A stretch of 64,000 nt of DNA from Acidobacteriota bacterium. GTDB taxonomy: Bacteria; Acidobacteriota; Vicinamibacteria; Vicinamibacterales; JAENWD01. Location of the stretch: positions 2,389 to 66,388 of the forward strand of contig JBKPSY010000027.1 of the NCBI GenBank assembly GCA_046735235.1. Direction: 5' to 3'. A program made the translations under genes and the position numbers. Of this stretch, positions 1 to 64,000 are shown piece by piece (the stretch's first letter is position 1; the number at the start of each line of letters is the position of its first letter). The notes under the pieces are model-generated. The model was not told where the DNA came from. It worked only from the letters and a program-made list of their open reading frames with translations, and ran no database searches.

Positions 1-14
1 TGTACGGACCGGGG

Positions 15-584
15 ATGCTGTTCGCGGCGCAGATGTTCGGCATCTTCGGCGTGCCGATCCCTGATGAGCTGCTGCTGACGATCGCCGGCGCGCTGGTGCG
101 CGAAGGCAAGCTGAATGCCTTCTGGACGGCCGTGGCCGCGGTCTCGGGGTGCCTGTGCGGCGTGACGCTCAGCTACACGCTCGGTCGCACCGTCGGCATC
201 ACCGCGCTGCGGCGAATCGTCCGCGTGCCTGACGCGGCTTTCGATCGCGCGCAGCGATGGTTCCATCGCATCGGGCGCTGGCTGCTCACGTTTGGATATT
301 TCATCCCCGGCGTGCGGCACTGCACCGCGATTGCCGCCGGCTCAGCGCCGCTGTCGTATCGCGAGTTCGCGCTCTTCTGCTACTCCGGCGGCGTGCTGTG
401 GTGCGCGGTGTTCCTGTCGCTCGGGTACATCACCGGACCGCACTGGCGACGCACCTGGAACACCCTTCACGACATGGGGCCGTACGTGTTCGTGCCGCTC
501 TTCGTCGTGCTTGCGCTGGTGCTGTATTTCAGCTGGCGGCGGACCCGCCAGGACACCACGTCGGCGCCGCCGGCGCAGGGCTGA
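15..584 (+). CDS. DedA / VTT-domain family inner-membrane protein
   Basis: 189-aa ORF with an N-terminal FGVPIPDELLL motif and several hydrophobic helices, a typical DedA layout. The true start could lie upstream of the window edge. Confidence 0.7.
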   Translation: MLFAAQMFGIFGVPIPDELLLTIAGALVREGKLNAFWTAVAAVSGCLCGVTLSYTLGRTVGITALRRIVRVPDAAFDRAQRWFHRIGRWLLTFGYFIPGVRHCTAIAAGSAPLSYREFALFCYSGGVLWCAVFLSLGYITGPHWRRTWNTLHDMGPYVFVPLFVVLALVLYFSWRRTRQDTTSAPPAQG

Positions 585-604
585 AGCCGCAGGGACCGCA
601 GCGT

Positions 605-1888
605 TCAGGATCGCGCGATCCGATCGGCGCCGAAGTACGGACGAAGCGCCTCGGGAATCTCGATGCTGCCGTCCTTCTGCTGGTAGTTCTCGAGCACCGC
701 TATCAGCGTGCGGCCCACGGCGAGCCCCGACCCGTTCAACGTGTGCGCGAGCTCGGCCTTTCCGCTGCCGCCCGCGCGGAACTTGATGTTCGCGCGGCGC
801 GCCTGGAACGCCTCGGTGTTGGTGCAGGATGAAATCTCGCGATACACCTTCTGGCTCGGCAGCCAGACCTCGATGTCGTACGTCTTCGCGGACGCGAACC
901 CCATGTCGCCCGTGCAGAGAAGCACCGTGCGATAGGGCAGTCCCAGCAGCTGCAGCACTCGCTCCGCATTGCCGGTCAGGCGCTCGAGCTCGGCGTAGCT
1001 CTCGTCCGGCGTCGTGAACGACATCAGCTCGACCTTGTCGAACTGGTGCTGCCGGATCAGACCGCGGACGTCGGCGCCGTACGATCCCGCTTCACTGCGG
1101 AAGCATGGCGTGTACGCGCAGTAGCGCAGCGGCAAGGTGCGGCCGTCGAGGATCTCTCCGCGATACAAGTTCGTCAGCGGAACTTCGGCCGTCGGCACGA
1201 GGAACAGATCCCAATCGCCGCTGATCTTGAAGAGGTCCTGCTCGAACTTCGGCAGGTTGCCCGTGCCGGTGAGCGATGCGGTGTTCACGAGGAACGGCGG
1301 CTCCACTTCGGTGTAGCCGTGCTCCTTCGTGTGGAGGTCGAGCATGAAGTTGATGAGCGCACGGGCCAGGCGCGCGCCTTCCTTCATGAGCACGGTAAAC
1401 CGCGCGCGAGCGATCTTGGTGCCCCGTTCGAAGTCGAGGATCCCCAGCTCCGGTCCGAGGTCCCAATGCGCCTTTGGCTCGAAGTCGAAGGCGCGCGGCG
1501 TGCCCACGCGACGCACCTCGCGGTTGTCGTCGGCGCTTCTGCCCACCGGCACGTCGGCGTGCGGCACGTTGGGGAGGTGGAGCAGCAGGCCACGCCGCTC
1601 CTCTTCGAGCGCCTGGAGCGCCGCGTCGCGCTCCTTCACCTGATGACCCCGCGCGCGATTGGCCTCGACCAGCGCCGACACGTCCCCGCCGGCTTTCTTG
1701 TGCTTCGCCACCTCTTCGGCTGCAGCGTTCTGCTCGCGCTTCAGGCCTTCGACTTCGACGATCAGCGCGCGGCGGCGCTCGTCGAGCGGCACCAGCGGGG
1801 CCAGGATCGCGTCGGCGTCGGAACCGCGATTGTTCAGAGCAGCACGGACGAGGTCAGGGTGATCGCGCAGGACGGCCGGGTCGATCAT
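605..1888 (-). CDS. serS: seryl-tRNA synthetase
   Basis: 427 aa with an N-terminal coiled-coil arm and class II aaRS core motifs ([16 protein letters not shown]). The full-length architecture is unmistakable. Confidence 0.96.
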
Positions 1889-1906
1889 GCGTGAAAATCC
1901 TATACT

Positions 1907-1964
1907 AACCGGGTCGGTCGGGTCGGGCGGGTCGGTCCGGTCACTCGGGTCGGGCGGGTCGGTC
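1907..1964. repeat. phased 9-bp GGTC iteron array (about 6 units)
   Basis: AACCGGGTC GGTCGGGTC GGGCGGGTC GGTCCGGTC ACTCGGGTC GGGCGGGTC GGTC, in the serS-galU divergent spacer. Confidence 0.8.
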
Positions 1965-1972
1965 TTGGAGGC

Positions 1973-2875
1973 GTGAGCGTGGCCGGAATCATTCGAAAAG
2001 CGGTATTTCCTGCGGCGGGACTCGGAACCCGGTTCCTGCCGGCGACGAAAGCGCAGCCGAAGGAGATGCTGCCGCTGGTCGACAAGCCGATCATCCAGTA
2101 CGGCGTCGAGGAAGCGCTCGCGTCAGGCATCGACAACATCCTGCTCGTCACGGGACGCGGCAAGAACGCCATCGAGGATCACTTCGACGTGTCGGTCGAG
2201 CTGGAGACGTTCCTCGAGGCGCGCGGAAAGCACGAGATGCTCGCCGAGGTCCGGAAGATCTCAAACCTCATCAACTTCTCGTATGTGCGGCAGGGCGAGC
2301 CGCTTGGACTCGGCCACGCCGTCCTCGTCACGCGCCATCTCGTCGGCGAGGAGCCGTTCGCGGTGATCCTCAGCGACGACGTGATCGACGCCGAGCCGCC
2401 TGCACTGAAGCAGATGATCGACGTGTTCTCTCGCGTCGACGGGCCGGTGCTGTGCGTGGAACGCGTGCCGCGCGAGCAGATCTCGAGCTACGGCGTCATC
2501 GCCTACGACGCGAACGCCTCCATGCCGAAAGGCACGTACCGTGTGACGGATCTCGTGGAGAAGCCGCCACGTGACGAAGCGCCGTCCGACCTCGCGATCA
2601 TCGGCCGCTACATCCTGACGCCCGACATCTTCCCGGCGCTGGAAGAGACCGCGCGCGACCGAAGCGGCGAGATTCAGCTCACGAACGGCCTGAAACGCCT
2701 GCTCGCCAAGCGGCCCATCTACGCGTGCGAGGTCACCGGGGTGCGACACGACACCGGCAACAAGCTCGGCTTCCTGAAAGCAGTCACGTACTTCGCGCTG
2801 CGGCGGCCGGACCTGGCGGGACCGTTCACCGACTACCTGACGGCGGTGCTGAAAGAGTCGAAAGTTCGTACGTAG
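1973..2875 (+). CDS. galU: UTP--glucose-1-phosphate uridylyltransferase
   Basis: 300 aa with N-terminal [26 protein letters not shown] and the VEKP motif. A GTG at 1979 has better spacing to the GGAGG at 1966-1970 and is an alternative start. Confidence 0.93.
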
Positions 2876-2937
2876 TAGCCCGGGCCTTCCGGCCCGGCGC
2901 CGAGCGGGACGTTGCCGGGGCTGAAGCCCCGGCCTAC
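2875..2937. repeat. REPIN-like doublet (GTAG-headed inverted REP pair)
   Basis: GTAGCCCGGGCCTTCCGGCCCGG - spacer - GCCGGGGCTGAAGCCCCGGCCTAC. It exactly fills the gap between convergent galU and the fmdB-like gene. Confidence 0.8.
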
Positions 2938-3272
2938 GTACCCGACTTGGTGTCCGTCTTCGCGGGCGTGGCGGGCGTGGCGCTCGTCGAGGTCGCGTCG
3001 CTCGTACCGGAACTGGTGCTCTTGCTGGTGTCGCTGGAGGCCGCGCTCGACCCGGACGACTTGCCCGAGTCCTTGTCCTTCCCTGAGTCCTTCCGCGCGT
3101 AGTCGGTGATGTACCAGCCCGACCCCTTGAACTGGATCGCCGGCGAGGACAGCAGCTTCACGACGGGACCCTTCCCGCAATTCGGACACACGCTGACCAG
3201 ATCGTCGGAGAACTTCTGGATCACCTCGAAGCGGTGTCCGCACGACTCGCACTGATATTCGTACAGAGGCAT
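2934..3272 (-). CDS. FmdB-family zinc-ribbon regulatory protein with Ser/Thr-rich tail
   Basis: 112 aa starting MPLYEYQCESCGHRFE...CPNCG (CxxC...CxxC ribbon). It is only the 3' part of track ORF 2934..4109. Its ATG overlaps the stop of the upstream gene (TGATG). Confidence 0.88.
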   Translation of the reverse strand: MPLYEYQCESCGHRFEVIQKFSDDLVSVCPNCGKGPVVKLLSSPAIQFKGSGWYITDYARKDSGKDKDSGKSSGSSAASSDTSKSTSSGTSDATSTSATPATPAKTDTKSGT

Positions 3273-4936
3273 CAGTCGAGCACGGTTCCGGTGTCGCCGA
3301 GCATCAGGCGCCGGTGCAGCGTGAACGGCGCCGCGCCCTGTTTCAGCAACGAGTCGTGGAAGTTGCGCAGCGAAAAGGCGTCGCCTTCCTTCGCTTCGAC
3401 GTCGTGCCGCAGCTTCTGCAGCATCAGCTTTCCGACCGAGTACACGAGGTACGTCGGATCGAACGCGCCGCGCTCGGCTTCGCGCCGCGCGCTGGCTTCC
3501 TCGAGGAACGCCATCTCCCGGAACATCCGCACGCCCTGCTCGACGGAGAGATCTTCGGCGTGCAGCCGGATCGAGACGACGAACCGCACGAGACGAACAA
3601 GGGCCTCCTGCAGCTGACCGAGGCGCACGAGCGGATCCTTCCGGCCGAAACCGGCGTCGATCATCATCTGCTCGCAGTAGTGCGCCCAGCCTTCGATGTA
3701 GCTGGCCGGCGCGAAGAAGATCGACTTGCGCGCCTTCGATTCCACCTGGCGCAGGTGCTGATACTGCACGAAGTGTCCCGGGTACACCTCGTGGATCGAG
3801 ATGCACCACAGCGTGCCGAAATTGAAGTCTCGCAGGTGTTCCGCCTGCCGCTCGGGGCTCCATCCGCGCTCGACGTCGGTGAGGTAGTAGTAGGCGCGAG
3901 TTGGCTTGGTCTCGAACGGGCCCGGCGTCCACATGCTGGCGCTCGACCACCGGAAGAAATCGGGCGTCGGCGCCACGACGACCGGCTCGCTGGCCGGAAG
4001 GGTGAGCAGCTTCTGCTTCTCGACAAAGGCCTGGAGCTCGGCGAGCTGCTCCTGCGCCGCGCGAATCAGATTTCCGGGCTCGGGATGCTTCGCCTTCGCC
4101 TTCGCCCACGCCTCCGCCGGATCGCCGCCGTTCAGTTTCGAGGCCGCCACCCGGAACGCCTCGGCGGTCGAGGCGAGCTCGCGCTCGCCGATCGCGAGGA
4201 GACGATCGACCCCGAGGCCGAGGCCTTCCTCGAGGCGGAGCTTCTGCTCGAAGCGCTCGCGCCCGAGTCGGAACGACGCGCGCGCTTTCGGTCCCAAGTC
4301 GGTCTCGAGGACGTCCACATAGCTGCGAATCGCAGTCGCCGCCTCGGTCGAGGCGTCGGCGAGATCGCCCAGCAAGTGAAGATCGTCCACCTCGCGAAAG
4401 GCGCGAGGCATGTCATGCTCGATGAAGCGCAGCGCGCCGTTGAACGTCTCGATGCCGACCTTGATGAAGATGCCGGGCGGGTCCTTGATGTTGTCGCGGG
4501 CCGCCTGGATGAGACGCGGCACCTGGCGCAGCTTCGACAGCACCCGCCTGGCGCGCTCCGTCGCCGGCGCGAAGGAGAAGAGCGCCTGGGTCGCCAGGCT
4601 CGAGGCGATGGTGTCGGCGTAGATGTGGGGGTTGCGTTCCCAGCCCCGCACCTCCTCGAGCTCGAACATCCGCGCCCGGATATGGTCCTTGAGCACCGGA
4701 TGCTCGGCGCGCTCGATCTCGGTCAGGCCCGACGGGTCGATGTCCGCGAGGCGGCGTCCAAAGCCGGAGAGCGCCCGGAGATCAGCGTCAATCGCCTGAC
4801 GGCTGAGGTCCTCGAGCAGATCGTCGTGGGAGTGAACCCCGTCGAGCGCCGCGCAGGTCGGACGCGTCTCCTGCAGGTACTGCAGGTAGTCATCCACGAA
4901 GTGTGGCAACGGTTCGGACGAGTACATGGTCGGCAA
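3272..4936 (-). CDS. DUF885-family protein (metallopeptidase-like HEVYPGH motif)
   Basis: 554 aa with an HEVYPGH...EGWAHY signature and length typical of the DUF885 family. Confidence 0.8.
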   Translation of the reverse strand: MPTMYSSEPLPHFVDDYLQYLQETRPTCAALDGVHSHDDLLEDLSRQAIDADLRALSGFGRRLADIDPSGLTEIERAEHPVLKDHIRARMFELEEVRGWERNPHIYADTIASSLATQALFSFAPATERARRVLSKLRQVPRLIQAARDNIKDPPGIFIKVGIETFNGALRFIEHDMPRAFREVDDLHLLGDLADASTEAATAIRSYVDVLETDLGPKARASFRLGRERFEQKLRLEEGLGLGVDRLLAIGERELASTAEAFRVAASKLNGGDPAEAWAKAKAKHPEPGNLIRAAQEQLAELQAFVEKQKLLTLPASEPVVVAPTPDFFRWSSASMWTPGPFETKPTRAYYYLTDVERGWSPERQAEHLRDFNFGTLWCISIHEVYPGHFVQYQHLRQVESKARKSIFFAPASYIEGWAHYCEQMMIDAGFGRKDPLVRLGQLQEALVRLVRFVVSIRLHAEDLSVEQGVRMFREMAFLEEASARREAERGAFDPTYLVYSVGKLMLQKLRHDVEAKEGDAFSLRNFHDSLLKQGAAPFTLHRRLMLGDTGTVLD

Positions 4937-4971
4937 AACCGCAATGGTACAATACCTCGCAGCCTCCCACC

Positions 4972-5820
4972 ATGGCCGGCGCGCTTCTGCTGGTTGCTAC
5001 GCCAATCGGAAATCTGGAAGACATCACGCTCAGGGCGCTGCGAGTCCTGCGTGAAGCCGATCTGATTGCCGCGGAGGACACGCGGCGCACAGGCAAGCTA
5101 CTTGCGCACTTCGGCATCACGACGAAGACCGTGAGCCTGCACGAGCACAACGAGCGACGGAAAATGTCGGCGCTGCTCGACCGCGTCCGCGCCGGCGCGA
5201 CGGTCGCCGTCGTCTCCGATGCCGGCATGCCGGTCATCTCGGATCCGGGCCGCGAGCTGATCCGGGAAGCGGTCTCCAGTGGCATCAAAGTAGAGATTGT
5301 TCCTGGGGCGTCTGCCCTAACAATGGCGATTACGGGGGCCTCCCTGGATGGCGACCTGACGACCTTCGCGGGCTTTCCACCGTCGAGAAGCGGCGAGCGG
5401 CGCCGATGGCTGGGTGATTTGAGTCGCCTGCCGGGGGCTCTCGTGCTGTTCGAGGCGCCTCATCGCCTGCGTCAGACCCTCGAGGACGTCCAAGCCGTGC
5501 TGGGAGACCGGCCGGTCGTTGTCGCCCACGAGCTGACAAAGCTTCATGAATCGTGGCACCGAGGTTTCGCGAGAGAGCTCCTGGCGAACCCGATGCTGCC
5601 GGAAAAAGGGGAGTTCACTCTGGTGATAGGACCGGGTTCCGGCGAGACGGAAGTACCGGCACTTCCCGACGCAGAGACGGTCTGGTATGAATTTGGTCGA
5701 TTAACCAAATTCGGCGGACGTACCCGAAAAGAGGCAATTGCAGAGCTGGCCCAAAGGTACCGCCTTCCCAGGCGCCAGATCTACGCGCTGGTCGAGGCGG
5801 CCAAGGAATCTGGTGAATGA
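4972..5820 (+). CDS. rsmI: 16S rRNA (cytidine1402-2'-O)-methyltransferase
   Basis: Carries LLLVATPIGNLEDITLRALRVLREADLIAAEDTR (tetrapyrrole-methylase fold of RsmI). ATG at 4972 was chosen because the track start at 4903 would overlap the divergent DUF885 gene. Confidence 0.9.
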   Translation: MAGALLLVATPIGNLEDITLRALRVLREADLIAAEDTRRTGKLLAHFGITTKTVSLHEHNERRKMSALLDRVRAGATVAVVSDAGMPVISDPGRELIREAVSSGIKVEIVPGASALTMAITGASLDGDLTTFAGFPPSRSGERRRWLGDLSRLPGALVLFEAPHRLRQTLEDVQAVLGDRPVVVAHELTKLHESWHRGFARELLANPMLPEKGEFTLVIGPGSGETEVPALPDAETVWYEFGRLTKFGGRTRKEAIAELAQRYRLPRRQIYALVEAAKESGE

Positions 5821-7193
5821 CCAAAATTGACATCCATGTGGTCGTCCTTGCCGCGGGCAAGGGCACCCGGATGAAGTCGGCGATCCCGAAAGTCCTGCAC
5901 AGGATTGCCGGCAAGCCGCTGCTCGACCACGTCCTGGCTGCCGCCGCGCCGCTTGGTCCGGCCTCCACGACCGTGGTGATAGGGCACCAGGCGGACATGA
6001 TTCGGGAGGCCTATGCCAACCGGCCGGATATGGGCTTCGTTGTCCAGGAGCCACAGCTGGGCACGGGACACGCCCTGCTCATGGCCGAACCCCGGCTCGA
6101 GGGCGCGGCCGGAACCGTCCTGCTGCTGTACGGCGATGTGCCGCTCCTGAGCACTGCCACGCTCCAGGCCCTTGTCGGCACCCACCGTGCTGAACACGCG
6201 AGCGCGACCGTCCTCACGGCGACCCTCGACCACCCCTTCGGCTACGGCCGCATCGTCCGCGCGGACGGTGCCATCGCGCGCATCGTCGAGGAACGAGATG
6301 CCTCGCTGGCGGAACGTGAGATTCGAGAGATCAACGCAGGCATCTACGCGTTCGAGCTCGGCCCGCTGTTCGACGCGATTCGCGGCATTGCGTCGGCCAA
6401 TGCGCAGGGCGAGTACTACCTGCCGGACCTGGTGAGCATCTACCGCGCGCGCGGTCTCGGCGTGACCACCGTGCCCGTCAAGAACGCCGACGAAATCCGC
6501 GGCATCAACAGCCGCGCGGAACTGGCTGAAGTGGAGCGCATCGTGCGACAGACCAAGAACGAAGCGTTGATGGCGGCCGGCGTGACGATCATCGATCCGG
6601 CGACGACCTACGTGCACCCGGACGTCACCATCGGCGCGGACACGGTGCTGCATCCGAATGTCTACCTCGAGGGCCACACGGCCATTGGCGCGGCCTGCGA
6701 GATCCACAGCGGCACGCGCATCGTCGACTCGACGCTCGGCGATCGAGTCACGGTGCGCAACTACTGCATCATCACCGAGTCATCCGTCGCCGCCGAAGCC
6801 GTGCTCGGACCGTTCGCCCACCTGCGTCCCTCGAGCGACGTGAAGGAAGGCGCCCACGTCGGCAACTTCGTCGAGCTGAAGAAGACGACGCTCGGCGCCG
6901 GGTCGAAGGCGAACCACCTGGCATACCTCGGCGACGCGACTATCGGCAACGGCGTCAACGTCGGAGCCGGAGTGATCACCTGTAACTACGACGGGACGAA
7001 GAAGCATCCCACCGTCGTCAAGGACGGCGCGTTCATCGGAAGCGACTCCGCGCTCGTCGCCCCCGTGACGGTCGGCGAGGGCGCCTACGTCGCCGCAGGA
7101 TCGACGATCACCGAGGATGTTCCGGCCGGCGCTCTCGGCATCGCGCGGGGCCGCCAGGTCAATAAAGAGGGATGGGCCAGGAAGAAACGGTAA
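5817..7193 (+). CDS. glmU: bifunctional UDP-N-acetylglucosamine pyrophosphorylase / glucosamine-1-phosphate N-acetyltransferase
   Basis: 458 aa with N-terminal LAAGKGTRMKS and a C-terminal left-handed beta-helix of hexapeptide repeats. ATGA overlap with the rsmI stop. Confidence 0.96.
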   Translation: MTKIDIHVVVLAAGKGTRMKSAIPKVLHRIAGKPLLDHVLAAAAPLGPASTTVVIGHQADMIREAYANRPDMGFVVQEPQLGTGHALLMAEPRLEGAAGTVLLLYGDVPLLSTATLQALVGTHRAEHASATVLTATLDHPFGYGRIVRADGAIARIVEERDASLAEREIREINAGIYAFELGPLFDAIRGIASANAQGEYYLPDLVSIYRARGLGVTTVPVKNADEIRGINSRAELAEVERIVRQTKNEALMAAGVTIIDPATTYVHPDVTIGADTVLHPNVYLEGHTAIGAACEIHSGTRIVDSTLGDRVTVRNYCIITESSVAAEAVLGPFAHLRPSSDVKEGAHVGNFVELKKTTLGAGSKANHLAYLGDATIGNGVNVGAGVITCNYDGTKKHPTVVKDGAFIGSDSALVAPVTVGEGAYVAAGSTITEDVPAGALGIARGRQVNKEGWARKKR

Positions 7194-7309
7194 AGTGCGA
7201 AATGCGAAGTGCGAAGTGCAAAGTAGCTGGCGGGTGGCTCGTTGCCCAGTTCACTGTTCACTTCGTATTCCGCACTTCACTTTGCAGTTCGCAGTTGGCA
7301 TTTAGCACT
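7194..7309. repeat. 31-bp-arm inverted repeat built from GCGAAGT-type heptamers (glmU-glmS spacer)
   Basis: The arms 7194-7224 and 7279-7309 are complementary at 27 of 31 positions. The left arm is itself a tandem GTGCGAA/GCGAAGT repeat. Confidence 0.8.
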
Positions 7310-7323
7310 CCGTAAAGGTCACC

Positions 7324-9168
7324 ATGTGCGGAATCATCGGATACATCGGGCCCAAACCCCCGGTCCCCATCATCGTCGAAGGGCTTCGCCGGCTCGAGTA
7401 TCGCGGCTATGACTCCGCGGGCATCGCGGTCGTCCACGACGGGCAGGTCGACGTCCGCCGCAGCGCGGGGAAGCTCGCCCGGCTCGAGGACGTCCTGGCC
7501 AGGGATCCGGTCGACGGCAAGTACGGCCTCGGCCACACGCGATGGGCGACGCACGGACGGCCGACCGAAGAGAACGCACATCCGCATCGCGACTGCACAG
7601 GCCGCATCGTCGTCGTGCACAACGGCATCATCGAGAACTACCTGCCGCTGAAACGCGAGCTCGAGCAGCAGGGCCACACGTTCGTCACCGAAACGGACAC
7701 CGAGATCGTCGCGCACCTCGTCGAGCGCGAGATGAAAGAGGACGGCCTGGCGGCAGCCGTGCGCCGGGCGCTCTCACAGCTGCGCGGCCTGTTCGCGTTG
7801 GTGCTGCTCTCGGCCGACGATCCTGAAACGCTCGTGGCCGCGCGGAACGGGCCGCCGATCGTCGTCGGCCTCGGCGACGGCGAGTATTTCGTGGCCTCCG
7901 ACATCCCGGCGATCCTCAGCCACACCCGCAACGTCGTGTTTCTCGACGACGGGGAGATGGCGGTGGTGACGCCGAACGGCGTGACGTTCACGGACGTCCA
8001 GGGCCGCGTGCGCGAGCACCCACCGACGCGAGTCCAGTGGGACCCGGTGATGGCCGAGCGCGCCGGCTACAAGCACTTCATGCTCAAGGAGATCTTCGAG
8101 CAGCCGCGAGCCGTCAGCGAGACGCTCGTCGGGCGGCTCTCTCCAGACCGCGGCGTGGTCACGCTCGACGAGCTCGGGCTCGATACGGCCGCCCTGAAGA
8201 ACGTCGACCGGCTCCTGATCCTTGCCTGCGGCACCAGCTGGCACGCGGGGCTCGTCGGCAAGTTCATGGTCGAGCAGCTCGCGCGGCTGCCCGTTGAAGT
8301 CGACTACGGCTCGGAGTATCGCTACCGCGACCCGATTGTCGGCGACCGCACGCTCGCCGTGGTGATTACTCAGTCCGGCGAGACGGCCGACACGCTGGCC
8401 GCCATGCGCGAGGCGAGACGCAAGGGCGCCCGCAGCGTCGCCATCTGCAACGTCGTGGGCAGCATGGCGACGCGCGAGGCCGACGGCACGATCTACACGC
8501 ACGCCGGTCCCGAAATTGGCGTCGCGTCGACGAAGGCGTTTACCTGCCAGCTCGTGGCCCTCTATCTGCTGGCGCTGCACCTGGGCCAGCAGCGAGGCGT
8601 CCTGGCGCCGGCCGAGGCCGCCGCCCATTTCGAGGCGCTGGCACATGTGCCGCTGCTGGTCGAGCAGGTGCTCAAGACCGCCGGCCAGATCGAGGAGATC
8701 GCGAGTCGCTTCTACACACGTCGCGACTTCCTGTATCTCGGTCGCGGAATTCACTACCCCATCGCGCTCGAAGGCGCGCTGAAGTTGAAAGAAATTTCGT
8801 ACATCCACGCCGAAGGCTACCCCGCGGGCGAGATGAAGCACGGTCCAATCGCGCTCATCGACGAGCAGATGCCGGTTGTCGCGCTGGCGCCGCACGACGA
8901 CGTGTTCGAGAAAATGCTCGGCAACGTGCAGGAAGTGAAGGCTCGCGGCGGATCCGTCATTGCGCTCACGACCGAAGGAGCGGATGATCTGGATCGAATG
9001 CTCGATCCGGCGCGCGACGCGGTGTTGCGTCTGCCGGCGGCGCCGGCGTTCGCGATGCCGATCGTCGCGGTCGTGCCGCTGCAGCTGCTCGCGTATCACA
9101 TCGCGGTGCGCCGCGGATGCGACGTGGACCAGCCGCGGAATCTCGCGAAGAGCGTCACGGTTGAGTAG
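7324..9168 (+). CDS. glmS: glutamine--fructose-6-phosphate aminotransferase (isomerizing)
   Basis: 614 aa with an N-terminal MCGI nucleophile, two SIS domains and a C-terminal KSVTVE. Confidence 0.97.
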
Positions 9169-9231
9169 CGCAGGCCTTCAGGCCTGCCTCCGACGTTGCG
9201 TCCGACGGGCAGGGCTGAAGCCCAGCGCTAC
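9165..9231. repeat. REPIN-like doublet
   Basis: GTAGCGCAGGCCTTCAGGCCTGC - 21 nt - GCAGGGCTGAAGCCCAGCGCTAC. The glmS TAG stop is inside the left GTAG head. Confidence 0.85.
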
Positions 9232-9254
9232 ACACGAAGCAATCGACCGCATAA

Positions 9255-11531
9255 ATGGACTTCACTTCCGGACTGAATCCCGAACAACGCGACGCGGTCT
9301 TGCAGAGCGACGGGGCCGTGCTGATCCTCGCCGGCGCCGGCTCGGGGAAGACACGCGTGATCGCGCACCGCATCGCACACATCGTCTCGACTGGGCTCGC
9401 TTCCGCGGACGGCGTCCTCGCGGTGACGTTCACGAACAAGGCCGCCGAGGAGATGCGCTCGCGCGTCGCGGCGCTGCTGCAGGCCGACTGCTCGCGGATG
9501 TGGATCTCGACGTTCCACTCCTTGTGCGCGCGGCTGCTGCGCCGCGAAGCCCCGGCGATCGGCCTGTCACGCGACTTCGTGATCTACGACTCGTCGGATC
9601 AGCTGTCGGTGGTCAAGCAGGCGCTGAAGGCGCTGAACATCGACGACTCGCTGGTGCAGCCGCGGGCGGCCCTCTCGCGAATCAGCCACGCGAAGAACAC
9701 GATGCAGGGGCCCGAGACGTTCGCCTCGGGATGGAATCCGCGGGACAAGCAGATCGGGCAGATCTACGAGTTCTACCGGAATGCGCTGACCGAGAGCCAC
9801 GCGCTCGACTTCGACGACCTCCTGCTCAAGACGCTGGAGCTGGTGGAAAAGTCGGAGTCGGTCCGGACGCGCTACGCCCGACAGTTCCGGTATGTCATGG
9901 TGGACGAATACCAGGACACGAACCGGCCGCAGTACCTGCTCGTCAAGCGGCTCGCCGAGCATCATCGGAACATCTGCGTCGTCGGCGACCCGGACCAGTC
10001 GATCTACAAGTGGCGCGGCGCGGATCTCCGGAACATCCTCGACTTCGAGACGGACTTCCCGAACCCGGCGATTGTCCGCCTGGAGCGCAATTACCGGTCG
10101 ACGCAGGTCATCCTGGACGCCGCGTCGGCGGTGATCAGCCAGAACCGCAACCGCAAGGAAAAGCGTCTCTGGACCGACAAGGAGGGCGGCGCCAGGGTGC
10201 TGTATTTCCGCGGCAGCGACGAGCTCGAGGAAGCCGACTTCATCACCAGGACGACACGGCGCGCTCTCCAGGAGGACTCGAACGGCCTGGCCGCCGTGCT
10301 CTACCGGACGAACTCCCAGTCGCGCGCCATCGAAGACGCGCTCATGCGTGAAGGCATCGCCTACAAGATCGTCGGCGGTGTCCGGTTCTACGAGCGCAAG
10401 GAAATCAAGGACGCCATCGCGTACCTGAAGCTCATCGTCAATCCGTACGACGACGTGAGCGTCAGACGCGTGATCAACGTGCCGGCGCGCGGCATCGGGA
10501 AGGGCGTGATGGACGGGCTCGACTCACTCGGTCCGCCGGCGGATCTGCCGCCGCTGCTCGCCGCCGGGCTCGATCCGGTGGCGTCGTCGAATTCGCTGTG
10601 GGTGAAGATCGAGCGAGCGATCAACGAGCGCGCGCTGACGCCGCGCGCGACCGCGTCGCTGACCGTGTTCCGCGATCTGATTGTCGCGCTGACGGAGATG
10701 GCCCGCGTCGATTCGGTGTCGATCGCCGTCGGGAAGGCGCTCGATCAGTCCGGATACCTGCGCGACCTGCGCGAGGACCGCAGCGAGGAGGCGGAGGCGC
10801 GGATCGAGAACTTGGCGGAGCTCGTGTCGGCCGCGCGTGAATACGAAGCGCGTGATCCGGAGCCGTCGCTCGGCGGGTTCGTCGATCAGTTGTCGCTGCT
10901 GTCGGAAGCCGACGAGGTGGACGGAACGCGCGATGCGCGTGTCTGGCTGATGACGCTCCATTCCGCGAAGGGGCTGGAGTTCCCGATCGTGTTCATGGCA
11001 GGCCTCGAGGACGGCCTGTTCCCGCACTCACGCGCGCGAGACGACGAAGCGGAGCTCGAGGAGGAGCGGCGCCTCTGTTATGTGGGGATGACGAGAGCGC
11101 GCGAGCGGCTCGTGCTCACGAGCGCGGCGCGCAGGCGAGTCTTCGGCGACTATCAGCAGACGGCCCCCTCACGATTCCTCGACGAGGTGCCGGCGGAGCT
11201 GATCGAGCTGGCCACGGGATTCCAGAGCTCGTACCAGCGCAACTTCCCGAGCCACGAGTTCCGGCCGAATCCGTACGGCCGCGGCGGGCGCAGCGGCGGC
11301 GGCCGGGTCCGAGAGACCCCGGAGACCGCGTTTGCCGCATACGAGAACGAGGATCAGTCCGCGTCAGGCGGCGGCAACCCCAGGCCCGGCGCACGCGTCA
11401 GGCACGCCCAGTTCGGCGTCGGCACCGTCATCAGCGTCGAGCCGCTCGAGGACGACGCGAAGATCGTGGTCCGGTTCCCGATCGGACAGAAGACGCTCCG
11501 GGCGAAGTACGCGCGGCTGCAACCGGCATAA
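9255..11531 (+). CDS. pcrA: ATP-dependent DNA helicase PcrA/UvrD (SF1)
   Basis: 758 aa with AGAGSGKT Walker A, the DEYQDTN motif and a C-terminal VRHAQFGVGTV domain. Confidence 0.93.
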   Translation: MDFTSGLNPEQRDAVLQSDGAVLILAGAGSGKTRVIAHRIAHIVSTGLASADGVLAVTFTNKAAEEMRSRVAALLQADCSRMWISTFHSLCARLLRREAPAIGLSRDFVIYDSSDQLSVVKQALKALNIDDSLVQPRAALSRISHAKNTMQGPETFASGWNPRDKQIGQIYEFYRNALTESHALDFDDLLLKTLELVEKSESVRTRYARQFRYVMVDEYQDTNRPQYLLVKRLAEHHRNICVVGDPDQSIYKWRGADLRNILDFETDFPNPAIVRLERNYRSTQVILDAASAVISQNRNRKEKRLWTDKEGGARVLYFRGSDELEEADFITRTTRRALQEDSNGLAAVLYRTNSQSRAIEDALMREGIAYKIVGGVRFYERKEIKDAIAYLKLIVNPYDDVSVRRVINVPARGIGKGVMDGLDSLGPPADLPPLLAAGLDPVASSNSLWVKIERAINERALTPRATASLTVFRDLIVALTEMARVDSVSIAVGKALDQSGYLRDLREDRSEEAEARIENLAELVSAAREYEARDPEPSLGGFVDQLSLLSEADEVDGTRDARVWLMTLHSAKGLEFPIVFMAGLEDGLFPHSRARDDEAELEEERRLCYVGMTRARERLVLTSAARRRVFGDYQQTAPSRFLDEVPAELIELATGFQSSYQRNFPSHEFRPNPYGRGGRSGGGRVRETPETAFAAYENEDQSASGGGNPRPGARVRHAQFGVGTVISVEPLEDDAKIVVRFPIGQKTLRAKYARLQPA

Positions 11532-11564
11532 CCCCCGCCTTCGCGCTCCGGCGCTTCGGCGAGG

Positions 11565-11596
11565 CAAGCCCGATGGAACTTCGCTATGCGGGCTTG
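11565..11596. terminator. stem-loop between convergent pcrA and the lipoprotein gene (possible bidirectional terminator)
   Basis: CAAGCCCG ... CGGGCTTG, an 8-bp stem with a 16-nt loop. It includes the lipoprotein TAG stop. There is no clear U-tract. Confidence 0.3.
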
Positions 11597-12297
11597 ACCG
11601 ACGCGACGATCCAGCGCCCGGTGACTGCCTTGCCGCTCTGGTCCTTCGCCTTCGCACGCATCAGGACGGCCTTGAGGTTCTTCGTGGTCGGCGGGCCGTT
11701 CGGCGGGCGGACGCTGGCCGCCACCAACACTTCCTTCGTCGCCATCTCGACGTCGAGCGTGGTCGCATCCACGGTTGCGCCGTTCGGTCGCGACAGGCTC
11801 AGCTCGGCCATGCCGCGCGCGTCGCTCAGCTTGCGCTGCGCGTCTGACACGGCCTTGCGCTTGTCGTTGCCTTCCTGGACCCATTTGTCCCAGGACGACT
11901 TCAACGCCTGGTCCTTCGGCGGAATCGGCTTGTTCTCGGCCTCGAGCTTTGCGAACCGCGCGATGGCCGCGGAGTTGGCGTTGTAGAACTCGCGACGCTT
12001 GGTGGTGGCCTCGGTGTCGGCAGCCTTCGCGTCTTCGATGTCCTTGACGTACTGCTTCAGAGGAACGGGCGCCACCTTCTCATCGGTCACGCTGGTGACG
12101 TCGAAGCTCTCGACGACTCCTTCGGTGCGCGGGTCGAAGGTGGCGGTCGCGAAGTTGCCCAGCGTGAGGTCGTCCCTCAGCCGCGAGGCGCGGAAGAAAT
12201 CACCGAGCAGTTTCTTTTCCGAGGAACCCGAGCACCCGGCTGCAAACGCAAGGACTGCGGCAACGAGCACGAGTCCCGTCCTCCAGCGCCGTGGCAT
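11584..12297 (-). CDS. hypothetical lipoprotein
   Basis: 237 aa with a signal peptide ending in the lipobox LAFAAGC. I recognise no family. Confidence 0.6.
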   Translation of the reverse strand: MPRRWRTGLVLVAAVLAFAAGCSGSSEKKLLGDFFRASRLRDDLTLGNFATATFDPRTEGVVESFDVTSVTDEKVAPVPLKQYVKDIEDAKAADTEATTKRREFYNANSAAIARFAKLEAENKPIPPKDQALKSSWDKWVQEGNDKRKAVSDAQRKLSDARGMAELSLSRPNGATVDATTLDVEMATKEVLVAASVRPPNGPPTTKNLKAVLMRAKAKDQSGKAVTGRWIVASVKPA

Positions 12298-12310
12298 GAC
12301 TGCCTCCTTG

Positions 12311-12329
12311 GCAGGCCTGAAGGCCTGCG

Positions 12330-12333
<4 letters not shown>
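12311..12333. repeat. single REP unit
   Basis: GCAGGCCTGAAGGCCTGCGCTAC. The gyrA stop (CTA on the plus strand, 12330-12332) is inside the CTAC head. Confidence 0.8.
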
Positions 12334-14891
<2,558 letters not shown>

Positions 14892-14910
14892 GGTTTCTTG
14901 GGCCGTGTAG

Positions 14911-14983
14911 GGGTCGGCGGCCAGGGCCAGGGGCCAGCGTGACTCGTGTGACGCGCTGAATCCTGATCCCTGCTCCCTGGACC
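14911..14983. repeat. imperfect hairpin with CCAGGG / GATCAGG tandem-unit arms (gyrB-gyrA spacer)
   Basis: GGGTCGGCGGCCAGGGCCAGGGGCCAG ... CCTGATCCCTGCTCCCTGGACCC. Confidence 0.65.
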
Positions 14984-18756
<3,773 letters not shown>

Positions 18757-19039
18757 GTGGCGATGACCTCGAGTGGTGTGGGTGCCGCCCGGAACCGGTG
18801 TTTCCTTCTTAGTTCCAGGAGTTTTAGAGGATCAAGAAATTATACTGAAAATAGGTGCTGTCGAAAAGCACAATCTGAAAGTTTTAGTCCTTACGGGACA
18901 ATAACTTAGGCTGTGCAAGTTTCTGTGGATGAGGGGCCGTGCGTCCTGGCGCTGCAGACTGTGGAAAACCCGCCGTCTCAGCCGGTCCACAGCCGGGCTT
19001 ACCCGGGGACCGGTGGAAGCCTGTGGAAAGCGCGAAATC
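18757..19039. other. candidate oriC segment (AT-rich unwinding region plus DnaA boxes) in the dnaA-dnaN spacer
   Basis: About 18801-18925 is conspicuously AT-rich in a GC-rich genome. It is followed by same-orientation boxes TGTGGATGA (18924-18932), TGTGGAAAA (18960-18968) and TGTGGAAAG (19022-19030). Confidence 0.6.
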
Positions 19040-20401
19040 CTACCGGAAAGACTCGAGGAGGTTGTGGATGAGGGTGTTGAAATCTCCGTCCCGCTTTCGC
19101 ATGTCCTCGATCTTGCGGATGGAGTGAATCACCGTCGAGTGGTGCTTGCCGCCGTAGCTGCGGCCAATCTCCGGCAGCGACGCGTGCGTGAGTTGCTTGC
19201 ACAAGTACATCGCAACCTGGCGGGGGATGGCGACCGACTTCGAATTGTTGCGCGACTTCAGGTCCGCGACCTTCAACTGATAGTAGTCGGCGACGAACTT
19301 CTGGATGATCTCGATCGTGACGGCCTTCTCGTCGTGATCCAGGATGTTCTTCAGCACGTCCTGCGCGAGCGTGAGCGAGATCGCCGAGTTCGTGAGCGAC
19401 GCATACGCAACCAGGCGCGTGAGCGATCCTTCGAGCTCGCGGATGTTCGACTTGATCTTCCCGGCGATGTAGATCGCGACGTTGTCGGGCAGCGGCACCG
19501 CGTCGGCTTCCGCTTTTTTCTTCAAAATCGCGACTTTTGTCTCGAGATCGGGCGGTTGGATGTCCGCAATCAAGCCCCACTCGAACCGCGATCGCAAGCG
19601 CTCTTCGAGCTGCGGAATTTCGTGCGGCGGACAGTCGCTGCTGATGACGATCTGCTTCTGCGAGTCGTAGAGCGCGTTGAACGTGTGGAAGAACTCGGTC
19701 TGCGTGCCTTCCTTGCCCGCCAGAAACTGCACGTCGTCGACCAGCAGCACGTCGACCGACCGATAGCGTTCACGGAAGTCGAGGATCCGGTCGTACCTGA
19801 CCGCGTTGATCATCTCGTTCATGAACCGCTCGGACGAGATGTAGGTGAGTTTGAAGGACGGGTTGTGCTGCAGGACATAGCGTCCGACGGCGTGCATCAG
19901 GTGCGTCTTGCCAAGACCCACGCCGCCGTACACGAAGAGGGGGTTATAAGAGCGTGACGGTGCTTCGGCGACCGCGCGCGACGCCGCGTGCGCGAACTGG
20001 TTCGACGACCCGACGATGAAGGTCTCGAAGGTGTAGCGGGGGTTGAGACCCGCCGGCGCCGTGACCGGGTCCGGGGCTGCCGCTCCGATGTCCTCGCTCA
20101 GCCCGTCGAGAGCCGGCACAACCGCCGGGTCTGGAACCGGGGTGCGCTCGGGCGGCGGCGCCTGGCCCTCCGCCACGAACGAAATACCGGTTCCCGCGCG
20201 TCCCAGGTCGCTCAGGGCCTCGTTCAGCACCGCCGAGTAGTGTTTGTTCAGCCAGTCGCTGAAGAGGGCATTCGGAACCCGCACGACGATTGTCGTGCCC
20301 TGGTCCTCGACGTAAGCCGTGGGCTTGAACCAGGTGTTGTAGCTGTGCCGGTTGATTTTGACGTCGATCCGGGCCAGGACCTCGTCCCAGATATTGCTCA
20401 T
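19040..20401 (-). CDS. dnaA: chromosomal replication initiator protein DnaA
   Basis: 453 aa with an AAA+ core (GGVGLGKTHLMHA) and a C-terminal DnaA-box binding domain (GGKHHSTVIHS). Confidence 0.98.
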   Translation of the reverse strand: MSNIWDEVLARIDVKINRHSYNTWFKPTAYVEDQGTTIVVRVPNALFSDWLNKHYSAVLNEALSDLGRAGTGISFVAEGQAPPPERTPVPDPAVVPALDGLSEDIGAAAPDPVTAPAGLNPRYTFETFIVGSSNQFAHAASRAVAEAPSRSYNPLFVYGGVGLGKTHLMHAVGRYVLQHNPSFKLTYISSERFMNEMINAVRYDRILDFRERYRSVDVLLVDDVQFLAGKEGTQTEFFHTFNALYDSQKQIVISSDCPPHEIPQLEERLRSRFEWGLIADIQPPDLETKVAILKKKAEADAVPLPDNVAIYIAGKIKSNIRELEGSLTRLVAYASLTNSAISLTLAQDVLKNILDHDEKAVTIEIIQKFVADYYQLKVADLKSRNNSKSVAIPRQVAMYLCKQLTHASLPEIGRSYGGKHHSTVIHSIRKIEDMRKRDGDFNTLIHNLLESFR

Positions 20402-20580
20402 CTGCGGGACCGGTGCAAAGGCTGAGCTGGACTTTCGCCCAAAACTTGGCCTGAATTTACATACCGCTTACGCAAACGTCACCGCCGCCCAGAGGAAAAT
20501 CGGCCCGTAAGGCCTTTCGCCGTCGCTAAATACCAGAGATGCGGCCGATCCCCGGGCGGAACGTCCTTGTAAACCCCTGG

Positions 20581-20612
20581 TTTTCCACAATTTTTTCCAC
20601 AGGTGTGGAAAA
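20581..20612. promoter_or_regulatory. cluster of three DnaA boxes upstream of dnaA
   Basis: TTTTCCACA (20581-20589), TTTTCCACA (20593-20601) and inverted TGTGGAAAA (20604-20612). All match the relaxed consensus TTWTNCACA. Confidence 0.7.
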
Positions 20613-20692
20613 CTTTGGGAGGAACCCCCAACCGCGGGTCCTTCCGCGCACCCGGATCGCGGAGCGTAGCACACCGGGAACCCGCGCTGGAA

Positions 20693-20722
20693 TTGACAGT
20701 GCCAGCGTGGCTTGGCTACCAT
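20693..20722 (+). promoter_or_regulatory. candidate sigma70-type promoter for rpmH-rnpA-yidD-yidC
   Basis: TTGACA (20693-20698), an 18-bp spacer, then TACCAT (20717-20722), about 65 nt upstream of the rpmH ATG. Confidence 0.35.
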
Positions 20723-20786
20723 TTGAGGTTCGCCTGCACGGCCGGACGTCGGCGTCGGCGTGAGCCTGTGGGCCAAGGATTCTCCG

Positions 20787-20942
20787 ATGAGTAAGGGAAA
20801 GCGCACGTTTCAGCCGAACAACCGCCGGCGCCGCCGGACGCACGGATTCCTCGTCCGGATGCGGACGAAGAACGGCCAGACCGTCCTGAAGCGCCGTCGC
20901 GCCAAGGGCCGCAAGCGCCTGTCGGTTTCGTCCGAGCGGTAA
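20787..20942 (+). CDS. rpmH: 50S ribosomal protein L34
   Basis: 51 aa, [21 protein letters not shown].... The track ORF starts 9 codons upstream at a non-ATG codon. Confidence 0.95.
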
Positions 20943-20943
20943 G

Positions 20944-20988
20944 ACCCGGGTCTCGCAGGTCCGGCGGGTCAGCCGGGTCGGTCAGGTC
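20944..20988. repeat. phased 9-bp GGTC iteron array (5 units)
   Basis: ACCCGGGTC TCGCAGGTC CGGCGGGTC AGCCGGGTC GGTCAGGTC, between rpmH and rnpA. Confidence 0.8.
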
Positions 20989-20993
20989 GTGAC

Positions 20994-21344
20994 ATGGACC
21001 AGCGATTCCGGGCCGTCGCCCATATCCGGCAACGCCGGGACTTCCAGACCGTCTACGACACCGGCCGCAAACTCCACGGCCGGACGATGACCATCTTCGC
21101 GCTCTCGAGGCCGGGCACCGGCTCGCGGCTCGGCATCGCGGCCACCAGAAAGCTCGGATCCGCCGTCGAGCGGAACCGGGCCAAGCGGCTCGTCCGGGAA
21201 CTCTTTCGACTGAACCCAGCCCCACCCGGCCTCGACATCGTGGTGGTGCCGCGGCGGGCGCTGTTCGATGCCACCTTCAGCAGTCTCCAAGCCGAGTATG
21301 TCGCCACTTTGGGGCGTCTCCGTCCGTCCGGACTCCGCGGCTAA
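20994..21344 (+). CDS. rnpA: ribonuclease P protein component
   Basis: 116 aa with a KLGSAVERNRAKRLVRE (RNR-box) motif. It follows rpmH as in most bacteria. Confidence 0.92.
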   Translation: MDQRFRAVAHIRQRRDFQTVYDTGRKLHGRTMTIFALSRPGTGSRLGIAATRKLGSAVERNRAKRLVRELFRLNPAPPGLDIVVVPRRALFDATFSSLQAEYVATLGRLRPSGLRG

Positions 21345-21576
21345 GCCGAGGCTCGCGGTCCGCGTGGCTCTGGGCGTGCTGCGCGGCTACAAGCTTCTAC
21401 TATCGCCGCTCTTCACCGGCGCCTGCCGGTTTCATCCGTCCTGTTCGAACTACATGGCCGAAGCCATCCGTGTGCACGGCGTCGTGCGCGGCGGCTGGCT
21501 GGGCCTCGTCCGGCTGAGCCGGTGCCACCCGTGGGGGTCCTCTGGCCACGACCCCGTCCCTGCCCGCCGGAACTGA
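21268..21576 (+). CDS. yidD: membrane protein insertion efficiency factor YidD
   Basis: Carries the CRFHPSCSNYMAEAIRVHG motif. The start is uncertain: the track ORF overlaps rnpA, and a GTG at 21364, just after the rnpA stop, would give a typical 70-aa product. Confidence 0.85.
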   Translation: MPPSAVSKPSMSPLWGVSVRPDSAAKPRLAVRVALGVLRGYKLLLSPLFTGACRFHPSCSNYMAEAIRVHGVVRGGWLGLVRLSRCHPWGSSGHDPVPARRN

Positions 21577-21585
21577 TCCGTTTTC

Positions 21586-23370
21586 ATGCAGAGCAATCAG
21601 CGCGTCCTTCTTGCCGTCCTTCTGTCGTTCCTCGTCCTCTGGGGTTACACGCTCCTCGTGCCGCCGCCCAAGAAACCGGCGGTTGCCCCCAGCGCTGCTG
21701 TGGCGGGCGGGACGGGTGCGACCGACGCGCATGCGGCCGGGACGTCTGCCGGCGGCCAGAGCGCGTCGGCCGGTGCGACCACGCCGCCTGCGGCCGCAAC
21801 GACGCCCGCCACGCCGGCGGCTGCAGCCACCGTCGCCGACACCGCCGAACACGACGTCGTCGTCGAGACGAAGCTGGTACACGCCGTGTTCAGCAACCGC
21901 GGGGGCGTCCTCACGAATTGGACGCTGAAGAAGTACACCGACCAGACGGGCCACTCCGTCGATCTCGTTCCGGCATCGCTGCCGCCTGGCGAGTCTCGTC
22001 CGTTCTCGGTGCGCCTGACGGATCCCGGGCGCACGGCTCTCGTGAACACGGCGCTCTTCCAGGCGAACACGCGCGGACCCGTGGACGCGACAGGCGCTCA
22101 GGTGACGCTCACGTTCAGCTACGAAGACGAGTCCGGCTTCCGCGCCAAGAAGACGTTCACGATTGCGCCCGAGTCGTACGTCATAACGTTCTCGATGGAT
22201 GTCGTCGACGGCAAGAACGCGCTCAACCCTGTCGTCGAATGGGGGCCCGGCCTGGGCGACAGCACGTTCCTGACGAACCAGAACTCGCGTTTCGCGACGT
22301 ACAACCAGCACTCACAGGCGATCGTCTACGCCGAGGGTTCGGTGAAACGGCTGCCATCGCCCAAGGTGCAGCAGCAGCCGACCTGGCAGGGCGACTACCC
22401 GTTTGCGGGAATCGACGATCACTATTTCATCGCGAGCCTCGTGCGGCCGGGTGTCGCGCGGCTCACGTATCGGCCGACGCTCGTGCCCGTGCCGGCGATC
22501 GCCGGCCAGCCCGCGGGCGAACGCGAGCTGATCTCGTTCGACGTCCTGTTCGCGACGCCACCTGCCAACGTGCGTGTGTTCCTGGGCCCGAAGGACTTCG
22601 ACATCCTGAAGTCGGTGGACGGGGATCTCGTCCGGTCGATCTACTACGGGATCTTCTCGCCGATTGCCGTGCCGCTGCTGCACGCGCTGAAGTGGATCGA
22701 CGGGTTCGTCGGCAACTTCGGGTGGTCGATCATCCTTCTCACCATCTTCATCAACATCGCAATCTTCCCGCTGCGCCACAAGAGCGTCGTGTCGATGCGG
22801 AAGATGCAGCAGCTGCAGCCGCAGGTGAAGGCGATCCAGGATCGCTACGCCGGGCTCGCGATGACGGATCCGAAGCGTCAGAAGCTGAACGAAGAGCTGA
22901 TGGCGCTGTACAAGGAGAAGGGCGTCAACCCGGCGAGCGGCTGCGTGCCGATGCTGCTCACGATGCCGATTCTCTTCGCGTTCTACTCGATGCTGTCGGT
23001 GTCGATCGAGCTGCGCGGCCAGCCGTTCGCGCTCTGGATCCACGACCTCTCACAGCACGACCCGTACTACATCACGCCGGTGCTGATGGGCCTCTCGATG
23101 CTCTGGCAGCAACGGATGACGCCGGTGGCCGATCCGCAGCAGGCGAAGATCATGATGATTACGCCCATCATGTTTCTGTTCTTCTTCCTGTGGGCACCCA
23201 GCGGCCTCGTGCTCTACTGGCTCGTGAGCAACCTGCTCGGCATCGGCCAGCAGCTGCTCACCAACCGAATGATCGGAGGCGCGCCGGCCGCGGCGCCGCG
23301 GCCTCCGGCAGAGCGGCGACTCAAGCAGGCCGGCGCCGGTCAGACCGACAGCGCGCGCGGCACACGGTGA
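21586..23370 (+). CDS. yidC: membrane protein insertase YidC
   Basis: 594 aa with an N-terminal TM helix, a large periplasmic domain and the C-terminal 5-TM 60-kDa IMP core (QPQVKAIQDRY..., GLVLYW). Confidence 0.96.
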   Translation: MQSNQRVLLAVLLSFLVLWGYTLLVPPPKKPAVAPSAAVAGGTGATDAHAAGTSAGGQSASAGATTPPAAATTPATPAAAATVADTAEHDVVVETKLVHAVFSNRGGVLTNWTLKKYTDQTGHSVDLVPASLPPGESRPFSVRLTDPGRTALVNTALFQANTRGPVDATGAQVTLTFSYEDESGFRAKKTFTIAPESYVITFSMDVVDGKNALNPVVEWGPGLGDSTFLTNQNSRFATYNQHSQAIVYAEGSVKRLPSPKVQQQPTWQGDYPFAGIDDHYFIASLVRPGVARLTYRPTLVPVPAIAGQPAGERELISFDVLFATPPANVRVFLGPKDFDILKSVDGDLVRSIYYGIFSPIAVPLLHALKWIDGFVGNFGWSIILLTIFINIAIFPLRHKSVVSMRKMQQLQPQVKAIQDRYAGLAMTDPKRQKLNEELMALYKEKGVNPASGCVPMLLTMPILFAFYSMLSVSIELRGQPFALWIHDLSQHDPYYITPVLMGLSMLWQQRMTPVADPQQAKIMMITPIMFLFFFLWAPSGLVLYWLVSNLLGIGQQLLTNRMIGGAPAAAPRPPAERRLKQAGAGQTDSARGTR

Positions 23371-23378
23371 TCCCGACC

Positions 23379-23840
23379 ATGACGACGACGAGCGAGCTGT
23401 CGCAGAAGCTGCACGACTTCGTGAGCGCGGTGCTGACCGCGATGGGTGCCGAGCCGAGCGTGGCGATCACCGAGTCGCCCGATGGCTTCCGGATCGACGT
23501 GGACGGCGACGGCGCGGAGACGCTGCTCTTCCATCGCGGCGATGCCCTGCGCGCCTTTCAGACGATCGTGAACACCACGTTCCGGCGCGAGCTGGGCGAC
23601 ACGCGCAAGGTGCTCGTCGACTGCCAGGGATTCCGGCGCGACAAGGACGCCGAGCTGAAGCAGATGGCGAAGTTCCTTGCCGAGAAGGTGCTGGCATCGG
23701 GGACGTCTCAGGAGATTGGCCCGCTCAATTCCTACGAGCGGCGGATCGTCCACATGGCGGTGTCGGAGATTGAGGGGCTGAGCTCCGAGAGCATCGGCGA
23801 CGCGGCGGTGAAGACCGTCATCATCAGCCCTCGCCGATAA
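23379..23840 (+). CDS. jag: Jag/KhpB-type RNA-binding protein (KH + R3H)
   Basis: 153 aa. It is the 3' part of track ORF 21522..23840. R3H signature YERRIVHMAV. The position after yidC is canonical. Confidence 0.85.
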   Translation: MTTTSELSQKLHDFVSAVLTAMGAEPSVAITESPDGFRIDVDGDGAETLLFHRGDALRAFQTIVNTTFRRELGDTRKVLVDCQGFRRDKDAELKQMAKFLAEKVLASGTSQEIGPLNSYERRIVHMAVSEIEGLSSESIGDAAVKTVIISPRR

Positions 23841-23849
23841 CGCGCTCCC

Positions 23850-23925
23850 CGCCGCAGCAGGCCGGGCCTCGGGCCGCACCGACAGCTATCGGACCGCCGC
23901 AGTAGGCCGGGCCTTCAGGCCCGGC
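23850..23925. repeat. two tandem, degenerate REP units after jag
   Basis: CGCCGCAGCAGGCCGGGCCTCGGGCC ... CGCCGCAGTAGGCCGGGCCTTCAGGCCCGGC. Confidence 0.65.
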
Positions 23926-24039
23926 GCCGACGACAGAATAGCAGCAATAACTTCTTTAGAATCAATAACTTACGCTGATTGTTGACGGACGGCACGCGAG
24001 GGCTTCCCCCAAAGCCGCCGTCTCGACTACTCTCACGTC

Positions 24040-24711
24040 GTGGCCGGGAAGAACCTTCACGATCGCCTGACCAGGCGCCTGCGCAAGGCCGGCCTCTCTC
24101 CCGACCGCGCGCTGCTCAACGGCCTCGAGCAGTATTTCCAGCTATTGGCGCGCTGGAACGCCAAAATCAACCTCACCGCCTTTTCTCTGGCGGATCCTAA
24201 CGACGAGGCGATCGACCGGTTGCTCGTCGAGCCCGTGGTCGCTGCGCGCCATCTGACCTCTGCGACCGCGATCATCGACATCGGGTCTGGCAGTGGCTCG
24301 CCAGCAATTCCGCTCCGGTTGGCGCTCGGACCCGCACGACTCACGCTCGTCGAAGCGAAGACGCGCAAAGCAGTGTTCCTTGTCGAGGCGCTGAGGCACC
24401 TCGAGATTGGCGATGGCTCGGTTGAGACCGCGCGCTTCGAGCAACTCCTGACTCGTCCAGAGCTTCATGAGGCGTTCGATGTGTTGACGATCCGGGCTGT
24501 CCGGGTCGAGGCACGAACGCTTCTGACGCTTCAAGCGTTCTTGCGCCCGGGCGGGCGGCTACTGTGGTTCCGCGGCCCAGGAGGACCCGATATCCCATCA
24601 GAAACCATCGTCCCCCTTTCTTGGGCCGCGACATATCCGCTTGTCGAAAGTCTCCGAAGCCGGCTGGTTGTTCTGACGAAGCAGAGCCATCACAGTCGGA
24701 CCAAGGCGTGA
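24040..24711 (+). CDS. rsmG: 16S rRNA (guanine527-N7)-methyltransferase
   Basis: 223 aa with LLARWNAKINLT and the SAM motif IDIGSGSGSPAIPL. Its GidB position before parAB is canonical. Confidence 0.9.
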   Translation: MAGKNLHDRLTRRLRKAGLSPDRALLNGLEQYFQLLARWNAKINLTAFSLADPNDEAIDRLLVEPVVAARHLTSATAIIDIGSGSGSPAIPLRLALGPARLTLVEAKTRKAVFLVEALRHLEIGDGSVETARFEQLLTRPELHEAFDVLTIRAVRVEARTLLTLQAFLRPGGRLLWFRGPGGPDIPSETIVPLSWAATYPLVESLRSRLVVLTKQSHHSRTKA

Positions 24712-24727
24712 CGTTCCACGTGGAACG
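24712..24727. promoter_or_regulatory. parS: parS centromere site 1
   Basis: CGTTCCACGTGGAACG, a perfect 16-bp palindrome matching the parS core GTTNCACGTGNAAC. It abuts the rsmG stop codon. Confidence 0.85.
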
Positions 24728-24729
24728 GG

Positions 24730-24836
24730 TGCTCAGGTCTCCTCAGGTCTAGCAGGTCCAGCAGGTCTAACCGGTCGGTCAGGTCTAACCGGTCGGTCGA
24801 ATGCGCGTTCCGGTCGAGCGGTTGGTCCCGGTCGGA
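24730..24836. repeat. 9-bp GGTC iteron array, left arm of the rsmG-parA spacer
   Basis: ..CTCAGGTC TAGCAGGTC CAGCAGGTC TAACCGGTC GGTCAGGTC TAACCGGTC GGTC.., becoming degenerate toward 24836. Confidence 0.75.
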
Positions 24837-24865
24837 TGGGTGGGATTCGCCGTCTTACGACCTTG

Positions 24866-24881
24866 TGTTCCACGTGGAACG
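24866..24881. promoter_or_regulatory. parS: parS centromere site 2
   Basis: TGTTCCACGTGGAACG, with the same 14-bp core as site 1. It is centred between two inverted 9-bp repeat arrays. Confidence 0.85.
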
Positions 24882-24930
24882 TTTCATCGCGTGGTGAGAG
24901 TTCATTCGATGCGCGCCGACGACGACCTTT

Positions 24931-25015
24931 AGACCGATTCGGCCCGATGACCAGCTAATCCGACCCGTACGACCGGTTCGACCCGTTCGACCTGCTCGAC
25001 CTGTTTGACCTGGCT
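24931..25015. repeat. 9-bp GGTC iteron array in inverted orientation, right arm of the rsmG-parA spacer
   Basis: The reverse complement reads GAGCCAGGTC AAACAGGTC GAGCAGGTC GAACGGGTC GAACCGGTC GTACGGGTC... Confidence 0.75.
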
Positions 25016-25081
25016 CTCCCGCCGCTCTATGCTTTCGAAGCAAAAGGTGTGAAGAACCGCAAATAGGTCGTGTGACCTAAT

Positions 25082-25879
25082 ATGGCCAGAATCGTCGCGG
25101 TTACCAATCAAAAGGGCGGCGTGGGAAAGACGACGACCGCCATCAATCTCGCAGCCTCACTCGCACTTGCGGACCAGAGAGTGTTGCTCGTCGACCTCGA
25201 CCCGCAGGGCAACATGACCAGCGGCGTGGGGTTGCGCGGGCAGCAGGCGCCTGGCGGCACGGTCTACAGCGCGCTCGAGAGCGACGCGGGCGTCGACCCA
25301 GCCAGCTTCGTTATCCCAAGCGCCGTCGACAACCTGAAGGTCGTGCCCGCCGACGGGAGCCTCACCGGGGCCGAGATCGAGCTCGTCGGGCTCACCGACC
25401 GCGAGCGCCGGCTGCGGCGTCTGCTCGAGCCCCTGCGCGCGGACTTCGACTGGATCTTCATCGACTGTCCGCCCTCGCTCGGCCTGCTCACGCTCAACGC
25501 GCTCGTCGCCGCCGACGCGGTGTTGATTCCCCTCCACTGCGAGTACTTCGCGCTCGAGGGCCTCGCGGCGCTCGTGTCGACGATGAGGCGCGTGCGCGTG
25601 TCGCTGAATCCGTCGCTCGACATCGAAGGCGTGCTGCTGACGATGTACGACGAGCGCACCAACCTCGGCCAGCAGGTCGCGCGCGACGTGCGCGAGTTCT
25701 TCAAGGAGAAGGTCTACACCACGGTGATCCCGCGCAACGTGCGGCTCGGCGAGGCGCCCAGCCACGGCACGCCGGTCGTGTTGTACGACGCGAAGTCGCG
25801 CGGCGCGGAGGCCTATCTCGCGCTGGCACGCGAGGTGCTCGAACGCAGCGCGAAGCCGGAACTGCAGAGCGCGCAGTGA
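25082..25879 (+). CDS. parA: chromosome partitioning ATPase ParA/Soj
   Basis: 265 aa with the deviant Walker A NQKGGVGKTTT. Confidence 0.96.
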   Translation: MARIVAVTNQKGGVGKTTTAINLAASLALADQRVLLVDLDPQGNMTSGVGLRGQQAPGGTVYSALESDAGVDPASFVIPSAVDNLKVVPADGSLTGAEIELVGLTDRERRLRRLLEPLRADFDWIFIDCPPSLGLLTLNALVAADAVLIPLHCEYFALEGLAALVSTMRRVRVSLNPSLDIEGVLLTMYDERTNLGQQVARDVREFFKEKVYTTVIPRNVRLGEAPSHGTPVVLYDAKSRGAEAYLALAREVLERSAKPELQSAQ

Positions 25880-25914
25880 CTGGCAATTGACGAAGCTGGA
25901 GTGAGGACCAGACG

Positions 25915-26796
25915 ATGGAGAAGCGACCGGCGCTCGGCAAAGGCCTGAGCGCGCTGATTCCTGACGAGCCACCGGCGGCCGATCGCACTGGCCTGATCGA
26001 GATCGACGTCGATCGCCTCGCGCCGAGCGACTACCAGCCGCGCACGATGATGGACACGGCGCGACTCGACGACCTGGCCGCGTCGATCCGGGCCAACGGC
26101 GTGATTCAGCCGATCGTCGTTCGTAAGACCGCTGACGGGTATCGGATCATCGCAGGCGAGCGCCGCTGGCGCGCGGCACAGAAGGCCGGTCTCACGCGCG
26201 TGCCCGTCGTCGTGAAGGAGGTGACCGGCCCCGACGCGCCGGGCCGGCTGCTGCAGATGGCTCTCATCGAGAACATCCAGCGCGAAGACCTGAACGCGAT
26301 CGAGGAGGCGAAGGCCTATCGCCGCCTCGCGGACGAGTTCTCGCTGACGCAGGACGCGATCGCCGCGGCCGTGGGCAAGGATCGCGCGACGATTGCCAAC
26401 ACGCTGCGCCTGCTGAAGCTGCCCGACGAGTTGCAGAACGATCTGTCCGCCGGCGCCCTGACGATGGGACACGCGCGCGCGATCCTGGCCCTCGCGTCCG
26501 AGGCGCAGCAGGTGCGCGTCGCTCGCGAAGTGAAGACTCGTGGCCTCAGCGTCCGCGAGACCGAGGCGCTCGTGAAGGCGGCGCTCGAAGGCCGGGAGAT
26601 CGACGGCCCGACGCCGCGCGCGGCGCGTCCCGTCACGCCGCCAGACGTCCACACGCGCGCCGCGGAAGAGCGCCTGAAGATCCACCTCGGCACGCGCGTG
26701 CGCATCGTCCGCAAGGAGAAGGGTGGGCGCATCGAGATCGATTTCACGAGCGAAGACGAGTTGATCCGGATCTTCGAGAGCCTCACCGAGCGATAG
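25915..26796 (+). CDS. parB: chromosome partitioning protein ParB/Spo0J
   Basis: 293 aa with the ParB box GERRWRAA and an HTH region. Confidence 0.96.
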   Translation: MEKRPALGKGLSALIPDEPPAADRTGLIEIDVDRLAPSDYQPRTMMDTARLDDLAASIRANGVIQPIVVRKTADGYRIIAGERRWRAAQKAGLTRVPVVVKEVTGPDAPGRLLQMALIENIQREDLNAIEEAKAYRRLADEFSLTQDAIAAAVGKDRATIANTLRLLKLPDELQNDLSAGALTMGHARAILALASEAQQVRVAREVKTRGLSVRETEALVKAALEGREIDGPTPRAARPVTPPDVHTRAAEERLKIHLGTRVRIVRKEKGGRIEIDFTSEDELIRIFESLTER

Positions 26797-26804
26797 CGTC
26801 ACCT

Positions 26805-26878
26805 GTAGCGCAGGCCTTCAGGCCTGCCAATTTCCGCAGACGGTTGACGGCCGAGGCAGACCTGAAGGTGTGCGCTAC
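26805..26878. repeat. REPIN-like doublet
   Basis: GTAGCGCAGGCCTTCAGGCCTGC - 28 nt - GCAGACCTGAAGGTGTGCGCTAC, between parB and selD. Confidence 0.85.
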
Positions 26879-26889
26879 AGTTGAGAACG

Positions 26890-27924
26890 ATGGCAAATCT
26901 CACCGAACTGGTCGCCTGTGCCGGCTGCGCGAGCAAGCTTGCCGCCGGCGAACTGGCGCGCGTGCTGCACGACCTGCCGCCGCAGACCGATCCGAACGTG
27001 CTCGTCGACTTCCGCGGATCCGACGACGCGGGAATCTACCGCTGGCCAGGCGGGCCGGCGCTGGTGCAGACGGTGGATTTCTTCACGCCAATCGTGGACG
27101 ACCCGTTCACGTATGGGCAGATCGCCGCCGCCAACGCGCTGAGTGACGTGTACGCGATGGGCGGCGTGCCGGTCACGGCGCTCGCGATCGCCGCGATGCC
27201 AGAGACGGGCATCGACGGCGACACGATCCGGCAGATCTTCCTCGGGGGCTTCGACAAGCTGCAAGAGGCGGGTGTGGCACTGCTCGGCGGCCACACGGTG
27301 CGCGATCCGGAAGTGAAATTCGGCTACGCGATCACCGGACGCGTCGACGCCGATCGCGTCTGGACCAACGCCGGCGCGCGCGTCGGCGATCGGTTGATCC
27401 TGACGAAACTGCTCGGCACCGGCATCTGCGGCACCGCGATCAAAAACAAGCGCGCGCCCGAGGCGCTCGTCGCGGCGGCCGTGCGATCGATGACCACGCT
27501 GAACAAGCGAGGCGCCGAAGCGCTGACGACGTTCGGCGACGCCGTGCACGCCTGCACGGACGTCACCGGCTTCGGGCTCGTCGGCCACTCGACAGAAATG
27601 GCGGTCGGGAGCCATACGTCACTCGCGATCGAGTTCTCGCGGTTGCAAATCCTTCCCGGGGCGCTGCCAATCGCGTCGGCGAACCGGTCCGGCGGGATGG
27701 GCACGAACAAGCAGCAGTTCGCGCCGACGGCCGATACCTCCGCGCTCGGCGAAGCCGAGGTCGACCTGTGCTTCGATCCGCAGACGTCGGGCGGACTGCT
27801 CGCATCCGTAGACGCGGCCAGGGCCGACGAGATCGTGGCGGCGCTGCAGGGCGCGGGACTTCCGGCGGCAGTCATCGGCGTTGTCACGTCACGCGCGGGA
27901 TCGTTCGTGACTGTGCGGCGCTGA
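26890..27924 (+). CDS. selD: selenide, water dikinase (Cys-type)
   Basis: N-terminal glycine-rich CAGCASK loop (Cys and Lys present, no in-frame TGA) and an AIR-synthase-like fold. ATG at 26890; the track starts at a TTG at 26881. Confidence 0.9.
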   Translation: MANLTELVACAGCASKLAAGELARVLHDLPPQTDPNVLVDFRGSDDAGIYRWPGGPALVQTVDFFTPIVDDPFTYGQIAAANALSDVYAMGGVPVTALAIAAMPETGIDGDTIRQIFLGGFDKLQEAGVALLGGHTVRDPEVKFGYAITGRVDADRVWTNAGARVGDRLILTKLLGTGICGTAIKNKRAPEALVAAAVRSMTTLNKRGAEALTTFGDAVHACTDVTGFGLVGHSTEMAVGSHTSLAIEFSRLQILPGALPIASANRSGGMGTNKQQFAPTADTSALGEAEVDLCFDPQTSGGLLASVDAARADEIVAALQGAGLPAAVIGVVTSRAGSFVTVRR

Positions 27925-27953
27925 TCGTCCAGAACACGTTTCTCAGAGACTCC

Positions 27954-29321
27954 ATGCCACCGTCGCTCAAACGCGAGCTCGGGCTCCGCGACCTCACGCT
28001 GTTCGCGTTGACGTGTGTCGTTTCGACGCGCTGGATCCCGCTGGCCGCCCACGCGGGACCGGTGTCGGTGACGCTGTGGCTGCTGGCGGCGGTGTTCTTC
28101 GTGGTGCCCTTGACCATCTCCGTGGCTGCGCTGGTCGTGAAGCACCCCGGAGCGGGCGGGTTGTACATCTGGGCGCGGCAGGACTTCGGACCGTGGCACG
28201 GGTTCTTCTGCGCCTGGGTCTACTGGATGGGGATAGCCTTCCTGTTCCCCACCGCCGCGATGCTGTACGCGCGCGTCGGTTTCTCGCTGCTCGATCCCGC
28301 GCTCGCCCACCTCGGCGACAACCGCCTCTTCTTGCTTGCCGCCACGCTGGGGCTGGTCTGGGTCGCGCTCGGATCGAACCTGATTGGACTCCAGATCGGC
28401 AAGTGGGCCGAGAACGTCGGTGCGCTCGCGACCGTGGCGACTGTGCTGGTGCTTGTTGCCATCGCCTGCCTCGTGGGGACGAGACGAGGCATCGCGACGC
28501 CATTGGACATCACGCCGGCCTGGAGCTGGGGAACCGTCAGCTTCTGGGCCGCGATTGCGTACGCGACCTCCGGCATGGAGGCGGCCGCGATGATGACCGG
28601 CGAGGTGAAGAACCCCGAACGCACCATGCTGCGGGCAGGCTGGATGGCATCTGCGCTGGCGGCAGCGCTGTACATCAGCGCCACCATCGCTTTCCTCGTG
28701 GTGCTTCGCCCCGAACACATCAGCGAACTGAACGGGTATGCGGACGTCGCAAATTCGGCCGGGGTGCTTCTTGGCGCCGGATGGCTCTCGCCGTTGATTG
28801 CCCTGCTTGTGCTCGCGAGCGGTGTCGGATTCATCGGCGGCATCGGCACCGCCACGGCGCGACTGTCTTTTGCCGCCGCGACCGATGGCCTGCTGCCCGA
28901 CGCGTTCGCGCGAGTACACTCCAGGTGGAAGACGCCCCATGTCTCGATCCTGGCCCTCGGCGTGGTGTCGACAGCGCTTCTGGTGGTCTATCAGCTGGGG
29001 GACAGCCTTCGCGCGGCATACGACGAGCTCGTGTCCCTGATGGTCATCACGGGATTCGTGCCGTACCTCTACATCTTTGGCAGCGGCTGGAAGGCGGGCA
29101 AGCGCCTGAGCGCGATGTCGGGAGTCGCGGTCACCCTGCTCGCGCTGTTCTGCGCGGCAGTACCGCCCGACAGCGCCACCAACGTGTGGCTGTTCGAGAG
29201 CAAGCTCGCAGGAGGGACGCTGGTGGTTGCGGCCTCCGCGTGGCTCGTCTATCGCGGAAGACGCCGAACGCCCGCGCGCATCGGCATCCCGGCCGTTCTC
29301 GCTGGCACGACCGAGCCGTAA
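27954..29321 (+). CDS. APC-superfamily amino acid permease
   Basis: 455 aa from the ATG at 27954, with about 12 TM helices and an N-terminal LKRELGLRDLTLFALTCVVSTRW pattern typical of APC transporters. Confidence 0.85.
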   Translation: MPPSLKRELGLRDLTLFALTCVVSTRWIPLAAHAGPVSVTLWLLAAVFFVVPLTISVAALVVKHPGAGGLYIWARQDFGPWHGFFCAWVYWMGIAFLFPTAAMLYARVGFSLLDPALAHLGDNRLFLLAATLGLVWVALGSNLIGLQIGKWAENVGALATVATVLVLVAIACLVGTRRGIATPLDITPAWSWGTVSFWAAIAYATSGMEAAAMMTGEVKNPERTMLRAGWMASALAAALYISATIAFLVVLRPEHISELNGYADVANSAGVLLGAGWLSPLIALLVLASGVGFIGGIGTATARLSFAAATDGLLPDAFARVHSRWKTPHVSILALGVVSTALLVVYQLGDSLRAAYDELVSLMVITGFVPYLYIFGSGWKAGKRLSAMSGVAVTLLALFCAAVPPDSATNVWLFESKLAGGTLVVAASAWLVYRGRRRTPARIGIPAVLAGTTEP

Positions 29322-29324
29322 TCC

Positions 29325-29711
29325 TCAGCGTGGCGTTCGCAGGCGCTGGCGAAACCACACCGTCAGCGCTTCCACCGACACCTCCGCCGAGGCCACGCTC
29401 GCCGCGACGACGTCGAGATCCTTGTCGGTGGCGACGAGGCTCGCGCCGTTGGCGATCAGGAAGCACTCACCCGCGACGATCGCCGTCTCGCGATTGCGCT
29501 CCAGGAATGGGGCGCCGAGGATGAGGCCGCTGACGAGCGCCGCGGCCTTCGCGTCGAGCGACGCGTAGAGATCCGCGCCGTCGAAGGTCGCCGTCGGCCG
29601 CGACACGGCGGACTCGAGTGCGCGGACGTCGCGTACGCCGGCCTCGCTCAGATGCCCGACCAGGCTCTGGTGCAGGCTCAACACCTGCTCGACGGAAAGG
29701 TGGGCGGTCAC
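29325..29711 (-). CDS. doc: Doc (death-on-curing)/Fic-family toxin homolog with degenerate Fic motif
   Basis: 128 aa from the GTG at 29711 (GTGA overlap with the antitoxin stop). It aligns along its length with Doc toxins, but the Fic motif reads APFLERNRETA instead of HPFxDGNKRTA. Confidence 0.8.
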   Translation of the reverse strand: MTAHLSVEQVLSLHQSLVGHLSEAGVRDVRALESAVSRPTATFDGADLYASLDAKAAALVSGLILGAPFLERNRETAIVAGECFLIANGASLVATDKDLDVVAASVASAEVSVEALTVWFRQRLRTPR

Positions 29712-29953
29712 CGGGTCCGCTTCCTCAGGAACGCGGCGCGGCGCTCGAGCACCTCGTCGGCCAGGGCACGAAAACGCGCCGAGACCTCGCCGCCGTCGAG
29801 CCACGCGACGCCTGGTCGGATTGTCACGGCGCCGGTCATCGGGTCGACGGTCACGTCTACTTCTTGCCCCTTCCGGAGGCGGAACGCCTGCACCACTTCC
29901 ATGGGCAGGGTGACCGCCAGAGAACTCCCTGTCTGCACGACCGACCGCCTCAT
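29708..29953 (-). CDS. AbrB/MazE/SpoVT-family antitoxin (Phd-like role)
   Basis: 81 aa with an N-terminal swapped-hairpin motif (VVQTGSSLAVTLPMEVVQAFRLRKGQEV). It sits immediately upstream of, and translationally coupled to, the Doc homolog. Confidence 0.85.
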   Translation of the reverse strand: MRRSVVQTGSSLAVTLPMEVVQAFRLRKGQEVDVTVDPMTGAVTIRPGVAWLDGGEVSARFRALADEVLERRAAFLRKRTR

Positions 29954-29955
29954 AT

Positions 29956-29998
29956 ACGTATTAGGTCAATAGGGTATTGATTAAGTCAATATTTATTC
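29956..29998. promoter_or_regulatory. candidate promoter/operator of the antitoxin-doc operon
   Basis: An AT-rich patch directly upstream of the antitoxin ATG. It has the direct repeats ATTAGGTCAAT (29960-29970) and ATTAAGTCAAT (29980-29990) 20 bp apart, and an internal TCAATA-GGG-TATTGA palindrome. The minus strand reads TTGACT...CCTAAT. Confidence 0.45.
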
Positions 29999-30087
29999 GG
30001 CCAAGTTCAGCGACGTCAGCTGCTCACATGGTATAAACGGGCGTTTGCCCGGCGGCCGTTTGAGCCGACGGTTGGAGTTGCCGCACT

Positions 30088-30516
30088 GTGGGAATCCCCG
30101 ATCTCTCCGTCATCTGGGTCATCTTCTTCGTCCTGCTGCTGACGTTCCTGATGAACCAGCTCCTGTTCAAGCCGCTCGTCCGCGTCATGACCGCGCGGCA
30201 GTCGGCCGTGAAGTCGGCGCGCAACCTCGCCGACAAGGCCGCGGCGGATGCCACGAAGGCGACCGACGCCTTCGACGAGAAGACCCGCGCCGCACGCCAG
30301 GAGATTGCACGCCGGATGGAAGAGGCGCGTCGCGCCGCGGAAGTCGAGCGCTCGCGGCTGCTCGAGGAGGCGCACGCCCAGGCTCACGGCACGATTGCCG
30401 ACGCCACCAGGCAGCTGACGGCCGACGCCGCCGACGCCAGGCAGCGCATCGATCGCGAGTCGACCGAGCTGGCCCACACCCTCGCGGACCGCGTGCTCGG
30501 CCGCCAGACCACCTAG
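30088..30516 (+). CDS. atpF: F0F1 ATP synthase subunit b' (second b-type stalk subunit)
   Basis: 142 aa with a single N-terminal TM helix and a long Ala/Arg/Glu-rich helix. GTG start. Confidence 0.8.
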   Translation: MGIPDLSVIWVIFFVLLLTFLMNQLLFKPLVRVMTARQSAVKSARNLADKAAADATKATDAFDEKTRAARQEIARRMEEARRAAEVERSRLLEEAHAQAHGTIADATRQLTADAADARQRIDRESTELAHTLADRVLGRQTT

Positions 30517-30531
30517 GCCCCAGAGGTTCTC

Positions 30532-31188
30532 GTGCTCATCCACAGGATTTCGTCGGGACTTCGTGACTCTCGCGCGCGCCGGCTGGTGCTGGCCGCGGCG
30601 GTTCTCGCACTGATCTCGCTGGCGGGCCGTCCCGCCCGCGCCCAGGAGCCCGCGCACGAGCAGGCCTCGGCAGCGGCGCACGAAGGCGCCGAGAGCCAGG
30701 CTCACGAAGAGAGCATCTGGCCGTTCGTCGGCAAGATCTTCAACTTCGTCGTTCTCGTCGGCGGCCTGGTGTACCTCGCGCGCAAGCCATTTGCCGAGTA
30801 CCTGAGCCGCCGCGGCGGCGAGCTTCGCGCCGAGCTCTCGGCCGCGGAAGCGCTCAAGGCCGAGGCCGCCGCGAAGATCGCGGAGATCGACGCGCGGATG
30901 AAGACCCTGCCCGCCGAGCTCGAGGCGCTCGGGGCCCGGGGCCGCGCGGACATCGCGGCCGAGGAGCAGCGCATCCGGGAACTGGCCGCGAGCGAGAAGC
31001 AGCGACTCCTCGATCAGGCTGCGCGCGAAATCGACCAGCGCGTACGCATCGCGAAGCGCGAGCTCGTGGAGCACGCCGCCGACCTGACGATCGACGTCGC
31101 GCGCACGAAGATCCAGAGCGAGATCACCGACGCGGACCGCTCGCGGCTGGTCGATCGGTACCTCTCACAGGTGACGTCACATGAGTGA
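30532..31188 (+). CDS. atpF: F0F1 ATP synthase subunit b
   Basis: 218 aa with a TM helix (FNFVVLVGGLVYLA) followed by a long coiled helix. It has an extended N-terminus. Confidence 0.8.
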   Translation: MLIHRISSGLRDSRARRLVLAAAVLALISLAGRPARAQEPAHEQASAAAHEGAESQAHEESIWPFVGKIFNFVVLVGGLVYLARKPFAEYLSRRGGELRAELSAAEALKAEAAAKIAEIDARMKTLPAELEALGARGRADIAAEEQRIRELAASEKQRLLDQAAREIDQRVRIAKRELVEHAADLTIDVARTKIQSEITDADRSRLVDRYLSQVTSHE

Positions 31189-31726
31189 TCGCTCCGACGC
31201 CGTCCGCTTCGCGAAGGAGCTGTTCGACGTGACGTGGCGGCACAACCAGGCCGACCAGGTCGCCGACGAGCTCGACGCCTTCGCGCAGGCGATGCGTCAG
31301 AACAAGGGCATCGCCAAGCCCCTGTATCACCCGCTCGTCCCGCAGTTGAAGAAGCTCGAGACGATGCGTCGTGCGATCGCCGACCTGGGCCTCAGCAAGC
31401 CGACGGCCGTGATCCTCGAAGCGCTCGTCAACGCGTATCGCGTCAAGCTCCTGCCCGCGGTCGCCGACAGCTTCCGCGCGCGGCTGAGCACCAGGCGTGG
31501 CGTCATCCGCGCCCGCGTGACGACGGCCGCCGCGCTGGCTCCCGACAAGGCCTCGGCGCTGGAGGCCACGCTCAAGCAGATCTCGGGGCGTGACGTCGTG
31601 CTCGAAACGAAGATTGACCCGTCGATCATCGGCGGCGTCGTGGCTCAGCTCGACAGCACCGTGTACGACGGCAGCGTCACGCGGCAGCTCGCCCGCATGC
31701 GACAGAAGCTCGTGGAGAACGTGTAG
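31181..31726 (+). CDS. atpH: F0F1 ATP synthase subunit delta (OSCP)
   Basis: 181 aa with an OSCP-like C-terminal [22 protein letters not shown]. Confidence 0.9.
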
Positions 31727-31728
31727 CG

Positions 31729-33249
<1,521 letters not shown>

Positions 33250-33255
33250 GGAGCA

Positions 33256-33323
33256 GTCCATGGGGTTATGAGTCCATGGGTCCATGGGCAAGAACCCCCC
33301 ATGCACCCATGCACCCATGCACC
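33256..33323. repeat. hairpin whose arms are tandem 9-mers (GTCCATGGG x3 versus CCCATGCAC x3), atpA-atpG spacer
   Basis: The left units GTCCATGGG pair 8 of 9 with the right units CCCATGCAC. A T5 run follows at 33331-33335. Confidence 0.75.
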
Positions 33324-33340
33324 TGACAGGTTTTTAGCAG

Positions 33341-34213
33341 ATGCCTTCACTGATTGACATCCGCCGACGGATCCGCGCGGTCAAATCGACGCAGCAGATC
33401 ACCAAGGCGATGAAGATGGTCGCGGCCTCGCGCATGCGCCGTGCGCACGAGCGCGTCGTGAACGCGCGCCCGTACTCGACAGGCATGCTCCGTGTGCTGA
33501 CGAGTCTCGCGAGTCGCGTCGATCCGAACATGAACCCGCTGTTGGCCGAGCGCGACACGGCGAAGGCCGGCGCGCGGATTGTCGCCGTCGTCATCACCGG
33601 CGACAAGGGCCTTGCCGGCAGCTTCAACTCGAACATTCTGAAGGCCGCGGGCCAGTTCCTCGCCGCACGGAAGCATCAGCAGGTCGAGTTCGTGTTCGTC
33701 GGCCGGAAGGGGCGCGACTACTTCAAGCGCCGGCCGGTGACGACGCGCGGCGAGCTGGTGGGGCTTTTCACGCGGCTGACGTCACAGCACGCCGCCGAGG
33801 TCGCAGGTCCGGTCATCGAGGCGTTCGCGAACGGACAGGTCGACGGCGTGTTCGTCATCTACAACGAGTTCAAGTCGATCATGTCGCAGAAGACGTTGGT
33901 CGAGCAGCTGCTGCCGATCCCGCGTCTCGAGCCGGCCGCCGCTGAGAGCGGCCCGGCGCTCGACTACCTGTACGAGCCGGACGCCGCGACGATCTTCGGA
34001 AAGCTGCTGCCGCGATACGTCGAGAGCCGCATCTTCGCGGCGCTGCTCGAATCGAACGCGGCGTTCTACGCGGCACAGATGACCGCGATGGACTCGGCGA
34101 CGAAGAACTCTGCCGAGATGCTCGAGTCGCTCACGCTCTACATGAACAAGGTCCGCCAGGCGGCGATTACCAGGGAAATCATCGAGGTCGTGTCTGGCGC
34201 ACAGGCGCTCTAG
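33341..34213 (+). CDS. atpG: F0F1 ATP synthase subunit gamma
   Basis: 290 aa with N-terminal IRRRIRAVKSTQQITKAMKMVAASR and C-terminal ITREIIEVVSGA. Confidence 0.97.
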   Translation: MPSLIDIRRRIRAVKSTQQITKAMKMVAASRMRRAHERVVNARPYSTGMLRVLTSLASRVDPNMNPLLAERDTAKAGARIVAVVITGDKGLAGSFNSNILKAAGQFLAARKHQQVEFVFVGRKGRDYFKRRPVTTRGELVGLFTRLTSQHAAEVAGPVIEAFANGQVDGVFVIYNEFKSIMSQKTLVEQLLPIPRLEPAAAESGPALDYLYEPDAATIFGKLLPRYVESRIFAALLESNAAFYAAQMTAMDSATKNSAEMLESLTLYMNKVRQAAITREIIEVVSGAQAL

Positions 34214-34218
34214 AGAGC

Positions 34219-36157
<1,939 letters not shown>

Positions 36158-36158
<1 letters not shown>

Positions 36159-36234
36159 GGACCAGGGATCAGGATCCAGGGTCGCCGTGACACGAGCGTG
36201 CTGGCCCTGGCCCTGAGCCCTGATCCTGCGATCC
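36158..36234. repeat. imperfect hairpin with CCAGGG / GATCAGG tandem-unit arms (atpC-wzm spacer)
   Basis: GGGACCAGGGATCAGGATCCAGGGTC ... GGCCCTGGCCCTGAGCCCTGATCCTG. It uses the same unit vocabulary as 14911-14983. Confidence 0.65.
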
Positions 36235-37029
36235 ATGTTTGCTCACCTGCGAGCTCTCCCCAAGTACCGCGGCCTGATCCAGAGCCTCGTGGTGCGCGAT
36301 CTGAAGGCGCGTTACCGCGGATCGGTCCTGGGGTTCTTCTGGTCGTTCGTCAACCCGCTTCTGCTCCTGCTGATTTACTCGTTCGTCTTCACGGTCGTCC
36401 TGCCAGGCACACACCCGAAGGAAATCGAGCCTTACGCGCTTTTCATGTTCTGCGGCATCCTGCCGTGGACGTGGTTCTCCTCGTCGCTGCTCGAATCGTC
36501 GAACGTCCTCATCGCCGGCGGCAACCTGATCAAGAAAGTGCTCTTCCCGGCGGAAGTGCTGCCCATCGTCACCGTGCTGGCGAACATGGTGCACTTCCTG
36601 CTCGGGTTGCCGATTCTGGCCATCTTTCTCCTGTATTACCGCGCGCCGTTGAACGCGACGGATCTGATCTGGTTCCCGCTGGTGCTGCTGACGCAGTTGA
36701 TCCTGACGATCGCGCTCGCGTTGATCGTGTCGGCGCTGACGGTGCACTTCCGCGACCTGAAGGATCTGCTCGCGAACCTGCTGACGTTCTGGTTCTTCGC
36801 GACGCCCATCATCTACCCGATGACGATGGCGCCGGGGATCGGCCGGACGCTGCTGAACATCAACCCGTTCACGCACCTGGCGATTTCGTATCAGGAGATC
36901 CTGTTCTACGACGGCCCATACGGGCACTGGCGCTGGCTGATCGCGCTGATGTTTGGATCGGTGGCCCTGTTCCTTGTCGGGTACTTCCTGTTCGATCGGC
37001 TGCGGGACTCCTTCGCGGAGGAGGTCTGA
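36235..37029 (+). CDS. wzm: ABC-2 type polysaccharide/O-antigen export permease (Wzm/TagG-like)
   Basis: 264 aa with an N-terminal VVRDLKARYRGSVLGFFWSFVNPLL signature and 6 TM helices. Confidence 0.9.
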   Translation: MFAHLRALPKYRGLIQSLVVRDLKARYRGSVLGFFWSFVNPLLLLLIYSFVFTVVLPGTHPKEIEPYALFMFCGILPWTWFSSSLLESSNVLIAGGNLIKKVLFPAEVLPIVTVLANMVHFLLGLPILAIFLLYYRAPLNATDLIWFPLVLLTQLILTIALALIVSALTVHFRDLKDLLANLLTFWFFATPIIYPMTMAPGIGRTLLNINPFTHLAISYQEILFYDGPYGHWRWLIALMFGSVALFLVGYFLFDRLRDSFAEEV

Positions 37030-38366
37030 TGAGCGCCCCTGCGATTGACGCCCGCGACGTCACCAAGGTCTACCGCCGGTACGCGCACAAGAAACAGTTC
37101 GCGACGCTGAAGAGCGCGCTGATGTCGCGGAGCCTCATCCGCGACCTGAAGCCGGATGAGACGTTCGCAGCCCTGCGCGGCGTGTCGTTCACCGTCCCGT
37201 CGGGCTGTACGTACGGGATCGTCGGCCGCAACGGATCCGGCAAGAGCACGATGCTGAAGTGCGTCGCCGGCATCACGCGCCCGACGAGCGGCACCGTGAC
37301 GGTGAACGGTCGTGTTTCGGCGCTGATCGAGCTCGGCGCGGGGTTTCACCCCGAGATTTCCGGCCGAGAGAACGTCTTCATCAACGGCATCATGCTTGGC
37401 CTCTCGAAGAAGGAGATCACGAGACGCTTCGACGAGATCGTCGAGTTCGCCGAACTCGAGGACTTCATCGACGCGCCGGTGAAGACGTACTCCTCCGGCA
37501 TGTACATGCGCCTCGGGTTCGCCGTGGCGATCCACGTGGACCCGGACGTGTTGCTCGTGGACGAGGTGCTCGCGGTCGGCGACGAGGGCTTCACGCACAA
37601 GTGCCTCGACAAGTTCGGCGAGTTTCGACGCCGTGGGAAGACGATTCTGCTCGTCACGCATTCCCTCGGCCTGGTCGAACGGTTCTGCGACGAGGCGCTC
37701 TGGATCGATGGCGGGGTCGGCCGGGCACACGGCGATCCGCGACGCGTGGTCGGCGCCTACGTCACCGATGTCGAGAAGACCGAGGAAGACGCGTTGGCCA
37801 GCGGAGACCAGCGTGCGATGGAACAGGCCGGCACCGCGCCGGCGCCGGATCTCACCGTGGCGGACCCTGTCGCGGCCAGCGAGACGCCGGACGACATGTT
37901 CCGCGCGACCGAAGGCCGATGGGGATCGCGCGAGATCGAGATCGCCGGCGTGACCCTGTTCGGAACCGACGGCGAGCCGTCTCACGTTTTCCACACCGGC
38001 GACGCGATGACGATCCAGCTGGCCGTGTCGGCCGCCAAGCCGATGACCGACTTCGCATTCGGCGTGGCAATCTTCAACGCGGATGGCGTCTGCTGCTACG
38101 GCACCAACACCTCGGTCGAGGAGCTGGCCGCGCGCAGCTTCGAGGGCCAGGGCGACGTGCGGTTCGTCATCGAAAACCTGGACCTCATCGAAGGCACCTA
38201 CAAGATAGACGTCGCGGCGCACTCGCGTGACGGCTATCCGTACGATTACCACCGCCTGCTCTATACCTTCCGCGTGAAGTCGCGGACGAAGGACGTGGGC
38301 GTCTTCCGGCCGCGCCACCGCTGGGAATTCTCGCCGTCGGTGCAGTTCGGGCCGGCGCTGAAGTGA
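37029..38366 (+). CDS. wzt: polysaccharide export ABC ATPase with C-terminal Wzt_C-like glycan-binding domain
   Basis: 445 aa. It is the 3' part of track ORF 36198..38366. Walker A GRNGSGKST, signature YSSGMYMRLGFA, and a C-terminal beta-sandwich-like extension of about 180 aa. TGATG coupling to wzm. Confidence 0.9.
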   Translation: MSAPAIDARDVTKVYRRYAHKKQFATLKSALMSRSLIRDLKPDETFAALRGVSFTVPSGCTYGIVGRNGSGKSTMLKCVAGITRPTSGTVTVNGRVSALIELGAGFHPEISGRENVFINGIMLGLSKKEITRRFDEIVEFAELEDFIDAPVKTYSSGMYMRLGFAVAIHVDPDVLLVDEVLAVGDEGFTHKCLDKFGEFRRRGKTILLVTHSLGLVERFCDEALWIDGGVGRAHGDPRRVVGAYVTDVEKTEEDALASGDQRAMEQAGTAPAPDLTVADPVAASETPDDMFRATEGRWGSREIEIAGVTLFGTDGEPSHVFHTGDAMTIQLAVSAAKPMTDFAFGVAIFNADGVCCYGTNTSVEELAARSFEGQGDVRFVIENLDLIEGTYKIDVAAHSRDGYPYDYHRLLYTFRVKSRTKDVGVFRPRHRWEFSPSVQFGPALK

Positions 38367-38842
38367 TGCGCTCGCGGGTGCTCTCGCTCGCCGATGCCGT
38401 CGCGCTCGTCGCACGATTGCGCGCCGAGGGCAGGTCGATCGTCTTCACCAATGGCGTCTATGACCTGCTGCACCCGGGCCACGTTCGGTACCTACAGGCT
38501 GCCCGCGCCGAAGGCGACGCCCTCATCGTCGGCGTGAACTCGGATCGATCGGTACGGGCGAACAAGGGGCCGGGACGCCCGATCAATACGGAAGAGGAGC
38601 GCGCCGAGCTGATTGCGGCTCTGGCTGCGGTCGATGCGGCCGTGATCTTCGATGAGGACACCCCGCACGCGATCATCAGCGCATTGCAGCCGGATGTGCT
38701 CGTCAAGGGCGCCGACTGGGCCGCGGATCAGATAGTCGGACGCGACGTCGTCGAAGCGCGCGGCGGCCGTGTCGTCCGCGCCACCGTCGAGCCGGGTCAT
38801 TCGACGACAGCAATCCTCGCAAGGATCCGCCAGCATCTGTAG
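38363..38842 (+). CDS. rfaE2: D-glycero-beta-D-manno-heptose 1-phosphate adenylyltransferase (RfaE domain II-like cytidylyltransferase)
   Basis: 159 aa with FTNGVYDLLHPGHVRYL (the HxGH nucleotidyltransferase motif). ATGA overlap with wzt. Confidence 0.85.
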   Translation: MMRSRVLSLADAVALVARLRAEGRSIVFTNGVYDLLHPGHVRYLQAARAEGDALIVGVNSDRSVRANKGPGRPINTEEERAELIAALAAVDAAVIFDEDTPHAIISALQPDVLVKGADWAADQIVGRDVVEARGGRVVRATVEPGHSTTAILARIRQHL

Positions 38843-38899
38843 CGCAGGCCTTCAGGGCTGCAACCGCGCGACAACAGCAGACCTGAAGGTCTGCGCTAC
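38839..38899. repeat. REPIN-like doublet
   Basis: GTAGCGCAGGCCTTCAGGGCTGC - 15 nt - GCAGACCTGAAGGTCTGCGCTAC. The rfaE2 TAG stop is inside the left head. Confidence 0.85.
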
Positions 38900-38919
38900 A
38901 CTCATTCGATCCGCACGAG

Positions 38920-41900
38920 ATGCCTTCCTCGACGTCCCTCTCTCTTCAGGCCCTGCTCCGATCGGCGGCCGGCCGCGCCGGATTCGCCCAGGATCGCGGC
39001 ACGATTTCCGGGCTGACGCCGGCAGGCCGCGCGCTGTACGCGGCGCTTCGCGCGCATCAGGCGGGGGACCGATTAATCGTGCTGGTCGTCCCCACCGACG
39101 CGGACGCAGACGAGACCGCGGCCGACACGCGATTCTTCCTGGCGGCGCTCGAGGGGCTCGACGACCGCGCGGCCGCAGCCGCGGTGCTGCCGTTGCCCTC
39201 GCACGAGGTGGACCCGTATCGCGGGCTGTCGCCACACTTGCACGTGGCGTCCGCACGTGCGCGGGTGCTTGCGTCGATCGCATCCGGCGACGTGCGTGTC
39301 GTCGTCGCGTCGGCGCCGGCGCTGCTGCCTCGCCTGGTCCCGCCGCGTCGGCTGGCGTCGGCCGTGCTCGCGCTGAGACTCGGGGCCGAAGTCGATCCGC
39401 AGCTGCTCGGCGAGCATCTCGTCGAGTCTGGATTCAGCCGCGAAGATCCCGCCGACGAGCACGGAGAGTTCGCCGTGCGCGGCGGTATCGTCGACGTTTT
39501 CCCGCCCGGCGACGATCAGCCCGTCCGCATCGAGTTCGCCGGAGATTCGATCGAATCGATCCGCCGGTACGACCCGTCGACCCAGCGATCGACGGCCGCC
39601 ATCGACCAGGTCACGATCCTTCCGATCCGCGAACGCCTCGGGCAATCAGGCGCGCCGGCCGACCCGACGCTGACGCTCGAAGCCTCGGTCATCGACTACT
39701 TCACGACACGCCGCACGCCGGTGTATCTCGTCGGTGAGCTCGAGCAGGCACGCGCGGCCGCGGAGAAGTTCCTCGAGCAGATCGCGGCAAGCTTCGAAAC
39801 CGTGGCGGCGACAGCGAACAAGGGCGCCGGTCCCGTCGCGCCCCCGGAGCGGCTCTTCGTGTCGGCCGAAGACATTTTCGGGCGGCTGTCGAATGCCGTG
39901 CGCCTCGAGGCGTTGTCGGTCGAAGGCGGTCCGGAGACGGCCACCGTGCATCACGTCCGCTGTCAGGTGGTGCCCGAGTTCAAGGGGCGCATCCAGGACT
40001 TCATCGACGCGCTGCGCAAGAGTCGCAGCGACGGCGAGCAGGCGATCTTCGTGGCGTCCACCACCGGACGCGCCGAGCGGATGATCGAACTCGCACGCGA
40101 CTACCAGGTCGTCGCCACGCCGGCCGACCGCACCGAGGACGCGCACTTCGCGGCGCTGCTCGTCACCGTCGGGCACCTGGCCCGCGGGTTCCGCCTGCCT
40201 GACGGCCAGCTGACGATATACGCCGAAGCCGACGTCTTCGAAGAGGAGCGTCGCGGGCCGGAGCAGCGACGCAGGGCCGCCACGCGTGCGTTTCTCTCCG
40301 ATCTGCGCGATCTCAAAGTCGGCGACTTCGTGGTGCACGTCGATCACGGCATCGGCGTCTTCGTCGGGTTGAAGCAGCTGTCGGTCGCGCCCGGCGAGCC
40401 GCCGCAGGAGTTCATGGAGCTCCGCTACTCGGGCGAGGACAAGTTGTTCGTGCCGGTCGAGCGGCTCGACCTCGTCCAGAAGTACACCGGCGCCGCCCGT
40501 CCGCCCGTCGACCGGCTTGGCGGCCAGACGTGGGAGAAGGCCAAGACGCGCGTCAAGAAGGCGATGCGCGACATGGCCGAAGAGCTGCTCAAGCTCTACG
40601 CCGCGCGGAAAGCCGTTCCCGGCCACGCGTTCGCCGCAGACTCGCACTGGCAGCAGGAATTCGAAGGCGGCTTTCCGTACGATCTGACGCCGGACCAGTC
40701 GACGGCGATTGCCGACATCAAGACCGACATGGAAACCGCCTCGCCGATGGATCGGCTGCTCTGCGGCGACGTCGGCTACGGCAAGACGGAAGTCTCGATG
40801 CGCGCCGCGTTCAAGGCCGTCATGGACGGCAAACAGGTCGCCTTTCTCGCGCCGACGACGATCCTCGCGTTCCAGCACCTGCGGACGCTGACCGAGCGGT
40901 TTGCGGGCTTCCCGGTGCGGATCGACATGATCAGCCGGTTTCGCACGAAGGCGGAACAGAAAGTCGTGCTCGAGGATCTCGCCGCCGGCAAGATCGAGGT
41001 CATCGTCGGCACCCATCGGCTGCTCTCGAAGGACGTCCAGTTCCGCGATCTCGGCCTGCTCGTGGTGGACGAAGAGCAGCGATTCGGTGTCGCCCACAAG
41101 GAGCGGATCAAGCAGCTCCGGAAACGCGTGGACGTCCTGACGATGACGGCCACCCCCATCCCGCGGACGCTCAACATGTCGCTCGTCGGCATTCGCGACA
41201 TGTCGGTGATCGAGACGCCGCCGAAGGACCGCCTGTCGATCCAGACGCACGTGGTGAAGTTCGACGCGGAAGTCATTCGCCGCGCGATTCGCCACGAGCT
41301 GGAACGCGGCGGGCAGGTCTACGTCGTGCACAACCGCGTCGAGTCGATCTTCTCGATCGCGAACCTGATCACGCGGCTCGTGCCCGAAGCGAAGATCGCC
41401 ATCGGCCACGGTCAGATGGGAGAGGAGCAGCTCGAGAAGACGATGCTGGACTTCATGGCGCACAAGTACGACGTGCTCCTCGCCACGACGATCGTCGAGA
41501 ACGGCCTCGACATCCCCAACGCGAACACGATGATCATCAATCGCGCCGACCGGTACGGCCTGTCGCAGCTCTACCAGCTGCGCGGCCGCGTCGGGCGATC
41601 CGATCGTCCGGCGTACGCCTACCTGCTGATCCCGCCGGAAGAATCGCTGTCGCCGGTCGCGAAGAAGCGGCTGGCGGCCATCAAGGAATTCAGCGATCTG
41701 GGCAGCGGCTTCCGTGTCGCCGCGCTCGACCTCGAGATCCGCGGCGCCGGCAACCTGCTCGGCGGCGAGCAGAGCGGCCATATGGAGACGGTGGGCTTCG
41801 AGACGTACACGAAGCTGCTCGAGGAAACCGTCCGCGAGCTCAAGGGCGAAGAAATCGAAGACGACATCCGGGCGACGGTGAACCTCCGGGTGGACCTGAA

Positions 41901-42522
41901 GATCGACGACGCCTACATCCCCGACATGAACCAGCGGCTGATGGTCTACCGCCGCATCGCGTCCGCCCGCAGCGAGGACGAGCTCGAGCGGGCCGTCGCC
42001 GAGGTGCGCGACCGCTACGGCCCGCCGCCGGAGTCAATTCTCAACCTCGCCGATTACGGGCGCATCCGCGTCATGGCGGACCAGCTGGGGCTCGAAACCA
42101 TCGATCGCGAAGGCGACCGCGTCGTGTTCCGCTTCGGCCCGAAAACCCCGCTCGACCCGGCGCGCCTGGTGACGTTCCTGGAGCGCCGCAAGGACGTGAC
42201 GCTGGTGCCGCCGGCGGGGATGCGGTTGGATTTGAAGGCTGGGCAGCCGGGTCTGACAGGTCAAACAGGTCACACGGGTCAAACGGGTCAGACAGGTCGG
42301 GCGGGTCAGCCGGGCCGCGGCGGGCCTGGCTCGTCGCGGCGAGGGCGTGGGCCGGCCGAGGCCGTGGCCCCAGCCTCGTGGTGGACAGCCCGGGCCACGG
42401 CGGGGGAAGTGACCGCCGGCTTCACGAAGGCGGAGATCCTGAAGCCCAAGGCGGAAGACCCTCGCGGCCCCAGCGGCGTCTTTACTCGAGTGGGGGGCCT
42501 GTTGAGCGAGCTCCTCCCGTGA
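38920..42522 (+). CDS. mfd: transcription-repair coupling factor Mfd
   Basis: 1200 aa with a UvrB-homology N-terminus, an RNAP-interaction domain, an SF2 translocase (GDVGYGKTEV, DEEQRFG) and a TRCF C-terminal domain. It carries an in-frame Gly-X-Y repeat insertion at about 42245-42316. Confidence 0.96.
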   Translation: MPSSTSLSLQALLRSAAGRAGFAQDRGTISGLTPAGRALYAALRAHQAGDRLIVLVVPTDADADETAADTRFFLAALEGLDDRAAAAAVLPLPSHEVDPYRGLSPHLHVASARARVLASIASGDVRVVVASAPALLPRLVPPRRLASAVLALRLGAEVDPQLLGEHLVESGFSREDPADEHGEFAVRGGIVDVFPPGDDQPVRIEFAGDSIESIRRYDPSTQRSTAAIDQVTILPIRERLGQSGAPADPTLTLEASVIDYFTTRRTPVYLVGELEQARAAAEKFLEQIAASFETVAATANKGAGPVAPPERLFVSAEDIFGRLSNAVRLEALSVEGGPETATVHHVRCQVVPEFKGRIQDFIDALRKSRSDGEQAIFVASTTGRAERMIELARDYQVVATPADRTEDAHFAALLVTVGHLARGFRLPDGQLTIYAEADVFEEERRGPEQRRRAATRAFLSDLRDLKVGDFVVHVDHGIGVFVGLKQLSVAPGEPPQEFMELRYSGEDKLFVPVERLDLVQKYTGAARPPVDRLGGQTWEKAKTRVKKAMRDMAEELLKLYAARKAVPGHAFAADSHWQQEFEGGFPYDLTPDQSTAIADIKTDMETASPMDRLLCGDVGYGKTEVSMRAAFKAVMDGKQVAFLAPTTILAFQHLRTLTERFAGFPVRIDMISRFRTKAEQKVVLEDLAAGKIEVIVGTHRLLSKDVQFRDLGLLVVDEEQRFGVAHKERIKQLRKRVDVLTMTATPIPRTLNMSLVGIRDMSVIETPPKDRLSIQTHVVKFDAEVIRRAIRHELERGGQVYVVHNRVESIFSIANLITRLVPEAKIAIGHGQMGEEQLEKTMLDFMAHKYDVLLATTIVENGLDIPNANTMIINRADRYGLSQLYQLRGRVGRSDRPAYAYLLIPPEESLSPVAKKRLAAIKEFSDLGSGFRVAALDLEIRGAGNLLGGEQSGHMETVGFETYTKLLEETVRELKGEEIEDDIRATVNLRVDLKIDDAYIPDMNQRLMVYRRIASARSEDELERAVAEVRDRYGPPPESILNLADYGRIRVMADQLGLETIDREGDRVVFRFGPKTPLDPARLVTFLERRKDVTLVPPAGMRLDLKAGQPGLTGQTGHTGQTGQTGRAGQPGRGGPGSSRRGRGPAEAVAPASWWTARATAGEVTAGFTKAEILKPKAEDPRGPSGVFTRVGGLLSELLP
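42245..42316 (+). repeat. 9-bp GGTC iteron array (8 units) in frame inside mfd
   Basis: AGCCGGGTC TGACAGGTC AAACAGGTC ACACGGGTC AAACGGGTC AGACAGGTC GGGCGGGTC AGCCGGGCC. It translates to GQPGLTGQTGHTGQTGQTGRAGQPG. Confidence 0.85.
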
Positions 42523-42561
42523 GTGTAAAATATTGATTCGCAAAGGATTGAAGGTCTGATC

Positions 42562-43716
42562 ATGCAGTTCCGCCCGCGTCGGCTCTGGCCTGCGCTCTCC
42601 GTGGCGATTCTGGTGGCCGTCACGGCCCGCCCGTCCGCCGAAACCATCGAAGCCATCCTGGTGAAGGTCAACGGCGACATCCTCACCAAGACCGACCTCG
42701 AACAGCGGCAGGTGCAGTACATGCGGGCGAAGAACCTGCAGCCCGCCGACGACGCGGCGTTGAAGAAGACGATTGAGGCGATCACGCCCGAAGTGGTGTC
42801 CGAGGCGATTGACGAGATCCTGCTGGTCCAGCGCGGCAAGGCGCTGAACTACAAGATGACCGACGAGGATTTCGATAAGGTCGTCCAGAACATCCGCAAG
42901 GAAAACAAGCTCGACACCGAAGAGGCCTTCCAGGCGGCGCTGAAGCAGGAAGGGATGTCGCTCCCCGAACTGCACAAGACGCTCGAGCGGCAGATGCTCA
43001 TCGCGCGCGTGACCCAGAACGAAGTGATGACCAAGGTCGGCATCACCGAAGAGGAGGCGCGCAAGTACCATTCGGAGCACCTGAAGGACTTCACGAAGGC
43101 GGGCACGGTCACCATCCGCGAGATTCTCGTCAAGGTGCCGCTCGAGAACGGCTCGATAAACGTCGCCGCGGATCAGGCCGCCAAGCAAAAGGCCGACGAC
43201 ATCCGCAAGCGGGCGCTCGCGGGCGAGTCGTTCGATCAGCTCGCGTCGGAGTTCTCCGACTCGCCGTCGAAGGCCAACGGCGGCCTCATCGGCCCGCTGA
43301 ACATGAACGAGCTGACGCCAGCCTTCAAGAAGCTCGTCGATCCGATGAAAGTGGGCGACGTCAGTGAAGTGCTCCCCGGCCAGGGCGGCTACCAGATCAT
43401 CAAGATCGAGGGCCGCACGGCCGACGAGGTGCTGACCCCCGAAGCCGCGCACGACAGGATTTCCGACGCGCTCTACGAAGAGAAGCGGCAGGTCTACATC
43501 CGCCGTTACCTGAACAAGCTGCGCTCGCAGGCGACGATCGAGTGGAAGAACGACGAAATCCGCAAAGCGTTCGAGACCTGGGCCGCTGCGCAGCCAGCGC
43601 TGCCGCCCGATCCCAATGCCGCGCCCGACCTGCCGACGACCAACAAGCCTGGGTCGTCGAAGCCGATCCCGAAGGGCTCCCCGACTCCCGAGAAAGAGAA
43701 GCCGCAGAACAACTGA
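42562..43716 (+). CDS. SurA-like periplasmic chaperone / PpiC-type peptidyl-prolyl isomerase
   Basis: 384 aa with a signal peptide, a SurA_N-like helical region and a parvulin domain (SDSPSKANGGLIGP...). Confidence 0.85.
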   Translation: MQFRPRRLWPALSVAILVAVTARPSAETIEAILVKVNGDILTKTDLEQRQVQYMRAKNLQPADDAALKKTIEAITPEVVSEAIDEILLVQRGKALNYKMTDEDFDKVVQNIRKENKLDTEEAFQAALKQEGMSLPELHKTLERQMLIARVTQNEVMTKVGITEEEARKYHSEHLKDFTKAGTVTIREILVKVPLENGSINVAADQAAKQKADDIRKRALAGESFDQLASEFSDSPSKANGGLIGPLNMNELTPAFKKLVDPMKVGDVSEVLPGQGGYQIIKIEGRTADEVLTPEAAHDRISDALYEEKRQVYIRRYLNKLRSQATIEWKNDEIRKAFETWAAAQPALPPDPNAAPDLPTTNKPGSSKPIPKGSPTPEKEKPQNN

Positions 43717-43718
43717 GC

Positions 43719-44264
43719 ATGCCGGTGCCCGAGGCGCACGAAGCAGAGCCACGCGGTTCGCGTCCGGCCGACGGACCGGACCGGTGGTACGCCGTTTGGA
43801 CCCGCAGCCGGCACGAGCAGGCTGTCCGCGCGCAGCTCGACGAAAAGGTGATCCCGGCGTTCCTGCCGACCGTGTCGCGGTGGAGCCGGTGGAAAGATCG
43901 AAAGAAGCGCATCGAGGTGCCGCTCTTTCCCGGCTACGTCTTCGCGCGCTTCGATCCGGCGACGCGCCTGGCGGTGCTCAAGTGCAGCGGCGTCGTCTCG
44001 ATCGTGTCGTTCAACGGCGAGCCCGCTCCGGTTCCGGATCACGAGATCGAAGGCATCCGGACGCTGGTCGAGAGCACGTTGCCATTCGACCCGTGCCCGA
44101 CGATCAAGACAGGCACGCTCGTCGAGGTCTCTCACGGGCCGCTCAAGGGTGTCATCGGCCGCCTGACGCGGAAGGGGTCGCAGTCGCGCCTCGTGCTGTC
44201 GGTGGATCTGATCGGGCAGGGCGTCAGCGTCGAGGTGGATGCGGCGGACGTGAAGGCCAGGTAG
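43719..44264 (+). CDS. specialised NusG paralog (UpxY/RfaH-like transcription antiterminator)
   Basis: 181 aa. It is the 3' part of track ORF 43542..44264. NGN domain (WYAVWTRSRHEQ...LFPGYVFARF) plus KOW (GTLVEVSHGPLKGVIGRL). It lies outside the secE-nusG-rplK context of housekeeping nusG. Confidence 0.8.
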   Translation: MPVPEAHEAEPRGSRPADGPDRWYAVWTRSRHEQAVRAQLDEKVIPAFLPTVSRWSRWKDRKKRIEVPLFPGYVFARFDPATRLAVLKCSGVVSIVSFNGEPAPVPDHEIEGIRTLVESTLPFDPCPTIKTGTLVEVSHGPLKGVIGRLTRKGSQSRLVLSVDLIGQGVSVEVDAADVKAR

Positions 44265-44300
44265 CAGCTGCCAGCTGTCAGCCGCCAGCGACAAGATCAC

Positions 44301-45431
44301 ATGAAGATTCGCAACATCGAGCTCTCGTCGCCGTTTGCCGTCGCCCCCATGGCTGGCATGACGGACACGGCGTTCCGCCGCCTCGTGAAGCGTCACGGGG
44401 GGTGTGGACTCGTCGTCACGGAGATGGTGAGCTCGGAGGGTCTGGTGCGCGGGATCGATCGGACGCTCGAATACGCCGAGTACACGGAAGAGGAGCGGCC
44501 GATCTCGGTCCAGATCTTCGGCGGCGATCCCGAGAAGATGGCCGCCGCGGCGCGCGTCGTGGAGCAGCTCGGCGCCGACATCGTCGACGTCAATATGGGC
44601 TGTCCCGTGCCGAAGATCGCGAAGCACAACGCCGGCTGCAGCCTGATGCGCGAGCCCTCGCATGCGGCGGAGGTGATCGCCGCGATGGCCAAGGCCGTGT
44701 CCATTCCGGTGACCGTGAAGATGCGGGCCGGGTGGAACGACAACGAGAAAAACGCGCCGGTGCTGGCGCGAATGGTCCAGGACGCCGGGGCCGCGGCCAT
44801 CGCGGTGCACGGCCGGACCGCGGCGCAGTCCTACTCCGGATCGTCGGATTGGGACTTCATCTCCGGCGTTGCGGCGTCGGTGGATATCCCGGTGTTCGGC
44901 AGCGGCGACGTCGTCGAGCCCGAGCAGGCCATCGAGCGACTGCGGGGCACTGACGTCAGCGGCGTGCTCGTCGGACGCGGCGTGCTGCGCAACCCCTGGA
45001 TTCTCGCGCAGGCGTCCGACATCGCCGCCGGACGTCCGCCGCGTGTCATCACGCTGCGCGAGCGCGGGCAGTTCTTGCTCGACTACATCGACCTGCTGCT
45101 GCACGAGGGCGAGGGGGAAGCGGAAGGATTCCGGCACGTCGTGGCGACCAGCGCCGAGAGCAACCCGTCGCGTCACGCTTCAATCGCGCGCGGGCGCGAT
45201 CGCTGGGTGGTCAACAAGGTGCGCGCGCTCGGCACCTGGTACACCAAGGGGTTCGAGAACGGGTCGCATCTCAGGACCGCGATCAACCAGTGCGATTCGA
45301 TCGGGCGCCTGCGCGATATCGTCGACGCGTTCTTTTTCGAGAGGGCCGCGTCCTTCGACGGGCTCAGGGCAAGCGCGCGGTCAGCAGACGCGGGGGAGCG
45401 GCCCGCCGGCGCCCTGGCGTCTGAAGGCTAG
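44301..45431 (+). CDS. dusB: tRNA-dihydrouridine synthase (DusB-like) with C-terminal extension
   Basis: 376 aa with APMAGMTDTAFRRL and the NMGCP active-site Cys. Confidence 0.93.
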   Translation: MKIRNIELSSPFAVAPMAGMTDTAFRRLVKRHGGCGLVVTEMVSSEGLVRGIDRTLEYAEYTEEERPISVQIFGGDPEKMAAAARVVEQLGADIVDVNMGCPVPKIAKHNAGCSLMREPSHAAEVIAAMAKAVSIPVTVKMRAGWNDNEKNAPVLARMVQDAGAAAIAVHGRTAAQSYSGSSDWDFISGVAASVDIPVFGSGDVVEPEQAIERLRGTDVSGVLVGRGVLRNPWILAQASDIAAGRPPRVITLRERGQFLLDYIDLLLHEGEGEAEGFRHVVATSAESNPSRHASIARGRDRWVVNKVRALGTWYTKGFENGSHLRTAINQCDSIGRLRDIVDAFFFERAASFDGLRASARSADAGERPAGALASEG

Positions 45432-45647
45432 ATCGGCCGTGCGGGGCTCGAGCGGACCCCAGCCTTCGCGATTGAGGCGACTCTGCAGATCGAGGAACCG
45501 CTCCGCGAGCGCGTCTTCGGTCTCGAACTGCTCGGTCAGCACGGGGCCTTCCGGGTACCAAATCCCGAGCTCGTACCCCGGACCGTCCTGACGAAGCCGC
45601 ACTTCGTAGTAGAGGTGCTGGCCGCCGCGCTGATAGAACCAGATCAT
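45381..45647 (-). CDS. hypothetical small protein
   Basis: 88-aa ORF with good GC3-type codon usage. It is convergent with dusB and overlaps its 3' end by 51 nt. I recognise no family. Confidence 0.45.
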   Translation of the reverse strand: MIWFYQRGGQHLYYEVRLRQDGPGYELGIWYPEGPVLTEQFETEDALAERFLDLQSRLNREGWGPLEPRTADLAFRRQGAGGPLPRVC

Positions 45648-45784
45648 GGGTTCTGTTTCCCCGAGTCGGCGCGGAGCGCGCCGGACATGTCTAGCCCGGA
45701 CCAGACTGTCCGGGATATCGGAGAACCCCCAGCCGAGCTTTAGTGTCGGCCGGGCTCAGCGCGGCGGTTGCACACGACTGCGTG

Positions 45785-46072
45785 CTATTTCTTCTTCGGG
45801 GCGGCGGCCGCGGGCTTGGCCTCGATTTCAGTCGCGACCATCTTGTAGTAGACCGTGACCTTGTCGCCGGCTTTGGCGGTGCCCTTGGTGCTGGCGTCGG
45901 TCGAGAACGTCCAGGTTTCGGTGGCGCTCTTCTTGACGGTCAGGATGCCCCCGTCGTTCGACTCGACCGTGCCGGTGAACTGATACGACTTCGCCGCCGC
46001 CTTTACGCCCACCCCAAACCCGACCGCCAGAGTCACGAGCACGAGCGCAACGAGCCACAAGATTCGCTTCAT
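45785..46072 (-). CDS. hypothetical small secreted protein
   Basis: 95 aa with an N-terminal signal/TM helix (ILWLVALVLVTLAV), a beta-rich body and a Lys/Ala/Pro tail. Confidence 0.55.
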   Translation of the reverse strand: MKRILWLVALVLVTLAVGFGVGVKAAAKSYQFTGTVESNDGGILTVKKSATETWTFSTDASTKGTAKAGDKVTVYYKMVATEIEAKPAAAAPKKK

Positions 46073-46130
46073 TTTGACGCCTCCTTCAGGGCCCGGCCGT
46101 AACCGGGCCTTATCACTGGGGGCAGTGTAG

Positions 46131-46258
46131 GGGGAAATGGGAAAGCGGAAAATAGCGAATAGGGAATACCGAATAGGGAATACCGAATAGGAATAGGGAA
46201 AGCCGCACCGAGTGGCGGCTCCGTGCCTTGTCTCCCTATTCGCTATTCCCTATTTCCC
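46131..46258. repeat. AT-richer hairpin with tandem GAATAGGGAATACC units
   Basis: The left arm is GGGAAATGGGAAAGCGGAAAATAGCGAATAGGGAATACCGAATAGGGAATACCGAATAGGAATAGGGA. The right arm TCTCCCTATTCGCTATTCCCTATTTCCC contains the GT2 stop codon. There is a central AGCCGC...GCGGCT mini-hairpin. Confidence 0.7.
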
Positions 46259-47571
46259 AACCGGCTCCAGAGGAGCGCGGGTCGAGTGAGGAAGTACTCG
46301 ACCGGGCCGACCACGATCAGGTTGAAGAGCGCCGTGGGGCGCGCGTCGCGGCCGGGATCCGCAGACAGCAGCAGCGCGCTCGTCGCAATCGTTCCGCTGC
46401 CGAGCGCGACGATGAAGATGACGAGCAAGAGCTGGCCGCCGGTAATCACCCCGAGCGGCACGGCTGCTGCTACCAGCACGAGCGAAGCGAGCTCGATCCA
46501 GGGAGCAACAACGCGGTTGAAGGCGTACCGCGGGAAGTCCAGCAGGCCGAGCCGACCCAGCCGCGGATTGAAGGCCAGGCCGCGGTGCCGCCACAACACC
46601 CCGAACGGCACATGCCCGGCGGTCACCATGCGCGCCCGCGCGTCGAGAGGCTCGACGGTTCCTACCGGTTCGGTGACGTGAATGATCCGATAGCGCTGGC
46701 GGTCGCCGCCGTAATGCCGATGCAGACGAAACGTCATGTCTGCGTGCACGTTGGCTGTGTCTGATGCGAAGCCGCCGGCCTCGATGATCGAATCGCGCCG
46801 CCAGATCGTGAAGCCGGGGCACCCGCCCGGGGGCAGGTCCAGCCGTCGCCGGCCGACCGTCAGCAACCGCGTGCGCGCGGCTGCGAGGTACCGCGCCGCG
46901 GCCATCAGGCCTGTCGGCGCCTGGCCGTCGAGCGTCGCGGCCACGGTCTCGATCGGCGTCACCGTCATGTTCGTCGTCACGCCAACGACGAGCGAGGGGT
47001 CCTCGAGGGCGGCCTGCATCGTCTCGACGAGCGCGTCCGGGTCGTAGGCCGACCCTGCATCGACAATACACGCGTAGCGATAGCGCGCGAGGTTGATGCC
47101 GCAATTGAGGCTGTCGCCTTCGGTCGTGGCCGGCTGCTCCACGACGATCAGGTGGGGCGCCGACTGGCTGCGATAGATCGTGCCCACCGGACCCGTCGGC
47201 AGCGATCGCCGGTAGAACAGCTCACCCGGGCGCAAGTCGAGATCCGACCTGAGCGTTGCCAGCGTGGCCGACGCGCCGCTCACCACGACGATCAGCTCCA
47301 ACTCCGGATACCGGAAGGCCATGAGCCGACGGACGACGGCAGCGGGATTGGAGATCTCGCCATGAATCGGCAGCACGAGGCTCACGGGGATCGTGAATCG
47401 CGAGGTCGCCAGCACCTCGTCGTCCACCGGGCGATACCGAAGCCGCCGCCGGCGCGCGATGCTGAGTGCGGTGCGCAACAGCAGGAACGGCGCGCCGATG
47501 CCGTACGCGCAGATGAGCACGAGCACGGCGAGCGACGTCATCCAGGCCAGGGGAGACGTCGTCGGGCTCAT
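46243..47571 (-). CDS. membrane-embedded family 2 glycosyltransferase (processive synthase-like)
   Basis: 442 aa from the ATG at 47571 (ATGA overlap with the upstream HEAT gene). An N-terminal TM helix, a GT-A domain (IPVSLVLPIHGE...CIVDAGS) and C-terminal TM helices. Confidence 0.75.
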   Translation of the reverse strand: MSPTTSPLAWMTSLAVLVLICAYGIGAPFLLLRTALSIARRRRLRYRPVDDEVLATSRFTIPVSLVLPIHGEISNPAAVVRRLMAFRYPELELIVVVSGASATLATLRSDLDLRPGELFYRRSLPTGPVGTIYRSQSAPHLIVVEQPATTEGDSLNCGINLARYRYACIVDAGSAYDPDALVETMQAALEDPSLVVGVTTNMTVTPIETVAATLDGQAPTGLMAAARYLAAARTRLLTVGRRRLDLPPGGCPGFTIWRRDSIIEAGGFASDTANVHADMTFRLHRHYGGDRQRYRIIHVTEPVGTVEPLDARARMVTAGHVPFGVLWRHRGLAFNPRLGRLGLLDFPRYAFNRVVAPWIELASLVLVAAAVPLGVITGGQLLLVIFIVALGSGTIATSALLLSADPGRDARPTALFNLIVVGPVEYFLTRPALLWSRLGNRE

Positions 47572-48974
47572 GATCGCACCTTGGTCGGCTCGAGGCCGAG
47601 GCTGGAGAGCAGCGTCCGCACCCGAGGCCGCACGCTCTCGTCCACGCGCTCGAGGAGCGCCTCGGTCATGCGCGTGCCGCCGGCCGCCGCGATTTTCCGC
47701 AGCATCTCCACCTTGCTCGCGCTCGGACGGGACGTGGCGGCCTCCAGCACGATCAGGCTGTCGAGGACGCCGATGTTCTGGAGCACCTCCGCGGCGCCAT
47801 TTCGCGCGAACGCATCCGCATGATCGAGATATGGCACGAGCACCGACCACACCTCTTCGCCCATCTGCTGGAGCGACTCTCGTGCCGCGAGACGGACCCA
47901 CCACTCCCGGTCGGCCAGCAGCGGTGCGATCTGATCCGCGGTGTCCGTGGCATTGGCCGCGGCGAGCGCGCGGGCCGCGTGCGCCCGGACGTACCAGATC
48001 GGGTCGGCGAGCAGGGGCTGCACGGCGGGTACGGCGCCCGCGCCATCGAGCTCCGCGAGCGTGGCGACAGCCGCCTTGCGGACCAGCGGCGACGGATCCT
48101 TCGTGAGCAGCGCGACGTCGCGCTCGCCGCCCGGCATACGATGACGCGACACGAGCGTCGCGCCCCAGTAGCGCACCTGGGCGTCAGGGTGATGCAGCAG
48201 CGGGACGATCGCGTCAGCGATCGACGCGGGCGACTGATCGATGTACGTGGCGATACGAGAGGGCGAGTACTTGCGGTCCTTGAGGGCGCCGATGAGAGCG
48301 AGGCCCGCGGCGCGATCGTCGAGGCGCCCGAGAACGGCCAGGCTGGCGCCGACGATCTCGGGGTCGTCGTCCAGCGCACGCGCGAGGATTGGCACGAGCG
48401 GCGCGGCTGCGGAGCCCGCGGCCAGCACGCGCATCGCGGCGATTCGTCGCCAGTTGTCCTTCGGGGGCCGGCGTTCGCCCGCCAGCGACTCGAGCGCCGG
48501 ACGGCCGATGCGCGCCACGGCAGCCTCGGCGACGATGCGATCCAGCGAGGCGCGGTGCGTGGTCCCGGACGCGAGCGGCAGCACGACGTCGTCGGCCAGC
48601 GTCGCCATCAGCGAGACGACGGCGGTGCGCAATTCTTCGTCCTGCCGATCCGCGACGGTGATGGCCGCAAAAGCGCGGCGGGCCCGGCCGATGGCGAGGG
48701 CCCGCTGGCCGTTTCTGACGCCTGTGATGAGCAGGTACACGCTGGCCGCTGCCCACGTGACGAACACGAGGACGAACGCAGGCACCAGCAGCACGCCGAC
48801 CAGCTGTGAGGGAGTCAACACCGCTTGTCCGGGTTTTCGGCCGCGCGCGTCAGCGGCAATAGGGACGCCGGCCGGAAAACGGGAGCGGTCGATTCGGCTG
48901 GGCGGGGCCCGTTCCCTCCGGTCAAGGCAACGGAGGCCATACCGAATCGACCGCGCCACCGCAGGGAGGGCCAT
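47568..48974 (-). CDS. HEAT-repeat protein with N-terminal TM helix
   Basis: 468 aa with repeated LLxDPxxxVRxxAAxAL units (at least 6). The TM segment is LVGVLLVPAFVLVFVTWAAASVYLLI. The start is uncertain. Confidence 0.7.
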   Translation of the reverse strand: MALPAVARSIRYGLRCLDRRERAPPSRIDRSRFPAGVPIAADARGRKPGQAVLTPSQLVGVLLVPAFVLVFVTWAAASVYLLITGVRNGQRALAIGRARRAFAAITVADRQDEELRTAVVSLMATLADDVVLPLASGTTHRASLDRIVAEAAVARIGRPALESLAGERRPPKDNWRRIAAMRVLAAGSAAAPLVPILARALDDDPEIVGASLAVLGRLDDRAAGLALIGALKDRKYSPSRIATYIDQSPASIADAIVPLLHHPDAQVRYWGATLVSRHRMPGGERDVALLTKDPSPLVRKAAVATLAELDGAGAVPAVQPLLADPIWYVRAHAARALAAANATDTADQIAPLLADREWWVRLAARESLQQMGEEVWSVLVPYLDHADAFARNGAAEVLQNIGVLDSLIVLEAATSRPSASKVEMLRKIAAAGGTRMTEALLERVDESVRPRVRTLLSSLGLEPTKVRS

Positions 48975-48996
48975 CCCTGCAACGCGCGAGCTCCGA

Positions 48997-49572
48997 CTAG
49001 CGTCCCTGGAGCTGGTTGACGACTCGGTAGTTGTGCGCGACGACCATCGCGGTCACGGCGTTGGCCGCGACCATCGAGACGATGGCGCCCATCTTGTTTC
49101 CGCCGCGCCACATCTTCTCCGACATCAGGATCGTGGTGGCCGCGATGCCTGCCTTCACCGCCATCATCGTCGCCTGGTTCTTGGCCAGCGGCTTCATGAT
49201 CGGGTTGGCTTCATGCGCGCCGAGCGAGATCGCCGTGAAGGTGGACCGCACGTCCATGGCCTGCAGACCGGCCTGCATCGCGTAAAGCGCGGGAAGCGCG
49301 ATCGGACGCGACGGCGCTTCCTTGGGCGTCACGAACGCGTGAAAGAACTTCGGCCCCGTCGACTCGGCGGGCGAGGCGCTTTCCGCCTTCGTCGCGACGG
49401 CGGCGGCCGAGAGCGTCACGGAGGCGGGCACGGGAGCGAGCGGCACGGCGCTGTAGAGCACCGCGCTCGAGGCGGTGTTGGCGGCAAGGAGGTCCTGCGC
49501 CGCTGCGGGCGACTGCGAAAATCCGATGCCAACAAGAACTGCTGCGGCAACGCTGGGGAGCGAGCGAACCAT
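48997..49572 (-). CDS. secreted/membrane protein with C-terminal DUF5658-like domain
   Basis: 191 aa with a signal peptide (..SPAAAQD) and a C-terminal hydrophobic domain with an HEANP motif reminiscent of DUF5658. Confidence 0.5.
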   Translation of the reverse strand: MVRSLPSVAAAVLVGIGFSQSPAAAQDLLAANTASSAVLYSAVPLAPVPASVTLSAAAVATKAESASPAESTGPKFFHAFVTPKEAPSRPIALPALYAMQAGLQAMDVRSTFTAISLGAHEANPIMKPLAKNQATMMAVKAGIAATTILMSEKMWRGGNKMGAIVSMVAANAVTAMVVAHNYRVVNQLQGR

Positions 49573-49838
49573 GACGACACCTCTTCCGGGCTGGGCGGCC
49601 CTCGTGTGGTCGCGTCGCCTCCGGACTCATCGTGCGAGTCCGGCCGGGAGGCCACGCGAACGTTGCCGGAAGACAGGGCAAGCGAAGTGCCCATGGCGGC
49701 GGATCGCTTAAGGCGTTGTGTAGCAGCCGGTTCCTGCATCGTGTGCGGTACCGCACATCGCGCGGAGATCACAGATCTCGCACTCGCGATCTCAGTTGTG
49801 TCGTGGAGTGGAATGACGGCCGCGCGGTCGCGCGATGG

Positions 49839-50588
49839 TCAGGCGCGTGCGCGCTGTGGCTCGCCGGGCTTGAGACCGAGCAGGCGCTTGAGGCGATCGA
49901 CGAGAGAAGTCTGCCCGGCCCCGGGATTTCCGGCTTCCACCAGAAGATCGAGACACGCGGCCACCGAGGGCACACCGCCAATGCCGAGACGCCGCGCGCT
50001 GGCGGGGACGGCGTTCTGATCGCCGCGCCAGATCAGGATCGCACGCGCCTTCGAATCGATCGCGATGTCGAGGCAGTTTTCAGGGCGATCGTCGACGACG
50101 ACGTCGAGCTCGAGCGACGCGGCGATCTTGCCGCGTGACGTCGCCACGACGAACACCGAAGGCATCTCGAAGCCCTTCGCGCGCAGCCAGCGCTGACTCT
50201 GGATCTGGACGATGTCGCCGTCGCTCTTCGGACGGCTGGTGAGGAAAATGACTTCCCAACGCTCGGCGCGCGCCGTGTCCGCGAGCCGCTTCACGATGCC
50301 GGGCTCGGTCTCGTCGAGCGATTCCCAGAAGTTCGGCGTGCGCTTGACCTCCGCCCAGAGCTGACGTTCCTGGCGCGACGTCAGCGAGAGCGACGACGGA
50401 GACACCTCGCCCGGTTCGCGATCGGCGTCCGCTGCGTCGGATGGGGGCGACGCATCAACCACCTGCGGCGTGGCCTCGAGATCCGCGTCGGGGAAACTCA
50501 CGCGGGCCTGACGGACCAGCGCGCCGTTCAGGTCGGCGAGGACTCCATCGAGATCGAAGCCGACGCGGAGGGGCATGGGGTGGCGCAA
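49839..50588 (-). CDS. HAD-superfamily hydrolase (5'-nucleotidase-like)
   Basis: 249 aa with HAD motif I, FDLDGVLADL, and a later TSRP motif. Confidence 0.65.
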   Translation of the reverse strand: MRHPMPLRVGFDLDGVLADLNGALVRQARVSFPDADLEATPQVVDASPPSDAADADREPGEVSPSSLSLTSRQERQLWAEVKRTPNFWESLDETEPGIVKRLADTARAERWEVIFLTSRPKSDGDIVQIQSQRWLRAKGFEMPSVFVVATSRGKIAASLELDVVVDDRPENCLDIAIDSKARAILIWRGDQNAVPASARRLGIGGVPSVAACLDLLVEAGNPGAGQTSLVDRLKRLLGLKPGEPQRARA

Positions 50589-50663
50589 GGATCTTAACTC
50601 GAAGCCGGGCGAACGGGCCTCCGGCCTCGTCGAGGAGCGGCAGGGAAACTGGCGGGGACGGCC

Positions 50664-52517
50664 TCAGCGGGCCGACGAGCGGCGGGGCGTGAGATCGCTT
50701 GCGACCGCGTCGAGATCGACGCCCTGGGCCGCACAGAGGGCCCGGAACCGCCCGTCGGGCGACGCAAGGAGCGAGTTCCAGGTCCCGGATTCGACGATGC
50801 GGCCGTGGTCGAGAACGTGAATTCGATCGGCGTTCCGGATGGTCGAGAGCCGATGGGTGATCACGACGATCGTGATCTGCTCGTGAAGGCGGTCGATGGC
50901 GTCCTGGATCCGGCGCTCGTTCTCCGAGTCGAGCGAGCTGGTTGCCTCATCCAGGATCAAGATCCGGGGGCGCCGGAGAAGAGCGCGCGCCAGCGAGAGC
51001 CGCTGCCGCTCTCCGCCCGAGACGAGCACGCCGCGATCGCCGAGCACGGTCTCGAGGCCATTCGGCAACGCTTGCACGAACTCGTCGGCGGCCGCCGACC
51101 CGAGGGCGCGCCAGATGTCCTCCTCGCTAGCCCCGGGGTTCGCCCACAGGAGGTTCGCGCGCACGCTGTCGTGGAAGAGCAGCGTCTCTTGTGGCACGTA
51201 GCCGATCTGCCGACGCCACGACCGCAGCGCATCGGCGGTCAGGGGCGCACCGTCGATGGTGACCGCGCCGCCGGTGGGCGTCACCAGACCCATCAGCAGG
51301 TCGGCCATCGTGCTCTTCCCCGCGCCCGAGGGCCCGACGATGGCGATGGTCTCGCGCGCTGGCAGCGACAGGCGGACGTGGTCGAGCACGACAGGAGTGC
51401 CAGACGCGTCGTAGCTGAAGCTCAGATCGACCAGATCGATGCTGCCGACGAGAGAGATCTCACGGTGCTGATCCACCCGGGGCTCTGCCGCGGCCAGCGC
51501 TCTGGCCTCGGCCGCCGCAACGGCCTCGAAGCCCGGCAGCTCGACCACGCACGACTGCAACTTGTCGTAGAGACTCGTGACCCGCGGCACCAGGCGTGCG
51601 AAGAGAAACATCAGCAGGAAGAGCGAGGCCGCCGGCATGCCCATGACGGCGTGCGCCACGTAGACAATGACGGCGAGCAGCGCCGCCGAACCGATGTTGA
51701 GCCAGAGACGCGTATCCGCGGCCGCCGCAGCGGCCACACGTCCGACCTCGCCAACCGTGTGCGACAGGCGGCTGAACTCTTCGGCGTGACGGTCCTCGGC
51801 CCCGTACGCCTTGGCGATCTTCATGCTCTCGAGGAAGTCGCTCGTGGCGGCGTGGAGATCGTTCGAGGCCGTGAAGGATTCGTAGCCGGCCGCGCGCGCC
51901 CGAGTGAGACGGCCGCGCACCGCCAGGGCCACCAGGGCGCCGCAGCCCATTACGAGCCGGGTCATCGAGGCCGATACCCGCAGCGCCATCACGACGTAGG
52001 CCAGCGAGATGGCGATCGTCACGAGGAGATCGATCAGGTAGTACGCCGCCGAAGCAACGCCGTCGACCTTGGCCGTCAGCACCTGCAGGAACGACGAGGC
52101 GCGGTTCCTCGAGAAGTAGACCCAGGTACTTCCGGCGACGGCTCGATAGACGCGAGTCCGGAGCGCCTGGACGATGTCCTCGCGCATCCCCGTGTTCACG
52201 ACGGCCAGCCGCCGCTGCAGGAGGCCCTGCAGCGTGATGATCCCGACGTAAAGCGTGAGGACGACAGGCAGCGTCGGTTCGAGCCCCACCGCGGCGAAGC
52301 CACGGCGCAGCGTCGCCAGCAGGCTGCCGAGGGATCCCTGCTGCGCGTCGAGACCCACGAGCTGCAGGAGGGGCACGAGCAGCAACAGGCCGGCGCCTTC
52401 GAACACGCTGACGCCGACTGTCAGCACGGCACTCTCGACCGCGCGACGCGGCGAGGCAGTCAGCAGCGCGACCGCGAAGCGGCGAAGAAGCCGGAGATTC
52501 GAGGGGGACTCGCTCAC
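50664..52517 (-). CDS. ABC exporter, fused permease-ATPase (McjD-like lasso peptide export/immunity candidate)
   Basis: 617 aa with a 6-TM domain and an NBD (GPSGAGKST, VSGGERQRLSLARAL, ILILDEATS). GTGA overlap with the B2 gene stop. Confidence 0.88.
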   Translation of the reverse strand: MSESPSNLRLLRRFAVALLTASPRRAVESAVLTVGVSVFEGAGLLLLVPLLQLVGLDAQQGSLGSLLATLRRGFAAVGLEPTLPVVLTLYVGIITLQGLLQRRLAVVNTGMREDIVQALRTRVYRAVAGSTWVYFSRNRASSFLQVLTAKVDGVASAAYYLIDLLVTIAISLAYVVMALRVSASMTRLVMGCGALVALAVRGRLTRARAAGYESFTASNDLHAATSDFLESMKIAKAYGAEDRHAEEFSRLSHTVGEVGRVAAAAAADTRLWLNIGSAALLAVIVYVAHAVMGMPAASLFLLMFLFARLVPRVTSLYDKLQSCVVELPGFEAVAAAEARALAAAEPRVDQHREISLVGSIDLVDLSFSYDASGTPVVLDHVRLSLPARETIAIVGPSGAGKSTMADLLMGLVTPTGGAVTIDGAPLTADALRSWRRQIGYVPQETLLFHDSVRANLLWANPGASEEDIWRALGSAAADEFVQALPNGLETVLGDRGVLVSGGERQRLSLARALLRRPRILILDEATSSLDSENERRIQDAIDRLHEQITIVVITHRLSTIRNADRIHVLDHGRIVESGTWNSLLASPDGRFRALCAAQGVDLDAVASDLTPRRSSAR

Positions 52518-52984
52518 GATCGAATGAGAGACCCGTCAGGCGCGAAGGCGAACACCGGCACGTACTGGGAGACGGAGGTCACGGATTCTCCGGCAGGCCT
52601 GCCGTTCAACAGGACCCACGCATGGCCGATCACGTTTGCCGCGTCGTTGCGTCCCATGCCAATCACCAGTGTCGGCTCGGCGTGCCCCTCGAGGAGAAAG
52701 CGGTAGGCGATCAGCCCCCGCTCGAGGCAGTTGCCGCCGTCGCGCCACCGCACGAGACGGCAGGCCCACCTCGCGAAGACGACGACGCGCTCGTCACGAT
52801 CGGCGTCGGGCGCGAGGCGCGCGTCGCGCCAGACGAGCCGCACGAGCGATCGAATCGGCATCACACGCTTCAGCACCGGCAGAACGCACGCCCACGTCAT
52901 GATGCGGATCGCCAGCGCCACGTCGGCCAATGACGTGAACCTGGCAGCGACACGCGACACACGGGAAGGAGCGCTCGTCATCAT
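52514..52984 (-). CDS. lasso peptide biosynthesis B2 protein (transglutaminase-like Cys protease)
   Basis: 156 aa with GNCLERGLIAYRFL (catalytic Cys) and VIGHAWVLLNG (His), matching the McjB C-terminal/B2 pattern. Confidence 0.85.
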   Translation of the reverse strand: MMTSAPSRVSRVAARFTSLADVALAIRIMTWACVLPVLKRVMPIRSLVRLVWRDARLAPDADRDERVVVFARWACRLVRWRDGGNCLERGLIAYRFLLEGHAEPTLVIGMGRNDAANVIGHAWVLLNGRPAGESVTSVSQYVPVFAFAPDGSLIRS

Positions 52985-53011
52985 CGACCCGTCTCGAGGG
53001 TCCTCGATCGG

Positions 53012-53926
53012 CTACGCCGACGTGGGACGAGTCACGCGAGCCGATGTCCGGAGGTTCAGCTCCGCGCCTGCGTGATCTTCGATGGCGTCGAACAGCGTGC
53101 CCGCGACCGCAAAGGACCGCTGGAAGCGCAGGCGATACGCGGGCACCGAGGCCGCCAAGTGGGCGTACGCGGTCATCAACTCCTGGTTGTAGCTCGGGAT
53201 CTTGAACGAGAGCGCGTACGCCTGCTGCAGGAGCAGCGGCAGCCGCTCAGCCACGCCGAGCTTCTCGAAGTGCGGGAGCCCTGGGCGATCGTCGTCGCCG
53301 TCGAGGACATAGACGGCACGCAGCGACAGGGGACCCGACGGCCACTCGACCGGCTCGAACGCGTGGCCGGTCTTGCCGAAGTAGTCGGCACTCGCGGGCC
53401 TGAGCCTTGCGTCGTTTCGGAGGGGGTGGAGTCGAACGCCAGCCTCTGACGACGTCGTGAACGCCAGCGTGTCGTCGCTGATCAGCCGCCAGCCTGGGCG
53501 GCGGCCCATCGCGAACGCGGTCGTCGACTTGCCGGCCAGCGTCGGCCCGGTGAAGGCGATGACGTCGCTCGTGTCGGCCGGACCAGCCGCGCTGGCGTGG
53601 ATGACCTGCCGACCCCAGAACGGGTAGATCGCAGGCAGCCAGGCGCGCTGCACGACCTCCCGAAACCAGGAGGTGTCGCTGTCCGGAAATGGAAACGCGG
53701 AAAGTTGGGGATCGAGCGCGGTGAACTGCACCGCCCCGACACTTCGCTGCGAGATCCAGTACTGCTCGCCGAGGCGGTAGCAGTGCGTCGGGAAGGTCTC
53801 AGACGGAGCTGCCGGCCAGGTGGTCAGCAGCTCCGCATCCCGTTGCAATCGATCTTGGAGCCCGGCGTACTCGATGGGCGCGTGCCATTCCATCGAAGGC
53901 TCGGCCCACGGCTCAGTGCCGAGCAT
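53012..53926 (-). CDS. HPr kinase-like P-loop protein (RiPP tailoring kinase candidate)
   Basis: About 304 aa from the ATG at 53926 (AGGGGA SD). Walker A FTGPTLAGKSTTA followed by LISDD, as in HprK C-terminal domain relatives found in lasso clusters. The track start at 54010 would overlap the peptide gene. Confidence 0.7.
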   Translation of the reverse strand: MLGTEPWAEPSMEWHAPIEYAGLQDRLQRDAELLTTWPAAPSETFPTHCYRLGEQYWISQRSVGAVQFTALDPQLSAFPFPDSDTSWFREVVQRAWLPAIYPFWGRQVIHASAAGPADTSDVIAFTGPTLAGKSTTAFAMGRRPGWRLISDDTLAFTTSSEAGVRLHPLRNDARLRPASADYFGKTGHAFEPVEWPSGPLSLRAVYVLDGDDDRPGLPHFEKLGVAERLPLLLQQAYALSFKIPSYNQELMTAYAHLAASVPAYRLRFQRSFAVAGTLFDAIEDHAGAELNLRTSARVTRPTSA

Positions 53927-53952
53927 GACGGTCCCCTGCTCGGGGCAGTTCC

Positions 53953-54147
53953 CTACCGCGGAGTCGCCGGGCACGTGCCGGCGTCGATTTGCATCGCCTC
54001 GCCGCCGCACATCGACTGGCCGTCACCAAAAGTGCCGGACTTGCCGTTGGCGTTTCCCGTCCGCACGAAATCCCGCAGGTTGCCGAGCTCCTGCAACTTC
54101 GGCGAGAGCCAAAGCCGCCGCCCGTTCCCCGAAAGTGATTGCGTCAT
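53953..54147 (-). CDS. candidate lasso-type RiPP precursor peptide (64 aa)
   Basis: MTQSLSGNGRRLWLSPKLQELGNLRDFVRTGNANGKSGTFGDGQSMCGGEAMQIDAGTCPATPR. GGAGAG SD 8 nt upstream of the ATG, and high GC3 in this frame. The leader-like PxLxxxG...T motif, a Gly-rich C-terminal half with Asp/Glu and 2 Cys, and the position between the cyclase and tailoring/B2 genes all fit. Confidence 0.6.
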   Translation of the reverse strand: MTQSLSGNGRRLWLSPKLQELGNLRDFVRTGNANGKSGTFGDGQSMCGGEAMQIDAGTCPATPR

Positions 54148-54199
54148 CGTCACAGCTCTCCGTGTGCGCCCTTTGAGCGAAGGGCACCATGTCCAGCAC

Positions 54200-54266
54200 A
54201 TTCTACCGAATCTCAACCGGAACGCGGCCGTGAAACGCCGGAAACTGGCCTGAATTCTGTATTATA
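54200..54266 (-). promoter_or_regulatory. candidate dedicated promoter(s) for the precursor gene
   Basis: The minus strand reads GGTATAATAC (perfect TATAAT, plus coordinates 54261-54266). A second TAGAAT is at 54200-54205. Both lie in the 148-bp gap between the cyclase stop and the peptide ATG. Confidence 0.45.
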
Positions 54267-54295
54267 CCGGACACAGACTGTTCCCGGAGCGTCTC

Positions 54296-56188
54296 TCAGG
54301 CTCCGGCGTGGTGGGCTATCCAGCGGTCCGCGCTCATCAGGGCGTACATTTCGACCAGTCCGGTCGACAGCATCTCCCCGGTCAAGTCGAAGCGACTCGA
54401 GGCCATTTTCGGGTCGACGACACCAAGGGCCGCCAGCCGGGGGAATTCCCTGAGTTTCGGCCAGGCGGCTGCAACCCCCTTCCACAGGTTCCGCCGGTGG
54501 GTGTCAATCACGCCAGGCCCGTACACCTTTCGCTGGGAGCCAAGTTGGAGCCCGGGGAGCCGCCGATCGGCCACCGGCCGCAGCAGCCCCTTGTAGCGGG
54601 CCCCGTCGAGGAGGACCTGCGCCGGCACGGCGTTGAGAAACCGCACCAGCCGGCGGTCGTGATAGGGGCTGAGCAGCCGAAGGCCGCAGGCCGACTCGAT
54701 GTGGAAGCCCAGCTCGAACTCGTACACGAAATACGGGTTCACGACCGAGCGCTGCTCGTGGCGGTAGAAGTTCGCCGGCACCTGTCCCTTGTCTGTGAGC
54801 GACGCAGGGCGCTGGGAGAGCAGCGTGTCGCGGACGGCTTCCCGAAGCTCGAGGTCGGGGCACAGCCAATCCGGCAGCGCCGCAACGGCACGCCGACGAT
54901 GGTATTGGCTCTTCACGCCGGGCATGAGCTTCGCCGCCCATGCGTCGAGCAGCACACGAGCCCCGCCAGACCACAGGAGCGTCTCGGCAGCGGCACGCAT
55001 CGACAGGCCCCCCGTGTCGGTGTAGGAACGGACGAACCGCGTGAGTTGCCCGAGTCGCAGACGTCGCATGCTCTCAGCGGCGTACGCGTTTCCGACCGAC
55101 ACCCAGTTGTCGCCGCCCGACCCGGTCAGCAGCACCCGCACCTGCTGCGCCGCCGTGCGGCGGTAGAAAGCCATGTAGCTGCCGACCCAGTAGATCCGCG
55201 ACGGCGCCGGCAGCTCCGGCACGATGTCGAGCGACATCTCGACGTCGTTTTGCCCGCCGGTCCACTCGGCCTCCGTCATGAGGATGTGGCGCATGCCGAG
55301 GGCCGACGTGGTCGCCGTCTGCATCGGCTCCTCGCCGCCTTCGAGTGAAGCGCCGCCGCTGCGGCCCGACACCGCCGTGATGAGCGGAGTGCCGTGCGCG
55401 GTCGAATACTCGGCCGCCAGGGCCGCAATCGTCACCGAGTCGAGGCCGCCGCTGAGCATGATCCCCTGGGGATCGAGCTCCATGCATCGCGAGACCGCGT
55501 CGATGAGCGCGGGCTCGAACTGCTCGCGTACCTCCGCGGGCGTCATGTCAGGCTCGCCGTCTTCGAGCCACGGGCTGAAGTATGCGTGCTCGTGGATCGA
55601 CAGATCAGGCGCGATGCGCAGGAATCGGCCCGGAGTGAGCCGGCGGATATCCTCGAAGAATGTCTGCCCTTCCGCGGGCCACTTCGTGAGCGCTGACAGG
55701 ACGAGGGAGACGCGATTGATGCGCCTCGACACGGAACCGCTGTGGGCGATCGCCAACACGTTCGGCCCGAACAGCAACGTGCCCGACGCCGTCGCGTAGT
55801 ACGCCGGGTGATGGCCCAGCGCGTCATGGCCAAGCAGTAGTCGCGACGTTCCAGGATCCCAGATGGCGAGAAAATACGACCCGTCGAGCCGATCGAAGAC
55901 GGCCTCGCCCCACTGCGCGTACGCGGCCGCCGCAATCTGCGCGTCAGTCGCGCCGCCGTCGAGCTGGAGCGAAACCCGAAGCTCCCGCCGCTCGAACAGG
56001 TACCCGTCGAACAGCACGACGCCCGGATCGTCGGCGCGACCGAACGTCGCGATGTCTACGTCCTCCGCGGGACGGACAATCGCCAGCGGGCCGACGCGAC
56101 GCGTCCCGACTGGAAGCGTCTCAGCACTCGTGGCGGGAAAGCACGCGTACCACGTCGGGAGGGCAATCCGACCGGCGCTACTGCTCAC
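54296..56188 (-). CDS. asparagine synthetase B-like lasso peptide cyclase (C protein)
   Basis: 630 aa with the PP-loop motif LSGGLDSVTIAALAAE. The N-terminus is MSSSAGR, with no Cys2 glutaminase nucleophile, as in McjC-type cyclases. Confidence 0.85.
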   Translation of the reverse strand: MSSSAGRIALPTWYACFPATSAETLPVGTRRVGPLAIVRPAEDVDIATFGRADDPGVVLFDGYLFERRELRVSLQLDGGATDAQIAAAAYAQWGEAVFDRLDGSYFLAIWDPGTSRLLLGHDALGHHPAYYATASGTLLFGPNVLAIAHSGSVSRRINRVSLVLSALTKWPAEGQTFFEDIRRLTPGRFLRIAPDLSIHEHAYFSPWLEDGEPDMTPAEVREQFEPALIDAVSRCMELDPQGIMLSGGLDSVTIAALAAEYSTAHGTPLITAVSGRSGGASLEGGEEPMQTATTSALGMRHILMTEAEWTGGQNDVEMSLDIVPELPAPSRIYWVGSYMAFYRRTAAQQVRVLLTGSGGDNWVSVGNAYAAESMRRLRLGQLTRFVRSYTDTGGLSMRAAAETLLWSGGARVLLDAWAAKLMPGVKSQYHRRRAVAALPDWLCPDLELREAVRDTLLSQRPASLTDKGQVPANFYRHEQRSVVNPYFVYEFELGFHIESACGLRLLSPYHDRRLVRFLNAVPAQVLLDGARYKGLLRPVADRRLPGLQLGSQRKVYGPGVIDTHRRNLWKGVAAAWPKLREFPRLAALGVVDPKMASSRFDLTGEMLSTGLVEMYALMSADRWIAHHAGA

Positions 56189-56495
56189 GCGTGACCTTGT
56201 CCGCTACCGGCAGCAGCAGGCCGCCCGCCACCAGCTCGTCCAGCAGCTCGCCGACCGCGCGCGCGATCTCCTCGCCGCTCGAGTGGTACTCCTCGGCCAG
56301 GATTCGCACGATGGCGCCGCGTTCCTCGCCCTCGACTGCCAGCCCGACGATGCGAGCTCCGGTCGCGTTCAGGGCGAACATGGTCTCATCACGGAGATTC
56401 AGAATGAGCGCTTCGTCGCCGCTCGGCTTGAATACCGCGACCGGCGCGAGCAGGTATCGCGTGTGATCGGTCATTGCCGTGGACTCGTCGCTCAC
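56178..56495 (-). CDS. PqqD-family RiPP recognition element protein (B1 candidate, copy 2)
   Basis: 105 aa with ...MFALNATGARIVGLAVEGEERGAIVRILAEEY...LLDELVAGGLL, the PqqD/RRE pattern. GTGA overlap with the methyltransferase stop. Confidence 0.8.
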   Translation of the reverse strand: MSDESTAMTDHTRYLLAPVAVFKPSGDEALILNLRDETMFALNATGARIVGLAVEGEERGAIVRILAEEYHSSGEEIARAVGELLDELVAGGLLLPVADKVTREQ

Positions 56496-57613
56496 ACGTG
56501 CTGCTTGGCGACAGTCTGCACGAACCTGAGCGCCTCGGCCGGCGTGCGGTAGCGATCGGGCTGGAACGCCCGCAGCGACTGCGCGATCTCCGTCATCGTG
56601 CGTCCGCCGTCGCAGAGCGCCAGTACGTGGGCGACGGCGCGCCCCTCGTCCGACAGTTCCGGCCGGTAGTCGAGCGCCGCCTTGCGCAGCGTCGAGGCCT
56701 TCATTGGCGCTGACGCCAGGGTCGAATGCCGCTGGGCTCCAGCCTTAGCCCTCGTCGTCCACAGCCAATCCCCGTACGGCGCGCGCGTGAGCTGAAAGGC
56801 GACGCACTCGCCCTGCTCCAGGGGCATCGGCGGATCCAGGGGCAGGAACGCCAGCGACCAGTGCGACCGCGGTGCGCGCGGCGACGTTGAGAACCAGGTG
56901 TCGCCGAGCTTCGCCGAGAACCACCCGAGCCAGCCGTGACAGATCCCCGAACGCGTGACGATGCTTTCTACGGTGCTGTTGAGCGGCTCGTATTGGCTCT
57001 TATGGAAATCGATCGAGTTGATCAGGACGGGATCGGCCAGCTCGGTGAGCGCCTCGAACCCTTCGGTCCGAAAGAAGAGCGTGTTCGCGGCATACGACCG
57101 CGCGGCCCCGAGATCGACGCCGTGTTGCGGCCGCGACCACGACGCGATTTCACGCTCGTGCAACGCCTCCGCCGTGACCGGCACCACTTCCATGGCCGCG
57201 GCATCAGGAATCAGGTGGCCGCCAGGGCGGAGGAACCGGTCGCGCGCATGGAACAGCACCGGCAGCAGATCCTCGGTGAGCAGGAAGTTGCCGGTGAGGA
57301 CCGAGACGATGACGTCCACCGGCTCGGGCAACGTGACGTCCTCGATGCGGCCCTGGATGCACCGGACGACATCCTGCAGGCCGTTGGCGCGGACGTTCTC
57401 TTCGGCCAGCGCGATGATGTCCTCGGGCTCGACCAGATACACGCGCCGCGCGCCGAGACGCGCGGCCATGAGCCCGTGGACGCCGGTGCCGGCTCCGAGA
57501 TCCAGCACGACGCTGTCCGGAGTGATGGCAGCGGCGAGCGCCCGCGCATAGGCGTCGTTTCGCCACGCATCGAGCGCCATCCCGCGATGGCCTGACACGA
57601 CAACGTAGCTCAT
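56492..57613 (-). CDS. PRMT-like class I SAM methyltransferase with C-terminal RRE-like winged-helix tail
   Basis: 373 aa from the ATG at 57613. SAM motif I VLDLGAGTGVHG, an acidic VEPED, and SVLTGNFLLTEDLL, which resembles the PRMT double-E loop. The C-terminal LALCDGGRTMTEIAQSL...ALRFVQ resembles PqqD. Confidence 0.75.
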   Translation of the reverse strand: MSYVVVSGHRGMALDAWRNDAYARALAAAITPDSVVLDLGAGTGVHGLMAARLGARRVYLVEPEDIIALAEENVRANGLQDVVRCIQGRIEDVTLPEPVDVIVSVLTGNFLLTEDLLPVLFHARDRFLRPGGHLIPDAAAMEVVPVTAEALHEREIASWSRPQHGVDLGAARSYAANTLFFRTEGFEALTELADPVLINSIDFHKSQYEPLNSTVESIVTRSGICHGWLGWFSAKLGDTWFSTSPRAPRSHWSLAFLPLDPPMPLEQGECVAFQLTRAPYGDWLWTTRAKAGAQRHSTLASAPMKASTLRKAALDYRPELSDEGRAVAHVLALCDGGRTMTEIAQSLRAFQPDRYRTPAEALRFVQTVAKQHV

Positions 57614-57627
57614 GAGGCTGGCACCAT

Positions 57628-57915
57628 TCAGACCGCCAGAAACCTGAGCAGCCCGTTGCTCGTGAGCGCGTCGATCAGCCGCTCCACGTCGTCCCGCATC
57701 TGCGACGGGTCGGCGTCGAACTCCTGCAGCAGGGTCTCGTACGCCGCCTGCACCGACGGCATCGTCGTCAAAAGCTCCCACACGCGAGTTCCCACCTCGT
57801 CGAGCGTGAACGACCGCCCCGTGGCGACGTCGACCACCACGGTGATGCCGTCGACAGGACGGCTGATCACGCTGTCAGGCACGAGGAAGCGAATCCGATC
57901 AAACTCGAGCGGCAT
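57628..57915 (-). CDS. PqqD-family RiPP recognition element protein (B1 candidate, copy 1)
   Basis: 95 aa with ..FTLDEVGTRVWELLTTMPSVQAAYETLLQEFDADP...LIDALTSNGLL. Confidence 0.8.
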   Translation of the reverse strand: MPLEFDRIRFLVPDSVISRPVDGITVVVDVATGRSFTLDEVGTRVWELLTTMPSVQAAYETLLQEFDADPSQMRDDVERLIDALTSNGLLRFLAV

Positions 57916-57928
57916 GCGTCGGTGTCAC

Positions 57929-59518
57929 CTAGGGTCCGGCCTCGACGCTGACCACCGGCCAGCTCGCAGCGCGAGCGACTTCCGGCGAATCGTCGCGCAC
58001 GAACACGGAGTTGTGCTCCATCAGGTACGGCTGGGTCACGGGATGCGGCAGATAGCGATCGACGAACGTCTGGTTGGTGATGAGCATGACGTCCCAATAG
58101 CCGGCCTCGACCTGCGCGGCCTCGAACAGCTCGCGGGCGTGCCTGGCAAGGGCGGCCGACACAACCCCGATGACGAAGTCGGGCTTGTGCGCCAGCGATC
58201 GATCGACGTCGTAATGGTTGTGCCCCGTGAACGGGTTCTTCGGGTCTGGTTGCAGGTGTCCGATTTCGCGATCCACCTTCCCGAGCATGTCGAACGCCGT
58301 GCGGTGACTGAAGTACCCCATCGCGCCGGCCGCGGCCACGAGGATTGTCGCTTCCGGGCGGCTGTTACGATTGATCAGCCACGCCGCGACGACCTGGCCC
58401 TGCACGAGGCCGTTGTTGACCGCCCATCCCAGCGACTGGCGGCCGGTGATGCCCGACACCATCACCGTGGACACGAACAGCACCGTCGCCAGAACCATCG
58501 CCACGCGGCGCTCGCTTACGACCGCGATGCCGGCGGCCGCGAACACGATCAGCAGCGGCACGATCGGCGCGATGAAGCGGAAGTGAAAGAACATGTCCGC
58601 CCCGACGAGCACGATCCGCAGCGCGATGAACACGCATGTCATCAACAGGATTCGAATCCGGCGATCGCCCGACGTGACGGCGGCGGCCAGGGCGAGCACG
58701 ACGAGCGTCGGGTACGCCTGGAGGAAGCCCTTCATGTATCCAAGGCCGCTCCAGAAGAGCCCCGATCGGCCGGCGACCTTCAGGTAGTACGTGTTCGGCA
58801 GCCAGTCGCCGTAGTAGTTGATCCGGAACGTCAGGTGCACGGCGAGCGGCAGCGCTGCGAAGACGACGGCCCAGAGCCTGCGGCGGCTTCCCAGCAGGAA
58901 GCCGGCGGCGACGACGATCGCCGTCAGGTCAGCAGCGTCGCTGCGGATGATCGGCAGCAGCCCGGCGAGCAGGCACGTGACGATCGAGCATTCGCCGCGG
59001 TCCGCATCGTCGAGCGCGCGTGTGAGCGCCCACAGAAACACCACGGTGAGCAACGTCGTCTCGAAGCCGTTGACGGCCCAGTAGATCAAATCTATCGAGA
59101 GGGCCAGCGTGCCGAGCGCGGCGAGTCGCAGCCAGCCTGGCGGGCTAGCAAGCCGTCGCAACAGGCGATCCGTGAAGATGAGGATGACCACGGCGAGGCC
59201 GATGTTGATGAGCTCGACCGCCAGGGAAGTCAGACGTTCTGGCACCCCTGCAGCGTGCACCGCGGCCATCACGAACACCCATCCGAGGTTCGTGTAGCCC
59301 TCCACTCGATCTCCGGCGTTCCAGACGAGCCCCAGGCCATCGGCCAGGTTTCTCGCGTACCGCATCGAGATCATCTGGTCGTCGTCCAGGTAGTAGTAGC
59401 GCTGGTGGTCGATGACAACGGTCGCCTGCCGGATCGCCGCGAACGACACCAGCACCATGACCGCCGCCGCAACGACGAGCGGGAGCCTCGACGCGCGCGC
59501 GGGCGACGTGGACGTCAT
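57929..59518 (-). CDS. polytopic membrane protein, GT-C-like putative glycosyltransferase
   Basis: 529 aa from the ATG at 59518 (ATGA overlap with the upstream gene). About 11 or more TM helices, a first-loop acidic motif YYYLDDDQ, and a C-terminal soluble domain. Family assignment is tentative. Confidence 0.45.
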   Translation of the reverse strand: MTSTSPARASRLPLVVAAAVMVLVSFAAIRQATVVIDHQRYYYLDDDQMISMRYARNLADGLGLVWNAGDRVEGYTNLGWVFVMAAVHAAGVPERLTSLAVELINIGLAVVILIFTDRLLRRLASPPGWLRLAALGTLALSIDLIYWAVNGFETTLLTVVFLWALTRALDDADRGECSIVTCLLAGLLPIIRSDAADLTAIVVAAGFLLGSRRRLWAVVFAALPLAVHLTFRINYYGDWLPNTYYLKVAGRSGLFWSGLGYMKGFLQAYPTLVVLALAAAVTSGDRRIRILLMTCVFIALRIVLVGADMFFHFRFIAPIVPLLIVFAAAGIAVVSERRVAMVLATVLFVSTVMVSGITGRQSLGWAVNNGLVQGQVVAAWLINRNSRPEATILVAAAGAMGYFSHRTAFDMLGKVDREIGHLQPDPKNPFTGHNHYDVDRSLAHKPDFVIGVVSAALARHARELFEAAQVEAGYWDVMLITNQTFVDRYLPHPVTQPYLMEHNSVFVRDDSPEVARAASWPVVSVEAGP

Positions 59519-60627
59519 GGCTTGACCCACTTGTGCGCTCCCGTCAGGAGCCGGTGCACGTAGAGCGCCGGGAGCAGCAGCGAACCCTTCACGCCGTACC
59601 GCTCGCGGATAAAGGCCGGCGGCGGAAATGCGTGCTCGCGGATCAGGCGAAGCCGGGCACGCCACGAGCCGAGCGCCGCGAGGTCGCTGGCCAGCACCTG
59701 GCGACGCGTGAGCTGCCCCTCCAGATACCGGTGCGACGGTTCCGACGGCGCAGCCTCGGTGAGCGCTCGCTCGACGGACGCGGGTAGTGTGGCCCTCAGT
59801 TGATTGCGGGCCTGCTGAAGGCCGTCGAGGCACAGCCCGGCGACGCGTCGCTCGCACGCCAGCCGCGCGACGGCAGCCCAGCCGGCGTCGTCCAGTTGCG
59901 CGCCGAGCAGCCTGATGTCCTCCAGCCAAATCAACCGGTCGTGCCCCTGGTGATGCGCCAGCCGATGAATGCAGGCAAGGACGAGCGATGCGGGATGCGA
60001 GGGCATCCGCGCCGACGCGTCGAGTGCCGCGATCGGCAACGCGTCGAGCCAGAGCTCGTCGAAGGGCAATGAATCGGCCAGCATCTGCGGGTTCACGATC
60101 TTCCAGTGCAAGTCGATGACGTGCGAGACGCCAGTCGGATCGACGCGCTCGAAGCTCGCCTGGTGGCTCACGAACTCGCCCGACGTCATGGCATTGCTGC
60201 GCTGATATCCGGCCTCGCTCAGCGCGTGTTCGGCCGCGGCCACCTGCTCGGATGACACCAGGACGTCAGTGTCCATTCGCGGGCGGTGCCATGGGGCGCC
60301 GTACACCGAATATGCGAGCGCCGCGCCTTTCATCAACAGCGCGCGGACGCCGGCCACCGACAGCGACCGCAGCATCGACGAGAGCTCGCGCTGCTCCAGA
60401 AGGTCCCAGGCCATGGCCATCCGCGCACGGGACGCGAGCGCGGCGACGAGCGATTCCGGCGCGCCTGGCATCGTTGAGATCGCCTGCCACACAAGTCGAT
60501 CGACGCCGTGCTCGTCAGCCTCGGCGGCGAGATCGTCGACGGGGTGCTCGGCAAGCTCCCGCGCCGACACGTCGCCGCGGAGAATGCGTGCGAGCAGCCA
60601 CTCCGCGGCCAAAGGTTCAGCAGTCAC
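59515..60627 (-). CDS. uncharacterised nucleotidyltransferase family protein (NTP_transf_5 / PF14907-like)
   Basis: 370 aa with ...LLMKGAALAYSVYGAPWHRPRMDTDVLV...IDLHWKI.... This pattern is typical of the PF14907 family, which often neighbours PqqD/HprK-like genes. Confidence 0.65.
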   Translation of the reverse strand: MTAEPLAAEWLLARILRGDVSARELAEHPVDDLAAEADEHGVDRLVWQAISTMPGAPESLVAALASRARMAMAWDLLEQRELSSMLRSLSVAGVRALLMKGAALAYSVYGAPWHRPRMDTDVLVSSEQVAAAEHALSEAGYQRSNAMTSGEFVSHQASFERVDPTGVSHVIDLHWKIVNPQMLADSLPFDELWLDALPIAALDASARMPSHPASLVLACIHRLAHHQGHDRLIWLEDIRLLGAQLDDAGWAAVARLACERRVAGLCLDGLQQARNQLRATLPASVERALTEAAPSEPSHRYLEGQLTRRQVLASDLAALGSWRARLRLIREHAFPPPAFIRERYGVKGSLLLPALYVHRLLTGAHKWVKP

Positions 60628-60647
60628 CAGATTGCGAAATCAGTGGG

Positions 60648-62162
60648 TCAGTCGAGCGGGGCCGGGGCGACCGGCCTGACGGCAGTCGCCGAGTCCCGGC
60701 CGCTCGACGGACGATGGAGCGCGATTGCTGCGACGACGACGAAGGCGACCGCATTCCCCGGCATCTGAAGGCTGAACTCGACGACCGATTGCAGCGCGAT
60801 CGCCGCCACGGCCGTCGCAGCGCCGAACCGGATCCATGACGTTGCGGGATCGTCTTGACCCGACGAGAAACGCCGCCGGATTCCATCCGCGAAGAGGACC
60901 AGCGTCAATACGATCGGCACGCCCACGAGCAGCCCGCCCTCGGCAGCGAGTTGCAGGTAGTCGTTGTGGGCTTCCAACACCATCAGCTCGTCCGAGGCCG
61001 TCTGGTAGACGCGCATCGCGGCCGCGAACGTGTTGTATCCGGTTCCCACGACGGGGAAGTCTTCCACCACGCGAACGGCGTCGGACCAGATCACTTTCCG
61101 CAGTTGAAACGACGTGTTGCGGGTCGCGAGACGCTCTCCGACGTTGGCGTTGGCCCACAGCACCGGCGCAGCCACGAGGACGCCGATCGCCAGAACGACG
61201 GCAGCCCGCGCGCGGATCGAGCGCTGCCGCCGGACCACGGCCAGCGCGGCGACGGCCATGGCCATGCCGAAGCAGGCGATGCCCGACCGCGAGAGCGTCA
61301 TCATCAGCGAGACGGCCATCACCACGACGGCGAACGCCGCAATCTGGAGGCGTCCACCCTCGGGCGACGACAGCCAGAGGAAACGATGGCGCCAGCCTGG
61401 CCGGACGTTGCGCATGCCGATCTCGGCCTGCGCCAACAAGTAGCCGAGCGCCGTCGGCAGCGCCATCAGCATCCAGCCCGCGAAATGGTTCTTGTTCACG
61501 AACGGGCCGAACGGCGTCGTCAGCTTGAACCGCGGCTCCCAGAAGCCGTAGATCTTCATGCCGTCCCACGCCTGATCTCCGAGGACCGCCTTCTGGATGA
61601 TTCCGATCAGCGCGACCACCACGCCGAAGACCATGAACCAGCCCGCAAAGCGCCGCGCGCCGAAGCGGTTGCAGTGCCGGATGAGCCCGGCGAGCAGCAG
61701 CGAGAACGAGGCCAGGAGCAGCAGCCCTCGCGCGGTCGCGGCGGGGTCAATCGACAGCGGCCGGCTCGGCATCGACGATTGCGCGCCGGCGTCCACTGCC
61801 GCGCTCATGCTTGCGAACACGAGGTCGATCTGCCGGAGGATGATCCCGTTGGCGGGGCTGACCGCATCCACCACGCGCGCGGGCCACGAGATCAGCTGCA
61901 GCGCCGCGGCAAGGATCACGAGCGCAAGCGCCAGCAGCAGCCTCCGTTGATCCTTCAGCAGGCCCGTCGGACGTGTGCCGAACCACCCGGCGATGCCGAC
62001 GACAGCTGCGCCGAGCGCGAGCGGGATGTACGCCCACGGGTAAGGGGAGCCGAACGCCAGGACACCCCAGGCCACGACCAGAACCGCGCCGGCGAACACG
62101 GCCCATCCGATCGCGTCGAGGGCCGGGCGGTGGCGTCCGCTGCTATCCGAGTTGTGGGACAT
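60648..62162 (-). CDS. O-antigen ligase / Wzy_C-domain membrane protein
   Basis: About 504 aa with 10 or more TM helices, TLSRSGI and the EAHNDYLQLAAEGGLL motif of Wzy_C (shared by WaaL, Wzy-like proteins and PglL-type O-oligosaccharyltransferases). ATG at 62162; the track starts at a TTG at 62165. Confidence 0.8.
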   Translation of the reverse strand: MSHNSDSSGRHRPALDAIGWAVFAGAVLVVAWGVLAFGSPYPWAYIPLALGAAVVGIAGWFGTRPTGLLKDQRRLLLALALVILAAALQLISWPARVVDAVSPANGIILRQIDLVFASMSAAVDAGAQSSMPSRPLSIDPAATARGLLLLASFSLLLAGLIRHCNRFGARRFAGWFMVFGVVVALIGIIQKAVLGDQAWDGMKIYGFWEPRFKLTTPFGPFVNKNHFAGWMLMALPTALGYLLAQAEIGMRNVRPGWRHRFLWLSSPEGGRLQIAAFAVVVMAVSLMMTLSRSGIACFGMAMAVAALAVVRRQRSIRARAAVVLAIGVLVAAPVLWANANVGERLATRNTSFQLRKVIWSDAVRVVEDFPVVGTGYNTFAAAMRVYQTASDELMVLEAHNDYLQLAAEGGLLVGVPIVLTLVLFADGIRRRFSSGQDDPATSWIRFGAATAVAAIALQSVVEFSLQMPGNAVAFVVVAAIALHRPSSGRDSATAVRPVAPAPLD

Positions 62163-63354
62163 CAACAGGGCTGGGCGCCCGACCCCGCAGCCGGCCGAAG
62201 AGAATCTTCCGCGCGGGCGGATGCTTGAACAGGGCGAGAATCAACCCGCGATGCTGGTTGAACCGCGCCGTCTCACGGACGATCGGCATCACGCCGTCGG
62301 TGCGCGCGAGCTCGAAGAACGCCTCGATGTCGACGTCGGTCATCTGGTGCGCCAGCTCTCGCAACCGCTGCTGCGCGCGAATCTCGCCGCCAAGCCTCCG
62401 ACGCCACGTTCGTTCGTAGCGTCCGAGCGTCGCCGCATCGAACCGCCCGCGCTGAAACGCGTGCTCGAGGGCCGCCACGCCGAGCGACGCGCTCAGCAGG
62501 CTGTAGTAGATGCCGCCGCCGGTCGTCGCCTTCACGATGCCGCCGGCGTCGCCCACGGCCAGGAGGCGGTCGCCGTACGTCCGGGGAAGCGGCGACAGCG
62601 GCAGCAGTTTCTGACGGGGCGTGACGTCTCGATCCGCGTGGATGCCCCAGCTGGCAGCGATGCGACCAAGGAAGCGCCGGAAGTGAGAACCGGAATCCTC
62701 CTCACACATCAGGCCGACGCGCACGTACTCGCCATCCGGCCGTTGCACGGGCACGACCCAGGCGAAGCCGTTTGGCGCGACGTCGCGCCCGAAGTACATC
62801 TCCACGTCGCCGCTGCGCCCCGCTGGCACTTCGAGCTGGGCCGACTGCTGGTAGATCGATGGCAGCCCCAATCCGAGGCGTCGTTGAATCGCGTAGTTGG
62901 CGCCGCACGCCAGCACGCAGGTGCGCGCCCGAATCCGTTCGCCATCCTTCAGCCGGATCGAGACGGCGTCCGGCTCAACGTCGACATCCTCGACGCGCCG
63001 GCTGTGGACCAGCGTTGCGCCGGCAGTCCGTGCGCGCTCGTGAAGGCGCTGATCCAGCTGCAGCCGATCGATCGCCACGGCTTCAATCCGATCCGTGGTG
63101 TAGCTGATCGACACGCCAGACGGCGCGTGGAAGCGCGCAGTCCGGAGCGAATTGAGGATGACCGTGCGGGGAAGATCGAACTCTTCGAAAGCGTCGGCCG
63201 CGAGAACGCCCGTGCAGTGCACCGGGTTGCCGCTCGACGCGTGCTCCTCGAACACCGCGACGTCGAATCCGCGGCGCGCCAGGAGGGTCGCTGCGTGCAG
63301 ACCTCCCGGTCCGCCGCCGACGATGGCTACATCTCTCATCCGTGCTGCTGACAC
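62143..63354 (-). CDS. FAD-dependent oxidoreductase, geranylgeranyl reductase family
   Basis: 403 aa with a Rossmann fold, DVAIVGGGPGG. An alternative ATG start at 63339 gives MRDVAIVGGG. Its 3' end overlaps the next gene by about 20 nt. Confidence 0.8.
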   Translation of the reverse strand: MSAARMRDVAIVGGGPGGLHAATLLARRGFDVAVFEEHASSGNPVHCTGVLAADAFEEFDLPRTVILNSLRTARFHAPSGVSISYTTDRIEAVAIDRLQLDQRLHERARTAGATLVHSRRVEDVDVEPDAVSIRLKDGERIRARTCVLACGANYAIQRRLGLGLPSIYQQSAQLEVPAGRSGDVEMYFGRDVAPNGFAWVVPVQRPDGEYVRVGLMCEEDSGSHFRRFLGRIAASWGIHADRDVTPRQKLLPLSPLPRTYGDRLLAVGDAGGIVKATTGGGIYYSLLSASLGVAALEHAFQRGRFDAATLGRYERTWRRRLGGEIRAQQRLRELAHQMTDVDIEAFFELARTDGVMPIVRETARFNQHRGLILALFKHPPARKILFGRLRGRAPSPVDVPQLG

Positions 63355-63526
63355 ACACCGCCGGGATGGCGGTGCTCAGAGCCTAACCCAACCTCGCCGG
63401 TCCGACAAAGCTCGCCGTATCGATCTCGAATCGCCCGCTCCGCTTCGGCCGTCAGTCGCGATACAGGTGGCCGCCGTGACCGGGCCAGCCGCGCCGCCAC
63501 CCTTCACTCGCCTCGCTGATCCGCAC

Positions 63527-64000
63527 TCAGATCTTGCTGGTGCGGACCTCCCACTTCCCCCGGAACGTGATCCAGAACGACAGCGCGACCAGCCGCACAT
63601 CGAGCCAGAAGCTCTGACGGCCGATGTACACCCGGTCGTACCGGAACTTGTTGCGACGGGTGATGTCGCGCGGTGCGTAGATCTGCGCGACGCCGGTGAG
63701 CCCCGGTCGTACGCGGCTCCGCTCGGCGTAGCCAGGCACCTGTTCGAGCGCCTCCAGACGGCCGTCGCCGAGCGCTTCGATCTCGCCGGGTCGCAGCGCG
63801 CGCGGTCCGACGAAGCTCATGTCGCCGACGAAGATGTTCCAGAGTTGCGGCAGTTCGTCCATCGCCGTGGCGCGCATCACTCGCCCGATCCGGGTGACCC
63901 GCGGGTCGTGCTCCGTGGCCTGGATCGCGCCGACGTGCTTCTCGGCGTCCGGCACCATCGAACGGAACTTCCACGCACGAAAGACCTCCCCGTCCTTGCC
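63527..64000 (-). CDS. polyprenyl-phosphate sugar transferase (bacterial sugar transferase, WbaP/EpsB-like), 5'-truncated by the window edge
   Basis: C-terminal catalytic domain KFRSMVPDAE...DPRVTRIGRVMRATAMDELPQLWNIFVGDMSFVGPRA. The reading frame is open to position 64000. Confidence 0.88.
   Translation of the reverse strand, partial: GKDGEVFRAWKFRSMVPDAEKHVGAIQATEHDPRVTRIGRVMRATAMDELPQLWNIFVGDMSFVGPRALRPGEIEALGDGRLEALEQVPGYAERSRVRPGLTGVAQIYAPRDITRRNKFRYDRVYIGRQSFWLDVRLVALSFWITFRGKWEVRTSKI

Follow-up and report, generated by a model that had tools for sequence, protein, structure and literature searches.

The RRE (RiPP recognition element, PqqD family) fold is a winged helix-turn-helix in which a three-stranded sheet is followed by three helices. 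Strand 3 and helix 3 enclose the cleft that receives the leader peptide, and the strand-3/helix-1 junction helps to form the peptide cleft of the solved RREs. In lasso pathways such a small protein ordinarily keeps the precursor in place for the enzymes that process it. To our knowledge, the characterized split-B lasso systems contain one B1 per pathway. RREs can serve tailoring enzymes besides B2 (PMC10368454; available text of PMC13381572). In the phosphorylated lasso pathway of Bradymonas sediminis, for example, a single RRE, BsfB1, serves both the kinase and B2 (PMC10368454). According to the available text of PMC13381572, paeninodin-like lasso and LPP clusters are co-localized in Bacillota, with PbaB1 and LppB as their RREs, and the presence of two RREs in paeninodin-like lasso BGCs of capsule loci is due to another pathway embedded in them; discrete lasso RREs outside Bacillota, e.g. 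FusB1, are described in the same text as promiscuous. The pearlin/3-thiaglutamate BGC combines three RRE-bearing proteins with one precursor (RRE-Finder, PMC7470986). In the searchable literature, no lasso pathway with a pair of discrete RREs was found to be described, and no PRMT-like enzyme for lasso peptides is reported in the literature searched.

Layout of the lasso cluster and its precursor

The window, which is the whole 64,000-nucleotide stretch of acidobacterial DNA that was analyzed, contains a compact minus-strand operon with the gene order NT, GT-C-like membrane protein, RREup, MT, RREdn, C, A, K, B2 and ABC exporter (Table 1). The intergenic gaps do not exceed 27 nt, save for a 148-nt stretch that precedes the precursor gene, and B2, C, K, NT and D occur in one copy each. 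The host is a soil bacterium and the predicted product is a knotted lasso peptide. The cluster is surrounded by polysaccharide genes, among them Wzy_C, Bac_transf and GT2-like ones.

Table 1 Features of the lasso cluster, in operon order, with window coordinates.
Feature	Positions	Strand	Evidence and remarks
NT, NTP_transf_5 nucleotidyltransferase	59515..60627	-	Pfam PF14907 E 9.6e-37; first gene of the operon
Polytopic membrane protein, GT-C-like glycosyltransferase candidate	57929..59518	-	Weak NCBIfam arabinofuranosyltransferase match, E 2.2e-8; weak Pfam Glyco_transf_22
RREup, discrete PqqD/RRE protein, 95 aa, ATG start	57628..57915	-	PF05402 E 4.3e-17; TbiB1 E 4.4e-7
MT, PRMT-fold SAM-dependent methyltransferase, 373 aa	56492..57613	-	Pfam PRMT_C and Methyltransf_25; profile against PDB PRMT6 E 2e-53; AF2 pLDDT 87
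MT tail, residues 296-373, candidate truncated RRE	56492..56728	-	AF2 helices; weak PqqD similarity
RREdn, discrete PqqD/RRE protein, 105 aa, GTG start	56178..56495	-	PF05402 E 1.4e-11; TbiB1 E 1.3e-4
C, asparagine-synthetase-like, putative lasso macrolactam cyclase, 630 aa	54296..56188	-	Pfam Asn_synthase E 4.8e-21, GATase_7
A, sole precursor candidate, 64 aa, MTQSLSGNGRRLWLSPKLQELGNLRDFVRTGNANGKSGTFGDGQSMCGGEAMQIDAGTCPATPR, leader motif WLSPKL	53953..54147	-	[YW]xxPxL small-ORF scan
K, HprK-like kinase candidate, 304 aa from ATG 53926, GxxGKS P-loop	53012..53926	-	Weak TIGR04352 match, E 0.0038
B2, lasso leader peptidase, transglutaminase-like cysteine protease, 156 aa	52514..52984	-	Pfam PF13471 E 3.5e-13
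D, MsbA-like ABC exporter, 617 aa	50664..52517	-	Pfam ABC_tran, ABC_membrane; NCBIfam HepA/MsbA-type matches

B2 clears the NCBIfam model NF033537 (46.7 bits, cut-off 33). C matches the lasso cyclase model NF033535 with an E value of 2.9e-34 and 118.6 bits, far under the curated cut-off of 525. NT is found in most related loci; the GT-C-like membrane protein is restricted to the closest relatives (L002, L082-L085), and its likely start, the ATG at 59518, lies across the stop codon of NT. K scores 16.4 bits on TIGR04352 against a curated NCBIfam cut-off of 200, and a Pfam search of the protein gave no match. About 70 related loci encode a member of the family built from K, and the K orthologue in L093 contains Pfam Hpr_kinase_C. 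Membership in the TIGRFAM 'HPr-rel-A system' was rejected because the curated cut-offs are missed for both the TIGR04352 kinase and the TIGR04353 PqqD protein (RREup, 25.9 bits with a cut-off of 35; RREdn, no match). The cluster is best read as a single lasso pathway that resembles the kinase-bearing pathways for phosphorylated products (paeninodin/Bsf-like) and has gained a PRMT-fold methyltransferase.

A is the only [YW]xxPxL small ORF outside coding frames between positions 50000 and 62500, in agreement with the first-pass annotation, which had assigned one small precursor to the cluster. In 12 related loci a homologous precursor is encoded between C and K. Canonical lasso precursors are short; their [Y/W]xxPxL motif spans -17 to -12, a Thr occupies -2, and an Asp/Glu falls within core positions 7-9. 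Canonical spacing places Val at the -2 position of A and leaves core positions 7-9 without an acidic residue; a G1...D8 ring requires a leader that is 5 residues longer, with W at -22. Loci with RREdn have an atypical leader, characterized by WxxPxL, Val in place of Thr and a longer spacer. W is present in all 13 of these leaders, Val occupies in 13/13 the position that holds Thr in 21 of 24 other loci, and the distance from W to the first acidic residue is 28-29 residues in 11 of the 13, versus 23-25 in most loci without RREdn.

A second, unrecognized substrate had been put forward as one explanation of the surplus RREs, and would turn the locus into two co-localized RiPP pathways such as the lasso and LPP clusters of Bacillota. 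The Bacillota precedent, in which two RREs result from an embedded second pathway (available text of PMC13381572), and the polysaccharide surroundings of the cluster are consistent with this proposal. However, no second precursor was found in the operon or in the two-RRE relatives, each of which has one precursor ORF between C and K, and no gap is roomy enough to accommodate another. All operon genes are assigned and none is signal-peptidase-like, none of K, NT, D, B2 and C is duplicated, and MT is accompanied by lasso genes in 80/80 loci. The second substrate is thus not upheld, and two pathways constitute the least probable of the readings considered here.

Two discrete RRE proteins

The two free-standing PqqD-like ORFs that the first-pass annotation placed on either side of MT are borne out by profile searches. 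RREup aligns to Pfam PF05402 with 62.6 bits over profile positions 2-67 of 67 and RREdn with 44.9 bits over positions 1-67 of 67, where the gathering score is 23.4; on the NCBIfam lasso B1 models both fall under the curated cut-offs. TbiB1 (PDB 5V1U/5V1V) and TfuB1/FusB1 (PDB 6JX3) are the closest solved relatives of these ~95-105 aa proteins. TbiB1 is the best match of both and aligns over nearly the whole length, which implies the RRE fold for RREup and RREdn alike. Judged by sequence, both are full-length PqqD/RRE proteins, and their homology suggests that both would bind a leader peptide. The remaining cluster proteins gave no match to an RRE profile even at an E value of 100. As read from the sequence, the RREdn gene shares 4 nt with the end of MT, including its stop codon, and 11 nt with the start of the cyclase gene; an alternative ATG at 56474 would yield a 98 aa protein.

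RREup and RREdn are 22% identical, and their profile comparison by hhalign (probability 99%, E 6e-18) identifies them as clear homologues. RREup scores 139.7 bits with the UP-clade HMM and 59.6 bits with the DN-clade HMM; RREdn scores 112 bits with the DN-clade and 26.5 bits with the UP-clade HMM. For RREdn-type proteins the DN HMM exceeds the UP HMM by 47-86 bits, which defines a discrete clade; the largest DN-minus-UP difference for any other RRE in 80 loci is +24. RREup clusters with the RREs that adjoin B2 in related loci, and resembles the single B1 of other phyla. At the level of these comparisons the surplus RRE is ancient and no recent duplicate.

Redundant paralogues would both bind WxxPxL interchangeably, the second copy providing dosage or robustness with no division of labor. 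The full-length alignment of both proteins to the same solved B1 accords with such redundancy, as does the promiscuity of discrete lasso RREs outside Bacillota such as FusB1 (available text of PMC13381572). Nonetheless, we consider redundancy unlikely, given the low identity, the separate clades and the retention of each protein in about 20 loci with fixed, different neighbors. Interchangeable copies are not expected to survive such divergence in distinct positions.

RREdn evolves faster than RREup, with a mean column identity of 47% in its clade versus 58% in the RREup clade, and lacks the helix-1 'FW' that its nearest relatives retain. Both features, together with a conserved aromatic-x-P-x-L segment in the MT tail that superficially resembles the leader motif, could indicate that RREdn no longer binds peptides and is a structural or regulatory subunit, docking for example on the truncated RRE tail of MT or on the cyclase. 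This possibility appears very unlikely, because the best-conserved region of the RREdn clade is 'FALNxTGA' at the strand-3/helix-1 junction, which is part of the peptide cleft. Conservation peaks at the same junction in the RREup clade, as 'GRxFxLDxVG'. Moreover, helix 1 of the solved TfuB1 aligns with 'IV' in place of 'W' as well, and the MT-tail motif is as conserved in loci without RREdn as in those with it.

Gene order and the methyltransferase

RREup and RREdn occur together in 11 genome loci, in 8 metagenome loci and in one cluster whose parts lie on separate contigs (L053 plus L016). The first-pass annotation had made its surplus of RREs depend on the conservation of both ORFs in orthologous loci; with both present in about 20 related acidobacterial loci, an objection on this ground fails. 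RREdn is located directly upstream of C in every locus where this is visible, and keeps its place beside C in L100, where MT is inverted, and in L043 and L093, where MT has decayed or is missing. MT adjoins RREdn in all loci but L093 and L094, which are nearly identical, transposon-disrupted and decaying. RREup-type proteins adjoin B2 or MT, with B2 immediately following in L001, L012, L048, L053 and L087, and in L046 a non-RREdn RRE lies directly after B2. The single RRE of other phyla usually precedes B2 or MT. This gene order suggests different partners for RREup and RREdn, although as circumstantial evidence it couples RREdn to MT and C equally. No link of either RRE to the kinase or to NT was found in the neighborhoods. 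The earlier proposal of separate adaptors agrees with the conserved surplus and with the differing neighbors, whereas the division it envisaged, between protease/cyclase and kinase/nucleotidyltransferase, is not what the neighborhoods suggest. Most clusters with a tail-bearing MT in other phyla (Cyanobacteriota, Pseudomonadota, Gemmatimonadota) contain one RRE, so MT has no general need of RREdn. Similarly, most clusters of other phyla that combine MT, kinase and NT manage with one RRE, and tailoring enzymes as such therefore need no second adaptor.

MT comprises a Rossmann domain, a PRMT β-barrel and a C-terminal tail. Foldseek matches it to PRMT6 and PRMT3 with E values of about 1e-27 (best 6e-28) and TM scores of 0.68-0.86. 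A profile alignment pairs the double-E loop 'SVLTGN...LLTEDLL' with 'SEWMGY...LLHESML' of PRMT6. The first Glu position is Val/Ala in 22/22 aligned family members, E114 is invariant, and the THW-loop His-Trp is kept (H251 and W252, both invariant). Assignment as a type I PRMT with both catalytic double-E glutamates was rejected owing to the replacement of the first Glu.

The tail combines a linker and a '[Y]xPxL' segment with a three-helix bundle. In the AF2 model, helices 322-333, 340-350 and 358-372 have pLDDT values >90, and residues 322-372 form a confident bundle without a β-sheet. The similarity to PqqD is weak and has the same direction across all tests: TIGR03859 (E 0.0085, profile 34-78 of 81), hhalign (E 0.0057; with broader alignments E 8.9e-4, probability 23%) and Foldseek, where PqqD 3g2b and TfuB1 6jx3 are within the top 7 matches, yet with E about 1. 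The motif '[Y/H/F]xPxL[N/T/S]xxG' is conserved over 60 MT tails, at the place of the RRE 'FALNxTG'. In L062 and L064 the MT orthologues contain a complete RRE fused at the tail position (E 1e-27 and 1.5e-24). These fused RREs lean no more toward the RREdn clade than toward RREup; L064 possesses a separate RRE-B2 pair in addition. These fusions show that the MT family is able to bear its own predicted leader-binding domain. The modeled tail in the window is at best a truncated RRE that has kept the strand-3/helix-1 junction motif and lost strands 1-2. Thus, of three RRE-type modules counted initially, two are full RREs; the RRE-like tail, favored by its consistent PqqD similarity and by the two fused orthologues but not by its lack of a sheet, reduces to a probable remnant.

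We tentatively favor, at slightly less than an even chance, one lasso pathway with two anciently diverged, sub-functionalized leader-binding RREs. RREup would be the conventional B1 and, as such, would recognize WxxPxL in the leader and activate B2. RREdn would be a further paralogue derived from B1 that became fixed in a single acidobacterial lineage (Vicinamibacteria, Bryobacterales), is translationally coupled to the methyltransferase and cyclase and acts in one or both of their steps. It would most likely present the same precursor for methylation of the linear form and/or transfer to the cyclase. The RRE of MT itself would have decayed to a three-helix stump.

The likeliest alternative, although itself improbable, is a merger of modules with the pairing reversed. 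RREdn would then be the native B1 of an RRE-C-A-K-B2 core, serving B2, C and the kinase, and RREup the MT adaptor that came with MT as the 'RRE-[B2]-MT' module common in other phyla. The nearest out-of-clade relatives of RREdn, for which the DN HMM lies 20-30 bits above the UP HMM, are the sole RREs of kinase-type lasso clusters and lie upstream of C (order RRE-C-A-K-B2 in L095 and RRE-B2-...-C-A-K in L096), so RREdn could be the principal B1, with RREup as the supplement. A merger is also compatible with single-RRE loci of other phyla, about 10 of which have the RRE directly before MT, where RREup lies in the window, and with the persistence of RREdn beside C where MT is inverted, decayed or missing. 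However, the search that found these relatives was seeded with RREdn and necessarily turned up relatives on the RREdn side. Furthermore, B2 directly follows RREup, not RREdn, in the L001-type arrangement, L046 pairs B2 with a non-RREdn paralogue, and MT adjoins the RREdn clade proper everywhere save in the decaying L093/L094.

Comparison with known systems

The window cluster shares B2, C, an ABC exporter and the [Y/W]xxPxL leader with split-B lasso systems. Unlike the one-B1 systems, it has two paralogues (22% identity) beside one precursor. The Bsf cluster contains the same gene types (A, B1, B2, C, D, HprK-like kinase and NTP_transf_5), a non-Thr residue before the cleavage site, and a Gly1...Asp8 core with Ser3 that GKSGTFGD of the window probably resembles; it differs in having no methyltransferase and no second RRE (PMC10368454). 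The Bacillota lasso/LPP loci, as described in the available text of PMC13381572, exhibit two discrete RREs in an apparent single lasso locus amid polysaccharide genes and have kinase and NTP-transferase chemistry in common with the window. Each of their RREs belongs to a separate pathway with a dedicated precursor (WxxP or YxxP) and peptidase (B2 or SipW-like) as well as a kinase, NT and exporter that it does not share, whereas the window has one precursor, each enzyme in single copy and no SipW-like peptidase. MT shares the Rossmann domain, PRMT β-barrel, N-terminal helix motif and THW His-Trp with type I PRMTs (PRMT6, PRMT3, PRMT1), and is unlike them in the Val/Ala at the first double-E Glu, the extra C-terminal three-helix/RRE module and its location in a RiPP operon. 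The pearlin/3-thiaglutamate BGC belongs to another RiPP class with other enzymes; nonetheless, the MT-RRE fusions of L062 and L064 follow its logic of several RRE modules, some of them enzyme-fused, for one leader. Two conserved adaptors with one precursor would represent a division of labor not described before for lasso peptides.

Operon organization and conservation

The window cluster is a single compact minus-strand operon, in which genes overlap or are separated by gaps of at most 27 nt, except for the 148 nt preceding the precursor gene. [quoted passage not shown]

Features of the lasso peptide operon and its flanks, with operon genes in transcription order
Feature	Coordinates	Strand	Order	Description
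NT	59515-60627	(-)	first	NTP_transf_5 nucleotidyltransferase
GT	57929-59518	(-)	second	polytopic GT-C-like membrane protein
RREup	57628-57915	(-)	third	PqqD protein
MT	56492-57613	(-)	fourth	methyltransferase
RREdn	56178-56495	(-)	fifth	PqqD protein
C	54296-56188	(-)	sixth	Asn-synthetase-like cyclase
A	53953-54147	(-)	seventh	64-aa precursor candidate
K	53012-53926	(-)	eighth	P-loop protein, weak similarity to HprK-related kinases
B2	52514-52984	(-)	ninth	leader peptidase
D	50664-52517	(-)	last	MsbA-like ABC exporter
Wzy_C	60648-62165			polysaccharide gene
Bac_transf	63527-63958			polysaccharide gene
Flank set	46243-50588			GT2-like protein, HEAT-repeat protein, ~250-aa protein

Polysaccharide genes (Wzy_C, Bac_transf and the GT2-like gene) and the gene of the HEAT-repeat protein surround the operon, a polysaccharide setting likewise described for Bacillota lasso/LPP loci (PMC13381572). 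The remainder of the window carries the housekeeping genes GlmU, GlmS and PcrA. A candidate second lasso cyclase at 7324-9168 was rejected, the match being GlmS. A flank set comparable to that of the window adjoins RREup-MT-RREdn-C in two metagenome loci (L097, 3017-6386; L098, 665-4040), where it comprises a ~425-aa protein with a weak GT2 match in L097 only, a HEAT-repeat protein and a 257- or 259-aa protein; this set may be part of the lasso system. The GT-C-like protein, which has weak arabinofuranosyltransferase and Glyco_transf_22 matches, is restricted to the closest relatives (L002, L082-L085), and a PMT_2 protein adjoins the cluster in L093. A possible role of the GT-C-like protein is glycosylation of the peptide after its export or phosphorylation.

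The MT family yielded 807 matches; among the best 120, identity is never below 55% and the alignment never covers less than 90% of the length. Eighty genome loci were retrieved via MT and their cluster genes mapped with profiles from the window proteins; MT is accompanied by lasso genes throughout. Eleven of the 80 loci contain both RREs, one from Bryobacterales (L046) and ten from Vicinamibacteria or unclassified Acidobacteriota (L001, L002, L003, L005, L008, L012, L015, L037, L045 and L048); the loci closest to the window cluster are Vicinamibacteria MAGs. One MAG cluster split across two contigs (L053 and L016) also carries both. Eight further two-RRE loci came from two sources, twelve metagenome contigs picked out by an RREdn pattern and four contexts located by protein identity. 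The metagenome scan used a five-sequence RREdn subset, which is biased to close relatives, because the complete alignment of RREdn proteins showed too much diversity. Both ORFs are thus conserved in orthologous loci, where the first-pass annotation had named non-conservation of one of them as a refutation of its proposal.

Loci with a single RRE and the same MT, C, K and NT occur in Cyanobacteriota, Pseudomonadota, Gemmatimonadota, Chloroflexota, Planctomycetota and Myxococcota, as well as in several other Acidobacteriota, most often with the sole RRE immediately ahead of B2 or MT. The two-RRE arrangement is lineage-specific.

The RREdn-type gene lies directly upstream of C in every locus with that flank present, and almost all loci have MT immediately upstream of RREdn. 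The exceptions are L100, where MT is inverted, L043, where 865 nt separate RREdn from an upstream MT pseudogene, and the nearly identical loci L093 and L094, which are devoid of MT. In the latter pair (8270-11714, from a Bryobacterales-like genome) a Transposase_mut transposase interrupts the cyclase gene beside the RREdn-type RRE, and decay of the cluster seems to be under way in this lineage. RREup is followed directly by B2 in loci with the order NT-RREup-B2-MT-RREdn-C-A-K (L001, L012, L048, L053 and L087). In the window-type order B2 lies behind K and RREup directly before MT, and in L046 an RRE paralogue of non-RREdn type directly follows B2.

The two RREs and the precursor

The two free-standing PqqD-like ORFs recognized earlier around MT are both genuine, full-length PqqD/RRE proteins (PF05402, E 4.3e-17 for RREup and 1.4e-11 for RREdn, with the whole model covered). 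A search of the other operon proteins with RRE profiles gave no match. The best solved relative of each is TbiB1, a lasso B1 (leader-binding RRE) of the YxxP-type lasso systems. The profiles of RREup and RREdn are unmistakably homologous (hhalign 99%), and the two proteins are only 22% identical, so the duplication is not recent. HMMs iterated from either RRE converge on one generic PqqD model, and the types were therefore told apart with clade-specific HMMs together with domain coordinates. Proteins of the RREdn type score 47-86 bits better on their own HMM than on that of the RREup clade, RREup-type proteins score 67-89 bits better on theirs, and for the remaining RREs the difference (RREdn minus RREup HMM) ranges from -31 to +24 bits. 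A neighbour-joining tree is consistent with this separation. The W-versus-Y selectivity residues given in PMC13381572 are not transferable, the discriminating strand-3 position being Asp in RREup, Asn in RREdn and Asp in TbiB1.

A profile search seeded with the RREdn clade returned 119 proteins. Among the matches of at least ~84 bits with retrieved context, MT is adjacent in all but the protein P0170 (L093, L094). Lower-scoring relatives with the motif 'LNETGARFWELL' are the sole RRE of kinase-type lasso clusters without MT; in L095 such a relative lies upstream of C. Both paralogues thus go back to working B1 proteins. Simple redundancy of the two RREs is a less likely reading, as is a structural role without leader binding. 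The existence of MT-less RREdn relatives, together with the retention of RREdn beside C where MT was lost, favours a reverse pairing in which RREdn is the main B1 and RREup came with MT; set beside the near-exclusive occurrence of the high-scoring RREdn clade next to MT, this strongest rival to the division of labour proposed below is considered unlikely.

Outside coding frames, the window cluster has just one small ORF in which a [YW]xxPxL motif occurs, and each two-RRE relative encodes one homologous precursor between C and K, in agreement with the single small precursor originally described. The precedent for two RREs in a lasso locus comes from Bacillota, where an embedded LPP pathway contributes a separate precursor, SipW-like peptidase, kinase, NT and exporter (PMC13381572). 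At the window locus a second precursor, a SipW-like peptidase and a second kinase, NT and exporter are all absent, which makes an embedded second pathway of this type unlikely. The hidden second substrate that had been offered as an alternative explanation of the surplus RREs is likewise less likely, there being one precursor per locus and none of the duplicated LPP components.

Precursors from 13 loci with RREdn were compared with those from 24 loci without it, and the former constitute their own type. The first residue of the motif is Trp in 13/13 versus mostly Tyr, and the motif is followed by an 'ELGNLR' block that is not conserved in the loci without RREdn. Residue 15 after the aromatic is Val in 13/13 versus Thr in 21/24, and the next acidic residue is found 28-29 residues after the aromatic in 11/13 versus 23-25 in most. 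The conserved 'x-K-S/T-x4-D' block, GKSGTFGD in the window, is compatible with a Gly1-Asp8 ring and Ser3. This is the layout of BsfA, in which Ser3 is the kinase target (PMC10368454). If the block forms the ring, the Trp of the RREdn-locus precursors falls at -19 to -22 relative to the canonical -17. With canonical spacing, Val would occupy -2 and the core would have its first acidic residue at position 13, and a ring closed there would be unprecedented in size. This leaves the position of cleavage uncertain.

Beside the nearest outgroup RREdn relatives the motif is shifted, to WxPxxL rather than WxxPxL in L095 (4179-4334) and L100 (3600-3755), and the L096 precursor (4960-5115) lacks the proline (WEMMTL). 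These motif sequences suggest that this RRE lineage can accept the recognition motif in another register. Cores from many phyla contain a Gly-rich stretch followed by Met near the C-terminus (GGEAM, GESMT, NAMGS, SDMGV, GGMTRRT), and the last residue of many is Ser or Thr. The window precursor, ending in TPR, lacks the C-terminal Ser that carries the phosphate in paeninodin-type peptides.

The methyltransferase and its C-terminal region

MT adopts a PRMT fold (profile match to PRMT6 in the PDB, E 2e-53; AF2 pLDDT 87; Foldseek matches to PRMT6 and PRMT3, E ~1e-27). It differs from the PRMTs in the double-E loop, where the first glutamate is absent ('SVLTGN' versus 'SEWMGY'; residues 104-115, window 57269-57304). 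This position is Val or Ala in 22/22 aligned family members, and all of them retain the second glutamate (E114) and the THW-loop His-Trp. The missing glutamate suggests that the MT substrate may not be arginine. No conserved residue that would name the target was found in precursor cores across phyla.

The RRE-like tail previously attributed to MT (residues 296-373) is probably a truncated RRE consisting of strand 3 and three helices, and is not a third functional RRE. We adopt this reading because several individually weak observations are coherent. In the AF2 model residues 322-372 form a confident three-helix bundle after a low-confidence linker, and no beta-sheet is predicted. The NCBIfam PqqD match is in the correct register (E 0.0085, profile positions 34-78 of 81). 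Comparison by hhalign gave E 0.0057 against the RREdn clade and E 8.9e-4 (probability 23%) for 60 tails against 80 RREs, with tail positions 23-71, counted from residue 296, aligned to RRE strand 3 through helix 3; the RREup clade gave no match (probability 0.3%), so that the weak in-register matches are confined to the RREdn clade and the pooled RREs. Foldseek placed PqqD (3g2b) and TfuB1 (6jx3) among the best seven matches, at E ~1. The segment '[Y/H/F]xPxL[N/T/S]xxG' is conserved in the tails (Pro in 55/60), at the exact position of 'FALNxTG' in RREs. In MT orthologues of L062 and L064 the tail is replaced by a complete C-terminal RRE (E 1e-27 and 1.5e-24, respectively), and four others (L071, L075, L077 and L079) have nothing at this position.

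The two fusions are genuine and carry a complete PqqD domain (L062, Acidobacteriota, 9971-11224, 417 aa; L064, Thermoanaerobaculia, 9992-11209, 405 aa). The gene order in L064, K-C-A-[MT-RRE]-RRE-B2, includes a fused and a separate RRE, so a two-RRE design arose there independently as a fusion. P0002, a 478-aa public-collection protein with MT and PqqD Pfam matches, was rejected as a natural MT-RREdn fusion; a frameshift leads through the tail into the RREdn frame, and the protein is an assembly or annotation artefact. In its MAG locus (L002, 9698-11146) MT, C and D are split over several frames, as is typical of uncorrected long-read assemblies.

Proposed division of labour and comparison with known systems

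Lasso peptide enzymology presumes a single leader-binding B1 per pathway, common to all enzymes. Gene order, fusions and phylogeny point tentatively, at slightly less than an even chance, to one pathway in which this ancestral role has been split. RREup would be paired with B2, because the two are adjacent, because RREup resembles the sole B1 found in other phyla, and by analogy with L064. RREdn would serve MT and the cyclase steps, because it is translationally coupled to both, its clade occurs almost exclusively beside MT, and MT-RRE fusions exist. A discrete lasso RRE can act for tailoring enzymes besides B2, as BsfB1 strongly stimulates the kinase and is required for cleavage (PMC10368454).

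A relay along one unusually long leader, with each RRE reading a different determinant, is improbable. It is based on the WxxPxL motif of RREdn loci, 19-22 residues from the probable cleavage site rather than the usual fixed 17, and on the invariant 'ELGNLRxFV' block that follows. RREup would set up B2 cleavage, RREdn and the vestigial MT RRE would clamp the precursor for MT, and MT, having lost half of the arginine-binding double-E loop, would methylate a non-arginine target. If true, this would represent an adaptor relay on one leader and new chemistry for lasso peptides.

The window cluster offers a natural system with two diverged RREs, a probable enzyme-borne RRE remnant and a single precursor, whose relatives have one RRE or an enzyme-fused RRE. 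Together they provide a comparative series for the allocation of RREs to client enzymes, for how fixed the spacing from motif to cleavage site is, and for the gain and loss of recognition domains by tailoring enzymes. A large uncharacterised family of PRMT-fold methyltransferases is also flagged in lasso clusters of at least seven phyla.

The B1-type RREs, the split-B lasso core, kinase/NT tailoring and the PRMT fold are already known. In the searchable literature we found no description of one lasso pathway with a pair of diverged, discrete RREs, of a PRMT-fold methyltransferase in lasso clusters, or of the series of tail, fused RRE and no domain at the MT C-terminus. Other RiPP classes, such as the pearlins (PMC7470986), include multi-RRE clusters, and the only double-RRE lasso loci reported in the searchable literature, those of PMC13381572, proved to consist of two adjoining pathways.
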